Shown: one piece after another, positions 1-64,000 of the stretch | Position numbering within the stretch: position 1 is the first letter of the stretch | How the letters are laid out: every line of letters starts with the position of its first letter | Assembly (NCBI GenBank): GCA_964574595.1 | Contig: CAZNOF010000009.1 | Span: forward strand, 2,996-66,995 | Source of the DNA: an uncultured Pseudomonadales bacterium | Lineage (GTDB): Bacteria > Patescibacteriota > Microgenomatia > UBA1400 > PJMF01 | Direction of reading: 5' to 3' | DNA length: 64,000 nucleotides | Notes under the pieces: generated by a model | The model's database searches: none | Seen by the model: only the letters and a program-made list of their open reading frames with translations | What the model was told of the DNA's origin: nothing | Translations under genes and position numbers: made by a program

Positions 1-186
1 TCGTTATAAATGGTCTGACAAAAGCTTCCTCACCCTGAAATGGTTTTTCTGAGATAAGAGACATCTTTTGTTCCATTCTAAAGATGTTCAAAGCTTTATC
101 AACCAGGCGTGAGTATGGTGTAGACATAAGGCTAATACTAAGCCTTTCGCCCCTGAAAAGTCCAGATGTGATCAATATGTAAGAAA

Positions 187-195
187 TGGTATAAT
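187..195 (+). promoter_or_regulatory. extended -10 element TGGTATAAT upstream of tRNA-Arg
   Basis: TGGTATAAT lies ~29 nt upstream of the tRNA 5' end. The same nonamer precedes tRNA-Lys on the other strand. Confidence 0.35.
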
Positions 196-223
196 TTTGA
201 CTCTCTTTGATTAGAAGAGTCGG

Positions 224-300
224 GCGTCCATAGCTCAGCTGGATAGAGCGATTGTCTTCGGAACAATAGGTCGGGGGTTCGAGTCCCTCTGGACGCACCA
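224..300 (+). tRNA. tRNA-Arg (anticodon UCG), 3' CCA encoded
   Basis: Manual cloverleaf. Acceptor GCGTCCA/TGGACGC. D-arm GCTC-AGCTGGATA-GAGC. Anticodon stem ATTGT/ACAAT with loop CTTCGGA. T-arm GGGGG-TTCGAGT-CCCTC. Discriminator A followed by CCA. Confidence 0.9.
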
Positions 301-303
301 GAA

Positions 304-1416
304 TTATAGCTCATCAGAATTCTGTAAAATTGCCCTCATATCAGGTTCTTGCAATCGTCTTCTGACAATTGTTAATATCTGTCTAACTAACTTATCTGAA
401 ATTTTTTCTAACTCGCCCACTTCAACCGAAGTATGAGGAACTTCTCCATCTAATCCATAATACAATCGAGTAATTCTGGCATACCTGGGGTTGATTGATT
501 TCAGTGCCATCGACAATTTCTGCTTCACAATAATATCTCTGACTTGCTCATCAGGTGGCAAAACGCTTTCATCAGCAATGAAATCCAACAGGGTTCGATC
601 ATCTTCCTCTGATCGACTTTTAAACTCTTCATCCAAACTAAAAACATACTCACTGGCTTGTAACGCTTCCACAACATTTTTATGAGTCAGCTCAAGCACC
701 TCGGCCACTAACTCCAGGTTTGGTCTTCTTTTATATTTTTGATGATAGGTGCGAAAATACTTAAAAATTCGAGATAATCTTTCTTGAACATGAACGGGCA
801 ATCGAATAACACGTGACTTATCTTTCACTGCCCGAGAAATATACTTTCTAATCCACCAAACCGCATAAGTCGAAAAACGATACCCTTTCCGATAATCGTA
901 TCTGTCCACTGCCTCCATCAGTCCCACATTTCCTTCTTGAATCAGGTCCATAAATTCTAAACCATGGTATTTATATGTCTTCGCCACACTGACAACTAGG
1001 CGAGTGTTGGCTTGGGCTAACTGGGTAACGTAAGGATCGTTGGCTGGATTGTAGTTCTTCTTTTTCTTACTCTCGCTGATTTTTTTACCTAAAGCTAACT
1101 CTTCTTCCGCTGTTAAGAGAGGAATCTTCATTATTTCCAAAAGATACATTTTTAAGAGATTATCATTGAGAATGATGCTCGTCAGGGCATCCAGCTCATC
1201 ATCTGTAATCAGATCGTCCATCAGCTCTAAGTCAAAATCCTCTGGTTCTTCTTTTAAATCTTCAGGTTCAGGATCAGTAACTTCAAATAATTCTCGATCA
1301 TTCTTGGACGCAATCACAACTTTAAAAATTTTGTTATAAAGCACATCAATTCGACCTTCAATGGGAGGCAGCGAGGACATCTCAATGATCGGCTCTTGAA
1401 GATGTTCTTTAATCAT
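304..1416 (-). CDS. rpoD: RNA polymerase sigma-70 family factor, primary-like (regions 1.2, 2, 3, 4)
   Basis: Region 2 motifs YKYHGLEFMDLIQEGNVGLMEAVDRYD and ...FSTYAVWWIRKYI. Region 4 HTH LTRLYYGLDGEVPHTSVEVGE. ATG start at 1414-1416. Confidence 0.85.
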   Translation of the reverse strand: MIKEHLQEPIIEMSSLPPIEGRIDVLYNKIFKVVIASKNDRELFEVTDPEPEDLKEEPEDFDLELMDDLITDDELDALTSIILNDNLLKMYLLEIMKIPLLTAEEELALGKKISESKKKKNYNPANDPYVTQLAQANTRLVVSVAKTYKYHGLEFMDLIQEGNVGLMEAVDRYDYRKGYRFSTYAVWWIRKYISRAVKDKSRVIRLPVHVQERLSRIFKYFRTYHQKYKRRPNLELVAEVLELTHKNVVEALQASEYVFSLDEEFKSRSEEDDRTLLDFIADESVLPPDEQVRDIIVKQKLSMALKSINPRYARITRLYYGLDGEVPHTSVEVGELEKISDKLVRQILTIVRRRLQEPDMRAILQNSDEL

Positions 1417-1424
1417 GGCCTGGA

Positions 1425-1433
1425 ATTATAACA
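1425..1433 (-). promoter_or_regulatory. extended -10 element (TGtTATAAT on the minus strand) ending 7 nt before the rpoD ATG, giving a leaderless transcript
   Basis: Reverse complement of 1425-1433 is TGTTATAAT. The rpoD start codon is at 1414-1416. No SD is possible. Confidence 0.4.
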
Positions 1434-1473
1434 GACAGCAAAAGAAAGGGGTGCCACGCAAGCGCGGCACCCC
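1431..1473 (-). terminator. intrinsic terminator for the upstream minus-strand small ORF
   Basis: GC hairpin GGGGTGCC-N10-GGCACCCC (1448-1473), followed on the minus strand by TTTCTTTTGCTG. Confidence 0.5.
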
Positions 1474-1491
1474 AAACACTAGGGAGTCAAT

Positions 1492-1704
1492 CTAACGAAC
1501 GGTGGCGAGAATTCCGAATGCTACGGAAAATCCTCCAACGGACAGAAAGACTGCTAATAAGTAAGCCCAATTGGGTCGTTTGTTGGTCAGCTGCTTACTG
1601 AACTGACCCATACCCCAACCAATTGCTAACCCGACGAAGACAGCAAGAATCGTTTGCAGCGGCGGGTTCCGAGTTAAAGCGGTAAACACGGTATGTGAGT
1701 CCAC
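1492..1704 (-). CDS. small two-TM membrane protein (hypothetical)
   Basis: 70-aa ORF with two hydrophobic helices and a GTG start. The terminator hairpin lies immediately downstream. Confidence 0.3.
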   Translation of the reverse strand: MDSHTVFTALTRNPPLQTILAVFVGLAIGWGMGQFSKQLTNKRPNWAYLLAVFLSVGGFSVAFGILATVR

Positions 1705-1806
1705 TTGAATTCCTCCTCAAAATCTAAGCAATTTCCTTAAGTATTATATCGCACTGGTACATGTGGGTAGTGATCGAACCATAATGCCAGTATACTTACC
1801 CACAAC

Positions 1807-2322
1807 ATGCTCCTCCAAATCTGGAAAAAACTCAATTTACCTCAGCCACTTCAAGTTTTTTTGATGCGCTTTGCCAACGATCAATTTCTGATTGGCGTCA
1901 CCGGCGTCATTTTTAATGAAAATAATCACATTTTACTTCTGAAGCATACTTATCGCCGAGTGGAGTGGAGCCTGCCAGGCGGCTACTTAAAGGCCAATGA
2001 ACATCCTAAAGTTGGTTTAGCTCGCGAGATTATGGAAGAAACCGGTTTTACCGTACACGTCATTCAAATCATTCGAACCCAAACAGATCACAAGGGCAGA
2101 CTGGATATGAGCTATTACGGCATCTATGAATCTGGCGATTTTAAACCAAGTGATGAAGTTTCTGCCTACAAATTCGTTGATCCAAACAAATTGCCAAAAC
2201 TGCTCAATGATCAATACAAGCAAATTGACGAGGCAATCAAAAGAAAAAAAAGATACGACGCGGAGCATCGTTGGACGAGAGTGAAAAAGAAAGTATTTTC
2301 CCTTTTTCAATCGAACCATTAG
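1807..2322 (+). CDS. NUDIX hydrolase
   Basis: Nudix box GGYLKANEHPKVGLAREIMEETGF (GX5EX7REUXEEXGU). Confidence 0.75.
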   Translation: MLLQIWKKLNLPQPLQVFLMRFANDQFLIGVTGVIFNENNHILLLKHTYRRVEWSLPGGYLKANEHPKVGLAREIMEETGFTVHVIQIIRTQTDHKGRLDMSYYGIYESGDFKPSDEVSAYKFVDPNKLPKLLNDQYKQIDEAIKRKKRYDAEHRWTRVKKKVFSLFQSNH

Positions 2323-2340
2323 CAGTCTATACTGAAGTTC

Positions 2341-3588
2341 ATGAAGCAAACCGCCAAACTCCCAAAACTCTCAATGAAGCTTCCTCCCGCAGGTTCACTA
2401 ATCCTTCCGTTGATTATTTTATGTTTTGTTTTTGTGGCATTATCTGGCTATGTTTTCTATAGTGGTCAACAGCAACAACGGTTACTTACTAGCCGGAATA
2501 CAACATTAAACTCGGAAAAAACTGCTCTCCAAACACAGTTGACTGAGATTTCTGAGCAATTACAGTCAGCTCAGCAACAAGTTCAGCAATTGGAAGCCGT
2601 AGATGAACATAAGAAAAATCAGGAATTAGCAACTGAAATTAAAAATATTCAAACAACTTACCAGTCGGCAGCGAGCAGCTATGAAAAATTAACAGACCTG
2701 CATGTCAGCGGTGGAAAGACTGCTCCATTAGATACCCAATTTGCTCTTGTCTTGACTCAGCTCAGCAAGCAAAACTATGCCAGCGCGAGCGCGACCCTGG
2801 CGTCACTCAATCAAAAAATTGATGCCATGACGGTACAGCTCGCTGTGCCAGCAGCGCTATCTACTGCGAATGTGCCGGCCTCCAACACCCCACCAGCATC
2901 TGGCTACTCCAGACAAACTGTTAATTCTGATGCCGGAGCTTTTGTAGTGGATGTATTGACCGCAGATCTGAACTCCACACGAGTACAAGTTGAGACGGCT
3001 TCTAGTGGCGATTGTAGGGATAACTGTCCAGTTGATTCATTAGCCAGTTATATTGGCAAAAGCGGCGGTTACGCGGGCATCAATGGTCCATACTTCTGTC
3101 CAGCTGAGTATCCAAGCTGTGCAGGAAAAACCGGATCTTTCGATACCTTATTAATGAATAAAAACAAAGTCTACTTTAACTCAGATAATAATGTGTACAG
3201 TACTGTGCCAGCCATGATTTTCAGTGGTTCGAGCGTCCGCTTAGTCGGACAAAGTTTAGAGTGGGGCAGAGATACTGGCGTGGATGCGGTCATTGCCGCA
3301 CAACCCCTGCTAGTATCTGGGGGAAATGTGGCATTTGGCGGCAATGGTGATCCCAAGTTAGGCAGCCGAGGCAACCGGAGTTTTATTGCCAGTAAAGACA
3401 ATCAGGTCTACATCGGAGTGGTTCACGGAGCGACGGTAGCTGAAGTCGCCCGAGTACTCAAAGCCATGGGCGTTCAGTCGGCTTTAAATCTGGATAGTGG
3501 TGGTTCAGTCGCCTTCTCTGTAAATGGCAAATACGTCGATGGACCAGGTAGAAATACCCCATTTGGTATCGTGCTTGTCAGAAAATAA
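2341..3588 (+). CDS. membrane-anchored coiled-coil protein with a C-terminal phosphodiester glycosidase (NAGPA-like) domain
   Basis: N-terminal TM, a Q-rich coiled coil, then AGINGPYF...LLVSGG...SRGNRSFIASKDNQVYIGVVHGATVAEVARVLKAMGVQSALNLDSGGS, typical of PF09992. Confidence 0.55.
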   Translation: MKQTAKLPKLSMKLPPAGSLILPLIILCFVFVALSGYVFYSGQQQQRLLTSRNTTLNSEKTALQTQLTEISEQLQSAQQQVQQLEAVDEHKKNQELATEIKNIQTTYQSAASSYEKLTDLHVSGGKTAPLDTQFALVLTQLSKQNYASASATLASLNQKIDAMTVQLAVPAALSTANVPASNTPPASGYSRQTVNSDAGAFVVDVLTADLNSTRVQVETASSGDCRDNCPVDSLASYIGKSGGYAGINGPYFCPAEYPSCAGKTGSFDTLLMNKNKVYFNSDNNVYSTVPAMIFSGSSVRLVGQSLEWGRDTGVDAVIAAQPLLVSGGNVAFGGNGDPKLGSRGNRSFIASKDNQVYIGVVHGATVAEVARVLKAMGVQSALNLDSGGSVAFSVNGKYVDGPGRNTPFGIVLVRK

Positions 3589-3716
3589 CCAGTAACTTCT
3601 CTCAATTTTAAGCTCATTTTCAGTTCTGTGATTTAGACTATTTCTCAGTTTGAACTTCCGAAAATATTGAAGATGGCTAAGGCTCTGTCAGCTTCAATAG
3701 ATTGGAAAAAAATCAA

Positions 3717-3750
3717 CAGCTCTTGAGTCGAGTCAGGAGCTGTTTTTTTG
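3717..3750. terminator. bidirectional intrinsic terminator between convergent genes
   Basis: Hairpin CAGCTC-N14-GAGCTG followed by TTTTTTT on the + strand. An A-run precedes it, giving a T-run on the minus strand. Confidence 0.5.
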
Positions 3751-3756
3751 TATCGA

Positions 3757-4872
3757 TTAAGCAAGTAGATACGATAAGAGGAGCATAAGCAAGGTGATAC
3801 CACTCGCCATCAGCCATTCACTCGTCGGAACTGGGTGAAGGTACTGAGATGGACCTAATCGAATAATTGTCGTGTGGGCAAGAAAGACAAAAAACGAATA
3901 GAGTCCAATTTGGCTCAGTAGATTTTTTCTCTCATTTCCCCAATGCCCAACAGTACTCACAATCAATAAAATCGCACTCGTGGCAAAAACAAGAACTGGC
4001 CAGCGTGTAAATTGCATTGCTAAGAGCACCGGCACAAAAGTTGAACCGTGAATCGTGGAATAGGCATTTGACAACAACCAGACGGCAGCCAAAAGAGTCG
4101 TGCTCACCAGCGCTCGTTTGACTAGTGGTTTAGCTAATTTTGCAGACAAGTTGAAATCCGCCGCCACCCCCCCTAACCAGGCATACCAAAACCAAGTCAG
4201 TGGAATTAAATACTGAATTTGATCTGGCTGAATCCAAGTAAACCCAGCTCTAAAGGTGGGCAAGTAGCTGTACCACCACAGGGTAAGTACCGCTACGACA
4301 CCAGTTCCAATGAGTCGAGCTGCTTTGGGTAAGTACGAGTACAAACTAAAAAGAAAGTACAACATTATAATTAAAGGAATAAAGTAGAGGTGATAATCAG
4401 CCTGACCGAGAATAATCTTAAGATAGAGTGGAATATCCATATTGAATCCCCAATTGGGAACCACATGCATCAAAATCCAAATGCCAATCGCCCATACCAG
4501 ATAAAGAGGGAGTAACTTCAAAATTCGGTTTTTCCAAAATTGGAGCAGAGGAACCGCTTTCCCTTGATACTTTTTACTTAATCCATACCAGGAGAGAAAA
4601 ATAAATAACGGAATACTAATTCTGCAAAATTGGTCAATAATAACCATCACTACTGACCTGGCATCACTGCGCAGCCACCAAATTTCCGGGAAAATTGCAA
4701 GCAAATGAATGACCACCACTTGAAGAATGGCAACCCCTTTTAAGGTATCTACTTGCTGCTTGGTCATTCCGTAATGATATCTGTCAGATATAAAGTCAGC
4801 AAGTGAAGAAGTAAAAAGGCACTGTATAATTGCTGAAATGCCAAACTCCATCTCTGAAAAAGATTTCCACAT
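3757..4872 (-). CDS. acyltransferase family 3 (OatA-like) integral membrane protein
   Basis: Ten or more TM helices. The N-terminal LKGVAILQVVVIHL matches the acyltransferase_3 start motif. The true start may be the internal ATG at 4767. Confidence 0.5.
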   Translation of the reverse strand: MWKSFSEMEFGISAIIQCLFTSSLADFISDRYHYGMTKQQVDTLKGVAILQVVVIHLLAIFPEIWWLRSDARSVVMVIIDQFCRISIPLFIFLSWYGLSKKYQGKAVPLLQFWKNRILKLLPLYLVWAIGIWILMHVVPNWGFNMDIPLYLKIILGQADYHLYFIPLIIMLYFLFSLYSYLPKAARLIGTGVVAVLTLWWYSYLPTFRAGFTWIQPDQIQYLIPLTWFWYAWLGGVAADFNLSAKLAKPLVKRALVSTTLLAAVWLLSNAYSTIHGSTFVPVLLAMQFTRWPVLVFATSAILLIVSTVGHWGNERKNLLSQIGLYSFFVFLAHTTIIRLGPSQYLHPVPTSEWLMASGITLLMLLLSYLLA

Positions 4873-6796
4873 GCTGGCAGAAGCAATTCCTCAGTTGGTC
4901 TGGATTATTACTCCCGATGGCAAATTCTTATACTGCAATCATAAGCTGACTGATTATCTCAATCTTCCAACCAATGAGAAGGATATTTTTCGGATTTGGC
5001 TAGAAGCGCTTCATCCCGATGATCGAGAAAGCACTATCGACGTTTGGTCACATTCAGTACTAACCGGTGAACCATATGAAACAGAATACCGGATGAGGAA
5101 TGGAAAGACTGGTGAGTACCGCTGGTTTTTAGCCCGGGCATCAGTATTAAATAATTCCAGTCCGGAAGTGAAATGGTTTGGTACGTGTACCGACATTCAT
5201 GAACAACGGGTTATCCGCGACGGCCAGGAATTCCTAGCCGCCTGTAGTAAGGTTTTGGCTTCTTCAATTAACTACTTAGAAACTGTACAAAAGGTGGCTG
5301 AACTAGCAGTTCCTGAGATTGCCGATTGGTGCTCAATAGAATTAATAGAAAACAATGAGTTAAAGCAGGTCGCGGTTGCTCATAAGAATCCTGAGGAACT
5401 GAAAAATGCCAAACAGTTGGCAAAACATCGAAAGCAAGACATCTCATCGAAGCGGGTCATTCCAGAAATTCTGCGCACCGGTAAGTCAGCGTATTACCCA
5501 GTTATCACTGATGAAATGTTAAGAAGGTACGCAAGAAATGAGACCGAGTTCAAACTGTTTAAAAAACTTAATTTTGAATCTTCAATGATCGTCCCAATCT
5601 CCGTGGATAATAAAAACATCGGTGTCATTCAATTTGTCTCGACTGAATCAAAAAAGCGATTCAGCACGTTTGATTTGTATGTTGCAGAAGAGGTGGGCAG
5701 ACGAGTAGCTCTCACAATTCAAAATGATCAACTCATTGAAGAATCTCAAAGAAAAGAGAAGCAGTTTCGTGCCCTCTACAATTCAAACATTATCGGTGTG
5801 ACTTACTCAACTTCGTGTGGAGAAATTACAGACGCAAATGATGCGTTCCTGGATATGATTGGATTTACAAAAAAGGATCTTCACGCCGGAAATGTGCGCT
5901 GGGATCAGCTCACACCTCCTAAATACAAAGAAAGAATGCATGAGGCGTATGAAGAGATTGCGAAAAATGGCTTTATGAATCCATGGGAAAAAGAATACTA
6001 TAAAAAAGATGGTGGGACAGTACCAGCCATTATTTGTGGAGTAATGTTGAATAAAAAAACCACAGAAACTTTAATGTTAGTACTGGATATATCTGAACGG
6101 AAAAGACTCGAGGAACGCAAGGATGAATTCATCGGCATCACTTCACACGAACTGAAAACTCCACTGACAAGTATCAAGGGTTATGTCCAGATTTTGGAAA
6201 GAATTATTAATGAAATGGGCAACGAGCAGATGAGTTTGTATATTAAAAAAACAAACACGTATATTAATCGGCTGAATAGTTTAATTGTAGACTTGTTGGA
6301 TGTTTCAAAAGTACAAGCCGGCAAGTTAATGCTCAACTTCTCAACCTTTGATTTTCCCGAATTAGTCAGACAAAGTATCGATGCGGTTCAAGGAACAAGT
6401 AACTCTCACAAAATAACATTCTTTTATGACAATCAATTTAGCTGGGACGGTGATGAACATCGACTCGAACAGGTTTTTATCAACCTGCTTACAAATGCAA
6501 TTAAATACTCCCCAAATGCAAAGAAAGTAGTGGTCCACTTAGAGAAAAATGAGAAAGAAGTTATCGTGGGTGTTCAGGATTTTGGGATTGGCATTTCCAA
6601 AAAAGAAATTTCCAAAATATTTGAAAGATTTTATCGTGTAGAATCAATTTCTAAACGTTTTTCTGGACTAGGGATTGGTCTGTACATCTCTTATGAGATC
6701 ATAAAAAGACATGGTGGGAAAATGTGGGTGGAAAGTGAGTTGGGCAAAGGCTCAACCTTTTATTTTAGCTTACCGGTAGATACAAGCAATCTATGA
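4838..6796 (+). CDS. sensor histidine kinase with PAS and GAF-like sensor domains
   Basis: H-box ITSHELKTPLTSIKGY. HATPase motifs NLLTNAIKYS, GVQDFGIGIS and GLGIGLYISYEIIKRHGG. Alternative start at ATG 4871. Confidence 0.85.
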   Translation: MPNSISEKDFHMLAEAIPQLVWIITPDGKFLYCNHKLTDYLNLPTNEKDIFRIWLEALHPDDRESTIDVWSHSVLTGEPYETEYRMRNGKTGEYRWFLARASVLNNSSPEVKWFGTCTDIHEQRVIRDGQEFLAACSKVLASSINYLETVQKVAELAVPEIADWCSIELIENNELKQVAVAHKNPEELKNAKQLAKHRKQDISSKRVIPEILRTGKSAYYPVITDEMLRRYARNETEFKLFKKLNFESSMIVPISVDNKNIGVIQFVSTESKKRFSTFDLYVAEEVGRRVALTIQNDQLIEESQRKEKQFRALYNSNIIGVTYSTSCGEITDANDAFLDMIGFTKKDLHAGNVRWDQLTPPKYKERMHEAYEEIAKNGFMNPWEKEYYKKDGGTVPAIICGVMLNKKTTETLMLVLDISERKRLEERKDEFIGITSHELKTPLTSIKGYVQILERIINEMGNEQMSLYIKKTNTYINRLNSLIVDLLDVSKVQAGKLMLNFSTFDFPELVRQSIDAVQGTSNSHKITFFYDNQFSWDGDEHRLEQVFINLLTNAIKYSPNAKKVVVHLEKNEKEVIVGVQDFGIGISKKEISKIFERFYRVESISKRFSGLGIGLYISYEIIKRHGGKMWVESELGKGSTFYFSLPVDTSNL

Positions 6797-7164
6797 GTAA
6801 AAAAAACATTCTGATCTGCGACGACGATGAGGGTATCATTGACGTGATTAGAATCGTACTTGAAGAAAAAGGCTATAAAACAAGGTCAGTTAGCCATGGT
6901 CGTGGCATTTTCAAAATCATCGAAAAGTGGAAACCAGATCTTGTACTGGTCGATTTTTGGATGCCAGAAATTGGTGGTGACGAAATCATTAAAGCATTAA
7001 AGAAGGATTCCCAAACGAAAGGAATTCCAATTATTTTAATAGCAGCGCATAGAAGAACTCGCGAGTTGGCCACTGAATCAGGTGCTGATGGGTTTCTCAC
7101 AAAACCATTTGATATTCGAGATTTAGAAAATATCGTACAAAAACATATTGGAGGTGCCACATGA
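6793..7164 (+). CDS. single-domain response regulator (CheY-like receiver)
   Basis: DDD...DLVLVDFWMP...K receiver signature. ATGA overlap with the kinase stop. Confidence 0.8.
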   Translation: MSKKNILICDDDEGIIDVIRIVLEEKGYKTRSVSHGRGIFKIIEKWKPDLVLVDFWMPEIGGDEIIKALKKDSQTKGIPIILIAAHRRTRELATESGADGFLTKPFDIRDLENIVQKHIGGAT

Positions 7165-9038
7165 TTGAATCAAACAAGCAGCTGCTGGGAATCCTTGATG
7201 CTGGGGCTCAATATGGCAAACTGATTGACCGCAGTGTCCGGGAAAACGGGGTTGAGTCAGACCTCTTACCAATGAACACACCTGCTGAAGAGTTAGCCAA
7301 AAAATACCGCGCCATAATTATTTCCGGTGGTCCAGAAAGTGTGTACGGTGAAAATGCTCCTAAATATGATCCTAAAATTTTCGAGTTAGGAATTCCAATT
7401 CTTGGCATCTGCTACGGCATGCAGTTGCTTGCCCATGCATCAGGCGGGAAAGTAGAAAAGTTGGCAAAACGTGAGGACGGTCCCGGTACCATCAAAATTC
7501 AAACAGACTCGTTGCTCTTTGCTGGCTTAGAACCAGAGCAATCTGTCCTACTTACACACGGTGATTCTGTCTCAGCCGTACCAGCAGGATTTAGAGTCAT
7601 TGCCATGTCAGAAGAGTTGATATCAGGCATCGAAAATGCCAGCAAAAAATTCTATGGGGTTCAGTTTCATCCAGAGGTTGACCTAACGATTAACGGTCAA
7701 AAAATCTTATCCAACTTCCTTTATAAAATTGCCGAATTTGATGGTTCTTATACGGTGGAGGACAGAGAGCAAAAAGCGATTTCATATATCAAACAAAAAG
7801 TTGGCCAAAGTCACGCATTAGTATTGGTAAGCGGTGGAGTGGACTCAACAGTCTCGGCCGCACTGGTAACTAAAGCTTTAGGCAAAGATAAAGTATTCGC
7901 ACTGCATATCGATACTGGATTCATGAGAGAAAATGAGAGTCAAACCGTCAAAGTAGCACTGGAAAAATTTGGATTAAACTTACGAGTGATCAATGCCACA
8001 GAGCAATTTTTACATGCTACAACAATCATCGATGGGAAAGAGACACCACCACTTAATGAGTGCTTAGAGCCTGAACAAAAAAGAAAAATTATTGGAGACA
8101 CATTCATGAGAGTTGCAGAAGCAGCCTTGAAAGAAATGCACGTTCCTAAGGATGATGTCTATTTAGTACAGGGTTCACTGAGACCAGACCTCATCGAAAG
8201 TGCTTCTACTGCACTCAAGTCTAGTCATAAAGCCGATACAATTAAAACCCACCACAACGACACAGCTCTTGTCAGGCAGTTACGTGACAGTGGCCGAGTG
8301 ATTGAGCCCTTGGGTGAATACCATAAGTATGAAGTGAGAGAGCTTGGTGAAAAACTAGGTTTACCACCAGAACTGGTATGGAGACAACCATTTCCAGGTC
8401 CTGGGTTAGCAATTCGACTTCTCTGTGCCAACAAGCCATACATGACGACTCAATTTGATGAAATAAACCAGCAACTCAAACAATTTGAAAAGGGCACGTA
8501 CGGCGCGACACTGATGCCAGTTCGAACTGTCGGTGTCCAAGGTGATGGAAGAACGTACAGCTATCTAGCTGGGATTAGTGGTCCTATGAACTGGCCAGAA
8601 CTCCTTTCAATCGCACAAGCCATACCCAAAACAATTCATTCCGTAAATCGCATCGCCTATTTCTTTGGTGAGAAAATTGAAGGTCCAGTTAAAGAGATCA
8701 CTCCAACCACTTTGAATGAAGAAAGTGTTGGCCAGCTGAGAAAAGCCGACGCTATCGTTAACCAAGTTCTCCTTAAATATGACCTGAGCAGAGCCATAAG
8801 TCAGGTCCCAGTTGTATTGTTTCCTGTTCCATTTGGTACCTCAGGGAATCGATCCATTGGCATTCGTACCATTATTACAAGAGATTTCATGACTGGTATT
8901 CCGGCACTCCCTGGTAAACATATTCCAGTGGAAGCAGTGCAAGAAATGGTAGACAGAATTCTCAGCGAAGTGCCGGGAATTTCTCGAGTAGCATACGACT
9001 TAACTTCAAAACCCCCGGGCACAACAGAGTGGGAGTGA
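7161..9038 (+). CDS. guaA: GMP synthase (glutamine-hydrolysing), long form with tandem dimerisation subdomains
   Basis: GATase-1 segment GICYGMQLL plus HPE. PP-loop SGGVDSTV. C-terminal GISRVAYDLTSKPPGTTEWE. ATGA overlap with the response regulator stop. Confidence 0.85.
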   Translation: MIESNKQLLGILDAGAQYGKLIDRSVRENGVESDLLPMNTPAEELAKKYRAIIISGGPESVYGENAPKYDPKIFELGIPILGICYGMQLLAHASGGKVEKLAKREDGPGTIKIQTDSLLFAGLEPEQSVLLTHGDSVSAVPAGFRVIAMSEELISGIENASKKFYGVQFHPEVDLTINGQKILSNFLYKIAEFDGSYTVEDREQKAISYIKQKVGQSHALVLVSGGVDSTVSAALVTKALGKDKVFALHIDTGFMRENESQTVKVALEKFGLNLRVINATEQFLHATTIIDGKETPPLNECLEPEQKRKIIGDTFMRVAEAALKEMHVPKDDVYLVQGSLRPDLIESASTALKSSHKADTIKTHHNDTALVRQLRDSGRVIEPLGEYHKYEVRELGEKLGLPPELVWRQPFPGPGLAIRLLCANKPYMTTQFDEINQQLKQFEKGTYGATLMPVRTVGVQGDGRTYSYLAGISGPMNWPELLSIAQAIPKTIHSVNRIAYFFGEKIEGPVKEITPTTLNEESVGQLRKADAIVNQVLLKYDLSRAISQVPVVLFPVPFGTSGNRSIGIRTIITRDFMTGIPALPGKHIPVEAVQEMVDRILSEVPGISRVAYDLTSKPPGTTEWE

Positions 9039-9060
9039 GCCTTTGAGGTATAATTGGCGA

Positions 9061-9420
9061 ATGAGAAGTAATTTACTATCCGATTCAATCCAAGATTTGC
9101 TCAAAAAAAAGCACTTGCTTTCTGCTAATGAAATTCAGGAGTATTTTGAGAAAAACGGCCGTTCATACAATAAAACAAGTGTTTACCGAGCTTTAGATCA
9201 ACTTTCTGCTGATAACACAATTTGTCGGTATGATTTCAATGATCACGAAGCCCAGTATGAGCTGAGGACAGATCATCATGACCACGTGGTGTGCGAAAAA
9301 TGTGGCAAAATTGAAGTTGCAGACTGTCAGTTTGTTCAACCCTCCATGGTGAAAAACTTCACTCTTACCCATCACCATTTGACCTTATTTGGCATCTGCG
9401 ATGAATGTCGTACTAAATAG
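9061..9420 (+). CDS. Fur-family metalloregulator
   Basis: HHDH...CEKCG...C...HH...CDEC metal-site pattern with an N-terminal winged helix. The tracked start at 9043 is TTG; the first ATG is at 9061. Confidence 0.7.
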   Translation: MRSNLLSDSIQDLLKKKHLLSANEIQEYFEKNGRSYNKTSVYRALDQLSADNTICRYDFNDHEAQYELRTDHHDHVVCEKCGKIEVADCQFVQPSMVKNFTLTHHHLTLFGICDECRTK

Positions 9421-9428
9421 GCCACAAT

Positions 9429-10091
9429 TTACGGGAACGTACTTGATAAACGAGTCAGCGATTTTCGAGAAGTTTCAAACCAGAAGGAAGCTCCCACGCT
9501 GACCTCTGACGTTTTGTCGTCAACACTTTTGGTATTCACAATTAGAAGAGTTGGGGCGGCCCAACCAGTCACTTCACCAAACACAAAGCCACTTTTTTTA
9601 TTCTCAAACTCAGCATTTACATCTAAGAAAGGGGCATCACTTGCAAATGGTTGTCCACTCGCTTTAAAAACGAGATTTCTGACTAGATCTGGGTGATGTT
9701 CTTGGATAAAAAAGAGTTTATTGTCAGGCGACCAGGTATTGAAAGGAATGCTGAAAAAGGTATTTGTTGGATTTGTTTGCTCAAACACAAGCTGACCACT
9801 TTCAGTCGCCGTCTTACTGACAAAGAATGAATACCTAATTTCCGAACTAGTCTCAGGTTTTGTGGTCATTTTTAAGAAGACTTTCCCATCTGGTGAGGGC
9901 CAACTTGTTTCAGTTGCTTGAGTCAGCTGAGTAATCACTGGCAAGGGTGATACAGTCGGCTGTTGTGACGTGGCTTCAGTCACATATTCAGTGCGCTGAG
10001 TTGATGAGCGGAAGTAAAAGAACACAATACCTAAACCCAAGCCAACTCCAAATAGTAAACAACCCAGAATAATGTATTTTGACGTTTTCAT
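9429..10091 (-). CDS. signal-anchored hypothetical protein
   Basis: N-terminal MKTSKYIILGCLLFGVGLGLGIVFFYF anchor. ATG at 10089-10091; the tracked start at 10106 is GTG. No recognisable domain. Confidence 0.4.
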   Translation of the reverse strand: MKTSKYIILGCLLFGVGLGLGIVFFYFRSSTQRTEYVTEATSQQPTVSPLPVITQLTQATETSWPSPDGKVFLKMTTKPETSSEIRYSFFVSKTATESGQLVFEQTNPTNTFFSIPFNTWSPDNKLFFIQEHHPDLVRNLVFKASGQPFASDAPFLDVNAEFENKKSGFVFGEVTGWAAPTLLIVNTKSVDDKTSEVSVGASFWFETSRKSLTRLSSTFP

Positions 10092-10095
10092 ATGT

Positions 10096-10884
10096 TTACT
10101 CGACACAAGAAGGAGCTGCTCCTGGTTGGCTCTTCAAAGAGGTACAAATGGAAACAATGGTTCCGGGATTTTGAGCGTCTGCATAGGTCGTCGGTTTAAC
10201 TGTAGGAGGATCAGCCCAGTTATAAATTGCTTCTGCATCTATGGCTCGCATGTTCACACAACCATGACTCATCATGTGCCCAAAGTTATTATGCCAGTAG
10301 GCACCATGTAAACTGTAGCCTTGAGCTTTAGAAACTTTGTCGTTGTAAAAAAACATAACAAAGGGCACGTTCGGCAGATCATATGCATCTGCACCTTCGC
10401 CACCACTCATTCGGGTAGAACGGAGTTTAACCCAAATTTTGTAATCACCGGTAGGTGTTGGGTTCCATTTGCCTGTCGAAACTAGCGTACTCATGATGAG
10501 GGTATTACCTTGATAAGCAAAAAGGGTCTGGGTACTCAAATCAACATAGATATGCTTTTCTCCTGCTGAAGTTTCTGCACCTAGCACTTTTGATGGATTC
10601 GGTTTTTCAGCAAGGTCAATGACGGGAGGAGTAACCTCTTGGCCTTCAAAATAGCCTGGAACATTGTTCTCAACCGTGGCGGTTAAATTTTTGACACAAC
10701 TAATCGAGTTGGCACACATCGCAGTTTTCTTTTGAACTACATGAAGAACACCACCTGTTATGGCAATGCCAGCGACAATGGCAATCAAACATTCCAAGAA
10801 AGATATAGTGGGAATTGAAAACCGAGTAGGTTTTTTCTTTTTGAAAGTTAAACGTTTTTTCACTCTTTTAAGAGTAGTATGCAC
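10096..10884 (-). CDS. L,D-transpeptidase (YkuD fold)
   Basis: Catalytic motif HGAYWHNNFGHMMSHGCVNM with an N-terminal membrane anchor. Confidence 0.75.
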   Translation of the reverse strand: MHTTLKRVKKRLTFKKKKPTRFSIPTISFLECLIAIVAGIAITGGVLHVVQKKTAMCANSISCVKNLTATVENNVPGYFEGQEVTPPVIDLAEKPNPSKVLGAETSAGEKHIYVDLSTQTLFAYQGNTLIMSTLVSTGKWNPTPTGDYKIWVKLRSTRMSGGEGADAYDLPNVPFVMFFYNDKVSKAQGYSLHGAYWHNNFGHMMSHGCVNMRAIDAEAIYNWADPPTVKPTTYADAQNPGTIVSICTSLKSQPGAAPSCVE

Positions 10885-10923
10885 AAGAGGAGAAGTAAAG
10901 ATTGCAATCTTACGACATCTTTG

Positions 10924-11580
10924 CTAATTCAGTTCTTCAACCGCAACTTTTAACTGGTTTTCTGCATGAACAAAGACAAATGCAATTGGTCTATCTAAGG
11001 TGTTTTTAACATACAGATTTTGTTTACTACTTACATTTTTATCGCCAGGCACGTAATAAATGGCCGTCCCAAATTCTTTTGATACTTCTGGAATAGCTGC
11101 GAAGTCGTGCCTCGTTGGCGCTTCAACTTCCAATCCTGCTTGCCTAGCAACCACATTCATAAAGGAGGCTAAATGGCAAACCCCATCACCAACTAACCAT
11201 CCATCTGACTTAAAACCTTCAGTAGATGAAAAATGTGCGTTCGTTGTCTTGACGACTGATGGGGTGTATTCATCGACTGTTAAATCGTGGAAAGCAAAAG
11301 ACTTGCCTGGCAGCAAAACAAAGGAAAAGCTAGGTTGATTGCGAACTTTCTCCCAGTCCACTTTCTCTCCAACTTTTGTTTGACCTTCCATGTAAGAGAG
11401 AGTGAGCAGAATATTATCAACAAACACATCGTTCACAAAAGAATTCTTATACCGATCTGTCAAAGAGTATGCTTGAACTGACAGCACTTGAGGAGATGGT
11501 GCAGAAATAGGCTTTTGAGGAACAGGAGCAGCAGTCACAAAAAGCGTTATAACTGCCGAAATTAAAGCGGATGTATTCAT
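10924..11580 (-). CDS. VanW-like secreted protein
   Basis: LPGKSFAF...GDGVCHLASFMNVVARQAGL...TRHDF...KNTLDRPIAFVF matches the VanW consensus (PGexFSF, GGGVCQVSTTLYNA). Signal peptide present. Confidence 0.55.
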   Translation of the reverse strand: MNTSALISAVITLFVTAAPVPQKPISAPSPQVLSVQAYSLTDRYKNSFVNDVFVDNILLTLSYMEGQTKVGEKVDWEKVRNQPSFSFVLLPGKSFAFHDLTVDEYTPSVVKTTNAHFSSTEGFKSDGWLVGDGVCHLASFMNVVARQAGLEVEAPTRHDFAAIPEVSKEFGTAIYYVPGDKNVSSKQNLYVKNTLDRPIAFVFVHAENQLKVAVEELN

Positions 11581-11639
11581 AGAAAAGAGTGGTTATCTTC
11601 GCACAATATTTGGTAAATATCAAGCAACCTAGCTAAGGT

Positions 11640-11668
11640 TTGATGGAGTTGGTGGGCTAGGTTATAAT
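11640..11668 (+). promoter_or_regulatory. sigma-70-like promoter TTGATG-N17-TATAAT ending 7 nt before the ATG, giving a leaderless transcript
   Basis: -35 at 11640-11645 and -10 at 11663-11668. ATG at 11676. Confidence 0.4.
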
Positions 11669-11675
11669 TTGAGAT

Positions 11676-12017
11676 ATGATTGGAAATAAAGAACGAAAAG
11701 ACTCTCAGTTACCACTTCAGTTTCCTGGGGAAGGAGTCTTCGGGCAAGCACTTGCTGCAAGTGAAGCAGATGAAGATAAGCTAGACTTCCTGTTTAGACT
11801 TCACTTATCAGTTGATGATCGAAAATTCCTCATTCGTCATCAGCTTTTTACACTAGAAGACATCCAAGAGACTATCATTGGCGCCGAAACTGGTATATAT
11901 AAAACACCAGGACTCACAGAAGAAAGATTACTGCGACTAAGAGCCTGTTTGGCAGAGTTTCAAACGAGAGATCCAGATGCAGAACTGAAGTGGGCACTGT
12001 CACAAAGAACCTACTAA
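11676..12017 (+). CDS. hypothetical protein (113 aa)
   Basis: ORF with the leaderless-type promoter above. No confident domain assignment. Confidence 0.4.
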   Translation: MIGNKERKDSQLPLQFPGEGVFGQALAASEADEDKLDFLFRLHLSVDDRKFLIRHQLFTLEDIQETIIGAETGIYKTPGLTEERLLRLRACLAEFQTRDPDAELKWALSQRTY

Positions 12018-12022
12018 TCTTT

Positions 12023-12772
12023 ATGACTTCTCTCCATTCGTTGCACTACAAAGATCTTTTTCAAAAAAACTTTCAACTTTCTCCACTTAAATTAACAGTT
12101 TCGTCAGAAACCAAAGTCTCGATTCTTTCTGACTGTCACCTGGGAAAAATGTTCGACAAAAACCAGTTTCTTCAATTAAAGTCTATAATTTTAAGTGCTG
12201 ACCAAATCGTCATTAATGGAGATTTTTGGTTTAATGAGAAAACAAGTTTTAATGAGTTCATGGACTCTCCCTGGGCGGCACTGTTTCCACTTTTAAAGAG
12301 AAAAAATGCTATTTACTTGTTTGGAAACCATGACATGCCGGCTTTCTCTGATGAGCGAATTCTCTTGTTTTGCAACCAAGCAGGATTTCAACTCAAGCTG
12401 ACTGCTGGCACGGTTAAACTGCACGTAGAGCATGGGCACTTGCTCGTTTCCAATGCGGTCAAGAAAATCTTAAGAATGTTTGAAAATAAACCAAAACTTT
12501 TTGGCAAAATCACCTCTCCTTTTGAAATTGTAAATGAGATCGGGCTAAAGCACTTCAATCGGAAGCGCGGACGATTGACGAGAGTCATGAATCTCGGCTA
12601 CAAGAAAAAAAGACTTACAGTCAGCTCAGAGGATGAATACTTTGTAATGGGTCACACGCATGTACTAGAATTAGATGAGAAGAGAAAATATATTAATTTG
12701 GGACGAACTCACAATGGAGATTTCTCGTACTTAACAATTTATCAAAACAACGCCGAGCTAATTGTTCTGTAA
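12023..12772 (+). CDS. calcineurin-like metallophosphoesterase
   Basis: Motifs DCHLG, GDFW, GNHD and GHTH. The tracked start at 11990 is GTG; the first ATG at 12023 abuts the upstream stop. Confidence 0.6.
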   Translation: MTSLHSLHYKDLFQKNFQLSPLKLTVSSETKVSILSDCHLGKMFDKNQFLQLKSIILSADQIVINGDFWFNEKTSFNEFMDSPWAALFPLLKRKNAIYLFGNHDMPAFSDERILLFCNQAGFQLKLTAGTVKLHVEHGHLLVSNAVKKILRMFENKPKLFGKITSPFEIVNEIGLKHFNRKRGRLTRVMNLGYKKKRLTVSSEDEYFVMGHTHVLELDEKRKYINLGRTHNGDFSYLTIYQNNAELIVL

Positions 12773-12797
12773 ATTGGCAATTTTTAAGAAAGCACTC

Positions 12798-13754
12798 ATG
12801 GATAAAAAAAGCGTAAATCTTGGATCAGGAACTGATTATATTAAAGGTTGGATTAATGTTGATATTGAGCCTTTTTATCACCCTGATGTAATTGCCGATC
12901 TACAGAAACCATTCCCTTTTAAAAGTAATTCAATTGATGAAATTAAAGCTTCAGATATTATCGAACACTTTACCAAAGAAGACGGTGAGATCTTCATTCG
13001 TGAATGTCACAGAATTCTCAAAGTTGGTGGAATAGTTACTTTTCGATCACATGATGTCTATGAAATTTTTAAAAAGTTTGCAAATGATCCTGATGTACTA
13101 ATCCATTTTTTGTACGGAAATACTGAAGTCACGGGAGTTTTTGGAGCTCACAAATTCGCATATACAAAAGAATTTGCCGAGTTTATTCTCACAAAGATTG
13201 GTTTTTCAATAGTTTCATATACCACCGAAGACACGAACTTTGTGTTGGTAGGGAAGAAGGAAAAAACGAAACCTCCATTACCTTTAAAAATTGGTATTCT
13301 GCTTCAACCTTCAAGAGCCTCGCTTGTGGAAGAAATCAAAAAACAACCCGACATTTCCGTCGTTGATGTCAAAGAAAAAAACCAAAGCTACGATGTTGTT
13401 CTTGCTTCAGGCGGATTACAAAAAATACTTGCTTCGATAATGTGTTGGATCTCAGACACACCAGTTGTTTGGTTGGAAGATCAAGAGGAGGTGGAGGTGA
13501 TAGGAAATACATTCATCTCAAAATTGCTCTATCGGCTAGTCCGACACATTCCTCAACGAGTGATTGTTCAGGACAAAAATTCTTCAATCTCATTCATGAT
13601 GCACACCCGCGTTTCACTCTCAAAAATAGTTTTCTTAACTCCCGGTGAAAATATAAATACAGCAAAAGAGACTGCTCAACAAAAAGTGGCTCATGAAGTT
13701 TCAAAAGTAGTTGACAGCTTAAAAGATGCTGTTATTTTGAGCTCAATAACGTAG
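12798..13754 (+). CDS. class I SAM-dependent methyltransferase-like N-terminal domain with an uncharacterised C-terminal half
   Basis: VNLGSGTDYIKGWINVDI...LKVGGIVTF resembles Rossmann MTase motifs I and post-II. The tracked start at 12762 is TTG; ATG at 12798. Confidence 0.4.
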   Translation: MDKKSVNLGSGTDYIKGWINVDIEPFYHPDVIADLQKPFPFKSNSIDEIKASDIIEHFTKEDGEIFIRECHRILKVGGIVTFRSHDVYEIFKKFANDPDVLIHFLYGNTEVTGVFGAHKFAYTKEFAEFILTKIGFSIVSYTTEDTNFVLVGKKEKTKPPLPLKIGILLQPSRASLVEEIKKQPDISVVDVKEKNQSYDVVLASGGLQKILASIMCWISDTPVVWLEDQEEVEVIGNTFISKLLYRLVRHIPQRVIVQDKNSSISFMMHTRVSLSKIVFLTPGENINTAKETAQQKVAHEVSKVVDSLKDAVILSSIT

Positions 13755-13764
13755 TAAAACTTAA

Positions 13765-13805
13765 AGAGGCACACCCAGTGGGAAGTGCCTCTCGATTTCT
13801 TTTTC
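13765..13805. terminator. intrinsic terminator between convergent genes
   Basis: Hairpin AGAGGCAC-N12-GTGCCTCT followed by CGATTTCTTTTTC. Confidence 0.45.
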
Positions 13806-13851
13806 AACAGGTTGTACTGCCTATTCAAGAAACTTTTTTTCATTTGGATGA

Positions 13852-14424
13852 TTACTTTTGCTTGCTAAGACAGGTCAGCGGATAGGTATCTGTTTTCGTG
13901 TTTCCGTACTTATCAGCCGTATCATGATTCAGCTGATAATTCCCTGCATCATCCAGCTTCCAGACCGTGAAACCATTTTTAGTCTTGGAATGGTATTTCC
14001 CGACGGATTTATCGAGGATGAAGCTCGTGAGCTTCTGGTTGATGTACTCGACACCTTTCGGACCAAGTACGATTACATATTGACTGTCGCAATAGGGGGC
14101 AAACGCAGCACCACAGACTTGACGTCCGTCATCGCAACTGTCGTTTGCGTCTCCGATGTCAGGTGCTTGAGCGTAGTCATTATGACTACCCGGCTCACCA
14201 GAACCACCGGATCCGTTATTAGAACAGTAGGGGGGCGGGTCGTTTCTGCCGTCAGGGTTGTTGCAACCAAAGATTGGGGTGACTGTGACTGGCTGCGCCA
14301 AGCTTCCAAACTTCGCATCCTTCGCAGAAACTGGCGTAAGCTCTCCCCAAACGAACGCTACTGATGTGAGCAAGAGGCCAGCAATAATCGATAATACCAC
14401 TGCGAGCAAACGTTTTTTGACCAT
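13852..14424 (-). CDS. secreted Gly/Cys-rich hypothetical protein
   Basis: Signal peptide MVKKRLLAVVLSIIAGLLLTSVAFVWG. AGGAG lies 9 nt upstream of the ATG at 14422-14424. The opposite-strand ORF 13858-14364 has no such features. Confidence 0.45.
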   Translation of the reverse strand: MVKKRLLAVVLSIIAGLLLTSVAFVWGELTPVSAKDAKFGSLAQPVTVTPIFGCNNPDGRNDPPPYCSNNGSGGSGEPGSHNDYAQAPDIGDANDSCDDGRQVCGAAFAPYCDSQYVIVLGPKGVEYINQKLTSFILDKSVGKYHSKTKNGFTVWKLDDAGNYQLNHDTADKYGNTKTDTYPLTCLSKQK

Positions 14425-14604
14425 CGAACAATACTCCTGATTTCTAAGCAATCCAAATGTTAATGTGCGGCAACCGAACCAATTCTCGCCAAACGAGACA
14501 GTCCAGTTACTTTACAGTGGTCGAAATGACCTCACTGTATTATAAATGAGAAAAGTGAAAAAAGACAGATAATTGGGACAAATTAGGATTTCAAAATACT
14601 TTAT

Positions 14605-14681
14605 TGGTGAGTCAGGTGGGAATCGAACCCACGACATCCTCCTTAAGAGGGAGGCGCTCTAACCAGCTGAGCTACTGACCC
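14605..14681 (-). tRNA. tRNA-Lys (anticodon CUU), CCA encoded
   Basis: Reverse complement is GGGTCAG-TA-GCTC-AGCTGGTTA-GAGC-G-CCTCC-CTCTTAA-GGAGG-ATGTC-GTGGG-TTCGATT-CCCAC-CTGACTC-ACCA. Confidence 0.9.
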
Positions 14682-14703
14682 AAAGTTATCTCTTCGGCTT
14701 CCG

Positions 14704-14712
14704 ATTATACCA
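14704..14712 (-). promoter_or_regulatory. extended -10 element TGGTATAAT for tRNA-Lys
   Basis: Reverse complement of 14704-14712 is TGGTATAAT, ~22 nt upstream of the tRNA 5' end. Confidence 0.35.
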
Positions 14713-14773
14713 AGCTCGCCCCCAGAGTGAAATGGCTGTTCACGATTTCCAGAAAACTGTAGAATAGCAGCTA

Positions 14774-15922
14774 ATGACTAGAATCATCACATTTTTCCTC
14801 GCGCTCTTCAGCTTTCTGGGATTAGCAGCCATTCCTGTGAATGCACAATCAACTCCCGCAGCAGCTCCACAACAAGAGTATATAAATGGGAAAATTCATC
14901 GAATTACAGACGAAATTCGGATTCCTGGTGACTCTCCTGATCAATTTTTTTACATCCAAAAAATAGAAGTTGAACGATCTGATAACCACCAAACGATACA
15001 GCTTCAAGCTGGGACGGAAATGCAGCCACTGAGTGCAAGTCAAAAATATAGTCCTGGAACCAGCGTCATTCTCGTCAAGCAGTCCGATGCGAATGGCCAA
15101 ACCCAATACGCTATTGCTGATATTTACAGAATCCCAGCCATGTTTTGGCTGTTGGCCGGATTTTTACTATTAGTTCTTTTGACTGCTCGCAAGAAAGGCA
15201 TCTCAGCAATTCTCGGCATGTTTATGAGTCTAGGTGTCCTGATGTACTTTATTGTGCCTCATATCATCCAAGGGGAAAACCCAATTATCATTGCTCTGAT
15301 TGGCTCTGTTGCCGTGTCAATTATCACGGTTTATATGTGTCACGGATGGAGTCTGGAATCTCATCTGGCCATTTTTTCAATGATGCTTAGCTTAGTTGCA
15401 GTAGGACTGCTTTCCTATGCTTCTGTCCAAGCGGCACACTTGGCTGGTTTGGGTAGTGAAGACGCAATGTACCTTCAATTTGGATCAACAGCAAAAATTA
15501 ATCTTCAAGGTCTTCTGTTAGGTGGCATGATGATTGGCGCCTTGGGTGTTCTTGACGATATTACCTTGGCTCAAATTTCCGTCATTCATCAACTGCACGA
15601 TGCCAAACCAGAAATTGATTTTACTGAACTGTATAACAGGGGACTAGAGGTCGGAAAAGATCATGTCGCATCACTCGTAAACACCTTGATTTTGGCATAT
15701 GCTGCTGGCAGCTTGCCACTCTTCTTATTATTTACCATAAACACGAGTCAACCGGCTTGGGTCACTTTAAACAGTGAAGTAATTGCTGAGGAAGTTGTCA
15801 GAACTTTAACTGGCTCCATTGGTCTGGTCTTAGCAGTTCCAATTGCCACATTTATTGCCAGCTATTTTATGATTTGGAGAAAACCAGCACCATCAACTCA
15901 TAAACACTTACATCAGCATTGA
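14774..15922 (+). CDS. YibE/F-like polytopic membrane protein
   Basis: Signal peptide, a periplasmic domain, then about 6 TM helices including LGGMMIGALGVLDDITLAQISVIH, a YibE/F-like motif. TGtAGAAT lies 8 nt upstream of the ATG. Confidence 0.45.
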   Translation: MTRIITFFLALFSFLGLAAIPVNAQSTPAAAPQQEYINGKIHRITDEIRIPGDSPDQFFYIQKIEVERSDNHQTIQLQAGTEMQPLSASQKYSPGTSVILVKQSDANGQTQYAIADIYRIPAMFWLLAGFLLLVLLTARKKGISAILGMFMSLGVLMYFIVPHIIQGENPIIIALIGSVAVSIITVYMCHGWSLESHLAIFSMMLSLVAVGLLSYASVQAAHLAGLGSEDAMYLQFGSTAKINLQGLLLGGMMIGALGVLDDITLAQISVIHQLHDAKPEIDFTELYNRGLEVGKDHVASLVNTLILAYAAGSLPLFLLFTINTSQPAWVTLNSEVIAEEVVRTLTGSIGLVLAVPIATFIASYFMIWRKPAPSTHKHLHQH

Positions 15923-15924
15923 AA

Positions 15925-16914
15925 TTATTTATTCACTGCAACACTCTTCATAGCCTCTTGGTAGGCGCGATACTGTTGAGTTGGGTTTCCGCGAGCATCT
16001 AAGAATGTGAACTGAGCGAATGGTCCAGGAGCACCTTGCAGCACAAATGGGGTAACGCCCACGATTCGATCATCATTCCAAATATTTTGCGTAGCGTACA
16101 GATAATAATTTGATAACCAGCGATGGTTGGCAGTAGTATCAACCCAGCCAGTTTCGGTAATAAACGTTTTTAACTCTAAACCAGACTTTTCTTTGAGATA
16201 ACTTAGCTCCGTTTGGTAACCACGTAAAGATTCTTTTCCTGTTTGTTTTGGTGAGGAACTAAATCCAGGATTTGGGTAGGAGTGGGAGTTCCAGTAATCG
16301 ACATATTGGAAGACAGCGTCATTTTCATTTCGCATCTCATTCAAATAGGCAAAGGCTTCTTTGGTTTCTGATGAGTTAGGTGCCGCCAAATCCATCGCCG
16401 CCGGCAAAATTTGGTAATTCATATCTTCCGATTTTGCCCAGTTGCTGGTGAAAATCAGTGTGTCAGCATATCCTCGTGGATCAAGCGTATTGCCCCATTC
16501 TTTAGCATGATTTACCTCATTAAAAGCAATGATGTACTTTTCTTTTGTTGGCCAGTTTAGCGCACTTAAAAACGAAATGAGATCGACAATATCTTTGTGA
16601 GTAGGAATGGCCCAAGCGCCATTTTCAGCCTTCGTGCTCAAGCGAACGATGGGAATCATCTTTTGTTCGCGAGCATAGTCAAAGAAGGTTTGCCAATCCT
16701 TTTGTTTACTAAGATCATTTAAGGTCAAAGGAATTGTTACATAATGCCATTGGTCAGGTAAGCCGTTCCCCCTCAAGAGCTCTCGAGCCATTGGAGCTTC
16801 ACTAGGACTGAGGATGTGGATACCCAAAACAGACCCATCTTGGGCATAGGCAGGTTTAGCCATAAAAAGACTAAAAATGAGTGGTAAGAGGGCTAAAAGC
16901 ACCTTCTTTTTCAT
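15925..16914 (-). CDS. secreted putative glycoside hydrolase (clan GH-A TIM barrel, GH5-like)
   Basis: Signal peptide. IAFNEVNH (NE acid/base) and FITETGW (nucleophile Glu) are spaced as in GH-A enzymes. Confidence 0.4.
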   Translation of the reverse strand: MKKKVLLALLPLIFSLFMAKPAYAQDGSVLGIHILSPSEAPMARELLRGNGLPDQWHYVTIPLTLNDLSKQKDWQTFFDYAREQKMIPIVRLSTKAENGAWAIPTHKDIVDLISFLSALNWPTKEKYIIAFNEVNHAKEWGNTLDPRGYADTLIFTSNWAKSEDMNYQILPAAMDLAAPNSSETKEAFAYLNEMRNENDAVFQYVDYWNSHSYPNPGFSSSPKQTGKESLRGYQTELSYLKEKSGLELKTFITETGWVDTTANHRWLSNYYLYATQNIWNDDRIVGVTPFVLQGAPGPFAQFTFLDARGNPTQQYRAYQEAMKSVAVNK

Positions 16915-17000
16915 ATATTATAGGATATCATTTTTTCGTCTTCTCGGCAAGGTTAAAAAGATGCATCCAGCTTAAATCTATGTTATAGTGCTTTACACGA

Positions 17001-17687
17001 ATGAAAAAAGCTGCCATTATTTTTGCCTGGTTTCTCTCGAGTACAGGCGCAATTTTGTGTTTAGTAATTTTGCTAAATACACTCAATTCCTCGGCTAACA
17101 CTCGGGTAGCTCTAGGCCAACCAGATCTGGCTAACAGTATGGTGGCATCTGCAGCTCAAGGATACGGTCAAAACCTTGGTGAAGTGAAGGGAATTACCAC
17201 GACTGTCCAGGCAGGAGATGCCCGGGAAGTACTTCTCGCAAACTTTTTAGCCAGGTATGACTCTCCACTTAAACCATATGATGAATATGCACACAAAATT
17301 GTGGTTATCTCTGATAAGTATAATATTGATTTCCGTCTCTTGCCAGCTATAGCTATGCAGGAGAGCAACTTGTGTAAAGTCATTCCACCAGGCACATATA
17401 ACTGTCTAGGTTTTGGTATTCACAAACGGGGAACACTCGGCTTTGATAATTATGAAGACGCATTTGATCGAGCTGGAAGAGAACTCAAAGCCAATTATAT
17501 TGACCGAGGACTCGTTACTCCTAAACAAATTATGTCGAAATATACCCCGAGCAGTAACGGAAGTTGGGCAGAATCTGTAAATCAGTGGATGTCTGAAATT
17601 CGCTATGACGATCACGATAAGGGCCTGGAACTCAAAACAAATACAGACTTAAACGAATTCATTGCTAGTCCTTCAGCTAAACCATAA
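17001..17687 (+). CDS. membrane-anchored hypothetical protein, possibly a lysozyme-like or SLT-like muramidase
   Basis: N-terminal TM. LPAIAMQESNLCK...CLGFGI resembles the SLT/GEWL catalytic Glu region. Weak. Confidence 0.3.
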   Translation: MKKAAIIFAWFLSSTGAILCLVILLNTLNSSANTRVALGQPDLANSMVASAAQGYGQNLGEVKGITTTVQAGDAREVLLANFLARYDSPLKPYDEYAHKIVVISDKYNIDFRLLPAIAMQESNLCKVIPPGTYNCLGFGIHKRGTLGFDNYEDAFDRAGRELKANYIDRGLVTPKQIMSKYTPSSNGSWAESVNQWMSEIRYDDHDKGLELKTNTDLNEFIASPSAKP

Positions 17688-17780
17688 TCCTCTCACACTT
17701 TTCTCCAGATCTACTTTCCTCAAATGAAGTAATCACTTTTATGATTTGAAGTGTCTTTATTCGATTTAGACTGATGTATA

Positions 17781-17809
17781 TTGACATATTTATACATATT
17801 TGATATACT
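17781..17809 (+). promoter_or_regulatory. near-consensus sigma-70 promoter TTGACA-N17-TATACT in a convergent intergenic region
   Basis: -35 at 17781-17786, a 17-nt spacer, -10 at 17804-17809. No CDS follows on the + strand. Confidence 0.5.
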
Positions 17810-17815
17810 TCGATA

Positions 17816-17886
17816 TAGATCAGTAGGTTCCTCACTGGGGTACGTACTGATACCAAAGACACCGAGCAAACAGCTCGGTTTTTTTG
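17816..17886 (+). ncRNA. candidate small RNA (~70 nt) bracketed by the promoter above and an intrinsic terminator
   Basis: Stem ATCAGTA/TACTGAT (17819-17825 with 17845-17851), then the terminator CCGAGC-AAACA-GCTCGG plus T7 (17862-17886). Confidence 0.4.
17862..17886 (+). terminator. intrinsic terminator
   Basis: CCGAGCaaacaGCTCGG followed by TTTTTTT. Confidence 0.6.
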
Positions 17887-17917
17887 TACTATTTTCCCCT
17901 TGTTGTCGTGTGAAGAG

Positions 17918-20035
17918 TTAGTTATGAGATAAAAAGATTGCTGGTTTAGCAATCGGGAAGAGAGCTCTCACAATCCAATTAAAATCGGGTTCAGATATGA
18001 ACTGGAGCAAGTCTGCTTCACGACTCCAATCAGCTCCCAAATGACTCATTAAGGGAACTAGATAGTTGCTGGCAGTTGTATGGTCTTCCAAAGCCAGTTG
18101 CCGAATCGATTCTGTCAGTAAGATTGTTTTCACCTTTTTTAGCACTTCCGGTTCTTGGTCGGATTTCAGGAGCGCTTTGCCAAGTTCAAGGAGCTGGCCA
18201 CTCATTTCCCCATCTTCACTTTCCGACTCTAGTAGCTCCCGCTTAGAAATCCAATCAAGGAAATGAACGACTTGAGTTGAAATATCCCTCTGGAATAGTG
18301 CTATCGGCAAGGTTTGATTATCAATTTCAATCATCATTGATGGAAAGGTTAAACTGACTTGTCTCAGGACCTCTTGCATGATTGGAAGCGAGTCAATGAG
18401 ATACGATAAATTATCTGGGGTATTGATCAGCTCACTTGTAGCTGAGATTTCTTTTACACTACGAAAAATATCTGTGCTCATTTTAATGAGATTATTCACA
18501 ATGAAGGAATTTCCACTATTTATTAAAGTCGGAACAGATTTTTGGATAACCTCAGATGCCACACTGTTTCCAAGAGGCTCGTCACCAATCTCTCGGAAAG
18601 CTAACTCAGAAACATTTTCCACAATTCTAATCTGGTTCAGATACATACCAATTTCTGCTGCCATTGACAGTGCGGAACCTGACAAATTCTGTCTCTTTTT
18701 CTCTGATGACTCTTTCTCATTCTCTTCTCTTTCGTCGGCCGCTTCTAAGAAAGAGACTTGTTTTGAAATAAAAGCATCAAGTCGACTAACGAGCTGTTTT
18801 TTTCGTAGAGGACTGGCATTTTCTATAACAAACTTCAAGATAGTTCTGTAACTCTGCTCATTAAAATAACCACCTTGGAGGACGAACAACAGAACATCAA
18901 TACAGTCACTTACTAATTCAGGATGTTGAAAAGAAGCCAATATTTCAAATTTCTCTTTTTCTGACAACTGCTTAATGCAGTAAACGAGATGAGATTCTAA
19001 TTTTTTTCTCGCGTCAGGAGGAATCTCTTGATTTTCTTCAAGGAATCTCGCCAATAACTCCAACTGAAACAACTCATACATGCCGGCTACGGTGCCCTCT
19101 GCCACAACATCATAAAATAATTGCCAATCATGGAGTGAATAGGCAGCAAGTAATACCAGATGACTATGCCTACTTTCATAGTCAGCATACGACTCTGGAA
19201 ATTGTCGTTTTGTGTTTTCAGAGTGCATGACTTTTTTTAAATTGTTCGGTTGAGATTTGAAGTATCCATCAATAAGTGTCTGAATATTTTTACGAAAGGT
19301 CTGATCCGTTTCGAATTTAGAATGGACGAAAGAGTCGTCGTAGTGAAGATCAATGATTTGCTGAATTTTCTGCTCATCACCCAAGCGAGCTGCTAACTTT
19401 GAAATTGTTTGAAGTTGGTATGAAAATAAGCGAAGCCGTTTCGAGCGCTTCTCGTCACTGTTATTCTCGGCGGCATCATCCTCGTACTCATAACTCATTG
19501 AGTTTTTTTCCTGATCATGCTTTGACAGTCGTTTAAACTCCATCTGATACATTTTTTCAAGCTGTGAAGGTCTTTTAAGCTCTTCAGTTGTTTGATATTG
19601 CCAAAATGCCTGAGCTACATGAAGATCTTCTGTAAGCTCACAGGTATCTAGGTAGCGTAACCATGATGAAGAATCAAATACCTGACTCAAGAACGCATCA
19701 ATATCCATTCTTTCTGTGAACCATTCAGCCTGTTTTTCTGGTTTCACTTCCAGACGATCCATCGCATAAATGATTCTGATCAGCTCGCTGCAAAAGACTG
19801 GGTTATCACTTTTCAAGCCTGTAGCAAAAATTTCTAGATCTCTGAGAGGAGAAAAGAAACTTGAACCTGTGAGCTGGTTTTCCTCACCAGTTTCACTCAC
19901 ACCATATAGCGTTTTAAATTTGGCAATCAAAACGTCGGCTGCGTGATGAATCGTGAGCGTATCTAGAATTACATCTAGTTTCTTATTTTGTTCAGGAAAT
20001 CGTGGTGCTTCAGGAAATTCAATTGAATGGGGCAT
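17918..20035 (-). CDS. large acidic hypothetical protein (705 aa)
   Basis: Long intact ORF with an ATG start and no recognisable motif. Glu/Asp-rich, alpha-helical character. Confidence 0.5.
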   Translation of the reverse strand: MPHSIEFPEAPRFPEQNKKLDVILDTLTIHHAADVLIAKFKTLYGVSETGEENQLTGSSFFSPLRDLEIFATGLKSDNPVFCSELIRIIYAMDRLEVKPEKQAEWFTERMDIDAFLSQVFDSSSWLRYLDTCELTEDLHVAQAFWQYQTTEELKRPSQLEKMYQMEFKRLSKHDQEKNSMSYEYEDDAAENNSDEKRSKRLRLFSYQLQTISKLAARLGDEQKIQQIIDLHYDDSFVHSKFETDQTFRKNIQTLIDGYFKSQPNNLKKVMHSENTKRQFPESYADYESRHSHLVLLAAYSLHDWQLFYDVVAEGTVAGMYELFQLELLARFLEENQEIPPDARKKLESHLVYCIKQLSEKEKFEILASFQHPELVSDCIDVLLFVLQGGYFNEQSYRTILKFVIENASPLRKKQLVSRLDAFISKQVSFLEAADEREENEKESSEKKRQNLSGSALSMAAEIGMYLNQIRIVENVSELAFREIGDEPLGNSVASEVIQKSVPTLINSGNSFIVNNLIKMSTDIFRSVKEISATSELINTPDNLSYLIDSLPIMQEVLRQVSLTFPSMMIEIDNQTLPIALFQRDISTQVVHFLDWISKRELLESESEDGEMSGQLLELGKALLKSDQEPEVLKKVKTILLTESIRQLALEDHTTASNYLVPLMSHLGADWSREADLLQFISEPDFNWIVRALFPIAKPAIFLSHN

Positions 20036-20062
20036 TTAGGTGCCGAATTATAGCATGCGCTG

Positions 20063-20148
20063 TGCCGAGAACAGGAATCGAACCTGCACGCCTTTTAAGG
20101 GGCACTGGATTCTAAGTCCAGCCTGTCTACCAATTTCAGCATCTCGGC
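20063..20148 (-). tRNA. tRNA-Leu (anticodon UAG), CCA not encoded
   Basis: Reverse complement is GCCGAGA-TG-CTG-AAATTGGTAGA-CAG-G-CTGGA-CTTAGAA-TCCAG, a long variable arm TGCCCCTTAAAAGGCGTG, CAGG-TTCGATT-CCTG, then TTCTCGGC-A. Confidence 0.85.
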
Positions 20149-20229
20149 TTGGATGTAATTTTACTACATCAAGCTCTAATTTGATCCATTGACTTTGGAC
20201 ACCGTCATTGTCCATAATAAACCCGAAAT

Positions 20230-21507
20230 ATGAACACCATCACATGCCCTCATTGCCACCAACAAATTGATATCGACGAAGCAGTCAGCCATCAAGCAGA
20301 AGCAAAAGTCACCGCTCAGTTTCAAAAAGAGAAAGCTGCTTTAGAAAAGACTCAGCAAGAACTCCAAAAGAAGCTTGATGAGCAGGCTCAAAAGCAAAAA
20401 GCAGAATTAGAAAGCACCCTCGCTCAACAAGAATTAAAAATAAAGAAAGAGTTATGGGAGAAGGCTCAGTTCGAAGCACAAAAAAAGATTCAAGAGTCGA
20501 GTGGGAAAATTCAAAAAGATCTGGAAGAACGATTAAAAGAGCAAGAAAATCGAGCCAAGCAAGCGGAGGCAGCTGAGTTAGAGATGCGGAAAAAGCAACG
20601 GGAGTTAGAGCAAGAAAAGGTTCAGTTCCAGTTAAAACTAGAACGGGCCCTAGACGAAAGAATGAAAGAAGAAGTTGAAAAACTCAGTAAACAAAAAGAT
20701 GATCAAGCCTCACTCAAAGAAAAAGAGATGCAAAAGCAAATTGACGACATGAAAAAACTAGTTGAGGAAGCCACACGAAAAGCGTCTACTGTTTCTCAAC
20801 AACTTCAGGGAGAAGTCATGGAACTGCAAATTGAAGATCTGTTGAGGGAAGCCTTTCCCGGAGATCTCATAGAAGAAGTGAAAAAGGGTCAACTTGGTGC
20901 CGATATTTTACAAACTGTAAAGAATAACTTTGGTAAAACTGTTGGGATTATTGTCTGGGAATCCAAGCAGACGTTAGTATTCCAAGATAAATGGTTGTCA
21001 AAACTGCGTGAAGATGCCAGAGCCAGTGGAGGTTCGATTGCGGTACTCGTCACACGAAAACTCCCAGATGGAATTACGACCTGTGCCGAACGAGAGCGCG
21101 TTTGGATCACCGGTATCGACTTCGTCTTACCACTAGCCCAGTTACTACGCCAAACTTTACTCAAAGTTGACCAAGAGAAGACCAGTCAGAACGGAAAAGA
21201 CGTCAAAGCAGAAATGCTGTACCAATATATAAACAGTCAAGAGTTTATTGGCACCATTGAGGGCGTCGTTGAAAGCTTTAGAGAGCTCCGAGATGACTTG
21301 GACCGTGAACGTACAGCGATGCAAAATTTATGGAAGAAAAGAGAAAAACAGATTTTGCGTTTAGCAACTCATGCAGCGCATATGTATGGCGGAGTACAAG
21401 GTATTGTGGGAAATTCTCTTCCCGGAATTAATGGTTTAGAGTTAGATGGTGGCAGCGACACCATTCAAATTGAAGAAAGTTCGAAGACACAAAATGGACT
21501 TTTTTAA
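20230..21507 (+). CDS. DUF2130-like protein with an N-terminal zinc ribbon, a long coiled coil and a conserved C-terminal domain
   Basis: CPHCHQ...(ribbon), a K/E/Q-rich heptad region from residues 30-190, and a C-terminal globular domain. Possible promoter TTGACT (20188-20193)...CATAAT. Confidence 0.4.
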   Translation: MNTITCPHCHQQIDIDEAVSHQAEAKVTAQFQKEKAALEKTQQELQKKLDEQAQKQKAELESTLAQQELKIKKELWEKAQFEAQKKIQESSGKIQKDLEERLKEQENRAKQAEAAELEMRKKQRELEQEKVQFQLKLERALDERMKEEVEKLSKQKDDQASLKEKEMQKQIDDMKKLVEEATRKASTVSQQLQGEVMELQIEDLLREAFPGDLIEEVKKGQLGADILQTVKNNFGKTVGIIVWESKQTLVFQDKWLSKLREDARASGGSIAVLVTRKLPDGITTCAERERVWITGIDFVLPLAQLLRQTLLKVDQEKTSQNGKDVKAEMLYQYINSQEFIGTIEGVVESFRELRDDLDRERTAMQNLWKKREKQILRLATHAAHMYGGVQGIVGNSLPGINGLELDGGSDTIQIEESSKTQNGLF

Positions 21508-21523
21508 AAATCGCACCACTAAA

Positions 21524-22186
21524 ATGAACTATCAAATTCAGCACCATCCAAGGGCACAACACATTAAAATCAAAGTGACCGCACAGGCAGAAGTAATTGT
21601 GGTAGCACCTCGAGATTGCCCAACTTTTTTCATTGATCGCTTCGTCAATCAGCATCAAGAATGGATAGAGAAAACAGTGGCCCAAGTAAAAGCCAATAGG
21701 CCACTCAAAAAAGATGCTGACGAAGTTTTACTATTTGGCAAAACGTATCGCAAAATCATTGGCAACCGGTTGGAATTTCCATTAGGAGTGCGGGCAACTG
21801 AGGACAGACTGATTATCACACCCGTTACAGAAACAGCCACTTCAATTGATAAAAGTCTAAATCAATTCTTAAAGAGCACCGCAGAAAAATACATTACTCC
21901 TCGTACTCAGCAATTGGCAAAAAAAATGAAGATTACCTACAAAAGCATTTCGTACAAAAATCAAAAAACTCGATGGGGAAGCTGTAGTTCTGAAGGTAAC
22001 CTTAATTTTAATTGGAAGCTCGTCCACTCACCACCAGCCGTCATCGACTATGTCATTATCCATGAACTCGCACACCGCACCGAAATGAATCACTCAGCAG
22101 ATTTTTGGGAGATCGTTCGAACCTTCGACCCAGAGTACTTAAAGCACAAGGGTTGGCTAAAAAGACAGGGTATGGATCTAGGCTAA
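21524..22186 (+). CDS. YgjP/DUF45-family metal-dependent hydrolase (SprT-like zincin)
   Basis: WGSCSSEGNLNFNW...IIHELAHRTEMNHS. Start chosen at MNYQIQ (21524) so the gene does not overlap the upstream CDS. The tracked ATG at 21446 lies inside that upstream gene. Confidence 0.7.
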   Translation: MNYQIQHHPRAQHIKIKVTAQAEVIVVAPRDCPTFFIDRFVNQHQEWIEKTVAQVKANRPLKKDADEVLLFGKTYRKIIGNRLEFPLGVRATEDRLIITPVTETATSIDKSLNQFLKSTAEKYITPRTQQLAKKMKITYKSISYKNQKTRWGSCSSEGNLNFNWKLVHSPPAVIDYVIIHELAHRTEMNHSADFWEIVRTFDPEYLKHKGWLKRQGMDLG

Positions 22187-23674
22187 GTACTTTTTCTCAA
22201 GATATTCTACTAGAAACGTAGGATTGGTATTTTGACCAGTCGCTTTTTGCATTAATTCTGCAGGTTCAAACATTGACCCATGTTGCCAAATATTTTCCTT
22301 AAACCAATTGAAGTAGGAACTGAAGTTTCCGTCAGAAATTTCTGCTTCCCATGTTGGATGAGCTTTTTGAAATGAATTCAGTAGCTGGGCAGCATTCAAA
22401 TTACCCAAAGTATAGGTAGGAAAGTATCCCAAGTTACCCCAAGCCCAATGAATGTCTTGTAGCACACCTTCTTTGTCGGTTGGTGGTTCAATCCCCAATA
22501 AATCTTTCATCTTTGCTCGCCATGCCTCAGGCAAATCATTCACACCTAATTTCCCAGTCATCAGCTCAACTTCTAGTTCATATCTCAGAATGATATGCAG
22601 ATTATAGGTAATTTCGTCCGCCTCGGTTCTAATCAAAGAAGGTTGAACGGTGTTTAATGCCTGAACTAACTGACCTACTTCAATTGACTGAAGTTCCGGG
22701 AAATGGCCAACTAAAATTGGGAAAAAGTGCTGCCAGAAAGAATTTGATCGACCAATTACATTTTCTAAAAATCTCGACTGTGACTCATGAATTCCTAGTG
22801 AGACTCCACCATCCAGACCTAGAGCTAGATATTTTGGATCACTATTTTGCTCGTATAGACCATGTCCTAACTCGTGAATCATACCCATGACAGTGAAAGA
22901 ATTATCATGCTCATCGAAATGTGTATTGATGCGAGTATCGTTGGCTGAAATAGAGATTTCAAAAGGGTGCTCGACATCCCCGAACCGACCGCGACTCATA
23001 TCAAAGCCGATTTTTGTGACCATCTCTTTTAAAAACTGCTCTAATTTTTGATGGTCTAATCTCACTGAGTTCAGTGGGTTTGTGACTATTGTCTGTTTTT
23101 TCAAGACTTTCGGAAGCAAGGTTTGTAGCCCTTTCTTCAGATTCAGAAACATTGGCTGTAACATCTCAATCGTCAAATTTTCTTCGTAGTCATCTAACAG
23201 GACGTTGTAGGGATGTGCATTAGAATCAAGGAAGTGAGCGTACTTCTTGCGGTTTTCAATCACTCTTTCTAAATGTGGTGCAAAAATTTGATAGTTGTTT
23301 GTTTGTTTCGCTTCAATCCAGGCATTGTATGAGGCATCAACCACTTGGTCAGTTTCTTCCACAAATTCTTTTGTCAGCAGGACGGACTTTTTGAGGCTTC
23401 TCTGCGTATGCAACACAGAACGAGATTCTATTTCTGATAACGAATCTTTTTGCGCTGCTAGCTCATCAACTAACTTTACAAAGGCTGGATCGGTGGTCAG
23501 TTCGTGTGCAAAACCTGACAAGATTGAAATCGTTTCACCTCTGTCTGCCGCCGCTCCTTTTGGCAACCCGGTCTCTCTGTCCCAACTAAGCACTGCCTGC
23601 GCAGAATTAAATGCTCGAAGCACGCGTAATTTTTCGATATATTGGGCGAGCCCATCTTGGACTTTTTTGGACAT
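22178..23674 (-). CDS. M32 carboxypeptidase (Taq-like)
   Basis: HELGHGLYE zinc motif, DIHWA and GYFPTYTLG signatures. Confidence 0.8.
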   Translation of the reverse strand: MSKKVQDGLAQYIEKLRVLRAFNSAQAVLSWDRETGLPKGAAADRGETISILSGFAHELTTDPAFVKLVDELAAQKDSLSEIESRSVLHTQRSLKKSVLLTKEFVEETDQVVDASYNAWIEAKQTNNYQIFAPHLERVIENRKKYAHFLDSNAHPYNVLLDDYEENLTIEMLQPMFLNLKKGLQTLLPKVLKKQTIVTNPLNSVRLDHQKLEQFLKEMVTKIGFDMSRGRFGDVEHPFEISISANDTRINTHFDEHDNSFTVMGMIHELGHGLYEQNSDPKYLALGLDGGVSLGIHESQSRFLENVIGRSNSFWQHFFPILVGHFPELQSIEVGQLVQALNTVQPSLIRTEADEITYNLHIILRYELEVELMTGKLGVNDLPEAWRAKMKDLLGIEPPTDKEGVLQDIHWAWGNLGYFPTYTLGNLNAAQLLNSFQKAHPTWEAEISDGNFSSYFNWFKENIWQHGSMFEPAELMQKATGQNTNPTFLVEYLEKKYLA

Positions 23675-23725
23675 ATTTTCCTCTGATACCTGACAAATGG
23701 GGTGGTGACTAATATACTACCGAAT

Positions 23726-24403
23726 ATGTTCATTCTCCACGGCGAAAATATGGTCCAATCGCGCAATCTGCTGAGTACCTTGATTGATCAAGCTCGATTA
23801 CAAGGAAAACAACTTCTCCGCTTGGAGGCAAAAAGACTTGAACCAAAAGAGTTAAGCGAGCAGCTCGGCGCAGAAAACTTGTTTGGTGAATCTAGATTTG
23901 TCGTCATTGAAGAACTTCATTCTTTACCCACATCGCAACGAAAAAATCAGCTAATAAAAATTTTAAGCAGCTATTCTGAAGATGCTGATTTTGTGTTGTG
24001 GGAAAAAAGGCAATTAACACCAACCATGTTGAAGCAGTTTCCCCAGGCAAGAAATCAAGAATTCAAACTTACGAAATCTCTTTTCCAGTGGCTTGATGGT
24101 GTGAATGGACAGTCAAAATTGAATCAACGACTGTTTGAGTCAGCAATTGATGAAGATGGGGAGATGATGTGCTTTACAATGCTGATCCGTCAAATCCGAC
24201 TTCTAATACAGGTCAAAGAAGGTCAGACACAAACCCTAGCACCATTTATGTTGACGAAACTGAAAAGACAAGCTGAAACATTTACCCTTGCACAATTACT
24301 CCAATTTCATCGTCGTTTACTCGAGCTCGATTTAGCACAGAAAACATCTGCCAATAAGTTAAGCCTTACCCAAGAACTTGAACTTTTATTGATTGGGATG
24401 TAG
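23726..24403 (+). CDS. holA: DNA polymerase III delta-subunit-like protein (short)
   Basis: N-terminal FILHGEN...LFGESRFVVIEE pattern of HolA. Only 225 aa; low-similarity call. Confidence 0.35.
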   Translation: MFILHGENMVQSRNLLSTLIDQARLQGKQLLRLEAKRLEPKELSEQLGAENLFGESRFVVIEELHSLPTSQRKNQLIKILSSYSEDADFVLWEKRQLTPTMLKQFPQARNQEFKLTKSLFQWLDGVNGQSKLNQRLFESAIDEDGEMMCFTMLIRQIRLLIQVKEGQTQTLAPFMLTKLKRQAETFTLAQLLQFHRRLLELDLAQKTSANKLSLTQELELLLIGM

Positions 24404-24430
24404 GCTACTCACGTAGCGAAAGGAAACAGT

Positions 24431-25786
24431 ATGCAAGTTGATGCTTCAATTTTTAAGGCTTATGACATCCGTGGTATTTATGGTCAAAACCTGAATGAGG
24501 AATTAGGTGAGGCTGTGGGAAAAGCGTTTGTTAAAGTGTTGGGAGCTCAAACAGTCGTAGTGGGAAGAGACGCTCGTGTTTCAAGTCCATCACTTCATGA
24601 TGCCGTAATTAAAGGGTTAACGAGTGTGGGAGCGAACGTCATCGACGTTGGCATGGTTTCCACAGACATGTATTACTACGCATGCGCCACCAAAGGCTTT
24701 GCAGGCATCATGGTTACTGCCAGTCATAATCCAAAAGAATATAACGGCTTTAAAATGGTCAAAAAAATTCCTTACTTGCTTTCGGGAGATGAAGGCATTC
24801 AAGATATTCGAAAAGTCATTGAAGCTGATGAATTTCCAGCTCCTGCTGCCACACCAGGTACAGTAGAAAAATGGGAGATCATGGACGGCTTTATTGAAAA
24901 GATTCTTTCACTTGTCGACGTGACTCAGCTGAAACCAATGAGCATCATTTGTGACACAGCAAATGGAATGGTTGGTCCATCAATTACAGAACTGTTTAAG
25001 AAAATCCCTCAAGTTAAAGTCACACCAATGTACTTTGATCCAGATGGTACTTTCCCAAATCATGGTGGTGATCCATTACAAGAAGAAAATCGAAAAGAAC
25101 TTCAACAACGAGTCCCAGCAGAAGGCGCTGACTTGGGATTTGCCTTTGACCCAGACGGAGATCGTTTCTTTTGTATCGATAAAAAAGGTCGATTTGTTTC
25201 TGGCGACTTCATGACAGCAATTTTGTCACGCTACTTCTTACAGAAGAATCCTGGGGCAACTATTGTTTATGACATTCGCGCTTCTCACGCAGTTCCAGAT
25301 ACGATCAACTCATTAGGTGGTAGACCTCTCTACAACCGAGTTGGTCATGCATACATTAAGAAGAGAATGATGGATGAGAGTGCGGTTTTTGGTGGAGAAG
25401 TCACTGGCCATTATTATTTCAAGGACTTTTTCTTGTGTGACTCAGGTGTAGCTCCAATGTTGTATGTCATGGATCTACTCTCACATTCAGATAAAACCCT
25501 CGACCAGATCATCGATGAGTTGTCATCTGTTTACTACATCTCAGGCGAGATCAACACCAAAGGTGTCGATGGCAAAGCAGTGCTGGCAAAAATCGAAGCG
25601 CAATATGGCCCATCTGCTCAAGAAGTTTTGAAAGTTGATGGAATCTCACTGGTTTATCCAGATTGGACATTCAACGTCAGAACCTCAAATACAGAACCAT
25701 TGGTTCGTTTGAATCTTGAAGCCAAAACAAAAGAAATGATGGAAGCTAAAAGAGATGAAGTCTTAGCCGTCATTCGCGGAAACTAA
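24431..25786 (+). CDS. phosphomannomutase/phosphoglucomutase (alpha-D-phosphohexomutase)
   Basis: Active-site loop TASHNPKEYNGFK, metal loop DPDGDR and sugar loop GGEVTGHYYF. Confidence 0.85.
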   Translation: MQVDASIFKAYDIRGIYGQNLNEELGEAVGKAFVKVLGAQTVVVGRDARVSSPSLHDAVIKGLTSVGANVIDVGMVSTDMYYYACATKGFAGIMVTASHNPKEYNGFKMVKKIPYLLSGDEGIQDIRKVIEADEFPAPAATPGTVEKWEIMDGFIEKILSLVDVTQLKPMSIICDTANGMVGPSITELFKKIPQVKVTPMYFDPDGTFPNHGGDPLQEENRKELQQRVPAEGADLGFAFDPDGDRFFCIDKKGRFVSGDFMTAILSRYFLQKNPGATIVYDIRASHAVPDTINSLGGRPLYNRVGHAYIKKRMMDESAVFGGEVTGHYYFKDFFLCDSGVAPMLYVMDLLSHSDKTLDQIIDELSSVYYISGEINTKGVDGKAVLAKIEAQYGPSAQEVLKVDGISLVYPDWTFNVRTSNTEPLVRLNLEAKTKEMMEAKRDEVLAVIRGN

Positions 25787-25803
25787 TTTTGAACTAAATG
25801 AAG

Positions 25804-25848
25804 CTTGAAGAGTGAGGTCTCAGGAGACAGCTCTTCAAGTTTTTTTAT
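25804..25848. terminator. bidirectional intrinsic terminator
   Basis: CTTGAAGAG-N18-CTCTTCAAG followed by TTTTTTTATTT. Confidence 0.5.
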
Positions 25849-26372
25849 TTCTTTCGGTTCATGTTCCAGTTCACCACACACAGCACGGTGATGAGAGTGA
25901 ATCCCAAGAATGCCAGCAGAGGAATTGTCACGAAACCAAAGTACTGAACTTGCAATGCACTGCATGGTACAGACAAGGTACATTTAAATGGATTTGGGAA
26001 GTTAAACTTCTGAAGACCATAATGAAAAATCTCTAAGAAAATCCCAATTGTAGAAAGAGGCATGACGTAATCGGTAAATTTGCGATCCTCTTTAATCAGA
26101 CCAACCAAACTGATAAAGACAATCGGATACATTAAAATTCGAGCAAACCAGCATAGCTCACAAGGTGGAAAACCGCTGTCGATTGGAAAGATTTGCCCAG
26201 TCATGATGTTTTTCACCGGATCACCATAAGTACTGAAGTACAAAGACCCCAACATAGAGATAAAGCTAAATAGGAAGATAAAATACAAAATGTAATCTTG
26301 TAAGGGCTGTGAATCAGTTACGACCGCTTCATTTTCTAACGGAAGGATTCCTTCTGAAACAGTGGTCTCCAT
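25845..26372 (-). CDS. DsbB/BdbC-like thiol-disulfide oxidoreductase membrane protein
   Basis: First TM ILYFIFLFSFISMLGSLYF followed by PPCELCW (CxxC) and a second Cys pair near the C-terminus. The tracked ORF extends to 26495 with a non-conserved N-terminal extension. Start at ATG 26370-26372 chosen. Confidence 0.4.
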   Translation of the reverse strand: METTVSEGILPLENEAVVTDSQPLQDYILYFIFLFSFISMLGSLYFSTYGDPVKNIMTGQIFPIDSGFPPCELCWFARILMYPIVFISLVGLIKEDRKFTDYVMPLSTIGIFLEIFHYGLQKFNFPNPFKCTLSVPCSALQVQYFGFVTIPLLAFLGFTLITVLCVVNWNMNRKK

Positions 26373-26489
26373 CTGGAATTTAGGGTTTGCCGGGTATGAT
26401 ATCGGCTTTCTTTTCTTCAAAGTTTTCTTTGGCATAAGACGAACATTATAGCGCCTGAGATCTGCGTTGACATCTGCTACAATTGGCAT

Positions 26490-27773
26490 ATGCAAACACT
26501 CCCAGTACTTATTCTCGCTGGTGGCATAAACAGCCGCTTTTTCCCCTTAAATAACTCAACTCACAAAGGCGGTGTGACACTCCATGGTGAAACACTTTTA
26601 GCTCGCGAGTTAAGAAACTTGAAGAAAAATGGTTTTGAACAAGTTGTCATTACCATATCTAGTCGCGATGAAGAAAATGCTTCTATCAAAAGTGTTGTCG
26701 AGAGTGTCAATAAAGAACTTGGTCTAGCTGTTCAGTTTGCGGTTCAACCGGAAGCAAAAGGCATGGGTGATGCAGTACTTGTTGCCTTAAAAACACTCAA
26801 TCAGCCAGATATCCAAAGTGTTGCGATCTTATCACCCTACCATATCACCGGGGGAGATTTACTTAGCCGGATGAAAGAACTTGGAGATTTAGTACTCTGT
26901 ACCAGTCCAACCTCCACTCCTGAAAGATACGGAATTGCTTCTTTCTCCACCGATGGCAAAATGACCGGTATCGTAGAAAAACCAGCTACTGGAACCGAAC
27001 CCTCAAAAGAAAAAGTTTTGAGCCTTTATGTGTTATCAAACCACTTTATTAAAACGCTGAACCAAACAGCAGCTGAAGAGTATGCATTTGAAAAAGCGCT
27101 TGATACCTGTTTGAAAGAAACACCAGCCCCAGTCTTACATCTCCAAGAGGAGATCGTTACATTGAAGTACGCCTGGAATTTATTTGATTTTCAAAAAAAG
27201 TTTTTTGCTGACATGCCAAGTTACCGCGATTCAAGTGCCTCTGTGGCAGATACCGCCGTTATTGATGAGAGTGCCGGGCCAGTCTATATCGAGGCTCACG
27301 CAAAAATCGGTCATGCAGTCAGAATTGTTGGACCAGCATATATTGGTAAAGGCGTCCGAGTAGGCGACTTCTGTTTAGTCAGAGAGTCAAGTCTAGAAGA
27401 GAACGTGCTGATTGGGGCACATTCAGAAATTACTCGATCTATTTTCCTATCAGGCAGTAATATTCATCGTGGTTATGTAGGCGACTCAATCATTGGAGCA
27501 GAAACAAGTTTAGCTGCTGGCTTTATTACTGCAAATAAACGTTTTGATCGCAAATCTGTCCCAGTTCAAATAAAAGAGAAGACCGTTGATTCTGGGCGCA
27601 GAGGCTTTGGCACCATCATTGGCGAGAACACCAAAATTGGTACCAATGTCAGTACTATGCCTGGGAAATTAATCGGCAGCCACTGTACTATTTTTCCAAG
27701 TCAAACGATTTATCACAATGTACTGGATCGCACGATCTACCCTGCAGTTGAAAAAGAATCAGAAAGGACATAA
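26490..27773 (+). CDS. sugar-1-phosphate nucleotidyltransferase with a C-terminal left-handed beta-helix (GlmU / mannose-1-P guanylyltransferase-like)
   Basis: N-terminal VLILAGGINSRFFPL nucleotidyltransferase motif. C-terminal hexapeptide repeats IGxxVxIG. Confidence 0.65.
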   Translation: MQTLPVLILAGGINSRFFPLNNSTHKGGVTLHGETLLARELRNLKKNGFEQVVITISSRDEENASIKSVVESVNKELGLAVQFAVQPEAKGMGDAVLVALKTLNQPDIQSVAILSPYHITGGDLLSRMKELGDLVLCTSPTSTPERYGIASFSTDGKMTGIVEKPATGTEPSKEKVLSLYVLSNHFIKTLNQTAAEEYAFEKALDTCLKETPAPVLHLQEEIVTLKYAWNLFDFQKKFFADMPSYRDSSASVADTAVIDESAGPVYIEAHAKIGHAVRIVGPAYIGKGVRVGDFCLVRESSLEENVLIGAHSEITRSIFLSGSNIHRGYVGDSIIGAETSLAAGFITANKRFDRKSVPVQIKEKTVDSGRRGFGTIIGENTKIGTNVSTMPGKLIGSHCTIFPSQTIYHNVLDRTIYPAVEKESERT

Positions 27774-27775
27774 CA

Positions 27776-28576
27776 ATGTCCAAATTAGCCGACTTCACTT
27801 CCTTATTATTTGACGTAGACAATACCTTGAATAATTCACAAAAAGTGATTAGCCCTGCAACCATTCAGGCACTCTCTGACCTCCAGCCTAAGTACTACAC
27901 CGCCATCTGCACCGGCAGAATTTATGCTGCCTTGGAAAAGTACGTGTTCCCATACTTTCCAGCTAACTCAGTTCATATCATCTGTGGGGGAGCCCAATTG
28001 GTCAGAACAACCGGTGAAGTCCTCTGGGAAAAGACAATTCCTGAGAAAACCAGTGCCGCACTGTGTAAAATTTTATCAAAAGCTCATATCGATTTTCTGT
28101 TAAGCCAAGAAGAGAAAATGTATGCCACATCGGCTTTTAAAGCTCGTTTAACAAATGGTTCAGTCCCTATTTCTTTCGGCGAAATGGATGACTTGAGACA
28201 CTGGGAAACACCTTTAATTAGTATTCCGCAATTTACCGACCAAGCCAAAGACATCCTGAATGACTTTCCAGAACTGTCAATTAAAGAAATGGCCCGAACA
28301 TCTGGTGGATCGTATGCAGATATCACAGCTGAAGGGGTGAACAAAGCTAGTGCCCTTGAGAAATGGTCAGAAATCACCGGCATGAGTTTGGATAAGGCAA
28401 TTGGGTTTGGCGACAGTTCCAATGATATTGAGTTTTTACAAAAAGTTGGGTTTTCTGTGGCAATGGGTAATTCCATTCCAGTCATTAAGGCACTATCAAA
28501 GCGTGTTATTGGTCATACCGATCAAGACGGCTTAGCAGTATACTTGCAGAAAATACTCCAAGGAGACGAATTATGA
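27776..28576 (+). CDS. HAD-IIB (Cof-type) sugar phosphatase
   Basis: Motif I FDVDNTL. Motif IV GDSSNDIEFL. Confidence 0.75.
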   Translation: MSKLADFTSLLFDVDNTLNNSQKVISPATIQALSDLQPKYYTAICTGRIYAALEKYVFPYFPANSVHIICGGAQLVRTTGEVLWEKTIPEKTSAALCKILSKAHIDFLLSQEEKMYATSAFKARLTNGSVPISFGEMDDLRHWETPLISIPQFTDQAKDILNDFPELSIKEMARTSGGSYADITAEGVNKASALEKWSEITGMSLDKAIGFGDSSNDIEFLQKVGFSVAMGNSIPVIKALSKRVIGHTDQDGLAVYLQKILQGDEL

Positions 28577-29655
28577 CCCGCACAATCCCTTTACTCGATT
28601 CCCGTGATGAAATGGCAGCCATTGATAAGAGCAATGTTTTAGGTTCAATTGAAATGCAAGCTAGTCAAATTCAACAAATCTGGGAAGAAGTTCAGAAAAT
28701 TGATGTTGGTCCTCATTTTAGTGAAATTCAAAATGTAGTAGTCGCAGGTATGGGTGGTTCTATCTTAGGCACTCACGTTATCCAATCCATTTTTAAAGAC
28801 GAACTCAAGATTCCCGTCATCATCGCTCCAGATTATACGGTACCTCATTTCGTAAATGAAAACACCTTAGTCATTGCTTCAAGTTACTCTGGCGGTACAG
28901 AAGAAACCTTGGCCGCTGTTCTGGACGCTCAAAAGAAAGGCGCCAAAATCGCTGGAATCACATCTGGCGGCAAACTCGCTGAGTTTTTACACGAAAATAA
29001 CTATCCAGCCCTAGTCTTCGATCCAATCTACAACCCTTCTAAACAACCTCGTATGGCTTTAGGTTACTCAATTTTCGGTCAAATGGCTCTGTTTGCTAGA
29101 GCAGGCGTGATCAACATGACTGAGAAAGAATATAACGATGCATTGAACATCATTGCCCAAGTCCACTTGGAATGCGGCGCAAATGTTCCTCAAGATAAAA
29201 ATCCTGCAAAACTATTAGCTTTTGAAATGAAAGAGTTAATTCCGGTGATCGTGGCCGCTGAGCACCTGGAAGGGAATGCTCACGTTTTTGCCAACCAATT
29301 AAACGAAAACTCCAAGACGTATTCTGAATACAGAATTATTCCAGAAATGAACCATCATTTGATGGAAGGCCTTAAGTTTCCAACTTCCAACGAGCACAAT
29401 TTGTTCTTCTTCATGGTCGAGTCAGATCTATACAACAAAAGTGTTGAACGACGATTTGAGTTAACTCAAGAAGTGCTAGAAAAACACAACATTCGTGTTC
29501 GCACTCATAAACTTGTTGGGAAGACCCGCTTTGAGCAATCATTTGAGATGATGATGCAAGGCGCTTACACCAACTTTTACTTGGCAATGTTAAACAACGT
29601 TGACCCAGCTCCGATTGAAACAGTTGACTGGTTTAAAAGTCAGTTGAAGAAATAG
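28573..29655 (+). CDS. bifunctional phosphoglucose/phosphomannose isomerase (SIS-domain, archaeal type)
   Basis: SIS motif VVAGMGGSILG, two SIS lobes, ~360 aa. ATGA overlap with the HAD stop. Confidence 0.65.
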   Translation: MTRTIPLLDSRDEMAAIDKSNVLGSIEMQASQIQQIWEEVQKIDVGPHFSEIQNVVVAGMGGSILGTHVIQSIFKDELKIPVIIAPDYTVPHFVNENTLVIASSYSGGTEETLAAVLDAQKKGAKIAGITSGGKLAEFLHENNYPALVFDPIYNPSKQPRMALGYSIFGQMALFARAGVINMTEKEYNDALNIIAQVHLECGANVPQDKNPAKLLAFEMKELIPVIVAAEHLEGNAHVFANQLNENSKTYSEYRIIPEMNHHLMEGLKFPTSNEHNLFFFMVESDLYNKSVERRFELTQEVLEKHNIRVRTHKLVGKTRFEQSFEMMMQGAYTNFYLAMLNNVDPAPIETVDWFKSQLKK

Positions 29656-29663
29656 CCAATCAC

Positions 29664-29692
29664 TTGACCTCCTCATATTATAGGTCTATACT
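29664..29692 (+). promoter_or_regulatory. sigma-70-like promoter TTGACC-N17-TATACT
   Basis: -35 at 29664-29669 and -10 at 29687-29692. Same architecture as the 17781 promoter. Confidence 0.45.
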
Positions 29693-29725
29693 TACGGCTT
29701 CGTCCAGTTGTCACAGGTGATTAAC

Positions 29726-29830
29726 ATGTCAATTTTTGACACAATTATCGTAATGGCTGCACAAGCATGGTTCTTTTTGACTCACGGGAATGTGCACAGC
29801 GCACGCAAGCCCGAGAAGAAGAAGAAATAA
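29726..29830 (+). CDS. 34-aa small membrane peptide (hypothetical)
   Basis: SD AGGTGA 5 nt upstream of the ATG. One hydrophobic helix IIVMAAQAWFFL plus a KKKK tail. Own promoter and a downstream hairpin ACCCACC-cttgc-GGTGGGT. Confidence 0.35.
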   Translation: MSIFDTIIVMAAQAWFFLTHGNVHSARKPEKKKK

Positions 29831-29943
29831 AAAAGTGCTTGGAAAACGAATAAAGTAGACCCACCCTTGCGGTGGGTTCTTCATATCAGAATCAATCATC
29901 AATCGCCCTTGCCCTCACTCCTCAAGTAAGCTACTATAAATGA

Positions 29944-31827
29944 GTGCCTGCAAACACCGCTGTTTTTTCTATACTTTCTTTGACCGATGCTCGATCTTTA
30001 CCTAAAGATGAAGTAGGGAGAAGAGTCAGTAAATTACTTGAGTTAGATGCACATTATTTACCACTCCCACAGTGTAGTATCTTTTCCATCCCTTTTCTTA
30101 AAGAGTTGTTTATCCAGAACAAACTAGAAGTTCGAGTTCGATGGCTGCTTGAACACCTCAATTGGCAAGATGAACAGAATCTCAATACCACCAGCTTAGA
30201 GTTACAAACCTTGATCAAGCAAATTCATTGGCCGGTAGAAGCGCAAACTGCTTTCTTTAAAGCGCATCAACAATGGATGTCAAAGGAGTATTTAGCTATC
30301 AGACCTAGTTTTATTAGTGATCAAAGCCATGGGCACTTTAGTTTGCTCCATATCAAAGGTGAAGCCAATATTACAGAATCAATTTTAGAGTTGTGGGCAA
30401 ATATGTATCAGCCACAACATTTAAGCCAGCGCTGGAGAGAGTGGCAAAGTGGAATTCATATTCCAGCTGCTATCCTGGTACAAAAGATGATTCCATCTAA
30501 GAGTTCGGGATTTGCTCACATTTATTTTTCGCCACAAATTCAACAACCAGTTACGTCCATTTACGCTGTCTGGGGTATTACCACCCAACAACAAAGACAT
30601 AAAAGCATGATGGATGAGTTTGTCGTAAATCTGAAAACAAACCAAAGCATTAGACAACATATTAATCTGAAAAAACACGAGTATGTGCTGCAGCTTGACC
30701 AGCTAGACAAGAAGATTGTGCCCTATGAACTTCAAGCACAAGCTTCCTTGAATGATGATGAACTCAAAAAGTTGCTAGAAATCTTGAAAAAAGTCTATAT
30801 CACCATCGGGAAATCGATCACTGAAGCGTTGGAGGTAGAGTGGGCATATGATGGGAAATCATTTTTCTTGCTTCATATTCAGTCCAAGGCAGTTGAGCAG
30901 ATTTTGCCAAATCAAAAATCCATCAGCTCATCTCAGATTCCAAAGTACACCAGCTCAACGACGACAGTGGCAGTCTCTCGACCCAAAACCAAAATCTATT
31001 TAACTACTAACTCAGTAGCCCCAACAGCTCCTCATGACACTAGCCAACTCGCCGGCCTCTGCTTCCAAAGTGATGCTTGGTGGCTTGATCAAAAAGTCCA
31101 TCCCACTGCCTTAATTGAACATGGCCATGCTGACTACGTAAAACATCGCTTAGTCCAAACATTGAAAACATTCTTCAGTCACCAAACTGGCAAAGAAATC
31201 TGGTATCAACCACACGCTCTGACTTCGCAGCAACTGAGTACCCTTGAAGGTAACCGAAGCAGTGATGAAAAGGAAAATAATCCATGGATGGGATACCGAG
31301 GTGCCTTGCGAAACATTCACCAATTTGAAGTCTTTGACTTTGAGCTTGACGTGCTTAGCGATCTGAATAAAGAACTTGATCAGCCGATCCAGCTCCTTTT
31401 ACCCTGGGTGAGATCGAGTACTGAACTCCATTTGATTTACAAACACATTACTCATGCTCCAGTACAGCAATATCACCACTTAAATGTCTGGCTGGAATGT
31501 TCCACGCCAGAAAACCTGTTAAATATTCATCAATATGTAGCCACTCCAATTGCAGGAATCGTGGTCAATCTGGACTCTCTGCACAGTTTGCTCTTTGGAC
31601 TGGATCCGGACAATGAAAATGTGCTTAAATACTATACGGCAGATATTCTTTTACTCAGGTCACTCTTGAAAGCGGTTGCCAAAAGAATTGCTCTCTTTCA
31701 TAAACCGATGATTATTAAGACGCAGCAATCAAGTCACCAGCTGATGTCTTTATTAGAAGAACTAGGGGAAGCAGGAGTCATGGTTCCAAAATCAGAGCTC
31801 CCAAATACCCTTCAGTACTTTAAGTAG
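29944..31827 (+). CDS. PEP-synthase/PPDK N-terminal (ATP-grasp, PPDK_N-like) domain protein lacking a recognisable phospho-His domain
   Basis: LAIRPSFISDQ...ILELWANMY...IPAAILVQKMIPSKSSGFAHIYFSP...EVEWAYDGKSFFLLHIQ parallels the PEPS motifs VAVRSSATAED...VFASLFN...VAVQRMV...SGVMFT...DIEWAKDG. GTG start. Confidence 0.45.
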   Translation: MPANTAVFSILSLTDARSLPKDEVGRRVSKLLELDAHYLPLPQCSIFSIPFLKELFIQNKLEVRVRWLLEHLNWQDEQNLNTTSLELQTLIKQIHWPVEAQTAFFKAHQQWMSKEYLAIRPSFISDQSHGHFSLLHIKGEANITESILELWANMYQPQHLSQRWREWQSGIHIPAAILVQKMIPSKSSGFAHIYFSPQIQQPVTSIYAVWGITTQQQRHKSMMDEFVVNLKTNQSIRQHINLKKHEYVLQLDQLDKKIVPYELQAQASLNDDELKKLLEILKKVYITIGKSITEALEVEWAYDGKSFFLLHIQSKAVEQILPNQKSISSSQIPKYTSSTTTVAVSRPKTKIYLTTNSVAPTAPHDTSQLAGLCFQSDAWWLDQKVHPTALIEHGHADYVKHRLVQTLKTFFSHQTGKEIWYQPHALTSQQLSTLEGNRSSDEKENNPWMGYRGALRNIHQFEVFDFELDVLSDLNKELDQPIQLLLPWVRSSTELHLIYKHITHAPVQQYHHLNVWLECSTPENLLNIHQYVATPIAGIVVNLDSLHSLLFGLDPDNENVLKYYTADILLLRSLLKAVAKRIALFHKPMIIKTQQSSHQLMSLLEELGEAGVMVPKSELPNTLQYFK

Positions 31828-31836
31828 GTAACAACT

Positions 31837-33099
31837 ATGGCCAGTATTCAGTCAATTTTTGCTCGAGAAATTCTTGACTCACGCGGTTTACCCACGATTG
31901 AGTGTTCAGTCTGGTTAGATAATGGTGTCTATGCCGTTTCAAGTGCACCTTCTGGGACTTCAAAAGGCAAATATGAGGCATTAGAACTTCGTGATACCCA
32001 ATCATCTCGAATGGGTGGCTATGGAGTCTTACAAGCTATAAAAAATGTCAACGAACTCATCGCCCCACAACTGATTGGTAAAGATCCAACGAAACAAACA
32101 GATATCGATCAAATCTTAGTACAGCTTGATGGCACACCAAATAAAACAAAACTTGGTGGCAATGCCTTAATTGCTGTTTCGCAAGCCGTACTGAAAGCTG
32201 GCGCCTACAGCGTCAACATGCCTGTTTACTACTATCTACAACAGAAGTATCAGTTGACTGAATCATTAGCCATTCCCACCTGTGTTTATAACTTAATTGA
32301 TGGTGGATCTCATGGAGCGACTAACTTGGACTTCCAGGAATTTCACATTGTTCCTGTAAGTCACATGGATTATTTATCTTCGTTGGAAATGGCTGTTGTC
32401 ATCCGTCAAAAACTTGAGGAAACCTTAATTGCCAAAGGAGCTATTCATTCCGTAGGACTTGATGGCGGGTTTGCGCCTAACTTGTATAACAACACCGATG
32501 CCTTTGAAATTATGATTGAAGCGATCAAAAACTCTCCATATACCTTCATACAAGATTTATTTTTTGGAGTTGATATTTCAGCCTCAGACTTTTATCAAGC
32601 TGGGAAGTACAGCTTGAAAGATAAGTCTCAACCATACACACCCAAAGAACTGTTTGAGTACTACAAAAACATGCGAAAACTCTATCACGTTTTTTCAATT
32701 GAAGATCCGTTCCAAGAAGATGACTGGGATAGCTGGAAATCTATCACCGCAGAACTGGGCGAGACGAGCACCATTGTCGGTGACAATCTATTAGCCGGAA
32801 ATAAAGATCGATTGGAAAAAGCTGTTTCCATGAAAGCCTGTAACTCCATCCTCGTTAAACCAAACCAATTAGGAACCATTACGGAAACAATCGAAGTCAT
32901 TAAGATTGCTAAGGAAGCCGGTTGGCAAATTAGTGTGTCTCATCGAAGTGGTGAGACAAATGACGATTTCATCGCTGATTTTGCCGTTGGCGTTGGCGCG
33001 AATTACGCGAAATTTGGACCACCAAATCGGGGAGAACGCATTGCAAAGTTCAACCGGTTAGCACAAATTTATCAAGACATTAAACAAATGGGCAGCTAG
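31837..33099 (+). CDS. eno: enolase
   Basis: SHRSGETNDDFIADFAVG signature. N-terminal SRGLPTIE. Confidence 0.9.
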   Translation: MASIQSIFAREILDSRGLPTIECSVWLDNGVYAVSSAPSGTSKGKYEALELRDTQSSRMGGYGVLQAIKNVNELIAPQLIGKDPTKQTDIDQILVQLDGTPNKTKLGGNALIAVSQAVLKAGAYSVNMPVYYYLQQKYQLTESLAIPTCVYNLIDGGSHGATNLDFQEFHIVPVSHMDYLSSLEMAVVIRQKLEETLIAKGAIHSVGLDGGFAPNLYNNTDAFEIMIEAIKNSPYTFIQDLFFGVDISASDFYQAGKYSLKDKSQPYTPKELFEYYKNMRKLYHVFSIEDPFQEDDWDSWKSITAELGETSTIVGDNLLAGNKDRLEKAVSMKACNSILVKPNQLGTITETIEVIKIAKEAGWQISVSHRSGETNDDFIADFAVGVGANYAKFGPPNRGERIAKFNRLAQIYQDIKQMGS

Positions 33100-33111
33100 A
33101 AGTGGTAGGCT

Positions 33112-34818
33112 ATGCCTATGGAATTTTCGCAATTGAATTTAACACCTAAAGTTACGAGTGCGCCGTTTGATACAACTCATTTTAAAGAACCATATAAAGG
33201 TCCTAAACCAGTTGTATTATTAATTTTGGACGGATGGGGAATTGGACCGAACAATGCGGGAAATGCGATTGCCCGAGCCAATACTCCTAACATGAAGAAG
33301 TACTGGATTTCTTTTCCTCACACCCAACTTTCAGCGAGTGGACAAGCTGTGGGCTTGCCAGTAGGCGAAGATGGAAATACCGAGACAGGTCACTTAAATA
33401 TTGGTGCTGGAAGTATCGTCTACCAAGATTTGCCTCGTATTAACATGGCTATCTCTGATGGTTCGTTTAACAAAAATGAAGCTTTCCAAAAGGCCTTTGA
33501 TCACGTTGCTAAAAATAATTCCTCACTACATCTGATGGGCTTAGTTGGGGCAGGTGGCGTTCACTCAAATATTGAACATCTTTTCTCACTGATTGAACTG
33601 TGTAGCAAGAAAAAAGTTGAACGAGTTTACATTCATGCTTTTACCGATGGACGTGACTCACCGCCAACTTCTGGAACAAAATACTTAGCAGAAGTTGAGA
33701 AGGTTTGTAAAAAGTTTGGTGTAGGAAAAATTGTGAGCGTGATGGGCAGATACTTTGCCATGGATCGCGATAAGCGCTGGGAAAGAATTGAAAAGGCGTA
33801 CGACTGTTTGACAATCGGTTCTGAAAATACTGCTACATCTGTCATTCAAGCTGTAGAAGAACAGTACAAAAAAGGTGTGACTGATGAATTTATCGAACCC
33901 ACCAACATCTGCGATATTCCTGATCAAAAAACACTCATTCAAGACAATGACGCTGTCATCTTTTTTAACTATCGTATCGATAGACCGCGTGAGTTAACAA
34001 ATGCCTTTGTGACGCCGGACTTTGAAAAAGGTATTAAGGAAGAGAGTTTTGACCCTTATGCGATTAAGTATGAAAAGTCGCATCTCAAGAAAGTGACCGG
34101 TACACCAGTCTTTAAACGAAAGAAGATTGTAGCTGGCCTCAACTTTATTACCATGACAATGTATGACGAAAAATTACCGGTTGATGTAGCATTTCCTCCG
34201 CAATATATTGCCAATCCACTAGGAAAAGTTTTAGCCGATCACGGTGTCAGGCAACTAAGAATGGCTGAAACCGAAAAAGAAAAGTTTGTTACGTACTATA
34301 TGAATGGACAAGAAGAGACAATCTTTCCTGGAGAGAGCAGAATTATCATCCCATCAAAGGGAGCAAAATCGTATGACCAAGTTCCTGAGATGAGTGCTCG
34401 TGAGATCACCGAGCACATGTTGCAGCAAATTAAAAAAAGCATTTTTGATGTGGTGATTTGCAACTTTGCAAATGCTGACATGGTAGCTCACACTGGAAAC
34501 CTGGAAGCATCAATTAAAGCTTGTGAAGTGATTGATGAATGTATCGGAAAAATTGTAGCCGAAGTGACTCTTCGTGGTGGGATCGTCATGATCACCGCTG
34601 ACCATGGTAACTGTGAGGAACTCATTAACGAGAAAACTGGCGAAGTTGACACAGAACATTCCATTTATCCTGTACCATTTATTATTATTGGAAAGCAATA
34701 TTTAGGTAGAACCACCATGTTGCCATCCGGAATTTTGGCAGATGTCGCGCCAACATTACTTTCCATTATGGGAATTGCAAAACCTGAGAATATGCATGGT
34801 CGAGCATTAATAGAGTAG
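33112..34818 (+). CDS. gpmI: 2,3-bisphosphoglycerate-independent phosphoglycerate mutase
   Basis: LILDGWGIG N-terminal metal-site motif, ADHGN, 568 aa. Confidence 0.9.
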   Translation: MPMEFSQLNLTPKVTSAPFDTTHFKEPYKGPKPVVLLILDGWGIGPNNAGNAIARANTPNMKKYWISFPHTQLSASGQAVGLPVGEDGNTETGHLNIGAGSIVYQDLPRINMAISDGSFNKNEAFQKAFDHVAKNNSSLHLMGLVGAGGVHSNIEHLFSLIELCSKKKVERVYIHAFTDGRDSPPTSGTKYLAEVEKVCKKFGVGKIVSVMGRYFAMDRDKRWERIEKAYDCLTIGSENTATSVIQAVEEQYKKGVTDEFIEPTNICDIPDQKTLIQDNDAVIFFNYRIDRPRELTNAFVTPDFEKGIKEESFDPYAIKYEKSHLKKVTGTPVFKRKKIVAGLNFITMTMYDEKLPVDVAFPPQYIANPLGKVLADHGVRQLRMAETEKEKFVTYYMNGQEETIFPGESRIIIPSKGAKSYDQVPEMSAREITEHMLQQIKKSIFDVVICNFANADMVAHTGNLEASIKACEVIDECIGKIVAEVTLRGGIVMITADHGNCEELINEKTGEVDTEHSIYPVPFIIIGKQYLGRTTMLPSGILADVAPTLLSIMGIAKPENMHGRALIE

Positions 34819-34821
34819 TGT

Positions 34822-36882
34822 ATGCACGCATTAAATCTTTTCTTTCAAGCTAAATCGATTGCCGTGATTGGCGCTTCTACAAATCCGCTCAAAGTCGGAA
34901 ATCAAATTTTTCGCAACCTTGATAAAAACAATGCACCTCATCCGTTTGCCAAGAAGCTTTATCCAATCAATCCTCACATGACTTCGTTGCTCGGACATCA
35001 GGCATACCCCAGCATTCTGGATGTTCCTGCCCCTGTAGAAGTCGTGATTATCGTGACACCAGCTGTTACGGTACAGGAAATCACTGATCAAATTTTACAA
35101 CGAAATAAAAAGCTGCCAGCCTCTGAACAAGTCAAAGGCGTGTTGATCATCTCGGCAGGTTTTGCTGAAACAAGCAAAGAGGGAAAAGCACTTCAGGAAG
35201 CGGTAACCGCCAAACTAGCGAGTGCCAACATTCGAGTTCTAGGACCAAACAGTTTGGGAATTAGCAGCTCAGTAAATCACGTCAACGCCTCATTTGCACA
35301 AAAACTCATTCCAGAGGGAAACATCGCACTGATCTCTCAATCAGGCGCCATGCTGACGGCGCTCTTTGACGTCATCTCAAGCAGCCAGCTAGGAATTTCC
35401 TTCTCTGTTTCCTTAGGCAATAAAGCAGATATAAACGAAAATGATTGTTTAGAATATGCCGCAAATGATCCTCAAACCAGAGTCATCGCTTTGTATCTAG
35501 AATCGTTTTCTGACTTGCCAGGTTTTTTTGAACTGGTGAGTAGCATCTCCAAAAAGAAACCAGTCATTGTCCTAAAGGGTGGTACTTCACAGCGGGGACA
35601 AGCGGCGTCAGCCTCACATACCGCAGCATTGGCAACAAATCAGGTGCTTCTGGCAGCTGCGGCCAAGCAAATGGGTTTTGTGTTAGTGAACACTATTGAA
35701 GAATTAATTAATACAGTCTTCTTCTTGTCGAGCCATCATTACCTTATTCAAAATGCCATGATTGTGACTAATGCTGGCGGACCTGCCGTTAACACCATTG
35801 ACCGATTGGCCGAAGAAAAAGTCGAACTGGCTCAATGGTCAAATTTGAGCAAAAGTGAACTTGATCGCTTAATTCCCGGTCTGCCAGTTCACAACCCTCT
35901 CGATTTATTAGGCGATGCTTCACCAGATCGTTACAAATTTGCCATTCAAATCGCTCAACGTGATCAAAATATCGATAGTATCCTGGTAATTATTACCCCT
36001 CAAGCCGTAACGGATATCCCTGCAATTGTGAATCAATTAATTGCGTTACGTGGCAAAAAACCAGTTTTGGTGGCACTCATGGGTGGAGATCATTTAGACA
36101 AGTTCAGAGTTCAACTCAGAGAAGCAGGCTTCACATGCACCAACTTTCCAAATGATTTAGTGAATATTTTGCAATACACTCGAAAAGTCACCGACTTTCA
36201 TTTCTCTAAAAAACGCTTTGTGACTAGCACAATTCACCGAGCACAAACCCCTGCTAAACCAGCTCTGACTTCTTTAAAAAAGCTATTTGGACTTTTGAAA
36301 GAGTATAAATTGCAGATTCCCGAATATAAGATCATTACAAAAGAGACCTTCCCGGAACTTAGAAAACTGAAATACCCACTTTTTGCCAAAACTGCCAACT
36401 TGTCGATTCAGCATAAAAAAGAAGTTGGTGCCTTAGTTGGCAAAGTAGATTCCTTCAGTAAAGCGGCCAAAGCGTTTCACCAGCTGAAGAAATTTGGCGA
36501 CGAAGTTCTGTTTCAGGAGATCATCCCGATTGATACTGAGATCTTATTAGGAATTGAAAATGACCCTCAATTTGGTCTCTACTTGAGTATTGGCTTAGGT
36601 GGCAGCCATTCAAATATCCTGGCAGATAGAGCATATGTTTTCTTGCCGGCAGTTAAAGAGGAGCTCCGATCCGCCTGGCAACAGACAAAGGCACACCAGA
36701 TCTTAAAAAAAGACGATCTCTCTGAGAACATTTTAGAAGTAATGGTTATCTTGCAAAAAATAGTCATGAAAAACAGCTGGATTAAGTCAATTGAAGTCAA
36801 TCCGCTAGCCATAAACTCAGAAGGAGCTTGGGTAGTAGATATTAAGGTAACTGGCTTTGACACACTTCCAAGTGGCGAGTAA
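34822..36882 (+). CDS. acetate--CoA ligase (ADP-forming), fused alpha-beta (NDP-forming acyl-CoA synthetase)
   Basis: N-terminal CoA-binding IAVIGAS...VGN. The phospho-His region and a C-terminal ATP-grasp segment (EYKLQIPEYK...) fit the ~690-aa ACD architecture. Confidence 0.75.
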   Translation: MHALNLFFQAKSIAVIGASTNPLKVGNQIFRNLDKNNAPHPFAKKLYPINPHMTSLLGHQAYPSILDVPAPVEVVIIVTPAVTVQEITDQILQRNKKLPASEQVKGVLIISAGFAETSKEGKALQEAVTAKLASANIRVLGPNSLGISSSVNHVNASFAQKLIPEGNIALISQSGAMLTALFDVISSSQLGISFSVSLGNKADINENDCLEYAANDPQTRVIALYLESFSDLPGFFELVSSISKKKPVIVLKGGTSQRGQAASASHTAALATNQVLLAAAAKQMGFVLVNTIEELINTVFFLSSHHYLIQNAMIVTNAGGPAVNTIDRLAEEKVELAQWSNLSKSELDRLIPGLPVHNPLDLLGDASPDRYKFAIQIAQRDQNIDSILVIITPQAVTDIPAIVNQLIALRGKKPVLVALMGGDHLDKFRVQLREAGFTCTNFPNDLVNILQYTRKVTDFHFSKKRFVTSTIHRAQTPAKPALTSLKKLFGLLKEYKLQIPEYKIITKETFPELRKLKYPLFAKTANLSIQHKKEVGALVGKVDSFSKAAKAFHQLKKFGDEVLFQEIIPIDTEILLGIENDPQFGLYLSIGLGGSHSNILADRAYVFLPAVKEELRSAWQQTKAHQILKKDDLSENILEVMVILQKIVMKNSWIKSIEVNPLAINSEGAWVVDIKVTGFDTLPSGE

Positions 36883-36905
36883 ACAGAAATCGAGTATAAT
36901 TTCAT

Positions 36906-38666
36906 ATGATGTCTCAACAAACAGAAAGTCTTCATTGGAAAGTTGCTGGTCGCGCTGGCGAGGGAATTGACGTGACCGGTACCATTTTTGGGAAGCTTTG
37001 TCTGAGACACGGCATGAATGTCTTCTCATATCGGGAGTATCCTTCTTTAATTCGTGGCGGTCACAATACCCACCAGGTTCATGCCAGTTTTGATCCGCTC
37101 ACTTGCCAACAAGAACATATTGACCTTCTCATTGCTCTAAATGAAGAAAGTATTGCGCTTCACCTAAAAGAGTTGAACGAACACTCAGTTGTTTTTTGTG
37201 AAGCAATCGTTGATGGCTATGATTACAAGAAATATGAGTCGTGTGGAGCCACTTTTTACGACTTTCCAATGGCGAATTTATCTCGAGAAGAGACCGGTCA
37301 CTTCATGGCAGAAAACATGGTTTCTTTAGGAGCGACCGCTTTTGTGCTAGGCCTGGACGTTGAAATTCTGAAGCAGGTGATTGCTGACCAATTTGGCGAT
37401 AAAGGACCGCACGTAGTAGAAAATAACCATAAAGCCATGAACCGTGGCTACGAGTATGCGAAAGAACACTTTACTCCCATTCGCACTGCCTATCCCAAAA
37501 AAGAAAATAAACAAATTTTAATTACCGGTAACCAAGCCGTAGCATTAGGGGCAATTGCAGGTGGTGTTCAGTTCTTCAGCGGCTATCCAATGACCCCCAC
37601 ATCAGACGTGATGCACTTCTTAGCCGCACAACAAAAAAACTTTCCGATCGTCGTCAAGCACGTGGAAGATGAAGTTGCTGCGATTAATGAAGCCATTGGT
37701 GCTTCTTATACTGGCGTCAGAGCTATGACGGCTTCTGCGACTGGCGGATATGCTTTGATGGTAGAAGGAACCTCTCTGGCAGGCGTTATGGAAACTCCTC
37801 TGGTAATTTGTGTGGGTCAACGACCTGGTCCTGCTACTGGTTTACCAACTTGGACATGTCAATCAGATTTGCAATTTATCATTCGAGCTGGACATGGCGA
37901 AATTCCTCGAGTTGTTTTAACACCATCAAATACGCATGAACATTTTGAATTAACTCGTTTTGCCTTTCAATTAGCCGAAAAATATCAAATAGTCGTCTTT
38001 GTGCTATCAGATAAGTTCGCGTTGGAATCACTCATGTCGATGCCACGACCAGATGACATCTATCAAAATGAGCGCCTGAGTTTTGCACCAGAAGTACTGC
38101 CCGAAGATAATTCCTATCGCCGATTTGAAGTGACTGAAGAAGGCTATTCTCCTCGTTCAGTTCCTGGCCAACCCCATGGATTAAGCATTACCAATAGTTA
38201 TGAACATGACGAGTTTGGCTATGCAACCGAATCTGGCGAAATGACCAAGATCATGAACGAAAAACGAGAACGTAAAATGAAGGGAATCGCACGAGAAATT
38301 CCACAGCCAGAGTTAATTGGACCGGCTAAGGCCGATATTACGTATGTCAGTTGGGGCTCTACACGAGTCGTTCTGGAGGACGTGGTCAAGCGACTTAGTA
38401 CTGGCAAGGAAAAGTTTACCGCCAACTTGATCCATATTCCTTGTGCGTGGCCATTTCCAAAAGACACTTTTTTCCACTTAGCCGCAAGTTCAGAAAACTT
38501 AGTCATGGTCGAGGCGAACATTACTGGTCAAATGGAAGACTTAATCAAACAAGAAACCGGACTCAACTTCCATCATCATATTCGCCGCTATGATGGCAGA
38601 CCGTTCTATGCGTCTGATATTATTGAACAAACAAGAACATTTTTAGAAGAAGGAACAAACCATTGA
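36906..38666 (+). CDS. 2-oxoacid:ferredoxin oxidoreductase, alpha subunit (fused gamma/alpha type)
   Basis: 586-aa KorA-type architecture with the transketolase-like Pyr domain GYPMTPTSD. Translationally coupled to the beta subunit. Confidence 0.75.
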   Translation: MMSQQTESLHWKVAGRAGEGIDVTGTIFGKLCLRHGMNVFSYREYPSLIRGGHNTHQVHASFDPLTCQQEHIDLLIALNEESIALHLKELNEHSVVFCEAIVDGYDYKKYESCGATFYDFPMANLSREETGHFMAENMVSLGATAFVLGLDVEILKQVIADQFGDKGPHVVENNHKAMNRGYEYAKEHFTPIRTAYPKKENKQILITGNQAVALGAIAGGVQFFSGYPMTPTSDVMHFLAAQQKNFPIVVKHVEDEVAAINEAIGASYTGVRAMTASATGGYALMVEGTSLAGVMETPLVICVGQRPGPATGLPTWTCQSDLQFIIRAGHGEIPRVVLTPSNTHEHFELTRFAFQLAEKYQIVVFVLSDKFALESLMSMPRPDDIYQNERLSFAPEVLPEDNSYRRFEVTEEGYSPRSVPGQPHGLSITNSYEHDEFGYATESGEMTKIMNEKRERKMKGIAREIPQPELIGPAKADITYVSWGSTRVVLEDVVKRLSTGKEKFTANLIHIPCAWPFPKDTFFHLAASSENLVMVEANITGQMEDLIKQETGLNFHHHIRRYDGRPFYASDIIEQTRTFLEEGTNH

Positions 38667-38668
38667 GT

Positions 38669-39646
38669 ATGTTGACTGCCCAACTAAAAGCTGCACTACT
38701 CGGCAGCGATCAACAACCTTTATCTACTCAACCTGACGCAGCGTCGGTTGAAGAACCTGTGCATATGGACGAAAAACAACATAACTACATCAGCAAAGCC
38801 TCATTGGCCTCACCATACTTTCCAACTTGGTGTCCAGGTTGTGGCAACTTTGGTGTTTGGACGGCCTTCAAGAACGCCTTAGCAGAACTGCAACTTCCAG
38901 AAGAAGATGTAGTGGTGGTTTATGGCGTAGGCTGCAGCGGAAATATGGCTGATTTTAATCGAGTTTATGGTTTTCACTCCCTGCATGGTAGAGCTATTCC
39001 AAGTGCAGTTGCCATTAAAATGGCAAATCACCGACTGAAAGTAATTGTGGTTGCTGGGGATGGTGACACATACGGAGAAGGGCTCAACCATTTCTTATCT
39101 GCTTGCCGAGGAAATCACGATATTACCATCTTGGTGCATGATAACGCTGTCTATGGCTTAACTACTGGCCAAGCTGCTCCAACCACAGCTCGGGGTGAAA
39201 AGACCAAATCCACACCAACTGGCGCACCCGAACAGGCTATTAATCCGTTAGGCCTAGCTCTCACCGCCGATGCGACCTTTTTAGCTCGTGGCTTCTCAGG
39301 TGAGATCGGTCACTTAACAACCTTAATTAAAGCAGCAATTCAACACGAGGGTATTTCACTCGTTGATATGTTCCAGCCATGCTTTACTTTCAATCATCAC
39401 AATACCTACGCGTACTTTAAAGAACGAGTCTACCATTTAGAAAAAGAAGGCCACAACTCTTCAGACAAGTTTGCAGCCTGGCAAAAGACCTATGAAATGG
39501 ATCGTCTGCCAATCGGAATCTTCTACGAAGAAAAAGAGAGTAGACCACCCATGCACAAAAACTTTCCACAGCTAGATAAAGGCCCATTGGTCAAACAATC
39601 TATTGCTGAAATCAATCTAACTCCTGTCCTCGGCAAACTCGCTTGA
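38669..39646 (+). CDS. 2-oxoacid:ferredoxin oxidoreductase, beta subunit (TPP-binding)
   Basis: CPGCGNFG and the TPP motif GDGDTYGEGLNH. The tracked start at 38663 is TTG; ATG at 38669. Confidence 0.8.
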   Translation: MLTAQLKAALLGSDQQPLSTQPDAASVEEPVHMDEKQHNYISKASLASPYFPTWCPGCGNFGVWTAFKNALAELQLPEEDVVVVYGVGCSGNMADFNRVYGFHSLHGRAIPSAVAIKMANHRLKVIVVAGDGDTYGEGLNHFLSACRGNHDITILVHDNAVYGLTTGQAAPTTARGEKTKSTPTGAPEQAINPLGLALTADATFLARGFSGEIGHLTTLIKAAIQHEGISLVDMFQPCFTFNHHNTYAYFKERVYHLEKEGHNSSDKFAAWQKTYEMDRLPIGIFYEEKESRPPMHKNFPQLDKGPLVKQSIAEINLTPVLGKLA

Positions 39647-39743
39647 TATATTTTGATTCTCTAAGATGTAATTGTCAGTTCGGTTAACATTCGGTACTGT
39701 AAAGAGGTTCGGAAAATATTCGCCCGAAACTGTTAGGAGCCGC

Positions 39744-40364
39744 ATGCCAATCACACTGTACAAACGCCAACGCCAAATTGTGGACTTCATTGCCCAATAT
39801 ATTCAAAAAAATGGCTACTCACCAACACTTCAGGAGATCGCCAACTCAATTGGCGTTTCGTCCTTGGCAACTGTACATGAACATCTTCAAGCCTTACAAC
39901 GCAAACGCGTTATTAAGAAATTTGAAGGTGCAGTTAGAGGCATTGAATTGATTGATCGAACCTATTTACGAATGGCAGACAGTGTCGATTTACCATTCAT
40001 GGGTTTCATTGCCGCCGGATCCCCAATCCAGCCACACATTGACCCAAGCGCCACCTTTAAAGTTTCTCCAGAAATGATCAGTGGCAAAAAGAGATCCTAC
40101 GTCCTTCAAGTTAAAGGCAAATCGATGATTGAAGATCATATTGATGATGGTGACTTTGTGGTAATTGAAGAGCGAAGTGATGTCAACGACGGTGATATTG
40201 TTGTGGCACTGCTAGACAATGGTTTGGCCACATTAAAACGCTTTTATAAAGAGGCGACACGTGTCAGGTTGGAGCCAGCTAACTCAACCATGAGTCCTAT
40301 TTACGCCACTAACGTTCAAGTGCAAGGCAGAGTTGTTGGCCTCATTCGTAAGTTTTCTTATTGA
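39744..40364 (+). CDS. lexA: LexA repressor (SOS regulator, S24 peptidase)
   Basis: N-terminal wHTH SPTLQEIANSIGVSSLATVHEHL. AAG cleavage site IAAGSP. Catalytic VKGKSM...GD. The tracked start at 39672 is TTG; ATG at 39744. Confidence 0.8.
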   Translation: MPITLYKRQRQIVDFIAQYIQKNGYSPTLQEIANSIGVSSLATVHEHLQALQRKRVIKKFEGAVRGIELIDRTYLRMADSVDLPFMGFIAAGSPIQPHIDPSATFKVSPEMISGKKRSYVLQVKGKSMIEDHIDDGDFVVIEERSDVNDGDIVVALLDNGLATLKRFYKEATRVRLEPANSTMSPIYATNVQVQGRVVGLIRKFSY

Positions 40365-40366
40365 AC

Positions 40367-41884
40367 TTATAACTCAGCGCAGCTTTTGAATTGATAGACA
40401 CCCACAAACTTGTCTCCAACAGGTTTCATGAATTTCTTTTTCTCTGTTAGAAGAGATTCCATACCAAGCATTTGTAGGTCTCTGCTCACAAAATATGGAT
40501 GAATATTTGGACTTTGGCATAAAGCTTGTTTCAGATCTGTGAGACTTATTTGTTGCGGCAGATACTGGACTTTCACTAAGTCAGATTTTTGAAAGCAACT
40601 CATAATACTGTTCTCTGGATTACCAGAATCAAGTCGTATGAAGATGAATGTTCGCTTGTTACCGCTAGCTTCTGTCAGATAATCACATGCTTCCTGAACT
40701 CCATATCCAGATGTCCACTCACTGACATATTCTGTTTGCTGTGAGAAGCGAGTAACACTGGATAAAAGCCGAAAGTAATTGAGGGGAGTGAAAATCAGAA
40801 GTCCCGAAATAACCACTGGAATGCTCACCAACAGTCCAAAGCCAGCTCGCCTGAATTGTGGCAACTTAGTCATGAGCGATTGAAACCCATCAACTGCAAA
40901 AATAGAAATAAGTGGCAAGAACGCCACAATGTATCTGGGAGAAGGGTTTTTTACTGTCAGAATAAAGATCGATAATCCGGCTAGAAGCCAGATTAAAATT
41001 CTTTTTTGATGTACATCTTTTCTCAGCGAGAACAATTTGAATGAGTACAAAGTGCAAATCAAAACAAGTGGCGTTATATAGACTACTGATAATTCAACGA
41101 CAGTGATCAAATTATGAAGCCAAAGTGACATTGGAAATGAAACAAGCTCGCCTAATCCTAAACTAAAGCGACTGTTCATCGAAATGATATTGCTAAAAAG
41201 CGGTTGAACCAATAAAGGAAAGAGCACGAGTAAAGTTGTCGAAAGAGCAATCAAAAAATAAATGCTCTTTTTTTGAATGACTTCCCAGGATGCATTTTTA
41301 AAAGACAGAACCAATAAAAGACCAGCTTCAAAACAAAAAATGACTGGAGTGGATTTAATAAAAATACCGATCCCCAACAAGCTACCCAGCAGAGTCGCAG
41401 TTTTTAGTGATGACTTTTCTAAAAATCCTAAGGTCAAATAACAGGACCAAACACCTACCGCTGCAACTGCACTCTCCATTAATGCTTGCCGATCGAAAAA
41501 AACAAAAATGGGTAGGAGTGAATAGACCAAGATGACTTGCCAAGACTTCAATTGAGGAAAGTAGCGATTGGTCAAAGCTCGCAAGCCCAATATCGTACAG
41601 AAGCCAGTCGAAACAGCGATGAGCCTTGCGGCAATGAGTGGAGAAGGCACTATTATTTGCATGAAGCCAAATAGCCACATCAGTAGTGGCTGCTTGCCAT
41701 CAAAAAGAGAAAAGAAAAGCAGGTTAGAGCTGTGAATTTCTCTCCAGCCCCAATCTATATAAATAGCTTCGTCGTTAAATACTGGCAGCAAAGTCAAGCA
41801 AAGCAGGTGGGAGAGCCAGTAAAACAGACTCGCTAATACATCGGGTTTTTGAATGAACTGTAAAAAGGCACGCTTTGTACTCAT
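40367..41884 (-). CDS. GT-C fold glycosyltransferase (ArnT/PMT-like, GT39/83 family) membrane protein
   Basis: About 12 TM helices with a first-loop DE motif (FNDEAIYIDWGW). Confidence 0.45.
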   Translation of the reverse strand: MSTKRAFLQFIQKPDVLASLFYWLSHLLCLTLLPVFNDEAIYIDWGWREIHSSNLLFFSLFDGKQPLLMWLFGFMQIIVPSPLIAARLIAVSTGFCTILGLRALTNRYFPQLKSWQVILVYSLLPIFVFFDRQALMESAVAAVGVWSCYLTLGFLEKSSLKTATLLGSLLGIGIFIKSTPVIFCFEAGLLLVLSFKNASWEVIQKKSIYFLIALSTTLLVLFPLLVQPLFSNIISMNSRFSLGLGELVSFPMSLWLHNLITVVELSVVYITPLVLICTLYSFKLFSLRKDVHQKRILIWLLAGLSIFILTVKNPSPRYIVAFLPLISIFAVDGFQSLMTKLPQFRRAGFGLLVSIPVVISGLLIFTPLNYFRLLSSVTRFSQQTEYVSEWTSGYGVQEACDYLTEASGNKRTFIFIRLDSGNPENSIMSCFQKSDLVKVQYLPQQISLTDLKQALCQSPNIHPYFVSRDLQMLGMESLLTEKKKFMKPVGDKFVGVYQFKSCAEL

Positions 41885-42429
41885 TTGCTTTCTGCTAAAA
41901 ATGGTCGCTCAACAAATCCTTCTTCATGATTCACGAAGCAACGCAAAACATACAAATAATCTGACAAGCGGTTCACATACTTTAAAATAATTGGTGAGAC
42001 TTCAGTTTCCTGTGAGTAGCGAACGACCAGTCGTTCCAATCTTCTGCAGACGGTTCTGGTCACATCTAATCGAGCTGCTCCTTCGTGGCCACCTGGAAAA
42101 AGAAACTTAGACATCCAATTTTTTTCCATCTGATTTTGCAAACTTTCAGAAATTTTTTCTAATTTGTCCAGCTTAGCTTGAGTAAGTTTGGCTTTGGGAG
42201 ACTGGGCTAATTCAGCTCCTATATAAAACAAGGTATCTTGAACTTCCTTCAGAAACTTCTTTTGATCTGTAAATTGATCGGATAAACGAACCAGGGAAAG
42301 TCCTATCCAAGAGTTGAGCTCATCTTGGGTTCCCAGAACTTCAAAAATCAGCGCATCTTTGCTAATTCGTTGGCCATTTGCCAATCCTGATTGGCCTTTG
42401 TCTCCGGTTTTGGTGGTAACGGAATTCAT
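41881..42429 (-). CDS. PduO-type ATP:cob(I)alamin adenosyltransferase (MMAB family)
   Basis: N-terminal TKTGDKGQSGL motif, 182 aa. Start overlaps the downstream minus-strand gene by 4 nt. Confidence 0.75.
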   Translation of the reverse strand: MNSVTTKTGDKGQSGLANGQRISKDALIFEVLGTQDELNSWIGLSLVRLSDQFTDQKKFLKEVQDTLFYIGAELAQSPKAKLTQAKLDKLEKISESLQNQMEKNWMSKFLFPGGHEGAARLDVTRTVCRRLERLVVRYSQETEVSPIILKYVNRLSDYLYVLRCFVNHEEGFVERPFLAESK

Positions 42430-42472
42430 ACGCTAGCCTTTCTTTTTGTGGAGCATAATAGTATCTTACCAA

Positions 42473-43480
42473 ATGATGTATATAGAAACCTTCACAGATC
42501 CTAGTTGTTTCGACTCTTTAGCAAATGAATGGCACGAGTTACTCACCCGAGCAATCACTAACCAAGTCTTTATCACTCCCGAGTTCCAAAAAGCCTGGTG
42601 GACTACCTTAGGCAACGGCGAGCTGCACGTGGTGACTTTTCGTGATGAGAACAAAAAATTAGTTGGCCTTGCTCCAATGTACACATTTGAAAACGATCAG
42701 AAAGTTCTACAACTGAGTTTCATTGGCTGTACAGATGTCTCAGACTATCTTGATTTTGTGGTTGATAAAAACGCCGCAGGTCAGATTCTTCCAGAGATAG
42801 CAAAATATTTGACAGAGCAAGCAAAATTCAGTTACGCTTTTTTCTGTAGTATTCCCCAAGTCTCATCAACAGTAACTACCTTGAAAGAATCTGTCATGCA
42901 ACTTGGTTGGAAAACAGAACAAAAGCAGCAGGATGTTTGTCCGGTAATTACCTTACCAGCCTCTTGGGAGGAGTACTTAGCCATGATTGGCAAAAAACAA
43001 CGTCATGAAATCAAGCGCAAGTGGAAAAAACTCTTTGAAGAACAGGAAGCAGCGTTTGAGCTGATAGAGTTACCAACTGAGACAGATTCCGCAATTCAAG
43101 ATTTCATCTGGTTGCACCAAGCATCAAGCAAGGATAAAAGCAATTTTTGGAACGATAGGCATGTGGAATTTTTCAAATATTTCGCTCAAAAGACTGCCGA
43201 ACGAAATTGGCTGAAGCTGTACTTCTTAAAAATAGGCACAGTGCGAGTAGCTGCCATGCTTGGCTTCGAATATAACAATCAGTTCTTCCTCTATAACTCT
43301 GGATTTGTTTCCGATTCCTTCAGAGAATACGGGATTGGCTCGGTGCTGACCGCGTACACTATTCAGCAGGCCATTGCTGGGGGCAACTCTCGTTATGATT
43401 TTTTGCGGGGAGATGAAGAGTATAAATTCAGATTTAGAGCAGTTTCAGAACCGGTTTTTGATCTAACTTTCTCACGCTGA
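42473..43480 (+). CDS. GNAT-fold protein of the FemAB/CelD/BioF2-like (Acetyltransf_6) type
   Basis: ~335 aa, with the conserved core ...WLKLYFLKIGTVRVAAMLGFEYNNQFFLYNSGF... The tracked start at 42446 is TTG; ATG at 42473. Confidence 0.45.
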   Translation: MMYIETFTDPSCFDSLANEWHELLTRAITNQVFITPEFQKAWWTTLGNGELHVVTFRDENKKLVGLAPMYTFENDQKVLQLSFIGCTDVSDYLDFVVDKNAAGQILPEIAKYLTEQAKFSYAFFCSIPQVSSTVTTLKESVMQLGWKTEQKQQDVCPVITLPASWEEYLAMIGKKQRHEIKRKWKKLFEEQEAAFELIELPTETDSAIQDFIWLHQASSKDKSNFWNDRHVEFFKYFAQKTAERNWLKLYFLKIGTVRVAAMLGFEYNNQFFLYNSGFVSDSFREYGIGSVLTAYTIQQAIAGGNSRYDFLRGDEEYKFRFRAVSEPVFDLTFSR

Positions 43481-44227
43481 GTTAGTACCTTTTTTCCAAT
43501 CTGCTTTCTCAAGAATTGGGGCATACGCGTCATCAGCCATCTCAATTCGTAATGCTGCAAGTTCTGCATCTGTTGGAACATGATTCGAGAACTCCACGTC
43601 TTGAACCTCCGTTACCAAACCAAGAGGAGTTTGCTCATTTCCTTCACCCATCTCCATCACCGCAGCAATAGTGACACTTTGCATAATGTTTAACTGCTCC
43701 ATCTTGAGTTCTCTACCAAAAAGGTCATGTTTCCCGATGTAATTTCTGAGGGGATTAAAGCCACAGTGGGCAATTGCGTGTCCAATCACACCCCAGTTCA
43801 GAGGAATGCTGGTACTATCTGACATAGTCACACCGACCTCCTTCACTCCATAGTGTTCTCGAAGGAAATGCCAAATTTGATTGACTGCTTTTTGCGGATC
43901 TTCTGGCCAGAGGATGTACTGATTATCTGCATTCGATTCGTCTATGCCAGCATTCACAAACATCCAGTTTCGCTTCACGGTCAGCATCAAGTTATATTTA
44001 GAGGAGTGAGGTTCAAGGTAGAGGTCAGCTTCTTTTCTGACTAAAGCGTGTTTTTCACTTTTATCCTCGGTGGTCTTTGGCACAAATCGATCTTCAGAAG
44101 TACTTACCACTTTTGAAGCTATGACCAGGATAGAGCGTTCAGGCAACTCAGAAATTGATTCAGCAATCACCTGGTTTATATTATCCCTAGCTCTGACTAA
44201 ACGTGTTTTATACGCCGTAATTTTCAT
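43472..44227 (-). CDS. CofE-like (F420-0:gamma-glutamyl ligase family) protein
   Basis: Motif MFVNAGIDESNA, matching NAGIDxSN of PF01996. 251 aa. Confidence 0.5.
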   Translation of the reverse strand: MKITAYKTRLVRARDNINQVIAESISELPERSILVIASKVVSTSEDRFVPKTTEDKSEKHALVRKEADLYLEPHSSKYNLMLTVKRNWMFVNAGIDESNADNQYILWPEDPQKAVNQIWHFLREHYGVKEVGVTMSDSTSIPLNWGVIGHAIAHCGFNPLRNYIGKHDLFGRELKMEQLNIMQSVTIAAVMEMGEGNEQTPLGLVTEVQDVEFSNHVPTDAELAALRIEMADDAYAPILEKADWKKGTNSA

Positions 44228-44281
44228 TCCGTTATTCTACCACCTTAAATCTCAGCCGATTTAATAATATACTGTATAAAT

Positions 44282-44914
44282 ATGAAAAAGATTTTAGGCC
44301 TGTTTCTGTTTGTTTTTGCCACTTGGACAGTAATTAGAGTTTTTACTCAGTTAAGTGATGGGTTAGAAGAGATATTCTTTAAACCGGTACTGTTTATTAT
44401 TTCCGCGTACAGTATTTCAAACAGTAAAAAGATTGGTGATTTTTTAACCGAGGTTGGTTTTAGTAAAGAAAAGTTATTGAACAGTATTCTGTGGGGACTT
44501 GGTGCTGTCATCATTTTGATTATCTATGAAGAATTTATTAGCCACTTCTTAGCTGGGCATGATTTAAGACTGAGCAGACTGAATTTGCAATCATCTGCTT
44601 TTTATTACAGTATTCTTGTTTCTTTTTTCACTGCTGTATCAGAGGAAATCGTCTTCAGAGGTTTTATCTTTAAAAAGCTGCTTGAGCTGAAGAAAGGGTT
44701 TGTGTTTTCAGCCGTTCTCAGCATTGTTGCATTCGTGCTACTGCACATTCCGCGAACAATCTTCATCCTTCACTACTCACCTGCGGATCTGTTTAACTAC
44801 ATCCTGATTTTGATCTTCCTTGGTACAATTAATACACTGCTTTTTTGGAAAACGAGAAATTTGGCTTCCAGTATTACGGCACATACCATCTGGAACATTT
44901 TTACCAGTCTTTAG
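44282..44914 (+). CDS. CPBP (CAAX protease/Abi) family intramembrane metalloprotease
   Basis: Motif 1 EEIVFRG, motif 2 FxxxH (VLLHIP), motif 3 HxxxN (HTIWN). Confidence 0.7.
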   Translation: MKKILGLFLFVFATWTVIRVFTQLSDGLEEIFFKPVLFIISAYSISNSKKIGDFLTEVGFSKEKLLNSILWGLGAVIILIIYEEFISHFLAGHDLRLSRLNLQSSAFYYSILVSFFTAVSEEIVFRGFIFKKLLELKKGFVFSAVLSIVAFVLLHIPRTIFILHYSPADLFNYILILIFLGTINTLLFWKTRNLASSITAHTIWNIFTSL

Positions 44915-44986
44915 CGTCAGATATTCGGATTGTATTTGGGTAAGTTTTTCGCTATAGTAGAGACTTATTTTATTTTAATCTGCTCT

Positions 44987-47302
44987 ATGATATTTGACCT
45001 ACAATCAAGCTATAAGCCCACAGGTGATCAGCCAAAAGCTATTGAAAAAATCGTCAATGGTATTAAAGACCAACAACAGTTTCAAACACTGTTGGGGGTA
45101 ACTGGTTCTGGTAAAACGTTTACCATGGCGAACGTCATCCAGCAAACCGGATTACCTACACTGGTTATGGCACATAACAAAACACTTGCTGGCCAACTTT
45201 ATCAAGAATTTAGAGACTTTTTCCCAAATAACGCGGTTAGTTACTTTGTTTCTTACTACGACTACTACCAACCAGAAGCTTACATTCCTTCGAGTGACAC
45301 CTACATTGAGAAGGAAGCTACCATCAATGACGAAATCGATAAACTTCGTTTGGCCACCACTACCAACTTGTTAACTCGCCCAGACTGTATTGTGATTGCT
45401 TCTGTGTCTTGTATTTACAACTTAGGGTCACCAGTTGAGTACGGGAAGTATGTTCTAGAAATTATGGAAGGCGAAATTATTCCCCGTGAGAGCATCTTGC
45501 TTCAATTAGCTAACCTCCAATACCAAAGATCTGATAGTGATTTAGTTCGTGGAAGTTATCGTATGAGAGGCGACGTCATCCAGCTTTGGCCAGCATATGA
45601 GGACACCGCATTGAGAATTGAAACGCTAGAAAACAGAATCACTTCAATTGATCGAATCGATCCAATCACTGGATCACCAACTGTTGATAACAAAAAAATT
45701 GAACACTGGGAACCACGTCAGGGTCAACAAGGTTTATCAGCAAAACGATTCATTATCTATCCTGCGAAACATTACATGACAAATCCGATGACTCAAGCAG
45801 ATTCAATAGCCATGATTCAAAAGGACTTGCAAATCCGCTTAGCAGAGCTTCGAGCGGCCGGAAAAATCGTAGAAGCGTACCGACTCGAACAAAAAGTAAA
45901 TTACGATATTGATATGGTGCGCGAATTGGGATTCGTGAACGGAATTGAGAACTACTCTAGATATTTTGACGGGCGGAAACCAGGGGAGCCACCATTCTCA
46001 CTCATTGAGTTTTTCCATGAGAACGCTAAGTTGTTTGGCAAGAATGACTTTTTAACGATTGTCGATGAAAGCCACATTAGTATCCCCCAAGTCAGAGCAA
46101 TGTATAACGGCGACCAAGCTAGAAAAAGTACTTTAATTGATTATGGATTTAGATTGCCATCCGCCTTAGATAACCGTCCACTCAAGTTTATTGAGTTCAT
46201 GTCTAAAATGAAAAAGATGGTATTTGTGTCTGCCACACCAAACGATTGGGAAGTGTCCATGTCAAACAATGAAGTGGTGGAACAGCTGATCCGACCAACT
46301 GGATTGCTTGATCCAAAAATTGAGCTCAGGCCTACCAAAGGACAAATTGAAGATTTAATTGTGGAGATCATTGACCGAAAAAGACTCGGCCAAAGAACCA
46401 TCGTTACCACACTCACCAAAAAAATGGCTGAAAAATTGACAGAGTATTTAAATGATCCGGTCAAAGTTGCTAAGTTGATTGCTTCGAAACGAGAAAAAAT
46501 TGAAGAGGATAAGAATAGTGAAAATCCGGACAAGGTGATCTATCAGGGTGATGAACTACCAATTGATGAGATGGAAATTGACAGAATTGATCCCAAATTT
46601 TTCACCGAAGCAGTTGCTCCAAATCTCAATATCACTGAACTCGACTTTCCCAAAGTTGCCTATTTGCACTCAGACATTGTTACTTTGGAACGATCAGACA
46701 TCCTCGATGATTTGAGAAGAGGCGAGTACGATGTGGTCGTGGGAATTAACTTGTTACGAGAAGGACTAGATTTACCAGAAGTTACACTCGTCGCCATTTT
46801 AGATGCAGATAAAGAAGGTTTCTTGCGATCAAGAACCAGCTTGGTTCAAACCATTGGCCGCGCTGCCCGACATGAATCAGGCCAAGTCATTATGTATGCC
46901 GACCGAATGACGCAATCAATGAAATACGCCATCGAGGAAACGCAGCGAAGAAGACGCATCCAGTGGGAGTACAACAAAGAGCATGGCATCACGGCCACCA
47001 CAATTTATAAACCAATTCGTGAACGCATGATCGCTAAGACTGAAGACAGTGAGAATAAAGACACTTCAAATAATCGAGGTGGCTGGGGAGAACAAAAAAC
47101 CAGTCGAAATATGGTCACTTTAAGTAAACATGAGCAAATTGATTTAACCACAATAGATCCAGAAGCATATACACCTGACGATAAGAAGAAATTGGCCGCT
47201 AAATTGCGACGTCGCATGAAACAAGCTGCCAATGAAATGGATTACGAGTTAGCCGCAGAGATTAGAAACATCGTCACCCGATTGGAAACTGAAGAAGCAT
47301 AA
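44987..47302 (+). CDS. uvrB: excinuclease ABC subunit B with a ~60-aa insertion in helicase domain 2
   Basis: PTGDQPKAI, Walker A GVTGSGKT, C-terminal UVR domain ELAAEIRNIV. The tracked TTG at 44930 precedes the conserved N-terminus; ATG at 44987. Confidence 0.9.
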   Translation: MIFDLQSSYKPTGDQPKAIEKIVNGIKDQQQFQTLLGVTGSGKTFTMANVIQQTGLPTLVMAHNKTLAGQLYQEFRDFFPNNAVSYFVSYYDYYQPEAYIPSSDTYIEKEATINDEIDKLRLATTTNLLTRPDCIVIASVSCIYNLGSPVEYGKYVLEIMEGEIIPRESILLQLANLQYQRSDSDLVRGSYRMRGDVIQLWPAYEDTALRIETLENRITSIDRIDPITGSPTVDNKKIEHWEPRQGQQGLSAKRFIIYPAKHYMTNPMTQADSIAMIQKDLQIRLAELRAAGKIVEAYRLEQKVNYDIDMVRELGFVNGIENYSRYFDGRKPGEPPFSLIEFFHENAKLFGKNDFLTIVDESHISIPQVRAMYNGDQARKSTLIDYGFRLPSALDNRPLKFIEFMSKMKKMVFVSATPNDWEVSMSNNEVVEQLIRPTGLLDPKIELRPTKGQIEDLIVEIIDRKRLGQRTIVTTLTKKMAEKLTEYLNDPVKVAKLIASKREKIEEDKNSENPDKVIYQGDELPIDEMEIDRIDPKFFTEAVAPNLNITELDFPKVAYLHSDIVTLERSDILDDLRRGEYDVVVGINLLREGLDLPEVTLVAILDADKEGFLRSRTSLVQTIGRAARHESGQVIMYADRMTQSMKYAIEETQRRRRIQWEYNKEHGITATTIYKPIRERMIAKTEDSENKDTSNNRGGWGEQKTSRNMVTLSKHEQIDLTTIDPEAYTPDDKKKLAAKLRRRMKQAANEMDYELAAEIRNIVTRLETEEA

Positions 47303-47348
47303 CTCTTCTCTTACGGATTTTTTACACGTTGCCTGCTACAGTATCAAT

Positions 47349-48569
47349 ATGCGCAACGCCTTTCTCCTCATTTTCTTTGTATTATTTGTTGGTATCGTAG
47401 GTTCAGCCGTTCTGCCAGTTGTCAGCGATTTTGTTCACAAGCAAGTGATACAACTCTCCACAGCCGTTCCTGTTCCTTCACCAACTCCTGCTAACACATA
47501 CAACATCACAGCAGAAATAGATCCTAAATTGAAAAGCACGAATGGTCTGAATGTCTATGACTTTGCCGACAAAGTCACCAATGCGCGTGACCTCCAATTC
47601 ACTCCTGGCGGAGTACTGCTTGTTTCCGAAACTTCTGAAGGTAGAGTAGTGGCGTTGCCAGATCGTGATAAAAACGGCAAAGCTGATGAAGTCAAAACAG
47701 TCTTGAAAGGCTTAAAAAAACCTCATGGCTTAGCTTTTTATCAAGGAAAACTCTTTGTGGCTGAAGAAAATAAAGTTGTTCGTTACATCTGGAATGAGGC
47801 AGATCTTACAGCTCAAAAAGAGAAAGATTTATTCTCACTACCAAGTCAATTTGTCAGTCGTCACTTTACGAGAGGTCTTGAATTCGACAAAGCCGGTAAC
47901 TTATATGTCTCAGTTGGCTCAACTTGCGACACTTGCTTAGAATCGAATGATCAACTGGCTAGTGTTCTCATTACAAATGCTGACGGCTCCTCACCACAGG
48001 TATATGCCAAGGGTCTTAGAAATGCCGTTTTCTTAAAGTTAAATCAAAAAACTGACCAGATTTGGACAACTGAAATGGGTAGAGATATGCTGGGTGATAA
48101 CATCCCACCAGATGAAATCAACATCTTACAAAAGGAGGGAAACTACGGTTGGCCGTACTGTTATGGAAACCAAGTCAAAGATAATACGTTCAAAGAGGGA
48201 AATCCAATAGATTGTCTGAACACAGTTTCTCCAATCTACCAAATTCCCGCCCACTCAGCACCACTTGGTTTGACATTCATTCAGTCAGCTATGTTTCCAG
48301 ATGACTGGCAAGGTGACCTGCTTGTTGCATATCATGGCTCATGGAACAGAACGACTCCAACCGGTTTTAAAGTAGTCCATCAGAAAGTATCGGGGAATAC
48401 CGTCATAAGTGAAGAAGATTTTTTAACAGGGTTCTTAAATAGTCCAAAACCAAGCGATGCAGTTGGCAGACCAGTTGATCTCGAATTTGACCAAAATGGC
48501 CATCTATTTGTCTCTGACGATAAGGCCGGCAAAATCTACATGATTTCTGCAGGAAATCGAGCACAATAG
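47349..48569 (+). CDS. PQQ-dependent soluble sugar (glucose/sorbosone) dehydrogenase-like beta-propeller
   Basis: PHGLAF, GNYGWPYCYG and HSAPLGLTF motifs, with an N-terminal anchor. Confidence 0.55.
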   Translation: MRNAFLLIFFVLFVGIVGSAVLPVVSDFVHKQVIQLSTAVPVPSPTPANTYNITAEIDPKLKSTNGLNVYDFADKVTNARDLQFTPGGVLLVSETSEGRVVALPDRDKNGKADEVKTVLKGLKKPHGLAFYQGKLFVAEENKVVRYIWNEADLTAQKEKDLFSLPSQFVSRHFTRGLEFDKAGNLYVSVGSTCDTCLESNDQLASVLITNADGSSPQVYAKGLRNAVFLKLNQKTDQIWTTEMGRDMLGDNIPPDEINILQKEGNYGWPYCYGNQVKDNTFKEGNPIDCLNTVSPIYQIPAHSAPLGLTFIQSAMFPDDWQGDLLVAYHGSWNRTTPTGFKVVHQKVSGNTVISEEDFLTGFLNSPKPSDAVGRPVDLEFDQNGHLFVSDDKAGKIYMISAGNRAQ

Positions 48570-48647
48570 ATCTAGTTTGTCACTGATTGTTTTATATATC
48601 CCACTCTAGACCTTTCGCCATATCTTCGCTATACTGATACACTATTT

Positions 48648-51647
48648 ATGGCAAAAGAAGTAATCAAAATTACTGGCGCTCGCCAGCATAATTTAAAGAA
48701 CATTTCAATGGAAATTCCTAAGAACCAGTTAGTGGTTTTAACAGGAATGTCCGGCAGTGGAAAAAGTTCATTGGCTTTTGATACCTTATACGCGGAAGGT
48801 CAACGCAGGTATGTAGAAAGTCTGAGTTCTTACGCCCGTCAGTTCTTGGGAGTCATGTCAAAGCCCGAGGTAGACCAAATTGAAGGGTTATCGCCTGCCA
48901 TTTCTATTGACCAAAAAACCACCTCACACAACCCACGTTCCACGGTTGGAACAATTACTGAAATTTACGACTACATGCGTTTACTTTTTGCCAGAGTTGG
49001 TCACCCTCACTGCCCAAATTGTGGCAGAGAGATTTCTACCCAAACGGTCGATCAAATTGTGAATCACATCATGGATGAACTTGATTTGCGTGCGGCTTCT
49101 GGCTTAGCACGCATGTACCTTCTGGCCCCCGTCGTTAGAGAACGAAAAGGGGAGTTCTCTGCACTTTTCGAATCGCTTCAGAAAAAAGGCTACCAACGTG
49201 TCCGTATAGATGGAGTTGTCTACGAGATGAGCCAAGATTTCTCGCTCATCAAAACCAATAAACATACCATTGAAGTAGTGGTTGATCGGTTATCCATCAT
49301 TAAGAAAGAGCTAGGCGATGAAGTCACCAGAAAAAACTTTAGAAGTAGATTATCCCAATCAACAGAAGAAGCCCTAAAGCTGGCTGATGGCATGGTCACA
49401 GCAGCATTTATTGATGATGCCTCACTCGAATTTCCAACCAGTCCTAAATCATTTACTAATAAATTATTTAGTGAAAAGTTCGCCTGTAGTTTCTGTGGCA
49501 TTTCACTTCCTGAAATTGAACCAAGATTATTTTCTTTCAACTCTCCAGAAGGTGCTTGTGAAACATGTAGTGGACTAGGGTCTCTTCTCAAAATTGATCA
49601 GCCTAAAATTCTGGCTCCTTCGTTAACTTTAAGTGAAGGCGCCGTCATTCCTTTTTCTCGAATGTTAAGCAATGACACATGGTGGTCTAGACTTGTCAAA
49701 ACAGTCGTTGAAGAGGCAGGCTATGATTTCCGAAAAACCGCATTTCAAGACATGAAGCCAGAGGTTCAACAGATGTTGCTCTTTGGTTCTGAAAAAGTCT
49801 ATCAGGTTGAGGGTGAAAATCGATTTGGCCGCCAAACCATGATTGAAGAAAAGTTCGAAGGGTTCATCAATAATCTTGAGCGCCGTTATCATGAAACCGA
49901 TTCTGAATTTATTCGCAAAGAAATTGAAGAGTTTATGGAGCGAACTATCTGTCCAAAATGTCATGGCACACGCTTAAAACCAGAACCACTTTCTATCACT
50001 ATTGACGAAAGAAACATTGCCGAAATCACAGGCATGCCGATTGATAAAGCAGTTTCCTGGATCAAAAAAATCAATGAGAAACCCACTTCAGAAGATGAAA
50101 GTATCAACAAAACTGTTTTGTCAGTTAAGGAATTTACTATTGGCGAATCGATTCTCAAAGAAATTTCCGTTCGCTTAAAATTCTTGTCCGCAGTAGGTTT
50201 GGATTACCTGACTTTACATCGTGAAGCTGCTACTTTAGCCGGTGGTGAAGCTCAGCGAATTCGGTTGGCATCACAAATTGGTACGGGTCTGACTGGCGTG
50301 CTTTATGTCTTAGACGAGCCTACCATCGGATTACACCAACGAGATAATTTACAACTCATTGACACGCTAAAAAATCTGCGTGACAAAGGTAACTCAGTCG
50401 TGGTGGTCGAACACGATCGAGATTTAATGCTGGCTGCTGATTACATTTTTGACTTTGGACCGAAAGCTGGTAAACACGGCGGTCAAATTGTGGCTGAAGG
50501 AACTCCTGCCCAAATTATGAAGGATCCTCACTCAGTTACTGGCAAGTATTTAAGCAGACAAAAACAAGTGACTCGCTATGGAAAAAAGGCAGCTACAGAA
50601 GCCCAGCTACTTGACCCAGAAGCTGGTCCAAGTGCCATCTCATCTCAACCTGCAATTAGAATTACTGGCGCCTCTCACCATAATCTAAAAGATGTGGATG
50701 TCTCATTCCCATTAAATACTTTGACGACAATTACAGGGATTTCTGGTTCAGGTAAATCCACACTTCTTCACGATACTCTTTACTACAACTTAGCCAAACA
50801 ACTTGAAAAATCAATTGATCAACGACCAGGAGAAATTACCAGCATTAGTGTGCCTGAAGAAGTCAAAAGAATCAGTTTAATTGATCAAAGTCCAATTGGG
50901 AAAACACCTCGCTCGAATCCGGGTACCTACACTAAAATTTTTGACTATGTTAGAACGGTTTTCGCCAACACCAAAGAAGCCCGTGTTCGCGGATATACTT
51001 CAGGCAGATTCAGTTTCAATGTGAAGGGTGGTCGCTGTGAAGCCTGTCAGGGTGATGGTCAATTAAAAATTGAAATGCAGTTCTTGCCGGATATTTATGT
51101 AGAATGTGACGTTTGCCACGGAGCAAGATATAACGAAGAAACATTAGCCGTGAAGTACAAAGAGAAAAGTATTGCCGACGTTCTGGCCATGACAGTTGAT
51201 GATGCCGCAGAGTTCTTTTCGGGACACAGCACTTTACGCAACAAACTCAAAACATTACAAGAAGTAGGACTTGGATATATTGAGATCGGTCAACCCGCGC
51301 CAACATTAAGTGGAGGAGAGGCGCAGCGCGTCAAACTCGCGAGAGAGCTGTCTATTCGAACCACCGACCACTGCATCTATTTGCTCGATGAACCAACAAC
51401 CGGTTTACACTTTGAGGACATTCAAAAATTACTCCAAGTCTTAGAGCAACTGGTATCTCAAAATAATACTGTTATTCTTATTGAGCATAACTTAGACGTG
51501 ATTAAGAACGCTGACTGGGTGATTGATCTGGGTCCTGAAGGTGGTGAAAAAGGTGGACAAATCATTGCCACTGGCACCCCATATCAGGTTGCTCATAATC
51601 CTGCTTCTTTTACCGGTCGATTTTTAAAAGAAGAAATGGGTCTGTGA
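48648..51647 (+). CDS. uvrA: excinuclease ABC subunit A
   Basis: Two ABC ATPase modules (GMSGSGKSSL, GISGSGKSTL), Zn-finger Cys clusters, 999 aa. Confidence 0.9.
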   Translation: MAKEVIKITGARQHNLKNISMEIPKNQLVVLTGMSGSGKSSLAFDTLYAEGQRRYVESLSSYARQFLGVMSKPEVDQIEGLSPAISIDQKTTSHNPRSTVGTITEIYDYMRLLFARVGHPHCPNCGREISTQTVDQIVNHIMDELDLRAASGLARMYLLAPVVRERKGEFSALFESLQKKGYQRVRIDGVVYEMSQDFSLIKTNKHTIEVVVDRLSIIKKELGDEVTRKNFRSRLSQSTEEALKLADGMVTAAFIDDASLEFPTSPKSFTNKLFSEKFACSFCGISLPEIEPRLFSFNSPEGACETCSGLGSLLKIDQPKILAPSLTLSEGAVIPFSRMLSNDTWWSRLVKTVVEEAGYDFRKTAFQDMKPEVQQMLLFGSEKVYQVEGENRFGRQTMIEEKFEGFINNLERRYHETDSEFIRKEIEEFMERTICPKCHGTRLKPEPLSITIDERNIAEITGMPIDKAVSWIKKINEKPTSEDESINKTVLSVKEFTIGESILKEISVRLKFLSAVGLDYLTLHREAATLAGGEAQRIRLASQIGTGLTGVLYVLDEPTIGLHQRDNLQLIDTLKNLRDKGNSVVVVEHDRDLMLAADYIFDFGPKAGKHGGQIVAEGTPAQIMKDPHSVTGKYLSRQKQVTRYGKKAATEAQLLDPEAGPSAISSQPAIRITGASHHNLKDVDVSFPLNTLTTITGISGSGKSTLLHDTLYYNLAKQLEKSIDQRPGEITSISVPEEVKRISLIDQSPIGKTPRSNPGTYTKIFDYVRTVFANTKEARVRGYTSGRFSFNVKGGRCEACQGDGQLKIEMQFLPDIYVECDVCHGARYNEETLAVKYKEKSIADVLAMTVDDAAEFFSGHSTLRNKLKTLQEVGLGYIEIGQPAPTLSGGEAQRVKLARELSIRTTDHCIYLLDEPTTGLHFEDIQKLLQVLEQLVSQNNTVILIEHNLDVIKNADWVIDLGPEGGEKGGQIIATGTPYQVAHNPASFTGRFLKEEMGL

Positions 51648-51667
51648 ACTTCTTAAAGAAATAGTAA

Positions 51668-53533
51668 ATGAAAAAAATAGCCTACTTTTGTCTAGTATTT
51701 TTTCTTGCATTAGGAGCCTTTTTCACTCTTTCTTCCGTTGCCTTTGCAGACAGTGATTTTTCAGTTTCCCTTCAATCAACCTACACCGTTGTAACAAACG
51801 GAAATACATTTGTTGAGCAGAAATTTGAACTCACTAACAACACTCCTACTTATTATGCCAAAGACTATGCTGTAGAAATTGGCTCGAGTAAACTCAATAA
51901 TGTCCGAGTTTCCGATAGCCAAGGAGAAATTCCCGCGAACATTGTGACTGGCGAGAACAAGACTTCTGTAGGGATCAGTTTTCGTGATCAATTAGTAGGA
52001 GAGGGGAAAAGTCGAACTTTTGTGATTACCTTTGAGAATCCAGACTCCTCACAAATTAGCGGTAACGTTTTGGAAGTGGACATTCCGAAATTACTGAAGG
52101 CGAAAGAGTACAGCAAATATAAAGTCATCGTCAAAACACCAACTCAATTTGGCAAACCTGTTCGAGTAACTCCCGGGAACTATATTTTGTCAGAAGACTC
52201 TAAAAACATTACCTTAGAGTTCAATGATTTAGGCGAACAAAGTGTGTCGGCACTTTTTGGAAACAAGCAGGTCTTTGATTTTACCGTCATCAATAATGTA
52301 GAAAACCCAACCAGCAATTTAGGGGTAGTTCAACTCGCTCTGCCACCAGATACAGCGAGACAAAAAGTCAACTACATTTCACTAGATCCGCCACCAAAAG
52401 AAATGGCCAGAGATCTAGATGGAAACTGGATAGCTACATATGAAGTTGCCGCGCAAAAGAATCTGAACGTAGCTTTGACTGGTAAAGTAATGATTACGCT
52501 AGATGGAAACCAAGAACTTTACTTAGCACCACCAAGTAACCATTTAACTCAATCGCAGCAGTATTGGGAAAGTACAAATTCGCAAATTACTCAGCTTGCC
52601 AAACAATATCCAAATCCGAAAAGTATTTATGACTATGTGGTAAACCATTTGACATATAACTATCAAAGGGGAGAAAACACAACAAATGAGCGGTTGGGCG
52701 CAGTACGTGCCCTAACAACCCCGTTGAATGCCGTCTGCCAAGAGTTTACCGATCTATTTATTGCCTTAGCCCGTGCGAATCATATTCCGGCACGTAGAGC
52801 GGTAGGGTATGCCTACACTGCCAACAGCCGATTGAGACCTCTCGGATTTGTGCAGGACACCTTACACACTTGGCCAGAGTACTATGATAAATCAAAAAAC
52901 GAATGGATTCCTATTGACCCCACTTGGGGCAATACGACTGGTGGAATAAATTACTTTGATCAATTTGACTTTAATCATGTGGTTTTCTCAATCAATGGAG
53001 AGTCGAGCACGCTACCTTACGCCGCGGGGTCGTACCGAAAGGAAAGACAGATCACAAATAATATTGAGGTGAAGTTTGGCAACGAAATGCCTTTACCAAC
53101 TCCCAGCTACCACTTAGAGCTCATTCGAAAACCGATATGGAAATCTTTCTTAAACTCACAGTACACCCTGCAAATTACCAATCAGACAGGAGTCGCTTGG
53201 TATAATATCCCCATCCAAGTCATTTCGGACAATCCGCAAGTTCAACTCGATAGTTCAGAAGCACATTTAGATTATTTATTACCATATCAAACAAGAGAAA
53301 TTTCAATCACGGCTGTGACAGCACAAAAATGGAAGTCTTATCCATTTCGCTTGACAGTCTTAGTTGATAGCCTATCATCAACCTATGATCTCAACACCAG
53401 CCTCAGCCTCCAAGGCGCGCTCGCTCCAAACGTCATTGCAATTGGCGTGGTCGGGGGTGTGGTCATCGTTGCCGCACTCACCTGGAGTGTACTGGTTTCT
53501 AGACGATCACGACACCGTTCTGTACGTCGGTAA
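51668..53533 (+). CDS. secreted transglutaminase-like protein with an intact Cys-His-Asp triad and a C-terminal TM anchor
   Basis: Signal peptide. AVCQEFTDLFIALARANHIPAR (Cys), HTWPEYY (His), IPIDPTWG (Asp). C-terminal IAIGVVGGVVIVAALTWSVLV followed by RRSRHRSVRR. Confidence 0.55.
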   Translation: MKKIAYFCLVFFLALGAFFTLSSVAFADSDFSVSLQSTYTVVTNGNTFVEQKFELTNNTPTYYAKDYAVEIGSSKLNNVRVSDSQGEIPANIVTGENKTSVGISFRDQLVGEGKSRTFVITFENPDSSQISGNVLEVDIPKLLKAKEYSKYKVIVKTPTQFGKPVRVTPGNYILSEDSKNITLEFNDLGEQSVSALFGNKQVFDFTVINNVENPTSNLGVVQLALPPDTARQKVNYISLDPPPKEMARDLDGNWIATYEVAAQKNLNVALTGKVMITLDGNQELYLAPPSNHLTQSQQYWESTNSQITQLAKQYPNPKSIYDYVVNHLTYNYQRGENTTNERLGAVRALTTPLNAVCQEFTDLFIALARANHIPARRAVGYAYTANSRLRPLGFVQDTLHTWPEYYDKSKNEWIPIDPTWGNTTGGINYFDQFDFNHVVFSINGESSTLPYAAGSYRKERQITNNIEVKFGNEMPLPTPSYHLELIRKPIWKSFLNSQYTLQITNQTGVAWYNIPIQVISDNPQVQLDSSEAHLDYLLPYQTREISITAVTAQKWKSYPFRLTVLVDSLSSTYDLNTSLSLQGALAPNVIAIGVVGGVVIVAALTWSVLVSRRSRHRSVRR

Positions 53534-54845
53534 AGCCAAGGATTTAAAAAATAGAATTCAATCGTATAAACTCTGGCAAGGAACTACCGGCAAAACTCGT
53601 CGTTTGGTTTTTCATGCTAAATTCTTGAAGCATCAGGTGTTGGATAGTGAGCTAGAAGCTCTGCTTGTAGAAGCTGAACTTATTCGCACGCATCAGCCAC
53701 AGTACAACATTTTATTAAAAGACGATAAAACACCACTTTATGTCCAAATCACAGACGATTTGTATCCAAGGGTCATCACAATTCGTAAAAAAGAAGTGGA
53801 AAAGTTTAAAATTCATGGTAAAGTCTTCGGCCCTTTTCCAAGTGGCTTTAAAGTAAAGGAAGTACTTCACATTGCTCGAAGAATTTTCCCATACTGTAAT
53901 GCACCTAGAAATGCGCTGTATGGAAAACCAGAAAATAAACCGTGTTTTGATTATCATTTAGATCTATGTAATGGAGCCTGCATTGGTGAAGTCACACCCG
54001 AAGAATATGCCGCTACGATTGATCAGCTGAAACTTTTCTTGCGAGGAAAGAAAAAAGAAGTGATTAGGACAATTGAGGCTGAAATGAAAGAAGCCTCAGA
54101 CAATGAAAAATATGAGTATGCGGCAGATTTACGAGACAGAATTTCGTTAATTAAAGAAGTGACTGAAAAACGATATCAGCTTCGCCCTGAACTCACTTTA
54201 CCCAACTTAAAGGAATCTTTACGCGCTGAAGGCCTAATTTATTTACGACGACTACTTTCAACTCACTTCAATTTACCAAAGACGTATCCACTTACTAGAA
54301 TTGAAGGTTATGACGTGAGTAACATTCAAGGCACAAATGCCACTGTTGCCATGCCGGTTTTTATTAATGGCCAAGCCGCCAAAGATCAATATCGATTGTT
54401 TAATATTAAAACATTAGACACACCAAATGACTTTGCCATGATGCAAGAAGCACTGACTCGTCGTCAGAACCATTTAGAATGGGGAGCCCCAAATTTAATT
54501 TTAATTGACGGTGGTAAAGGGCAACTCAGAGCTGCCTTAAAAGTTTGGCAATGGCACTGTCCGGTGATTTCTATTGCGAAAAAACCAGATCGAATTATTA
54601 TTCCCTACTATGACGATACGAAACAAGAATCTGCCAGCAGAAAAAAATCAGAAAAAAAGAAGTCAGAACCAACTGTTGTCCCATTAGAAGAACCAAACAA
54701 AAACCTGAGATTCCTGAAATATCACGAACTCAGACTTCCGGAGCAACATCCTGCCTTGGTTTTACTTCAACAAGTCAGAGATGAATCTCATCGATTCTCC
54801 AAGTTTCAACATACTCGAATGCGCGACCGAAGTATGTTAGAGTAA
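53385..54845 (+). CDS. uvrC: excinuclease ABC subunit C, short form without an obvious C-terminal (HhH)2
   Basis: GIY-YIG PGVYWFLDDHDTVLYVGKAKDLKNRIQSY, UVR-like and UvrC-homology regions. 5' boundary uncertain: TTG at 53364, ATG at 53385, or GTG/TTG at 53436-53469. Overlaps the preceding CDS by at least 65 nt. Confidence 0.75.
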   Translation: MISTPASASKARSLQTSLQLAWSGVWSSLPHSPGVYWFLDDHDTVLYVGKAKDLKNRIQSYKLWQGTTGKTRRLVFHAKFLKHQVLDSELEALLVEAELIRTHQPQYNILLKDDKTPLYVQITDDLYPRVITIRKKEVEKFKIHGKVFGPFPSGFKVKEVLHIARRIFPYCNAPRNALYGKPENKPCFDYHLDLCNGACIGEVTPEEYAATIDQLKLFLRGKKKEVIRTIEAEMKEASDNEKYEYAADLRDRISLIKEVTEKRYQLRPELTLPNLKESLRAEGLIYLRRLLSTHFNLPKTYPLTRIEGYDVSNIQGTNATVAMPVFINGQAAKDQYRLFNIKTLDTPNDFAMMQEALTRRQNHLEWGAPNLILIDGGKGQLRAALKVWQWHCPVISIAKKPDRIIIPYYDDTKQESASRKKSEKKKSEPTVVPLEEPNKNLRFLKYHELRLPEQHPALVLLQQVRDESHRFSKFQHTRMRDRSMLE

Positions 54846-54849
54846 TCGC

Positions 54850-55212
54850 ATGGGATTTATTAAATCAATTATCATTACCCTGATTTCAATTTTTCTGTTG
54901 GCGACTATCGTACCGTCAATCACTTACACCAGCTGGGCAACTCTCTTGATTGCCAGTATTGTGCTGACATTCCTTCAGAAAATCGTTCGTCCAATTCTGA
55001 AGATTCTCTTCTTACCAATTAATATTATTACGTTGGGTCTCTTTTCTTGGATCATCAATGTGCTCATCCTGTGGATGGCCATGTTTATCGTGCCTGGCTT
55101 TCACATTAGCAACTTAATTATTGGCAGTTATCATCTAGGAAGTATTTTTAGTCTCTTGCTGGTATCTTTTGCATTGAGCCTATTTGAATCCTTAATTGAT
55201 CTGGTTATCTAG
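54850..55212 (+). CDS. four-TM membrane protein of the phage-holin-4_2 (YvlD-like) type
   Basis: 120 aa, four hydrophobic helices, MGF start typical of PF04020. Confidence 0.35.
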   Translation: MGFIKSIIITLISIFLLATIVPSITYTSWATLLIASIVLTFLQKIVRPILKILFLPINIITLGLFSWIINVLILWMAMFIVPGFHISNLIIGSYHLGSIFSLLLVSFALSLFESLIDLVI

Positions 55213-55250
55213 TTGATAGCATAGAAGGGCAAAAGAGGTATAATACGCTC

Positions 55251-56213
55251 ATGTCTAAAAAACTCAGTGCTATCCTTTTCTTGTTGGGCATTTTTTGTGC
55301 CTTGACCAGCTTCTCCAGTCCAGCCTTTGCGGCCTCACCGGTCCCAGCTGTAAAGAAGGTGAGTCCAACTCCCAGCCCTTCAGACATCCCGGTTGTTGCC
55401 ACCACTTCGGCAATCGCCACGGAGAGTGCAGTTGCTACTCCAGCAGCTCAAGTTGAACAAGTCATACAACAGAAAAATGACAAAGACATTACGGAAACCA
55501 CGAGTAAGCAGAAAGATAAGCTAGTTGAAATTTTGGATCAGAATCCGATCCAACCTGCTTCCTGGTACAACTTCTTACAACATGGCGTCCGCCGAGCAAT
55601 TTCCAATGGGGTACCAGCAAACATTATTGTCTTAATTCTGTTGTTTCCAGTGATCACATCCGTCATTTCATTCTCACGCCACGTAGTCGGGTTGAAAGGC
55701 TTTGGTGTTTACACTCCAGCAGTTTTAGCTGTGGCTTTTGTATCTACCGGAATTGTGAATGGAATCCTGTTGTTTGTAATCGTACTACTTGCCGCTATGT
55801 TCATGAGAAAGCTACTCAGCAGATTAAACTTACAGTATTTGCCCAGAACGGCCATGTTACTCTGGGGCGTTTCCATCGTCACACTGGTTGTTTTAATGGC
55901 TGCTTCCTTCTCACAATTTAGCAACTTATTTATTATTAATATTTTCCCATTATTAATCATCATGTTGTTAACTGAGAACTTTATGGAATCACAACTGGCG
56001 AGTAGTCAGTCAGAAGCTCTTCAGTTAACGCTAGAGACGTTGCTGACAGCAGTTGTTTGTTCTCTCATTATTAGTTCTGATCTCGTCCAAAAATACGTCA
56101 TTCTTCAACCAGAACTGACATTACTTATCGTGGCAGTGGTGAACATCATCGTTGGCCGATACTCTGGATTGAGACTCTTGGAATGGATCAGATTTCGCTC
56201 AGTAATTGAATAA
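55251..56213 (+). CDS. signal peptide + Ala/Ser/Thr/Pro-rich linker + 6-7 TM domain protein (7TM_transglut-like)
   Basis: SP MSKKLSAILFLLGIFCALTSFSSPAFA, a low-complexity linker, then about 7 TM helices. TATAAT ends 7 nt before the ATG. Confidence 0.4.
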   Translation: MSKKLSAILFLLGIFCALTSFSSPAFAASPVPAVKKVSPTPSPSDIPVVATTSAIATESAVATPAAQVEQVIQQKNDKDITETTSKQKDKLVEILDQNPIQPASWYNFLQHGVRRAISNGVPANIIVLILLFPVITSVISFSRHVVGLKGFGVYTPAVLAVAFVSTGIVNGILLFVIVLLAAMFMRKLLSRLNLQYLPRTAMLLWGVSIVTLVVLMAASFSQFSNLFIINIFPLLIIMLLTENFMESQLASSQSEALQLTLETLLTAVVCSLIISSDLVQKYVILQPELTLLIVAVVNIIVGRYSGLRLLEWIRFRSVIE

Positions 56214-56220
56214 TCATTCT

Positions 56221-57504
56221 ATGCCAAAAGCACGCGATTTATTGGGCATGAACGCCCGCAACCAGCTTTATACTTCACTCAATTCCAGTAATGCAAAGCG
56301 TTTTGGAACCTCAAAGTACGCTACGAAAATTTTGCTAGAAGGCAAGAATATTCCTACTGCCAAAGTCTTTGGGATTTTGGGAACGAATGAAGACGTCAAA
56401 GACTTTCCGTGGGAAACCATGGAGAAAAATTTTGTGGTGAAACCCTCAAATGGAAACGGTGGAAAAGGAATTGCCATTTTTAGAACCCAACAACCTGACA
56501 AGCAGCATTGGCTAGATGCCATTGGCCAATCCTGGAGTCTTGATGACATTAAACTGCACTGTGCAGACATTTTGGAGGGTGAGTACAGTACCTATGGTGC
56601 TAACCCAACCATCATTGTGGAAGAGCGCGTTCCTATTCATTCGAAATTTTTAAAGTATGTTTATAAAGGTACTCCAGATATCCGAGTGATTGTTTTTAAT
56701 CACGTCCCAGTCATGTCCATGCTGCGCTTACCTACCAAAGAATCAGAAGGTAAAGCCAACTTACACCAGGGAGCAATTGCTGTTGGAATTGATATGTTTT
56801 CAGGTGTCACAACCTTTGCCATTACGGGTGACGGCACACCCATTTCAGTATTGCCCGATTCAAAGAGAAAATTAAATGGCATCAAAATTCCATCTTGGAA
56901 ACAGGCATTAGAAATCGCTGTTCAAGCTGCTGATGCCGCCGGCTTAGTTTTCTGTGGTGTCGACCTGTTTATTCATGAAGAAAAAGGTCCCATGGTGGTG
57001 GAACTCAATGCTAATCCGGGACTTTCTATTCAACTGGCAAATCACGCCGGGCTGAGAAGACGACTTGAAAGAGTAGCTGACATTACGGTGTTGAATCCAG
57101 AGCACGGTGTGCGTATTGGGCAAGCACTTTTTGCAGAAAACTATTCCGATAAAATTAAAGCTGAAGAAGGCTTAGTAATTATCTCTCCTTTTGAAACAGT
57201 GACATTAACGGGAGACAACAAAGTAAAAGAAGAAGTTCCCGCACTGATTAATACTGGTCGATTTAGAAGTGCCATTTCCAGTGATTTAGCAAAGAAATTA
57301 GGCCTAATCGATCTCGATGATTTACTCTGGTACCAACAAGAAAAAGAAGAAGGGAAAGTACCCGTTATTGAAGTGAATTTCAAACTCAAAGATAGAAGAT
57401 CAACCGGCGCGATGGTAGTTTCTAAATCACTTAACAAGTCAAAATACCAATTAGAAATTGGACGCAATGATCTCAAAGGATTCTTAGTAGGAGAAGGAGA
57501 ATGA
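56221..57504 (+). CDS. RimK-like (alpha-L-glutamate-ligase-related) ATP-grasp ligase fused to a C-terminal retropepsin-like (Zn_protease, PF05618-like) domain
   Basis: N-terminal LLGMNARNQLY. ATP-grasp motifs VVKPSNGNGGKGI, DIRVIVF, ANLHQGAIAV, GVDLFIHEEKGPMVVELNANPGLS. C-terminal VPVIEVNFKLKDRRSTGAMVVSK...YQLEIGRNDLKGFLV. The tracked TTG at 56206 is replaced by the ATG at 56221. Confidence 0.55.
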   Translation: MPKARDLLGMNARNQLYTSLNSSNAKRFGTSKYATKILLEGKNIPTAKVFGILGTNEDVKDFPWETMEKNFVVKPSNGNGGKGIAIFRTQQPDKQHWLDAIGQSWSLDDIKLHCADILEGEYSTYGANPTIIVEERVPIHSKFLKYVYKGTPDIRVIVFNHVPVMSMLRLPTKESEGKANLHQGAIAVGIDMFSGVTTFAITGDGTPISVLPDSKRKLNGIKIPSWKQALEIAVQAADAAGLVFCGVDLFIHEEKGPMVVELNANPGLSIQLANHAGLRRRLERVADITVLNPEHGVRIGQALFAENYSDKIKAEEGLVIISPFETVTLTGDNKVKEEVPALINTGRFRSAISSDLAKKLGLIDLDDLLWYQQEKEEGKVPVIEVNFKLKDRRSTGAMVVSKSLNKSKYQLEIGRNDLKGFLVGEGE

Positions 57505-58469
57505 GCGATCTACTCACAGATTTGATCCCAACCAACTTTCAAACTGAAAAAGTGAAATTTTTTCAAGATTTTTCGTACAATCCACAACTCACTTACGTTC
57601 GCACATTTACCAAAGCAGAGCTTACTCGTTGGGGAAAACCAAACGCAGAGCTAACTAAACATGCCGAGAAAATGCTCAAGGCATACGTGCCAATCACCGA
57701 ACAAGAAACGTATGTTGATGAAGAATACATTTTACAAAAGATTGAATTATTTAACCAAATGTACCATGTCAAAGAACCAATCATTGCCAGTTTTTCCAAA
57801 CAACAGGTAACCAAATGCAGGGTTAATGGTAACCATATTTACTTTCAGCTACCAATTCGTTACACGGCCAGTAAACTAGCCGACTTACTTCGTCACGAAC
57901 TTGAAACGCACGTGTTACGTTTTCTCAACAATCAACAACAAGATTGGGGAGCCAAGAAAATTGATGGAATTAGCTTTAGAAAAACAGAAGAAGGACTAGC
58001 TGGATTACACACCCACTTATTAAGAAAAGATAAAGTCATTCGCAAAAGTTACTTAACTTACTTGGCTGTTTCTACCGCGCAAAAAGCTTCATTCTCAGAA
58101 GTATTTCGTGTGATGCGAGAACAAAAAGTTTCACCGGAAACATCCTGGAATATTGCTTTGCGAACAAAACGTGGAGTTGAGGATACATCACAACCAGGTG
58201 GACTGACCAAAGATATTAGTTATCTTGAAGGTAGTGTGCTCGTTTGGCAGTGGCTTATGAAATCAGGCAATCACGCTAAAGATTTATATATCGGCAGAAT
58301 TGGACTGGCTGACCTTCCAGATTTCCTTCCCATGGCAAAAAAAGAGAATCTCGTTTATCCTCACTTCTTAGATGACTATGAGCAGTATATTTCACACATG
58401 GATGAGATTGGAAAAGTAAATCACTTTGACCAACTCACATTTACATATGACGGAACAAACACACCTTAA
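57501..58469 (+). CDS. QEGLA-motif (DUF1704-like) protein
   Basis: KTEEGLAGLHTHLL (a QEGLA-like motif) and HELETH. ATGA overlap with the upstream gene; SD GGAGAAGGAGA. Confidence 0.45.
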   Translation: MSDLLTDLIPTNFQTEKVKFFQDFSYNPQLTYVRTFTKAELTRWGKPNAELTKHAEKMLKAYVPITEQETYVDEEYILQKIELFNQMYHVKEPIIASFSKQQVTKCRVNGNHIYFQLPIRYTASKLADLLRHELETHVLRFLNNQQQDWGAKKIDGISFRKTEEGLAGLHTHLLRKDKVIRKSYLTYLAVSTAQKASFSEVFRVMREQKVSPETSWNIALRTKRGVEDTSQPGGLTKDISYLEGSVLVWQWLMKSGNHAKDLYIGRIGLADLPDFLPMAKKENLVYPHFLDDYEQYISHMDEIGKVNHFDQLTFTYDGTNTP

Positions 58470-59427
58470 CGCCAGCTCTCGAATCATGTTTGAAGAAGCT
58501 CAAAAAATGGGTATCTCTTGTCAGACATTTGGCGATCACGAAACAGTTTTAATGAAATTGGACAACCTACAATGGTTCGTGCGTGGTTCAAGAACGTCAG
58601 CTCAATCTTCCGTTGGAAAAACCATCGCTGATTACAAGCCGCTTACTAAAAAAATCCTGACCGCCTCAAACCTTCCAACTGCAAAAGGGATAGTTGTTCG
58701 TTCGGTTGACGATCTTGATCAACTAAAAGACTTTCACTTTCCCGTCGTGATGAAGCCGCTAGCAGAGAGACATGGCAAAGGTGTTGTGGTCGGTGTAAAA
58801 GACATTCCGGCCGTGGAAGAAGAGCTTAAAAAAAGTGATCAAGCAATGTTGATAGAAGAGTCACTCAAAGGAACTGAATACCGCATCATCTGTGTAAACT
58901 ACAAATTTGTGGCAGCGGCATTTAGAAAACCTGCACACGTAGTTGGAGATGGCAAAAGGACCATTCAAGAACTCGTGACAGAAAAGAATAAACATCCATG
59001 GAGAGGTGAGGGTCATAGTAACAACCTCAGTCTGATTCAAATTGACGAGATCGTGATGGCAAATTTAGCAGAACAAAGCATGACATTGGACAGCGTTCCA
59101 TCTGCAAAACAAGAAGTGTTACTTCGAAAAACGGCTAATCTTTCTACTGGAGGAGAAGCATGGGATGTTTCAGCTGATGTATCTGACGAAAATAAAAAAC
59201 TATTTGAGGACATCGCCAAAGCATGCGATTTGAATGTGGCTGGAATCGATATGATGTGTCAAAACCTGACAGATCCAATCACTAAACAGTCACAAGCTGG
59301 AGTGATTGAAGTCAATGCGTCTCCAGGCTTAAGGATGCATCATTATCCAATGCAGGGTCAACCTATCAATGTAGCGAAAATCATTTTAGAGTTTGTTATT
59401 TCAAAGGAAAAAGTATGCCAAAGTTAG
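58426..59427 (+). CDS. stand-alone cyanophycin-synthetase-like ATP-grasp ligase (paralog 1)
   Basis: LRKTANLSTGGEAWDVSADVSDEN...NVAGIDMMC...GVIEVNASPGLRMHHYPMQGQPINVAKIILEFV closely mirrors the CphA ATP-grasp core. 5' end ambiguous (TTG 58426, ATG 58447 or 58486). Confidence 0.55.
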   Translation: MTNSHLHMTEQTHLNASSRIMFEEAQKMGISCQTFGDHETVLMKLDNLQWFVRGSRTSAQSSVGKTIADYKPLTKKILTASNLPTAKGIVVRSVDDLDQLKDFHFPVVMKPLAERHGKGVVVGVKDIPAVEEELKKSDQAMLIEESLKGTEYRIICVNYKFVAAAFRKPAHVVGDGKRTIQELVTEKNKHPWRGEGHSNNLSLIQIDEIVMANLAEQSMTLDSVPSAKQEVLLRKTANLSTGGEAWDVSADVSDENKKLFEDIAKACDLNVAGIDMMCQNLTDPITKQSQAGVIEVNASPGLRMHHYPMQGQPINVAKIILEFVISKEKVCQS

Positions 59428-60491
59428 ACGCAAATTATTTTTATGTGAATACAAAGCTAGGTGGAAGTAAGAAACGTGACGAAGTGGTCTCCTTTAGTGT
59501 GCAACTGGTTTTAGCTGAAGCAGAAAAGTTGGGCATGAAGGTGGAACACATTACCGGAACAGAAATGTTTCAGCTTGAGTGGAATGGGAAAACGACCTAT
59601 TTTCACGACAGAATTCCACTCAAAACAAGTGAGTTTGCAGTCACCACATGTATGGATAAACACTTAACAAAAATCTTCTTAGACCGTGCCGGAATTCAGT
59701 CACCAAAAGGATATTTAATTGAACAGTCGGATGATGAAGCGTATCAAAAACAAGTTTTTGATGCCTTGCAAAAACCATTAGTTGTGAAGCCCACTCGTGC
59801 CAGTCACGGAGATGGAATTACTCTAGGTGTTACTGATTTTGAAACCTATAAAATGGCTATTCAAAAGGCAATGACCGCTCGAGATTATGCAGATAGTGCT
59901 GTCGAAATTGAAGAAGAATTTACCGGAAAAGAGTACCGTATCACGGTCTCACAAGAAAAAATCATTGGCGTGATGCATCGTATTCCAGCAAACATTGTTG
60001 GCAATGGTGTTTCCACCATTACCGAACTAGTCAAAGAAAAGAATCAACATCCCTTCAGAAATTTATTTGGCGATAACGTGTACCAAGTCTATGGCAAATT
60101 GATTCTAGATGACGATGCCATCACCATCTTAAAGGAACAAGGCTTCACGCCAGATACAGTACTTCCAAAAGATCAAAAAGCCAACATTAAAAAAGTCTCA
60201 AATATGATGGCTGGTGGCGATGCCATCGATTTAACACCTGATATTCATCCATCAGTGCGAGAAATTTGTTTGAAAACCATTCAGGCTATTCCTGGATTGA
60301 GTATTGCCGGTATCGACTTTATGACCAAGGATTTGTTTGCTGAACAAACACCAGACACCTACCGAATTGTAGAAGTAAATCATAATGCTGAATTTGGCAT
60401 TCATCACTTTCCAATGATTGGTGAGCCACAAAATGCGGCTCGTGAATTTTTAACGATTTTGTTTCCTGAATTAAAAGATCGGAAAGAATAA
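59415..60491 (+). CDS. stand-alone cyanophycin-synthetase-like ATP-grasp ligase (paralog 2)
   Basis: KKVSNMMAGGDAIDLTPDIHP...SIAGIDFMTKDL...YRIVEVNHNAEFGIHHFPMIGEPQNAAREFLTILFPE. Collinear with paralog 1. Confidence 0.55.
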   Translation: MPKLDANYFYVNTKLGGSKKRDEVVSFSVQLVLAEAEKLGMKVEHITGTEMFQLEWNGKTTYFHDRIPLKTSEFAVTTCMDKHLTKIFLDRAGIQSPKGYLIEQSDDEAYQKQVFDALQKPLVVKPTRASHGDGITLGVTDFETYKMAIQKAMTARDYADSAVEIEEEFTGKEYRITVSQEKIIGVMHRIPANIVGNGVSTITELVKEKNQHPFRNLFGDNVYQVYGKLILDDDAITILKEQGFTPDTVLPKDQKANIKKVSNMMAGGDAIDLTPDIHPSVREICLKTIQAIPGLSIAGIDFMTKDLFAEQTPDTYRIVEVNHNAEFGIHHFPMIGEPQNAAREFLTILFPELKDRKE

Positions 60492-60492
60492 T

Positions 60493-61257
60493 ATGACAGA
60501 ACTGAACCTTGCACCATTTGGCATCACCCGGTCTGAAAAAGTGGTCTGGCGCTTTCCTGAACAAGCTAAAGATGTTCTAGAAAACATTAAGAGTAAATCA
60601 CTTAGAAAGTTCTTACGAAACGCAAAGGAAGCACTTGCCACTAAGTCTATACGATATGAATATAAGGTATTAAGTGATCAGGATTTTATTGATTGGTTGC
60701 CATATTACACTGAAAAGATGACAGAGAACGGATATCAAATTATTGCATCTACAGAGTGGTTACAAAAAAAACGTGACGCCGGGTTAACCGTGGAAGGCAT
60801 GTTTTTTTATAAAGATGACAAACTCGTGGGAACCGGTATTTTCACCAAGGATCAATCAGAAAAAGCCACATTTGCGTTTAAAGCGAGTGATCGAATTGAT
60901 TTAAGTAATGAAGCAAATTCATCATTAGGAGCAGTCATTGATTACCTCTTTCTAGATGAAATGGTGCAAAAACAAGTCAAAATTATTTCAGCTGGCAGAT
61001 CAAAAAATGCTTTTGGCGTATTAAACAGTTTTGGTTATTTAGACTATAAACTGCGTTTTGGCTATCAGCCATCTGTTGATCCACTGTCACCATTACTAGA
61101 AACGGTGCCTGTCAATGAACAAGGCGTGATTCTTTTTTATGGACTAAAAGATAATAAGTTAGCACTCTACGAATTCAAGCCCAAAGGTTTTGAAATTCAG
61201 TTTGAACAAGCTCGCTTTGCCACACCAGAGTTGCCATTCGTGGTGATTGAGTATTAA
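60493..61257 (+). CDS. hypothetical protein (254 aa), last gene of the ligase cluster
   Basis: ORF tightly packed 2 nt after the ligase stop. No confident motif; possibly a GNAT-like fold. Confidence 0.35.
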   Translation: MTELNLAPFGITRSEKVVWRFPEQAKDVLENIKSKSLRKFLRNAKEALATKSIRYEYKVLSDQDFIDWLPYYTEKMTENGYQIIASTEWLQKKRDAGLTVEGMFFYKDDKLVGTGIFTKDQSEKATFAFKASDRIDLSNEANSSLGAVIDYLFLDEMVQKQVKIISAGRSKNAFGVLNSFGYLDYKLRFGYQPSVDPLSPLLETVPVNEQGVILFYGLKDNKLALYEFKPKGFEIQFEQARFATPELPFVVIEY

Positions 61258-61294
61258 ATTTCTCAAGTAATTTGCTTCCATCTGTTAAAATAGC

Positions 61295-62392
61295 ATGATG
61301 TCTAAAAAAGTTGCCCTAGGGATGTCCGGAGGAGTCGATTCCTCACTGTCTGCTCATTTTTTAAAAGAGCAAGGTTTTGACGTAACTGGTGTCTACTTAG
61401 AATGCTGGCGCGCTCCTGGCTGCCGAACAGAAGAAGATCGAAAAGATGCACTGGCTGTGGCCCTACAATTAGACATTCCTTTCCAGGTTTTAGACTTCAA
61501 GCAAGCTTACAAAGACAAAGTAGTTGAGTATTTTTTTGACGAGTATCAAAAAGGCAGAACTCCAAATCCAGATGTAATGTGCAACAAAGAAATTAAATTT
61601 GGCCTCTTTTATGATTGGGCGATGGCAAATGGATTTGATTACATTGCGACTGGCCACTATGCCCAAGTTAGTCCCACATTTCAATTAATGACTTCTAAAG
61701 ATCAACATAAAGATCAGACGTATTTTCTATATCGAATGAAGAAAGAGCAGTTGAAGCATGTCTTGTTTCCAGTTGGCCATTTAACCAAGCCAGAGGTAAG
61801 AAAAGAAGCTGAAGCCCGCAAACTGGCAGTGGCGAGCAAGAAAGATTCTGTTGGAATTTGTTTTATTGGAGATATCAATGTCCACGAGTTCTTGAAAGAA
61901 CGTCTAGGCGAAAATCCTGGGAAAGTCGTAGATACGGCTGGAAATGTGATTGGTGAACATCAAGGATTGTGGTTTTACACAGTAGGACAGCGCCACGGCT
62001 TTACGATATTTCCGAAAACAATGATTGAGCAAAGTGACGGCACCAAAATAGATAAACACAATATTCCACCTTTTTATGTGATTCGCAAAAATCCAAAACA
62101 GAATGAGCTGGTAGTTGGTTTTGGAGCGGAAACCTATCAAGCAGATTTCACTGTCAAAGATATTCATTGGATTATTACCGAACCTGTAACCACATCACTA
62201 CTCGTCAGAATTCGTCACACTGGTCAGCTCTTTCCTTGCCAAGTAGAGAAGAGCGAAAATGAATTGAAAGTTACTTTAGATGAATCAGTTCAAGGTATTG
62301 CGGAAGGTCAATCAGCCGTTTTTTACACCCCGACTCCTGATTCCAAAGACGAAACCTACATTTGTTTAGGTGGCGGTGTGATCACGCTTTAG
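61295..62392 (+). CDS. mnmA: tRNA-specific 2-thiouridylase
   Basis: PP-loop ALGMSGGVDSS, catalytic Cys region CNKEIKFG, 365 aa. Confidence 0.85.
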   Translation: MMSKKVALGMSGGVDSSLSAHFLKEQGFDVTGVYLECWRAPGCRTEEDRKDALAVALQLDIPFQVLDFKQAYKDKVVEYFFDEYQKGRTPNPDVMCNKEIKFGLFYDWAMANGFDYIATGHYAQVSPTFQLMTSKDQHKDQTYFLYRMKKEQLKHVLFPVGHLTKPEVRKEAEARKLAVASKKDSVGICFIGDINVHEFLKERLGENPGKVVDTAGNVIGEHQGLWFYTVGQRHGFTIFPKTMIEQSDGTKIDKHNIPPFYVIRKNPKQNELVVGFGAETYQADFTVKDIHWIITEPVTTSLLVRIRHTGQLFPCQVEKSENELKVTLDESVQGIAEGQSAVFYTPTPDSKDETYICLGGGVITL

Positions 62393-62483
62393 TGACACTA
62401 TCGAACAATTCTTCAGGCTTGTTTTTTTTGTACTAATTATTATGATACTGATATCATTTGATTTATTAAAGTTCGACACACTT

Positions 62484-64000
62484 ATGAAATACCTTCTCTT
62501 CATTTTTTTCTTCATCAGCGGCTTTTTTCTTTTCTCATCACCAGCATCCGCAACCCTATCATTTAATGGCGGCGACTATACCAACATGTGTGGCAGCGGC
62601 TTAGCAGCCACAAATCACGCTTGCAGTGGCAGTTGTAATCCCACCACCGGCGTCTGTTCAAATTCTGGCAATACTGTGGTCAAATTTATCTGTGATGGCA
62701 GAGTAAATCAATGTAACCAAAATGAGTCAGCCTTTGCTTCTTCTCAATCCTTAGATTATCCAGGAACCAATAAATCAGTCGCAATTGTCGTTTTCAACAA
62801 GACTTGCCGACAAAATGGTGCCTGGATTTGTACAGATAATGACATGAAAGATTATATGGTTTGGTACTCTGGATCTACTCAGGGATCAGCTACAACTCAA
62901 ACAACCTCCACAACTACCAACACTTGCAGTGACCAACAGCTTGTCCTCATCCAGTTCCAAAGACCTGGAGCAAATAGTTGGATGGGTGGAAGTAGTTTCA
63001 CCAATCAAAACATTCAAAGAAATGAACAGATCAACGTCAACTGTTTCGCCAAGAATGGCACCGCGCTATTGAGCGGTGGCTATATCGATATGACTGATCC
63101 ATATGGCAGAAGTAGAAGAGTTTCAGATACTTCCGAGCTTAGAAACTTTACAGTTGATACGAGTGGCACGTACTCATTTACTTGTCGATCAGCTACGATC
63201 AACCAGTGTACCAGTGGCGACTCATTCCAAGTCCAAGGCACGAATCCACCAACTCCAACACCCATTCAAAGTCAGCCACCCCAATATATTCCGTCACCCA
63301 CTCCTCAACAAAGTTCCTGTGATAATCTGGAAATTGTGAGTGGCAACAACAGTCTCGTTCCCGCCACTGTTGTCTTGAGAGCTCGCGGAAGTGACAACAA
63401 GGGAAGTATCCAGCGCTATCGATATTACTTTGGAGACGGCCAACAAGCTGAAACAGATAAAGCAGAAATTACTCATCAATACAACGTTTCCGGCAGTCTC
63501 GTGGCTCGAGTAGATGTCAAGGATAGTAAAGGAAATTGGAAAACAAGTTCTAACTGTGAAACAACTGTCACCGTTCAATCCGCTCCTGTTGAGTCATTTA
63601 AATCCGATTGTTCAAACATTTACATTACGGCAGATAACAGTAGTCGAGCACCAAGTACTGTCAAATACGAAGTCAGTGGATACGATAACAAAGGCAGTAT
63701 TCAGGCCTATCGCTTGGATTTCGGAAACGGCATCGTTAAAGAGGGAAATGGTCGTACATTTGAACAAAAATACATGCAAGCCGGAACCTATGAAGTTCGC
63801 GGGTATGTTAAAAATAGCCAAGGAAACTGGGTCGGCGGAGATGATAGCTGTCACAAGACAGTCACTATTGGCTCCTCAACTCCGTTAACCTCCCAACCTT
63901 CAACTGGCACTCCAACCATGTTGCCAATTGCCGGTGCGGTGAGTGGTGTGATTGGACTTTCCGTTCAGGCACTGAAGAAGCGGTTTGCTACTACATTGTG
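62484..64000 (+). CDS. secreted Cys-rich protein with two PKD-like repeats (3' partial, runs off the window)
   Basis: Signal peptide MKYLLFIFFFISGFFLFSSPASA. Repeats ...GSDNKGSIQRYRYYFGDGQQAE...HQYNVSGSLVARVDVKDSKGNW and ...GYDNKGSIQAYRLDFGNGIVKE...QKYMQAGTYEVRGYVKNSQGNW. LPIAG plus a hydrophobic stretch plus KKRF near the window end. Confidence 0.55.
   Translation, partial: MKYLLFIFFFISGFFLFSSPASATLSFNGGDYTNMCGSGLAATNHACSGSCNPTTGVCSNSGNTVVKFICDGRVNQCNQNESAFASSQSLDYPGTNKSVAIVVFNKTCRQNGAWICTDNDMKDYMVWYSGSTQGSATTQTTSTTTNTCSDQQLVLIQFQRPGANSWMGGSSFTNQNIQRNEQINVNCFAKNGTALLSGGYIDMTDPYGRSRRVSDTSELRNFTVDTSGTYSFTCRSATINQCTSGDSFQVQGTNPPTPTPIQSQPPQYIPSPTPQQSSCDNLEIVSGNNSLVPATVVLRARGSDNKGSIQRYRYYFGDGQQAETDKAEITHQYNVSGSLVARVDVKDSKGNWKTSSNCETTVTVQSAPVESFKSDCSNIYITADNSSRAPSTVKYEVSGYDNKGSIQAYRLDFGNGIVKEGNGRTFEQKYMQAGTYEVRGYVKNSQGNWVGGDDSCHKTVTIGSSTPLTSQPSTGTPTMLPIAGAVSGVIGLSVQALKKRFATTL

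Follow-up and report, generated by a model that had tools for sequence, protein, structure and literature searches.

The closest described counterparts of the small RNA (sRNA) gene reported here include the type I 3'-UTR sRNAs DapZ and MicL of enterobacteria, with which it shares its position after a coding sequence and in the same orientation, a tight linkage to the host gene, a sigma-70-type promoter of its own and a terminator that is very probably common to the upstream mRNA. There is no relation in sequence or structure to either of them, however, the phylum is another one and the promoter is placed after the stop codon and not inside the coding sequence. In Firmicutes, the C-rich loops of sRNAs such as RsaE/RoxS and RNAIII pair with Shine-Dalgarno regions. 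The present RNA is similar to RsaE/RoxS and to the UCCC hairpins of RNAIII in that it is small and has an intrinsic terminator after a stable hairpin whose C-rich loop (CCUCACC) is conserved, but it has a single C-rich motif, which reads CCUCACC instead of CCCC or UCCC, and matches no Rfam model of that kind or any other. A third resemblance is to CopA, Sok, RNA-OUT and RNAI. As in these RNAs, the loop contains a tetranucleotide (C-U-C-A) that fits the YUNR motif, the stem keeps conserved mismatches (G·G, U·U or C·U) and the RNA begins essentially at the base of the hairpin; antisense pairing is reported to be accelerated by YUNR loops (Franch et al. 1999). Unlike them, the gene is chromosomal and found clade-wide instead of on a plasmid or IS element, and no complement was seen on the opposite strand or nearby (window and flanks).

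The sequence under study comes from the Patescibacteria (CPR), a group that accounts for a large share of bacterial diversity, is almost entirely uncultured and has genomes, about 1 Mb in size, in which few regulators can be recognised. Neither Rfam 15 nor full-text literature searches yielded a small-RNA family of these bacteria, be it regulatory or housekeeping, nor did the literature searches return any description of the present sRNA, which is, as far as the sources searched show, an undescribed family among bacterial sRNA genes. It occurs as a single copy within the window (the whole stretch of 64,000 nucleotides that was analysed), in a gap of 230 nt between the convergent ORFs 17001–17687 (+) and 17918–20035 (–). 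The initial annotation had proposed an independently transcribed, structured sRNA at this place. Promoter geometry, covariation in the stem and terminators that keep their structure with unrelated sequence all support that proposal, and it is highly likely that the element is a real, selected and independently promoted sRNA gene, the transcript being a predicted one.

The promoter is formed on the plus strand by the –35 hexamer TTGACA (17781–17786), a 17-nt spacer (17787–17803) and the –10 hexamer TATACT (17804–17809), just as had been read from the gap before; to this the TG of an extended –10 (17801–17802) can now be added. In the family, exact TTGACA is present in 60 of 83 distinct loci and at least five of its six positions in 77, at least five positions of TATAAT are matched in 66 and the TG is present in 70. 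The spacer measures 17 nt in 54 loci, while 25 loci have 16 nt and four have 18 nt; its consensus is ..cTTATA.taaTtTG, whose TTATA lies at 17790–17794 in the window. An A that follows the –10 at 7–8 nt in 81 of the 83 loci, and is invariant in 69 of 69 distinct sequences, corresponds to A17817, and we infer that this is the transcription start (+1). Upstream of the –35 (17760–17780), the family consensus tttgat...taTTGACA is represented by phased TTGAT-like repeats, TTCGAT (17760–17765) and CTGAT (17772–17776), located roughly 10 and 21 nt ahead of the –35, which possibly constitute an UP-like element or a regulator site. The same region was also scored as repeat D2 and inverted repeat I1.

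With its –35, TG and –10 close to consensus, the sRNA promoter is stronger than the promoters of the tRNA genes in the window. Two sites in the 64 kb match at 11 or more of the 12 positions, with 1.5 expected by chance, and this is the only one of them that carries the TG extension. The match within the window alone is thus not beyond chance, and its significance comes from conservation. A promoter-like sequence arisen by chance beside an ordinary terminator of ORF17001 was the refuting alternative named at the outset, and the expectation of about 1.5 such matches speaks for it. Every element, however, is conserved across 83 distinct loci and the stem covaries, which refutes this explanation and leaves it with a negligible probability. 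The other half of that alternative, a 3' end shared with the ORF17001 mRNA, fared differently, being very probable (see below).

Seven bases after the –10 hexamer, the transcribed region begins with A17817-G-ATCAGTA-GG-TTCCTCACTGGGGT-ACG-TACTGAT-ACCAAAGAC and continues into the terminator. Conservation, the covariance model and the fold agree on a predicted transcript of about 68 nt, running from the invariant A to the end of the U-run (17817–17885, + strand), in line with the region of about 70 nt that had been marked shortly after the –10. The RNA 17816–17886 (71 nt) folds at –31.5 kcal/mol, compared with –13.5 ± 2.7 kcal/mol for shuffled sequences (z = –6.7), and none of 200 shuffles was as good. 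This fold consists of two hairpins, an imperfect one of 33 nt (17819–17851) and the terminator. The 7-bp stem recognised by the initial annotation, in which ATCAGTA (17819–17825) pairs with TACTGAT (17845–17851), is present and is here called P1. The hairpin is longer than had been described, though, as it continues through a G17826·G17844 mismatch and the pairs G17827–C17843 and U17828–A17842 to an apical stem, UCC (17829–17831) with GGG (17837–17839), that closes the loop UCACU (17832–17836; family consensus UCACC).

The main hairpin is followed by the A-rich single-stranded spacer ACCAAAGAC (17852–17860; family consensus NNNAAAGA). The AAA of this spacer is near-invariant (62–67 of 69 distinct sequences), so that AAA(G) stands out as the conserved part of the linker, and in the folding the spacer is able to pair with the U-tail, thereby lengthening the terminator stem. 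The Rho-independent terminator (17861–17885) was found as annotated, with CCGAGC-AAACA-GCTCGG at its core; the full hairpin, ACCGAGC-AAACA-GCTCGGT, spans 17861–17879 and the T-run 17879–17885. It was flagged on both strands by the terminator scan and probably works in both directions. In all 83 loci this position is taken by a GC-rich hairpin of unrelated sequence that always pairs and is followed by a T-run. Measured from the start through the T-run, the median length is 74 nt across the 83 loci, and the version in the window, of about 68 nt, belongs to the shortest type.

For the family comparison, the orthologous locus was taken from 80 species-representative genomes (GTDB species), and 42 distinct hairpins were aligned with MAFFT (alignment A2), without being fitted to any structure, and used to build a covariance model (R1). 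This model finds one copy each in 76 of 86 sources, including 71 of the 80 species-representative Patescibacteria genomes, and in the window it matches 17817–17863 with 53 bits (E 9e-12). The 76 matches always follow the orthologous 228-aa hydrolase gene and share its strand. When metagenome contigs were scanned with a pattern, 80 loci were obtained, of which R1 accepts 11, the other 69 being chance matches. In all 11 genuine loci the element comes shortly after the hydrolase gene and has its orientation, and no second genomic context for the sRNA was seen among them. Retention of the promoter-hairpin-terminator unit after the orthologous gene, in 71 of the 80 species genomes and in every one of the 11 genuine metagenome loci, answers in the affirmative the question of conservation in relatives that had been raised with the original proposal. 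No match to the sRNA was obtained in the phage and plasmid collections searched, and eight pattern matches in viral contigs were all rejected by the covariance model. The predicted sRNA gene defines a family across a large clade of Patescibacteria, with records named Pacebacteria, Woesebacteria and Microgenomates. The interest of the sRNA lies in where it occurs, in the degree of its constraint and in the fact that no known RNA regulator was found for Patescibacteria. It provides metatranscriptome studies with a concrete marker that is easy to score, and gives a first entry into RNA-based regulation in these organisms.

Inspection of close relatives showed a block of 55 consecutive columns (17801–17855), starting with the TG of the –10 and ending with the ACCA that follows the hairpin, that is 100% identical in four genomes, the identity of the hydrolase in the relatives with this block being 87% (L001), 77% (L003) and 63% (L010). 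Outside the block the –35 is kept, the promoter spacer is changed and the terminator loop has gained one base. The terminator change in L003 is compensatory, CCGAGC/GCTCGG having become CCGAGT/ACTCGG. In more distant relatives (57–60% hydrolase identity) the architecture is maintained, the lower stem being a different one and the middle stem longer. The length of the middle stem goes from almost nothing in the window to 4–5 extra pairs elsewhere, and one member has an inserted hairpin of 35 nt. A body that remains identical while the neighbouring protein has fallen to 63% identity, together with the presence of the gene in at least 70 species-level genomes, argues for strong selection on the sRNA, which is presumably important for the host cells.

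P1 variants such as CUCAGAA/UUCUGAG, AUCAGUA/UACUGAU, GUUGACA/UGUCAAC and AUCCGAA/UUCGGAU are found, only one cell of P1 is unpaired in the whole alignment, and compensatory double changes are seen in 6 of the 7 P1 pairs and in 10 of the 16 pairs of the whole hairpin (MAFFT alignment). Pairing holds in 88.7% of the hairpin cells, compared with 79.4% in shuffles and 28–46% with slid partners. Covariation is scored at 0.246, whereas shuffles give 0.100 ± 0.008 and slid partners 0.02–0.04, and none of 500 shuffles reaches the observed value. RNAalifold, applied independently, returned the same P1, the G–C pair and an apical UCC/GGR stem with a 5-nt loop. At pairs 4–43 and 19–29 an alternation of U–G and U–A is observed that is consistent with an RNA from the plus strand only.

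The one-sided tolerance of U–G pairs also speaks against the idea that selection acts on the DNA, the element being a recombination or attachment site next to an insertion hot spot by the tRNA-Leu gene, or else on a small protein (46 aa on the plus strand, 91 or 71 aa on the minus strand). An imperfect palindrome and variable genes immediately downstream would suit a DNA site, and a 71-aa antisense ORF that overlies the element in L001 (GCA_040384245.1), annotated there by the gene caller, would suit a protein. However, the palindrome centre measures from 11 to more than 40 nt, unlike a recombinase core, and the promoter and the terminator are conserved. As for the protein, no ATG or GTG exists inside the transcript, in keeping with the earlier statement that no ORF with an RBS fits within it. 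The overlapping ORFs of 46 aa (+) and 91 aa (–; 17677–17952), the latter already dismissed by the initial annotation for its start context, are both thrown out of frame by a 1-nt indel in the terminator loop of the closest relative, and they cannot exist in L003, where the tRNA-Leu gene directly follows the terminator. For these two reasons the overlapping ORFs are judged not to be genes and the element to be non-coding; the 71-aa call in GCA_040384245.1 is probably spurious. Taken together, a DNA-level site or a small protein gene is very improbable, and recognition of the sRNA corrects spurious 'hypothetical protein' calls over the locus in deposited genomes.

The gene upstream (17001–17687, + strand) encodes a 228-aa peptidoglycan-hydrolase-like protein, membrane-anchored or secreted, which was delineated from its ORF, homologues, profile match and synteny. 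It has 2771 homologues, and every source that bears a name is of Patescibacteria type (Pacebacteria, Woesebacteria, 'Patescibacteria group') and metagenome-assembled. The profile matches a phage cell wall hydrolase (8yxk, E 1e-5) and, weakly, endo-beta-N-acetylglucosaminidases. These matches and an N-terminal hydrophobic segment identify the predicted product as an extracytoplasmic peptidoglycan hydrolase, and an RNA-binding role is denied on the same grounds.

Between the stop codon of the hydrolase gene and the +1 of the sRNA there are 94 nt at the median across family loci. The terminator scan of the window found no canonical terminator between 17688 and 17780. In 16 loci the stop codon is only 31–60 nt before the sRNA start, so close that the promoter abuts it and there is no room for a second terminator, which makes it very probable that the hydrolase mRNA ends at the sRNA terminator and that the sRNA gene is embedded in the 3' end of the hydrolase gene. 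This spacing, which obliges the mRNA to run through the element, and the strict synteny, with the hydrolase gene upstream in 76 loci and in the 11 genuine metagenome matches, would fit an element that acts in cis at the 3' end of the hydrolase mRNA, as a stabiliser, a processing site or a terminator module, the short transcript being secondary or functionless. Such an element would have no need of a promoter, yet 83 loci preserve the –35, the TG, the –10 and the +1 A, all at fixed spacing. The promoter is kept even in seven loci where 520–1100 nt, probably another gene, separate the hydrolase gene from the sRNA. Moreover, a terminator alone leaves the invariant loop and the G·G motif unexplained. 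A purely cis-acting role is for these reasons improbable.

Among the conserved nucleotides of the hairpin two groups can be distinguished. The first is located at the apex, where C-C-[U-C-A-C-C]-G-G is near-invariant, the loop CCUCACC and its closing C–G pairs being shared by at least 62 of the 69 distinct sequences and the YUNR motif C26-U27-C28-A29 in at least 64. The YUNR loop and the likeness to Gram-positive sRNAs with C-rich loops are the reasons why a trans-acting regulator that base-pairs through its loop was ranked first among the possible functions, as a tentative choice that is by itself somewhat less likely than not; about an even chance is a compromise between the high likelihood of the sRNA gene and the lower one of this trans-acting mechanism. 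According to this model, the near-consensus sigma-70-type promoter with its extended –10 would start transcription at A17817, and the RNA of about 68 nt would fold at once into the 33-nt imperfect hairpin, the A-rich linker and the intrinsic terminator, which the upstream peptidoglycan-hydrolase mRNA probably uses too. The sRNA would then act in trans, its stable stem presenting the C-rich loop C-C-U-C-A-C-C, with CUCA as the YUNR U-turn motif, to a G-rich GGUGAGG (Shine-Dalgarno-like) sequence in one or more conserved RNAs, and this pairing would change the translation or the stability of the targets. The conserved G·G internal motif may serve as the site for a helper protein or for processing.

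A search for partners of the loop gave no support to any particular target. The loop complement (GGTGAGG and variants) does not recur at a conserved position in the flanks (2.5 kb) of 57 loci, and the 5' region of the hydrolase mRNA pairs no more favourably than regions drawn at random from that locus (mean z +0.5). The 52 translation-start regions of the window pair with the loop more weakly than random sequence (–10.4 vs –12.0 kcal/mol) and none stands out. A perfect 10-mer match to the loop at 61339–61348 was discarded, being antisense and within coding sequence. Many first genes in the source genome appear leaderless, which reduces the pool of Shine-Dalgarno targets. No rRNA genes were present in the fetched sequences, and a likeness of the loop complement to segments of E. 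coli 16S and 23S rRNA is within chance expectation and is not claimed.

The second conserved group is the duplex motif 5'-AAGGU/5'-ACGUU, in which G10 is placed opposite G77 as a G·G mismatch. Across 69 distinct sequences A1, U4 and G7 are invariant or nearly so, as are the residues of the motif, with G10, G11 and C76 strictly invariant and G77, A9 and U78 near-invariant. Divergent members retain AAGGU/ACGUU with a changed loop (CCAUAA in L054 and L071, CUGAC in L055), so that the most persistent feature of the family is this duplex with its G·G and not the loop. Such behaviour counts against loop pairing and is more typical of a protein-binding site. The RNA could accordingly be a protein-binding one (a component of an RNP, a scaffold or a sponge), with AAGGU/ACGUU as a sequence-specific site, the strong promoter producing an abundant, housekeeping-like RNA and the loop being a second contact or a later addition. 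The invariance of the motif and its survival where the loop has diverged agree with this possibility, as do the near-consensus promoter, stronger than those of the tRNA genes in the window, and the failure to find an RNA target in the flanks, the hydrolase leader or the window start regions. On the other hand, the internal motif and the loop are separated by anything between about 3 bp and more than 9 bp, with the 35-nt insertion in one member, and it is unlikely that a single protein reads both. No candidate partner is encoded close by, the neighbouring products being extracytoplasmic cell-wall enzymes, and the defining features of SRP, 6S, CsrB and Y RNA are absent. A role of this kind is a serious but somewhat less likely rival, and the loop-pairing regulator was retained as the first choice.

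A superficial resemblance exists to the bacterial 4.5S (small SRP) RNA, which is similar in size, has a single hairpin and a strong promoter, and shows AGGU in its 5' strand with a G·G a few pairs below the loop. The present loop is UCACC and not GNRA, however, the 3' strand reads ACGU and not the AGCA of the symmetric loop of SRP RNA (5'-AGG/3'-AGCA), an asymmetric loop is absent and motif and loop are not a fixed distance apart. The candidate was consequently rejected on loop, 3' strand and spacing, and no SRP model matched at E up to 10. A related but unlikely possibility is that of an abundant, clade-wide housekeeping RNA of Microgenomates-type Patescibacteria, the G·G motif of which would be bound by protein, with the anti-Shine-Dalgarno-like loop as a contact to the translation machinery or rRNA. 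If this were true, the RNA would be a new small RNP or a ribosome-associated RNA of reduced-genome organisms with unusual ribosomes and not an ordinary mRNA-targeting sRNA.

Other known classes were compared in the same way. An Rfam scan, one of the checks that accompanied the original proposal, was run with Rfam 15 (4227 models), a score at or above the gathering threshold of the family being the criterion. The scan of the whole window returned three tRNAs only, and no family above threshold at the element. A permissive scan of 17650–17960 (E up to 10) gave only a spurious mir-1277 (14 bits), and those of two relatives reached at most 24 bits, against thresholds of at least 39, the scores being derived from the generic terminator. 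Neither ARAGORN nor Rfam detected a tRNA or tmRNA at 17781–17886. A riboswitch or other cis-regulatory leader was discarded since what lies downstream, always after the terminator, is the convergent tRNA-Leu gene or variable genes on the opposite strand. A CsrA sponge of the CsrB/RsmZ type was excluded as well, there being one functional hairpin and no GGA in its loop. The defining features of the 6S, Y RNA, tRNA-like, riboswitch and ribozyme classes are absent. For the hammerhead, a preQ1-I-like pseudoknot, the K-turn, loop E, a minus-strand iron-responsive element and mimicry of a tRNA anticodon arm or T-arm, the defining nucleotides are either absent or fall in covarying stem positions.

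The surroundings of the locus are rich in envelope-related functions. In addition to the hydrolase, genes for YibE/F, a secreted 329-aa protein, an L,D-transpeptidase, VanW and a phosphoglucosamine-mutase-like protein are located near the sRNA, and the linkage to the hydrolase within such a neighbourhood suggests, speculatively, a tie of the sRNA to cell-wall remodelling. On the other side, the tRNA-Leu(TAG) gene (20062–20148) is convergent with the sRNA, and the slot between the two is variable in content. In the window it is filled by the convergent 705-aa orphan ORF (17918–20035, – strand), which the ORF list and the neighbourhood comparison place outside the sRNA unit; in L001 it holds a Ser/Thr kinase, and in L003, L006 and many others it is empty.

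The predicted sRNA gene (window 17781-17885, plus strand) sits within a run of cell-envelope genes (9429-25786) that comprises an L,D-transpeptidase (10096-10719), a VanW-like gene (10924-11580), a YibE/F gene (14774-15922), a secreted 329-aa protein, the peptidoglycan hydrolase directly upstream of the sRNA (17001-17687, plus strand) and a phosphoglucosamine-mutase-like gene (24431-25786). The usual neighbour of the sRNA is a convergent tRNA-Leu(TAG) gene, and the content of the slot between this gene and the sRNA terminator varies. Its occupant in the window (17886-20148) is an orphan protein of 705 aa that lacks any Pfam domain, and in L001, the relative with a hydrolase 87% identical (4830-6230), a Ser/Thr kinase; in L003 (4880-4985), where the hydrolase is 77% identical, and in many other relatives the slot is empty. 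This slot looks like an insertion hot spot adjoining the tRNA gene.

The promoter of the sRNA (17760-17803 and the same region in about 55 loci) follows the consensus tttgat...taTTGACA..cTTATA.taaTtTG.TAtA.T. Apart from the hexamers, TTATA is conserved at positions 4-8 of the spacer, as are phased TTGAT repeats that precede the -35 element by about 10 and 21 nt. These additional features could represent a regulator site or an UP-like element.

In one family member (L048, 3313-3395), an additional hairpin (GCCTTACTTCGGTAAGGT, about 35 nt) has been inserted on the 3' side of the apical loop, so that the sRNA hairpin would become branched. In most members the lower stem has CUCAGAA or CUUAGAA as its 5' strand (17819-17825; columns 3-9 of the alignment of 42 distinct hairpins), the same sequence as in the anticodon loop of tRNA-Leu(CAG/UAG), and the gene that usually lies next to the sRNA encodes tRNA-Leu(TAG). 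This match is probably a coincidence, since the sRNA stem covaries to unrelated sequences.

A 71-aa gene annotated antisense across the sRNA in GCA_040384245.1 (L001, 4699-4914, minus strand) corresponds to the 91-aa ORF of the window (17677-17952, minus strand) and is probably a spurious annotation. Many of the genomes with this Patescibacteria-type locus (L011-L090) bear the public titles 'uncultured Pseudomonadales bacterium', 'candidate division TM6' or 'Vitreimonas sp.', and the taxonomic labels on these records look unreliable.

About 15 of the 52 long ORFs in the window have a TATAAT-like box placed 6-11 nt before the ATG and lack a Shine-Dalgarno sequence, among them those starting at 1416 (minus strand), 1807, 2341, 4838, 16914 (minus strand), 20035 (minus strand), 20230, 23726, 36906, 42473, 44282, 48648 and 55251. 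Because of this arrangement the first genes appear to have no leader or almost none; GGAG, AGGA or GGAGGTG is present at operon-internal genes.

Follow-up and report, generated by a model that had tools for sequence, protein, structure and literature searches.

A patescibacterial variant of the Rlo and RimK/RimB systems with a MATCAP carboxypeptidase, a hypervariable ligase cassette and a candidate acceptor tail on a 7TM membrane protein

The closest described systems are the rlo operon of Pseudomonas aeruginosa (Lormand 2025) and the RimK/RimB system. RimK attaches Glu at the C-terminus of RpsF and also produces free poly-alpha-Glu; it is bound by RimB, which regulates its activity (PMC12239564). 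In P. aeruginosa, RloA cuts poly-Glu, rloB/rloC deletions suppress the rloA1-3 phenotypes, and RloA D48N serves as a catalytically dead control (PMC12239564). RloA is secreted, cleaves chains of at least 8 Glu and has a positively charged groove that holds 8 Glu; a genome-encoded poly-Glu substrate was not found in this organism, and rlo mutants show shape and beta-lactam phenotypes. MATCAP/TMCP enzymes are carboxypeptidases for acidic tubulin tails that deglutamylate as well (PMC10499314). A MATCAP and an ATP-grasp protein of Photobacterium are co-induced under low salinity (PMC10308900).

We examined six co-directional genes in a window of 64,000 nucleotides (the whole stretch of DNA analysed), which an initial annotation had read as an amidoligase and peptidase system of a type forecast by comparative genomics. 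That description stands: all six reading frames and their junctions were found as annotated when re-read in the sequence (Table 1), including the ATGA overlap that joins g3 to the end of g2, and every family call (7TM, ATP-grasp, retropepsin-like, QEGLA and CphA-like) was confirmed by a profile or fold test. The locus was compared with ~100 related loci of two deep types (A and B) in several genomic contexts, and the genes proved syntenic in many related genomes. The core represents a patescibacterial form of the rlo operon and the RimK/RimB system. It contains the RloB/RloC/RloA triad as PF14402, PF14397/TIGR02291 and the retropepsin fold, and has its ATP-grasp (35% identity) and a motif at the 7TM protein end in common with the canonical rloABC of Legionella and Aeromonas. 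The full gene combination has no earlier characterisation, as annotated; for the core the same claim fails, since retropepsin, 7TM protein and RimK-like ATP-grasp together make up P. aeruginosa rlo. The overall interpretation was partly supported, in its families and synteny, and not in retropepsin trimming or transglutaminase crosslinking.

Table 1. Features of the locus, in window coordinates
Feature	Position	Strand	Evidence or remark
Transglutaminase	51668-53533		intact Cys-His-Asp
Small 4-TM membrane protein, Phage_holin_4_2-like	54850..55212	+	PF04020, E 3.8e-21
g1, RloB-like 7TM membrane protein	55251..56213	+	PF14402 7TM_transglut, E 3.5e-31
g1 cytoplasmic C-terminal segment, Glu at end	56166..56210	+	GLRLLEWIRFRSVIE; candidate acceptor/docking tail
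g2, reading frame	56206/56221..57504	+	
g2 N-terminal part, RloC-type (RimK-related) ATP-grasp ligase	56221..57105	+	PF14397, TIGR02291
g2 Mg-site motif	56995-57024	+	VVELNANPGL
g2 C-terminal part, RimB/RloA-type retropepsin fold	57148..57504	+	catalytic Asp missing
g2 retropepsin motif	57241-57270	+	A-L-I-N344-T-G-R-F-R-S; Asn codon AAT 57250-57252
Hypervariable island, MATCAP + ligase cassette	57501..61257	+	between conserved g2 and mnmA
g3, MATCAP/QEGLA-family Zn metallocarboxypeptidase	57501..58469	+	PF08014, TIGR02421, 7z5g
g3 motifs	57894-57911; 57984-58001	+	HELETH; TEEGLA
g4, stand-alone ATP-grasp ligase, CphA-G-domain type	58426/58447..59427	+	TIGR02068, E 2e-95
g5, second, divergent CphA-G-domain-type ATP-grasp ligase	59415..60491	+	TIGR02068, E 9e-67, positions 158-475
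g6, GNAT-fold protein, FemX/MprF/Sbb17-like	60493..61257	+	resembles aminoacyl-tRNA-dependent transferases

The g1 product begins with a signal peptide (aa 1-27) and an 87-aa P/T/S/A-rich low-complexity linker, followed by ~7 TM helices (aa ~115-307, by hydropathy). Of the RloB model NF052267 it covers the C-terminal half alone: Legionella RloB combines PF14400 with PF14402, the CPR proteins carry just PF14402, and the inactive-transglutaminase domain is missing from g1. Since a signal peptide is followed by seven TM helices, the C-terminal tail should face the cytoplasm, where all the enzymes are. It terminates in ...RFRSVIE, with a single Glu, and has the motif G-x-[RK]-L-x-E-x-x-R-F in common with Legionella and Aeromonas RloB. 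Among type B (MATCAP-type) 7TM proteins, 39/50 end in E and 31/50 in EE, against a background of 9.8 and 1.8%, respectively (n = 564); an acidic residue is present among the last four positions in 47/50, and these acidic ends persist despite very different upstream sequences. Type A tails are basic (terminal E in 2/18), as are proteobacterial RloB tails, unlike those of type B CPR proteins. The g2 homologs themselves carry a terminal Glu in 24/74 cases, so that composition or some other constraint may account for part of the acidic C-termini.

The ATP-grasp part of g2 scored 200.9 bits with PF14397 (cutoff 31.4) and 236 bits with TIGR02291 over aa 8-292, and is 35% identical to Legionella and Aeromonas RloC. 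Translation almost certainly starts at ATG 56221, as the homologs are 427 aa long. The C-terminal part is assigned to the retropepsins, with some reserve, by fold and transitive homology and not by direct sequence significance. Its Asn344 aligns to the Asp in AKIDTGA, and Arg residues lie beside the former active site (N-T-G-R-F-R). All 13 of the type A loci that are not truncated have the full K/R-[IV]-D-T-G-A motif and lack MATCAP; degraded motifs were found in 49 MATCAP loci (NTG in 35, NTS in 5, DTK in 4, KTG in 2, and HTG, STG and NTT). Exceptions are L102 and L103, which keep Asp beside MATCAP (motif DTGR; 4/120 proteins), and loss of retropepsin activity is thus not universal. Protease trimming by the g2 domain, as initially suggested, is unlikely, since its catalytic Asp is Asn344 (compare the dead D48N control of RloA). 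The likely trimming enzyme of the system is the metallocarboxypeptidase g3, which gave 87.7 bits with PF08014 MATCAP (cutoff 27; E 1e-24), E 1.4e-29 with TIGR02421 QEGLA and E 2.9e-29 with human MATCAP 7z5g over aa 5-312, the HExxxH and EEGLA motifs being aligned. The pairing of MATCAP with ATP-grasp recurs independently in Phyllobacterium.

The initial annotation had described g4 and g5 as CphA-like ligases lacking the Mur-ligase half, and this is correct: both consist of the G domain only, with the N and M domains absent. The g4 product, which likely starts at ATG 58447 (326 aa), covers TIGR02068 positions 150-474 only and matches CphA1 7wac at E 2.9e-54 as well as the ATP-grasp domains of GshAB and Ngg. 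Its family, of ~320-aa proteins, is restricted to CPR, and its nearest relative is 66% identical; g5 is 29% identical to g4 and just 37-43% identical to its counterparts in the closest relatives. Both are nearest to CphA, GshF and Ngg, not to Ddl. Enzymes of the CphA-G/GshF/Ngg clade couple an amino acid to the alpha-carboxylate of a peptide. The nearest folds of g6, a small protein previously without assignment, are those of FemX, an enzyme of lipid II bridge formation, and of MprF/L-PGS, which aminoacylates lipids, and g6-type domains are elsewhere fused to ATP-grasp domains.

Neither the two CphA-like ligases nor g6 is a constant component of the system; all three belong to a variable cassette, missing from most related loci, that occurs as none, g4g5, g4g5g5', g4g6g6', g4g6g5g5', g6 or g5. 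Compared with L097, the closest relative, amino-acid identity is high in the flanks (uvrA 94, uvrC 91, g1 88, g2 94 and mnmA 85%) and lower in the island (MATCAP 80, g4 65, g5 43 and g6 61%), and a DNA identity of 0.75-0.85 gives way to 0.4-0.65 in the interval from ~57.6/58.5 kb to 61.25 kb. In L018, g2 identity is 91% and that of MATCAP just 42%; MATCAP divergence tracks the cassette, not g2. Cassette state is also correlated with the 7TM tail: 9/9 loci with g4 have 0-1 terminal Glu and 21/24 empty-cassette loci have at least two (Fisher p 6e-6), a p-value that, like the others, overstates the support, because the loci are phylogenetically clustered, with types A and B each a clade and most of the g4 loci in a single subclade, which leaves few independent events. 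A separate second cluster (L028 and L033) likewise combines g4 with a tail lacking an oligo-Glu end.

We tentatively propose, giving it somewhat less than an even chance, that the locus encodes a CPR (Microgenomates-like) Rlo/RimK-RimB variant at the cytoplasmic membrane face, in which an acidic tail grows by ligase action and is trimmed back by MATCAP. In the steps that we infer, the RloC-type ATP-grasp of g2 would spend ATP to couple amino acids to a C-terminal carboxylate; by RimK analogy these are most likely alpha-linked L-Glu, and the acceptor is most likely the cytoplasmic tail of the co-encoded g1. The dead retropepsin domain may act on the acidic tail without cleaving it, as a binding or regulatory module, and g3 would take the trimming role by removing residues from the tail end. 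In the sublineage of this strain the encoded oligo-Glu tail may have been reduced to one Glu, with a swappable cassette bringing in extra amide-bond formers: g4 and g5, by CphA G-domain chemistry, would lengthen the C-terminal carboxylate by one residue, the Fem-like g6 would move an aminoacyl group of aminoacyl-tRNA onto an amine, and the three would jointly write a strain-specific tail. The output, by Rlo analogy, is probably envelope or osmotic homeostasis via the 7TM protein. The cell-envelope substrate suggested at first is unproven; the enzymes all lack a signal peptide and are cytoplasmic, and the evidence favours the cytoplasmic tail of the 7TM protein. If so, the target of this enzyme family becomes testable, being a Glu-ended membrane protein encoded beside the adding and trimming enzymes. 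Against this proposal count the single Glu of the window's own g1 tail and the amine acceptor that Fem-like transferases require, for which a C-terminal tail offers no obvious candidate. Pseudomonas RloA, unlike the CPR trimming activities, is periplasmic, which points to an extracytoplasmic substrate in the canonical Rlo system, and a biosynthetic cassette that varies this strongly would be expected sooner for products displayed at the surface than for a cytoplasmic tail.

Such cassettes inside conserved flanks are typical of exposed-structure loci, and the extracellular g1 linker is typical of wall-spanning proteins. Both would suit an acidic product in free form, a peptide or short polymer (poly-alpha-Glu or heteropeptide), made in the cytoplasm by g2, plus g4/g5/g6 where present, set in length by MATCAP and exported by the 7TM protein to the envelope as polyanion, osmolyte or surface structure. 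We consider this rather unlikely: no transport activity is known for PF14402, trimming in CPR is cytoplasmic for both the type A retropepsin and the type B MATCAP, and neither the restriction of oligo-Glu 7TM tails to MATCAP-type loci nor the shorter tail where extra ligases occur is explained, even though RimK makes a free polymer, secreted RloA cuts poly-Glu for which no encoded substrate was found, and suppression of the rloA1-3 defects by rloB/rloC deletions fits a toxic exported product.

Improbable in our view is a tail that stays unmodified and binds the dead retropepsin groove, tethering the ligase to the membrane, while the true ligase substrate is another protein (e.g., ribosomal protein S6) or a small molecule. 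A single-Glu tail, as in the window, would be a poor ligand for a groove of ~8 Glu, and this reading explains neither the strict co-occurrence with MATCAP nor why tails are shorter where the ligase cassette is present. An active poly-Glu protease would cut an acidic tail, however, and such tails are seen just where the protease is dead and are missing from type A and proteobacterial systems; the Arg residues around the former active site and the positive groove of RloA also agree with docking.

About as doubtful is a role in modifying a cell-wall precursor or membrane lipid, in which the ATP-grasps and the Fem-like enzyme would build or modify a stem or bridge peptide of peptidoglycan, or attach aminoacyl groups to a lipid, with the 7TM protein handling a lipid-linked intermediate. 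The folds nearest to g6, the shape and beta-lactam phenotypes of rlo mutants and the parallel between strain-variable bridge composition and the cassette speak for it, and ATP-grasp D-Asp ligases build peptidoglycan bridges; g4 and g5 are not nearest to these or to Ddl, however, mur and fem genes are not adjacent, the core persists where g4, g5 and g6 are missing, and MATCAP and the oligo-Glu tail would have no role. Synthesis of a cyanophycin-type storage polyamide by g4 and g5 together is very improbable: although cyanophycin synthetase is their top profile and PDB match and the JGI label of the family, they reach only 320 and 226 bits (cutoff 850), lack the N and M (Mur-ligase-like) domains, have no cyanophycinase nearby and are optional cassette members always tied to the Rlo-like core.

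The compact operon of the initial annotation is borne out in its packing. Genes on the plus strand run from 44.3 to 64 kb with intergenic gaps mostly <50 bp, so that packing this tight, the norm throughout the window, does not argue for an operon, and promoter and terminator scans of the region gave signals at chance level only. Functional linkage is supported by conservation across lineages, the 7TM-g2 pair being kept in all ~100 loci, in both deep types and in several genomic contexts. Mere conserved gene order in a compact genome is scarcely credible and largely refuted for g1-g3: uvrB to past mnmA are all co-directional and tight and the uvrA, transglutaminase, uvrC and mnmA neighbours are equally syntenic, but the 7TM-ATP-grasp pair recurs among unrelated neighbours in type A, L010 and Proteobacteria, MATCAP and ATP-grasp are paired elsewhere, g6-type domains are fused to ATP-grasp domains, and motif, tail and cassette states co-vary.

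The upstream transglutaminase has the intact triad that was annotated, but lineage synteny is all that links it to the system and all that supports the suggested crosslinking. Its gene sits inside the uvrB-uvrA-uvrC cluster; among type B loci, L056, L072 and L080 do without it, and in type A and L010 contexts it does not accompany the system. Every type B locus has the PF04020 gene immediately 5' of the 7TM gene, even L056 with its lack of uvr and transglutaminase genes; type A loci and L010 are without it. The PF04020 product is a possible accessory protein of the system.

The six ORFs and their junctions were checked at the sequence level and agreed with the initial annotation; their positions are listed below. 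For g2, the ATG at the later position is more probably the true start because close homologs are all 426-431 aa long. Tight packing was considered as evidence for an operon and was rejected, as the entire window is equally packed, with intergenic gaps mostly <50 bp and a co-directional run from 44.3 to 64 kb. Promoter and terminator consensus scans of the window gave counts at chance level and did not delimit the operon borders. Since neither packing nor these scans were informative, the case for a functional unit rests on comparative evidence. Ahead of g1 (region 55213-55244), 6 nt separate the ATG from the end of a TATAAT box at 55239-55244, and a TTGATA lies 20 nt upstream of the box. The spacer is non-canonical and the pair was not called by the promoter scan; the box may mark a near-leaderless g1 start.

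Genes of the array, with the basis of each call
Gene	Product	Coordinates	Strand	Basis
g1	7TM protein (RloB-like)	55251-56213	+	ORF and junctions checked
g2	RloC-type ATP-grasp ligase (predicted) fused to a retropepsin-like domain	56206-57504, start more probably ATG 56221	+	ORF and homolog lengths
g3	MATCAP/QEGLA-type zinc carboxypeptidase (predicted)	57501-58469	+	ATGA overlap onto g2
g4	CphA-G-type ATP-grasp ligase (predicted)	58426-59427, likely start ATG 58447	+	ORF and junctions checked
g5	CphA-G-type ATP-grasp ligase (predicted)	59415-60491	+	ORF and junctions checked
g6	Fem/MprF-like GNAT fold (predicted)	60493-61257	+	ORF and junctions checked

The window's proteins served as references to annotate 103 related loci, mainly from a metagenome scan, since a genome-contig scan with one protein yielded just five loci. 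The host is a Patescibacteria (Microgenomates-like) bacterium, and Woesebacteria, Pacebacteria and Patescibacteria are among the homolog names. Two deep locus types were found. Type B loci (g2 50-94% identical) keep the backbone uvrA - transglutaminase - uvrC - PF04020 membrane protein - 7TM - g2 - MATCAP - cassette - mnmA, in which the cassette consists of variable genes of the g4, g5 and g6 types. Type A loci (g2 45-48% identical) carry 7TM - g2 followed by one or two RimK-type ATP-grasp genes, with no MATCAP and with unrelated neighbours. In a divergent locus, L010, the order MATCAP - g2 - 7TM is found beside a g6 homolog in yet another context. Conservation of the gene neighbourhood was borne out for the 7TM-g2 pair, which is kept in types A and B, in L010 and in canonical rlo loci; the pair is conserved across contexts and phyla, and its linkage with MATCAP and with g6 recurs in more than one context. 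The PF04020 gene (holin-IV-like, 4 TM; 54850-55212) always immediately precedes the 7TM gene at type B loci, is kept there in L056, where the uvr and transglutaminase genes are absent, and could encode a seventh component. Some database labels are apparently wrong: CPR contigs (L013-L016) are titled 'uncultured Pseudomonadales', and PLSDB has NZ_AP026896.1 (L099), an Aeromonas caviae replicon of 4.9 Mb, as a plasmid.

Profile and fold results for g1 to g5 bore out all the family calls of the initial annotation, namely a 7TM protein (g1), a RimK-like ATP-grasp ligase with a retropepsin-like domain (g2), a QEGLA/DUF1704 protein (g3) and two CphA-like ligases without the Mur-ligase half (g4 and g5). 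The g1 protein, which consists of a signal peptide, an 87-residue P/T/S/A-rich low-complexity linker and ∼7 TM helices, matches PF14402 (7TM_transglut; aa 124-318) with E = 3.5e-31 and 109 bits against a cutoff of 25, and matches the NCBIfam RloB model in its C-terminal half only. The g2 protein scored 200.9 bits against PF14397 (cutoff 31.4; E = 3e-59) and 236 bits against TIGR02291 (E = 3.8e-70), under the equivalog cutoff of 314; it is assigned to the RloC-type family without being called an equivalog.

The initial statement that no characterised example was known is outdated for the core, the 7TM-g2 pair, which corresponds to the rlo operon of P. aeruginosa (Lormand et al., 2025, mBio; PMC12239564). 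In that work RloA cleaved stretches of at least 8 Glu, with D48N as the inactive control, and deletion of rloB or rloC suppressed the hypo-osmotic lethality of a triple rloA mutant. RloB was reported to be 96% proteobacterial, and Rlo was paralleled with RimK/RimB, a system where RimK extends the RpsF C-terminus with Glu and is bound by RimB (PMC12239564). Homology of the window core to the canonical rloABC loci of Legionella and Aeromonas was confirmed by the ATP-grasp domain (35% identical to RloC of both) and by the 7TM end-motif G-x-[RK]-L-x-E-x-x-R-F, common to g1 and RloB of both. The window thus shares with rloABC the PF14402 7TM protein with its end-motif, the TIGR02291/PF14397 ATP-grasp ligase and a RimB/RloA-type retropepsin fold. 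It differs in that g1 lacks the PF14400 inactive transglutaminase domain (no match in g1, whereas Legionella RloB matches at E = 1e-44), and in that its retropepsin is fused to the ligase, cytoplasmic and without the catalytic Asp, whereas RloA is a secreted active enzyme; a separate secreted retropepsin with the catalytic D-T-G-A of RloA was not found in the window. A MATCAP carboxypeptidase and a variable cassette of ligases are additions to the Rlo plan; further differences are the acidic 7TM tail (basic in Rlo) and the CPR host. What is new here is how an Rlo/RimK-type system has been rebuilt in CPR bacteria: it has a fused pseudo-protease, a MATCAP, a 7TM tail that ends in Glu, and a swappable cassette drawn from three predicted classes of amide-bond-forming enzymes. 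A literature search for a CPR version of the Rlo system found no publication.

The C-terminal domain of g2 (∼115 residues, after the ATP-grasp) has a retropepsin fold. It gave no match to PF05618 even at E ≤ 10, the sole match being gag-asp_proteas at E = 0.03; a profile of 25 sequences of the domain found nothing relevant in the PDB, and hhalign against Legionella RloA was not significant (E = 0.16). A type A homolog 48% identical to g2 reaches PF05618 at E = 1e-4 (below cutoff), and its AKIDTGAF aligns to ALINTGRF in the window. As direct sequence comparison was not significant, the retropepsin assignment rests on the fold and on the type A intermediates. At the catalytic Asp (D-T/S-G) position g2 has N344, so the protease role first proposed for this domain is unsupported; in the 120 closest homologs the position is Asn in 106 and Asp in 4. 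We tallied the motif as an alignment column over dereplicated, non-truncated loci. The complete K/R-[IV]-D-T-G-A motif was found at 13 loci, and MATCAP at 0/13 of these, whereas 49 MATCAP loci have degraded motifs (NTG 35, NTS 5, DTK 4, KTG 2, and HTG, STG and NTT 1 each). The exceptions are L102 and L103 (D-T-G-R with MATCAP), L054 (D-T-G-R without MATCAP) and L028, a decayed locus. Because the degraded forms are varied, the tally argues for relaxed constraint on catalysis, with the retropepsin domain itself kept. We infer from this comparison, in which the types represent two clades, that the peptidase role passed from the retropepsin to MATCAP and that the retropepsin domain was retained for binding or regulation.

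The g3 protein matches PF08014 at 87.7 bits (cutoff 27; E = 1e-24) and human MATCAP (7z5g) at E = 3e-29, and its metal-site motifs HELETH (HExxxH) and TEEGLA align with those of human MATCAP. We regard it as a genuine MATCAP homolog; with 103 bits against the TIGR02421 equivalog cutoff of 339, it is not the proteobacterial equivalog. To our knowledge, substrates have not been reported for bacterial MATCAP/QEGLA homologs. In humans, carboxypeptidases of the MATCAP/TMCP group act on the acidic tails of tubulin and have deglutamylating activity as well (PMC10499314). In Photobacterium a QEGLA gene and its ATP-grasp neighbour are jointly induced at low salinity (PMC10308900). A search outside CPR for an independent case of the 7TM tail found only a MATCAP plus GshB-type pair in Phyllobacterium, with no 7TM gene. 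This locus (L101, 4957-8807, on a chromid) carries an N-formylglutamate-amidohydrolase-like gene, a MATCAP homolog of 777 aa whose N-terminal extension measures ∼420 aa, and an ATP-grasp gene of GshB type; it is another bacterial ligase/MATCAP module. The Photobacterium induction and the independent Phyllobacterium pair provide supporting context for the tail model given below.

The g4 and g5 proteins (326-358 aa; 29% identical to each other) align to the G (ATP-grasp) domain of CphA only, over model positions ∼150-475 (E = 2e-95 and 9e-67, respectively). They cover the entire G domain with conserved ATP-grasp motifs and also match GshF and Ngg domains; the match of g4 to CphA1 (7wac) has E = 3e-54. 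The CphA-G/GshF/Ngg clade extends peptide alpha-carboxylates, and amino acid addition to such a carboxylate is the predicted chemistry of g4 and g5. In contrast to CphA1 they stand alone, without the three-domain N-G-M architecture (neither N domain nor Mur-ligase-like M domain), and their TIGR02068 scores (320 bits for g4, 226 bits for g5) are far under the cutoff of 850; unlike CphA1, GshF and Ngg they form a CPR-restricted family, always attached to an Rlo-like core. The nearest g4 relative in a search of 5.8 billion proteins is 66% identical, and the automatic JGI label 'cyanophycin synthetase' on the ∼320-aa g4 family is probably wrong. The predicted fold of g6 (pLDDT 96) is a Fem-like extended GNAT architecture. 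It gave no match to Pfam or NCBIfam, FemAB and FemAB_like included; in its family, a sub-cutoff match to FemAB_like (E = 1e-5) came from one distant member. It differs from FemX/FemAB and MprF in length (254 aa against 330-400), and its family has 310 representatives among 1.84 billion proteins. Three family members (P0354, P0361 and P0380; 554-795 aa) have the g6-type domain fused C-terminal to ATP-grasp domains; these fusions tie the GNAT family to ATP-grasp ligases in Rosetta-stone fashion. Judged from the fold, aminoacyl-tRNA may be the g6 donor.

The cassette is hypervariable. Amino-acid identity to the related locus L097 is 94% for uvrA, 91% for uvrC, 88% for g1, 94% for g2 and 85% for mnmA, against 80% for MATCAP, 65% for g4, 43% for g5 and 61% for g6; to L018 it is 91% for g2 and 42% for MATCAP. 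Identity reaches a plateau of 56-65% for g4 and 37-43% for g5 regardless of the distance of the relative, and DNA identity, 0.75-0.85 before the g2/g3 junction (or 58.5 kb), is down to 0.4-0.65 from there to 61.25 kb, beyond which it rises again. Cassette contents include none (the majority), g4-g5, g4-g5-g5', g4-g6-g6', g4-g6-g5-g5', g6 alone and g5 alone, and order varies among near relatives (g4-g5-g6 in the window, L097 and L102; g4-g6-g5 in L098). The 'empty' gaps contain truB or ydjC, and a few loci have additional RimK-type ligases. Retention of the operon in roughly 1-Mb genomes, together with this hypervariability, suggests that it is important for the biology of these episymbiotic bacteria.

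Seven TM helices behind a cleaved signal peptide would place the C-terminal tail of g1 in the cytoplasm, the side of the membrane where all the enzymes lie. Of 50 dereplicated type B 7TM sequences, 39 have Glu and 31 have Glu-Glu at the C-terminus, many of them EEE or EEEE, against a background of 9.8% (E) and 1.8% (EE) in 564 other ORFs of the same loci; 47 of the 50 have an acidic residue in the last four positions. The sequence before the terminal Glu is often unrelated (...RFRSIIEEEE, ...SSDNNSQEEE, ...DDFPGLEE, ...DDHETPEE), and tails without terminal Glu typically have E or D followed by 1-3 K, R, S or N. The tails are basic in type A (...RFRKLINS) and in proteobacterial RloB. Tail length is inverse to cassette content (Fisher p = 6e-6): there are 0-1 terminal Glu in 9/9 loci with a g4-containing cassette, the window (...RFRSVIE) included, and ≥2 in 21/24 empty-cassette loci. 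One of the three empty-cassette exceptions, L033, actually has g4 upstream of MATCAP, and since it belongs to a separate cluster the pattern of short tail with g4 has been seen at least twice. Within this type B cluster, L033 (about 10.3-12.3 kb) has the order g2 - g4 - MATCAP, L028 lacks MATCAP and has a split g2, and the 7TM tails are ...IIEKKS and ...ILDKK. The g2 C-terminus is itself Glu in 24/74 dereplicated homologs (e.g., ...LVGEGE, ...IRFDEE), above the 9.8% background.

With a confidence a little short of even, drawn from sequence patterns and analogy, we favour a model in which the ligases would lengthen an acidic C-terminal tail at the inner membrane face, most probably that of the 7TM protein, MATCAP would trim it, and the dead retropepsin domain of g2 would bind it. 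Three complementary patterns back this model: dead protease with MATCAP, acidic tail with MATCAP, and short tail with extra ligases. Precedents for these steps are RimK acting on RpsF, the MATCAP/TMCP carboxypeptidases acting on tubulin tails, and the CphA-G/GshF/Ngg ligases. In the window sublineage, a tail that other lineages encode would be written after translation by the added ligases. The initial proposal that a tail is extended and trimmed survives in its general form; the trimming role of the retropepsin and the role of the transglutaminase are unsupported. Export of a free peptide or polymer is possible but rather doubtful; it agrees with RloA being periplasmic in Pseudomonas and with the hypervariability of the cassette but leaves the tail patterns unexplained. 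We consider it improbable that the 7TM tail serves for docking only. Modification of a cell-wall precursor or lipid has a similarly small chance; the g6 fold and the rlo phenotypes favour it, but g4-g6 are optional and mur/fem neighbours are absent. A cyanophycin-like polymer, rejected on architecture (G domain only) and on scores under cutoff, is very improbable, and mere synteny without a functional unit more improbable still.

The tail model has parallels in two known systems. RimK-RimB(-RimA) likewise combines an ATP-grasp alpha-L-glutamate-type ligase with a cytoplasmic retropepsin-like partner, which physically associates with the ligase, and its acceptor is the S6 C-terminus ending Glu-Glu. 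It differs in that g2 belongs to the RloC subfamily, far under the RimK cutoffs (TIGR00768, 68 vs 143 bits; PRK10446, 28 vs 331 bits), and in that the window has a 7TM partner and a dead protease domain, the proposed acceptor being the 7TM tail and not RpsF. Alpha-linked addition of L-Glu to a C-terminal Glu by g2 is a circumstantial proposal, the co-encoded 7TM protein ending in Glu or oligo-Glu. In TTL/TTLL plus MATCAP/TMCP, a true homolog of g3 is also paired with ATP-grasp ligases, and the adjacent protein ending in ...E/EE would follow the add/remove logic of ...EE(Y) tubulin tails. There is no tubulin here, the candidate substrate is a membrane protein, and the ligases are of RimK/RloC and CphA-G types, not TTL; the parallel is one of analogy plus homology of one component.

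A bolder and rather unlikely extension is a prokaryotic 'tail code', in which a cytoplasmic 7TM oligo-Glu tail is reversibly lengthened by a RimK/RloC ligase and shortened by MATCAP, with strain-specific CphA-G/Fem-like writers of different tail chemistries and a degenerate retropepsin reader. If true, it would identify the substrate class of Rlo and QEGLA systems and place a precursor of the eukaryotic tubulin TTL/TTLL-MATCAP cycle in bacteria. The tail model, if right, would supply a mechanism for a widespread, opaque family and link bacterial peptide-tail ligase/peptidase pairs to the origin of tubulin-modifying enzymes. The CPR variant offers a candidate Rlo/QEGLA substrate, namely the cytoplasmic 7TM tail, encoded in the same operon and ending in Glu, and makes the substrate question open to direct experiment.

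The surface protein with a transglutaminase core (51668-53533) has an intact catalytic triad, with Cys in AVCQEF (52730-52747), His in LHTWPEYY and Asp in IPIDPTW. The gene is nested in a uvrB - GSDH-like - uvrA - transglutaminase - uvrC cluster (44930-54845), an arrangement kept through the type B clade. It is missing from L056, L072 and L080 and absent from type A loci and from the L010 context, and was rejected as a system component on these grounds. The uvr genes, mnmA and transglutaminase beside the system reflect lineage synteny only. An anti-phage defence reading was unsupported, as PADLOC models gave zero matches to eight proteins at E ≤ 1e-3. Elsewhere in the window are a 705-aa ORF without a Pfam match (17918-20035, - strand) and an M32 (Taq-type) carboxypeptidase (22178-23674, - strand). 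A PKD-domain surface protein gene follows mnmA (62442-64000), and in relatives (L004, L097, L098 and L102, downstream of mnmA) a sortase gene comes next.

Follow-up and report, generated by a model that had tools for sequence, protein, structure and literature searches.

ATP-grasp ligases and retropepsin-like proteases act together in the Rim and Rlo systems, which have recently been characterised and regulate ribosome modification, osmotic tolerance, biofilm formation, and antibiotic sensitivity. In the RloABC system of Pseudomonas aeruginosa, RloA is a secreted retropepsin-like protease, RloB joins an inactive transglutaminase to a 7TM domain, and RloC is an ATP-grasp protein (PMC12239564). 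Poly-Glu is bound within a basic channel in both RloA and RimB; in RloA it is coordinated by the basic residues K46, R114, and R137, and the D48N variant, used as an experimental control, is inactive, as is D48A (PMC12239564). RimB trims poly-Glu and also activates RimK, whose ATPase it raises about fourfold; it is required for poly-Glu synthesis, and its D31E variant is inactive (PMC11957791). The fusion of a ligase with a retropepsin is not new as such, since RimBK hybrids have already been published, e.g., DP2392 of Desulfotalea psychrophila (PMC11957791). A comparable cycle acts on eukaryotic tubulin tails, where ATP-grasp ligases (TTL/TTLL) are paired with carboxypeptidases of the MATCAP/TMCP type (HExxxH/EEG), which remove C-terminal residues and are deglutamylases (PMC10499314).

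Here, we analyse a gene encoding such a fusion in a 64-kb stretch of DNA (hereafter, the window) from a member of the Patescibacteria. The locus resembles RloABC in its adjoining 7TM_transglut protein, its ATPgrasp_ST/TIGR02291-type ligase, and its PF05618-family module, whose closest structures are those of RloA and RloA2. The differences are several. The retropepsin module is secreted in RloABC, whereas here it is fused to a cytoplasmic ligase and has no catalytic Asp; the 7TM protein of the window lacks the transglutaminase-like domain; genes for a MATCAP-type carboxypeptidase and for CphA-like ATP-grasp proteins are added; and the host belongs to the Patescibacteria, whereas 96% of the RloB matches are from Proteobacteria. 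As in RimB-RimK and RimBK, a retropepsin-like module and a RimK-family ligase work together and can share one chain. Yet the protease domain of RimBK is N-terminal, active, and carries DTG next to a ligase that is RimK proper, while that of the window protein is C-terminal, reads N-T-G-R, and accompanies a ligase of the RloC/ATPgrasp_ST branch. The closest relatives are ATPgrasp_ST + PF05618 fusions with an intact DTGA (e.g., P0141, P0148, P0226, and L066 from Beckwithbacteria), which form the sister clade of the window clade in a neighbour-joining (NJ) tree. They have the same domain order, a 7TM gene upstream, and ATP-grasp genes downstream, but keep K-x-D-T-G-A and the arginines of RPVV and DRS, and pass the Pfam threshold for PF05618. 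The tubulin tail cycle shares with this locus the pairing of an ATP-grasp ligase with a MATCAP-type carboxypeptidase; here the components are bacterial, encoded in an operon, and without tubulin, and the ligase is not of the TTL family.

A single-chain fusion conserved in Patescibacteria

The features of the gene are as follows.

56221..57504, + strand: whole gene, ATP-grasp ligase fused to a C-terminal retropepsin-like domain (ORF list and sequence; 427 aa)
56257..57075, + strand: ATP-grasp ligase domain, RloC/RimK-like, residues 13-285 (PF14397, TIGR02291, Foldseek)
57001..57009, + strand: E-x-N motif E261-L-N263, with D248 upstream (gaa ctc aat)
57076..57171, + strand: interdomain linker, residues 286-317 (conserved helix, then a low-confidence loop at 309-316)
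57172..57492, + strand: retropepsin-like domain (RimB/RloA family, clan AA), residues 318-424, predicted inactive (model, Foldseek, hhalign)
57250..57261, + strand: N344-T345-G346-R347 where the catalytic D-T-G-A is expected (aat act ggt cga; alignment to canonical relatives)
57460..57468, + strand: G414-R415-N416, the second retropepsin hallmark (G-R-N/D), kept (gga cgc aat)

An uninterrupted reading frame spans 56206..57504 (+) and encodes 427 aa from the ATG at 56221 to the TGA stop codon at 57502-57504. The protein termini given in the first-pass annotation (MPKARDLLGMNARNQLY at the N-terminus and ...YQLEIGRNDLKGFLVGEGE at the C-terminus) are those of the translated frame. We prefer the start at 56221 to an upstream TTG because the aligned homologues begin at the same Met. 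The best 120 database homologues are 62-100% identical, nearly all about 427 aa long, and align over 96-100% of the query; one of them is a truncated partial record. The ATP-grasp and C-terminal domains lie in one ORF in 60/60 species-level Patescibacteria genomes, a set obtained through a scan seeded with motifs of the window protein's own clade. Given the conservation of the fused ORF in these two sets, the single-chain fusion that the first-pass annotation had claimed is genuine, and a frameshift artefact of two genes is ruled out. The labels of the homologues read Patescibacteria, Pacebacteria, or Woesebacteria.

An RloC/RimK-like ligase domain

PF14397 (ATPgrasp_ST) is found at residues 13-285 (E 3e-59, 201 bits; GA 31.4, passed), and residues 4-287 match TIGR02291, 'alpha-L-glutamate ligase-like', at E 5e-70 and 235.9 bits, which is under the cut-off of 314.2. 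The match to PF03133 (TTL family) is below threshold (E 0.007). The domain had been described as a RimK-like ATP-grasp: a RimK-type N-terminal ATP-grasp domain is indeed there, but the window protein reaches 27.9 bits with the RimK equivalog model (NF007764; cut-off 331), and the ligase is better described as RloC/ATPgrasp_ST-like than as RimK proper. When the full model is searched with Foldseek, the top matches are RimK structures (5zct, 5zk6, 7qys, 7qyr) and ArgX/LysX.

The ligase domain folds as an ATP-grasp enzyme, and its residues for nucleotide and metal binding are conserved. It is modelled by AlphaFold with a pLDDT mostly of 85-97, and K74, E134, E135, D248, E261, and N263 do not vary in an alignment of 91 sequences. 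By analogy with ATP-grasp enzymes in general, E261 and N263 of the E-x-N motif, together with D248, would be Mg2+ ligands. The linker is modelled as a helix at 293-303, followed by a segment with pLDDT < 50 at 309-316; its residues H295, L303, and F304 are invariant in the alignment of homologues.

The C-terminal domain is homologous to the RimB/RloA family

The C-terminal domain is homologous to the PF05618 family of RimB/RloA retropepsin-like proteins, as structure and profile-profile comparison reveal. Its model is compact (pLDDT 85.9) and Foldseek places it closest to RloA (9g58, E 4.7e-6), Lpg0085/DUF785 (2pma, 7.1e-6), and RloA2 (9g59, 1.4e-5), with TM values of 0.54-0.65, followed by Ddi1, HIV, and APRc; the matches at E <= 1e-3 are retropepsin-like in 43/43 cases. 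With hhalign, the profile of the clade aligns to that of 37 canonical stand-alone DTGA relatives, which pass PF05618, at 99.8% and E 1e-27, and N344 falls on the D of DTGA. The profile of these relatives in turn matches RloA2 (1.7e-12) and RloA (3.4e-10), the range over RloA2, RloA, and 2pma being 1.7e-12 to 1.5e-8, and the window-clade profile matches proteins that pass PF05618 (GA 27), i.e., P0148 (42.4 bits), P0226 (37.3), and P0141 (29.9). The proposed kinship with the 'putative ATP-dependent zinc protease' family is thereby borne out.

This homology is carried by the chain of profiles and by the fold, and not by a direct match. PF05618 (GA 27 bits) matches neither the whole protein nor the isolated C-terminal domain, even at E <= 10; it matches 0/40 clade members and, in precomputed Pfam, 0 of the best 120 homologues. 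Direct Pfam and NCBIfam scans of the domain gave only sub-threshold hints of clan AA (gag-asp_proteas 0.05, Asp_protease_2 0.1, TIGR03698 0.03), while PDB sequences, searched with the window-clade domain by phmmer and by profile, gave nothing relevant, the sole match being a spurious homeobox (E 0.42). Pfam thus misses the domain in hundreds of Patescibacteria proteins. The only annotation that these carry is 'alpha-L-glutamate ligase-like' or 'sugar-transfer associated ATP-grasp'.

The catalytic motif is lost and the domain is conserved

Where a catalytic D-T/S-G would stand, the window protein has N344-T-G-R347. Among 161 unique sequences of the clade, position 344 is N in 136, K in 9, H in 7, and D in 6 (S and A also occur), and R347 is present in 159; at the same two positions, the canonical relatives have D (37/37) and A (37/37). 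The second hallmark is kept: G414 and R415 are invariant or nearly so in the window clade and in the canonical relatives alike. We take G414-R415-N416 to correspond to G86-R87-N88 of the HIV-1 protease. The equivalents of K46, R114, and R137 of RloA are L342, V380, and S403 in the window protein, the last position being K or R in 132/161 clade members.

Since the catalytic aspartate is lost, the C-terminal domain is probably non-cutting; the motif alone suggests that it no longer cleaves peptides. The first-pass idea of an obligate pairing, in which one chain would both make and shorten a tail, is not supported, as the domain is without the catalytic Asp and has two of the RloA-type basic residues replaced. 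The few clade members that keep the Asp, as DTGR or DTKR, may have residual or alternative activity. We also considered a relocated catalytic Asp at D367 or D417, which qualifies the prediction. D417 is ancestral (GRxD), and D367 is specific to the clade.

The NJ tree sets the xTGR clade apart from the DTGA-fused clade, a separation that would be consistent with a single ancestral event behind the loss of the motif. The domain is under purifying selection: across the 60 species, its mean pairwise identity is 54.9% vs 62.5% for the ATP-grasp domain, and 19 of its positions are at least 95% conserved, some of them clade-specific. D367, W370, Q372, E377, and E412 are invariant in the clade and peculiar to it.

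A fixed gene neighbourhood with a MATCAP-like carboxypeptidase

The gene lies in a cassette of fixed order, i.e., the RloB-like 7TM gene, the ligase fused to the pseudo-protease, and a MATCAP-like metallocarboxypeptidase, with accessory genes downstream.

55251..56213, + strand: upstream partner, with a signal peptide, a low-complexity segment of about 90 aa, and a 7TM domain (PF14402, hydropathy scan)
57501..58469, + strand: downstream partner, a MATCAP/DUF1704-type metallocarboxypeptidase (PF08014 E 1e-24, TIGR02421 E 1e-29)
58426..60491, + strand: two tandem cyanophycin-synthetase-like ATP-grasp genes, 58426-59427 and 59415-60491 (TIGR02068 E 2e-95 and 9e-67)
60493..61257, + strand: 254-aa protein, variable accessory gene (0-2 copies across loci)

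The upstream protein matches PF14402 (7TM_transglut) at E 3.5e-31, and the RloB model NF052267 in its 7TM part only (positions 315-506); a 7TM gene is immediately 5' of the ligase in 60/60 loci. The MATCAP-like gene follows the ligase in 55/57 informative loci; in the window, its ATG overlaps the ligase stop (ATGA). All 56 orthologues (56/56) share the HExxxH motif (H132, E133, H137) and EEGLA (163-167) without variation. The tandem ATP-grasp genes match TIGR02068 over the ATP-grasp portion only and are variable accessories (0-3 copies per locus). The 254-aa protein has no significant sequence match in Pfam, NCBIfam, or the PDB, and the 64-kb window has no second RimB-like gene.

The two loci without MATCAP (L011 and L017, which are not sister taxa) have in the same slot a stand-alone DTGA gene of PF05618 (44.6 and 37.9 bits). 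These are two independent back-swaps to a stand-alone RimB-like gene, predicted to be active, and we thus nominate MATCAP/DUF1704 peptidases as the functional replacement for the retropepsin. Trimming most likely falls to the adjoining MATCAP-like carboxypeptidase, and not to the fused domain. The DTGA-fused relatives L066 and L004 have no adjoining MATCAP. The triple fusion P0226 combines an intact DTGA with a MATCAP, which shows that one hydrolase does not strictly exclude the other. The association with MATCAP within the clade amounts to few independent events because it was largely inherited from one ancestor. The retropepsin module is found fused to ATP-grasp, to 7TM, and to MATCAP, which links the four modules. 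Our literature search found nothing on links between bacterial MATCAP and ATP-grasp proteins or on pseudo-retropepsins in Patescibacteria. Iyer et al. (2009), writing on amidoligases, reportedly made predictions on ATP-grasp/peptidase operons.

A proposed role for the pseudo-protease

We propose that the gene encodes the ligase of a Patescibacteria-conserved cassette that is kin to the Rlo and Rim systems of Proteobacteria and made of an RloB-like 7TM membrane protein, an RloC/RimK-like ATP-grasp amino-acid or peptide ligase, and a MATCAP-type metallocarboxypeptidase. The C-terminal domain would descend from RimB/RloA retropepsin-like proteases, and an ancestor of the clade would have lost the catalytic Asp (D-T-G-A to x-T-G-R) along with part of the basic lining that binds poly-Glu. 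By analogy with RimB-RimK, the domain could persist because it serves the ligase in a structural or regulatory way, e.g., in oligomerisation or activation. The ligase, by analogy with RimK, would add acidic residues to a C-terminus or a free peptide at the expense of ATP, and the translationally coupled MATCAP-like carboxypeptidase would remove them. We regard this explanation as a whole (a cassette ligase with a non-cleaving structural or regulatory domain, RimK-like chemistry, and removal by the MATCAP-like enzyme) as probable.

The dead domain could instead be a clamp that holds the acidic tail or the growing peptide for the ligase or MATCAP, like the 'substrate trap' of HIV protease D25N; D-to-N retropepsins can still bind substrate. 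The architecture of the retropepsin cleft is kept (xTG, GRN), basic residues near the former active site are conserved (R347, R349, K379, K/R403, R415), and RloA and RimB do hold poly-Glu in such a setting. On the other hand, two of the three poly-Glu-coordinating positions are replaced (K46 by L342, R114 by V380) and the third is Ser in the window protein, while several clade-specific invariants are acidic or neutral (D367, E377, E384, E412, Q372), which speaks against a simple poly-anion channel. The Arg at the position of the Ala of DTGA may also disturb the canonical dimer, and the dimeric cleft is itself putative. We consider a clamp rather unlikely.

A bifunctional enzyme, with the C-terminal domain working as an aspartic protease that trims the tail built by the ligase, would agree with the domain's true homology to active RimB and RloA, with the active RimB-RimK hybrids (PMC11957791), with the intact DTGA of related fusions (P0141, P0148, L066), and with the retained T-G and G-R-N/D. 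It is very unlikely, given that Asn stands here in place of the catalytic Asp and the position differs among clade members (N/K/H/S/A), that RloA D48N and RimB D31E abolish activity, that Arg replaces the Ala after DTG in nearly all sequences, that the equivalents of K46 and R114 are gone, and that a competent peptidase gene is always alongside. A functionless, decaying remnant attached to what is simply an RloC-type ligase would account for the lost catalytic motif, its drifting first position, and the failure of Pfam to recognise the domain, but is extremely improbable for a domain that is full-length in each of the 60 species-level genomes of the seeded scan and in almost every one of the best 120 homologues (only partial records are truncated), that approaches the ligase domain in pairwise identity, that has 19 positions conserved at the 95% level, clade-specific ones included, and that folds compactly and confidently (pLDDT 86).

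Under the preferred reading of the domain as a non-cleaving module of the ligase, a wider scenario can be put forward tentatively, as a possibility that we would not bet on. In this Patescibacteria lineage, a protease of the RimB/RloA type may have become a neofunctionalised pseudo-enzyme fused to the ligase, and removal by MATCAP may complete a bacterial add-and-remove cycle that is analogous to the eukaryotic tubulin tail code and possibly its ancestor; the cycle would be coupled to the 7TM protein and perhaps act on a cell-envelope or exported product. The promiscuous fusions tie the 7TM protein, the ligase, the retropepsin, and MATCAP into one pathway. The clade is also a natural experiment, in which the non-catalytic role of the retropepsin module (kept, fused, and conserved) is split from its catalytic role (lost).

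Fusion of an ATP-grasp ligase to a divergent retropepsin-like domain

The product of 56221-57504 (+) is encoded by one uninterrupted ORF of 427 aa, which contains the sequences cited in the first-pass annotation. An in-frame TTG at 56206 is a possible alternative start; the homologues start at the Met of 56221, with the N-terminal consensus MxKAxDILGMNARxQLY. Pfam ATPgrasp_ST (PF14397) covers residues 13-285 at E 3e-59, with a RimK sub-match at 228-269, and NCBIfam TIGR02291, 'alpha-L-glutamate ligase-like protein', covers residues 4-287 (E 5e-70; 236 bits, below the 314-bit cut-off). All aligned homologues share the ATP-grasp signature residues D248, E261 and N263. The AlphaFold model of the full protein, computed from 91 homologues, has high confidence (pLDDT 86.5, pTM 0.81) and shows two domains, with a helix and then a disordered loop (309-316) linking them; its top PDB matches are RimK (5zct, 5zk6, 7qys, 7qyr) and ArgX/LysX.

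The C-terminal domain had been assigned to the retropepsin-like proteases of PF05618. In direct family scans, neither the whole protein nor the isolated domain matches PF05618, the domain giving only weak clan-AA hints (E 0.03-0.1). The same is true of its close homologues: PF05618 is matched by 0/40 clade members, gag-asp_proteas by 23/40 and Asp_protease_2 by 15/40, all sub-threshold. The assignment is nevertheless correct, because structure, transitive sequence homology and profile-profile comparison agree. The best PDB matches of the domain model (residues 305-427, pLDDT 85.9) are Pseudomonas fluorescens RloA (9g58, E 4.7e-6), Legionella Lpg0085/DUF785 (2pma, 7e-6) and P. aeruginosa RloA2 (9g59), followed by Ddi1, the HIV, EIAV and HTLV proteases and Rickettsia APRc; every one of the 43 structural matches at E <= 1e-3 is retropepsin-like. 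Searching 1.84 billion representative proteins with a profile of the domain gave 182 relatives, the remoter of which carry the motif K-[IV]-D-T-G-A-x-R-[ST]-S and exceed the PF05618 threshold (P0148, 42.4 bits; P0230, 51.5; P0226, 37.3). Finally, the window-clade alignment matches that of 37 stand-alone DTGA relatives over 119 columns (99.8% probability, E 1e-27), and this canonical set matches the RloA2, RloA and Lpg0085 chains at 1.7e-12 to 1.5e-8. These three independent lines establish a PF05618/RloA-type domain that has diverged beyond Pfam's reach.

The catalytic aspartate is replaced and the domain is conserved

The catalytic D-T/S-G that the first-pass annotation proposed to check for is absent: the Asp position is N344 in every alignment. 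The window motif is A-L-I-N-T-G-R-F-R-S (codons aat act ggt cga, 57250-57261), and the replacement extends to most of the clade.

Residues at two DTGA positions in the window clade (161 unique sequences) and in the canonical relatives
Position 344 (Asp of DTGA): clade N 136, K 9, H 7, D 6, a few S or A; canonical D 37/37
Position 347 (Ala of DTGA): clade R 159; canonical A 37/37

T345, G346 and G414-R415 (the G-R-N/D hallmark) are kept. In an mBio study of RloA (PMC12239564), D48N and D48A served as catalytically dead controls, and RimB D31E is also dead (PMC11957791). In a neighbour-joining tree, DTGA-fused and x-T-G-R proteins form separate clades, which suggests that the Asp was lost once, in an ancestor, and that its position has drifted since.

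The domain is without signs of decay. Its mean pairwise identity over 60 species-level genomes, 54.9%, is near that of the ligase domain (62.5%), and 19 of its positions are >= 95% conserved. Clade-specific conserved residues are D367, L369, W370, Q372, E377 and E412. Three residues that coordinate poly-Glu in RloA are substituted in the window protein: K46 by L342, R114 ('RPVV') by V380, and R137 ('DRS') by S403, the last being K or R in most clade members.

Genetic organisation and the MATCAP partner

We scanned one genome per GTDB species, seeding on the clade's own conserved motifs, and obtained 60 loci, labelled nearly all as Patescibacteria, Pacebacteria, Woesebacteria or Beckwithbacteria. 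As to whether the two domains occur fused or split, the answer is a single ORF of 427-460 aa in 60/60 loci. The conserved order is Transglut_core protein, uvrC, Phage_holin_4_2 membrane protein, 7TM_transglut protein, ligase::retropepsin-like and MATCAP/DUF1704, then 0-3 cyanophycin-synthetase-like ATP-grasp genes, 0-2 copies of a 254-aa protein and mnmA. In the window, 7 nt separate the 7TM gene from the ligase start, and the ligase stop overlaps the MATCAP start (ATGA, 57501-57504).

Genes around the ligase in the window
44930-54845 (+): uvrB, uvrA and uvrC interleaved with a GSDH-like and a transglutaminase-like gene; order kept in relatives at 76% identity (L001-L003)
51668-53533 (+): Transglut_core protein with signal peptide and C-terminal TM anchor; by eye, intact Cys-His-Asp (VCQEF / HTWPEYY / IDPTW)
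55251-56213 (+): RloB-like 7TM_transglut protein
57501-58469 (+): MATCAP/DUF1704-type metallocarboxypeptidase
58426-59427 and 59415-60491 (+): tandem genes matching only the ATP-grasp part of cyanophycin synthetase (model positions ~150-475), without its Mur-ligase-like part; 0-3 copies among relatives
60493-61257 (+): 254-aa protein unmatched in Pfam, NCBIfam and PDB sequences; related loci have 0-2 copies, which accompany the CphA-like ATP-grasp genes

The Transglut_core gene lies upstream of the 7TM gene, with uvrC and the holin-like gene between, in essentially all 60 loci; its product, possibly active, may correspond as a separate protein to the inactive transglutaminase domain that RloB carries fused to its 7TM domain. 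Many public MAG records with this Patescibacteria-type block, among them L008, L016, L019, L022 and L051, bear the titles 'uncultured Pseudomonadales', 'Vitreimonas sp.', 'Limisphaerales', 'Methylococcaceae' or 'TM6', probably placeholder or wrong labels.

MATCAP is present in 55/57 informative x-T-G-R loci, and its HExxxH (H132, E133, H137) and EEGLA are kept in 56/56 orthologues. The eukaryotic MATCAP/TMCP carboxypeptidases bind metal through these HExxxH and EEG motifs; they remove C-terminal Tyr and Glu and also have deglutamylase activity (PMC10499314). In the two exceptions, L011 and L017, which are not sisters in the tree, the MATCAP slot (6359-6802 and 6336-6776) holds a stand-alone RimB-like gene of 147-148 aa with intact DTGA, above the PF05618 threshold (44.6 and 37.9 bits). 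Where fused relatives keep the DTGA (L066, L004), no MATCAP gene lies next to them; P0226 has both.

Architectures across the wider subfamily

Best 150 representative clusters reachable from the window C-terminal domain
C-terminal to window-type ATP-grasp: 43 clusters (28 DTGA, 9 non-Asp)
Between a signal peptide and a C-terminal 7TM domain: 15 (14 DTGA)
Short proteins lacking ATP-grasp sequence, either stand-alone or fragmentary: 81 (62 DTGA)
Other proteins >220 aa, including MATCAP fusions: 11 (7 DTGA)

The 43 ATP-grasp fusions include P0226 (L005:3474-5876), an 800-aa single chain of ATPgrasp_ST, RimB-like (DTGA) and MATCAP domains, whose neighbours are a PKD-7TM_transglut gene, three more ATP-grasp genes and a second MATCAP gene. 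P0270 joins a RimB-like domain (N-T-S-K) to MATCAP, and P0269 is probably another MATCAP fusion. In P0196, P0229, P0230 and 12 other representative proteins, a 7TM_transglut domain is combined with a signal peptide and with one or two RimB-like domains whose DTGA is intact; each is in effect an RloA-like protease tethered extracellularly to an RloB-like membrane domain, replacing the transglutaminase-like domain. P0219 (539 aa) shows an unexpected pairing: here a RimB-like PF05618 domain carrying DTGA forms the C-terminus of a class I lysyl-tRNA synthetase (PF01921, E 2e-84).

Discussion

The fusion of ligase and retropepsin-like domain noted in the first-pass annotation stands; the obligate ligase-protease enzyme, synthesising and trimming, that it read from the fusion does not. 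The protein differs from RimBK, the published ligase-retropepsin fusion, in which the protease domain is N-terminal and active and the ligase is RimK proper (PMC11957791). ATPgrasp_ST-PF05618 fusions with intact DTGA are already recognised by precomputed Pfam annotation. Four features appear undescribed in the searchable literature: the x-T-G-R pseudo-protease clade, which is missed by Pfam; its confinement to Patescibacteria; the constancy with which MATCAP accompanies it; and the two independent swaps to a stand-alone RimB-like gene of predicted activity.

Among characterised systems, RimB-RimK and RloABC come closest. RimK makes poly-alpha-Glu and polyglutamylates RpsF, while RimB trims Glu, binds RimK and raises its ATPase activity about fourfold (PMC11957791). 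RloA cleaves runs of at least eight Glu, and losing it is toxic only in the presence of RloB and RloC (PMC12239564). By homology, the window protein would ligate amino acids, probably acidic, to a C-terminus or growing peptide, together with the RloB-like 7TM protein. Homology, motif loss, conservation and synteny are demonstrated by the data above; this chemistry, the inactivity of the domain, its present role and the transfer of hydrolysis to MATCAP are inferred. Its C-terminal domain could have been retained as a substrate clamp; we hold this to be the weaker of the two readings, since part of the lining that binds poly-Glu is replaced and acidic residues have newly become invariant. We favour a domain that has lost cleavage and would be kept for something other than catalysis, such as activation, oligomerisation or the docking of a partner, the hydrolytic arm having presumably passed to the MATCAP-like enzyme.
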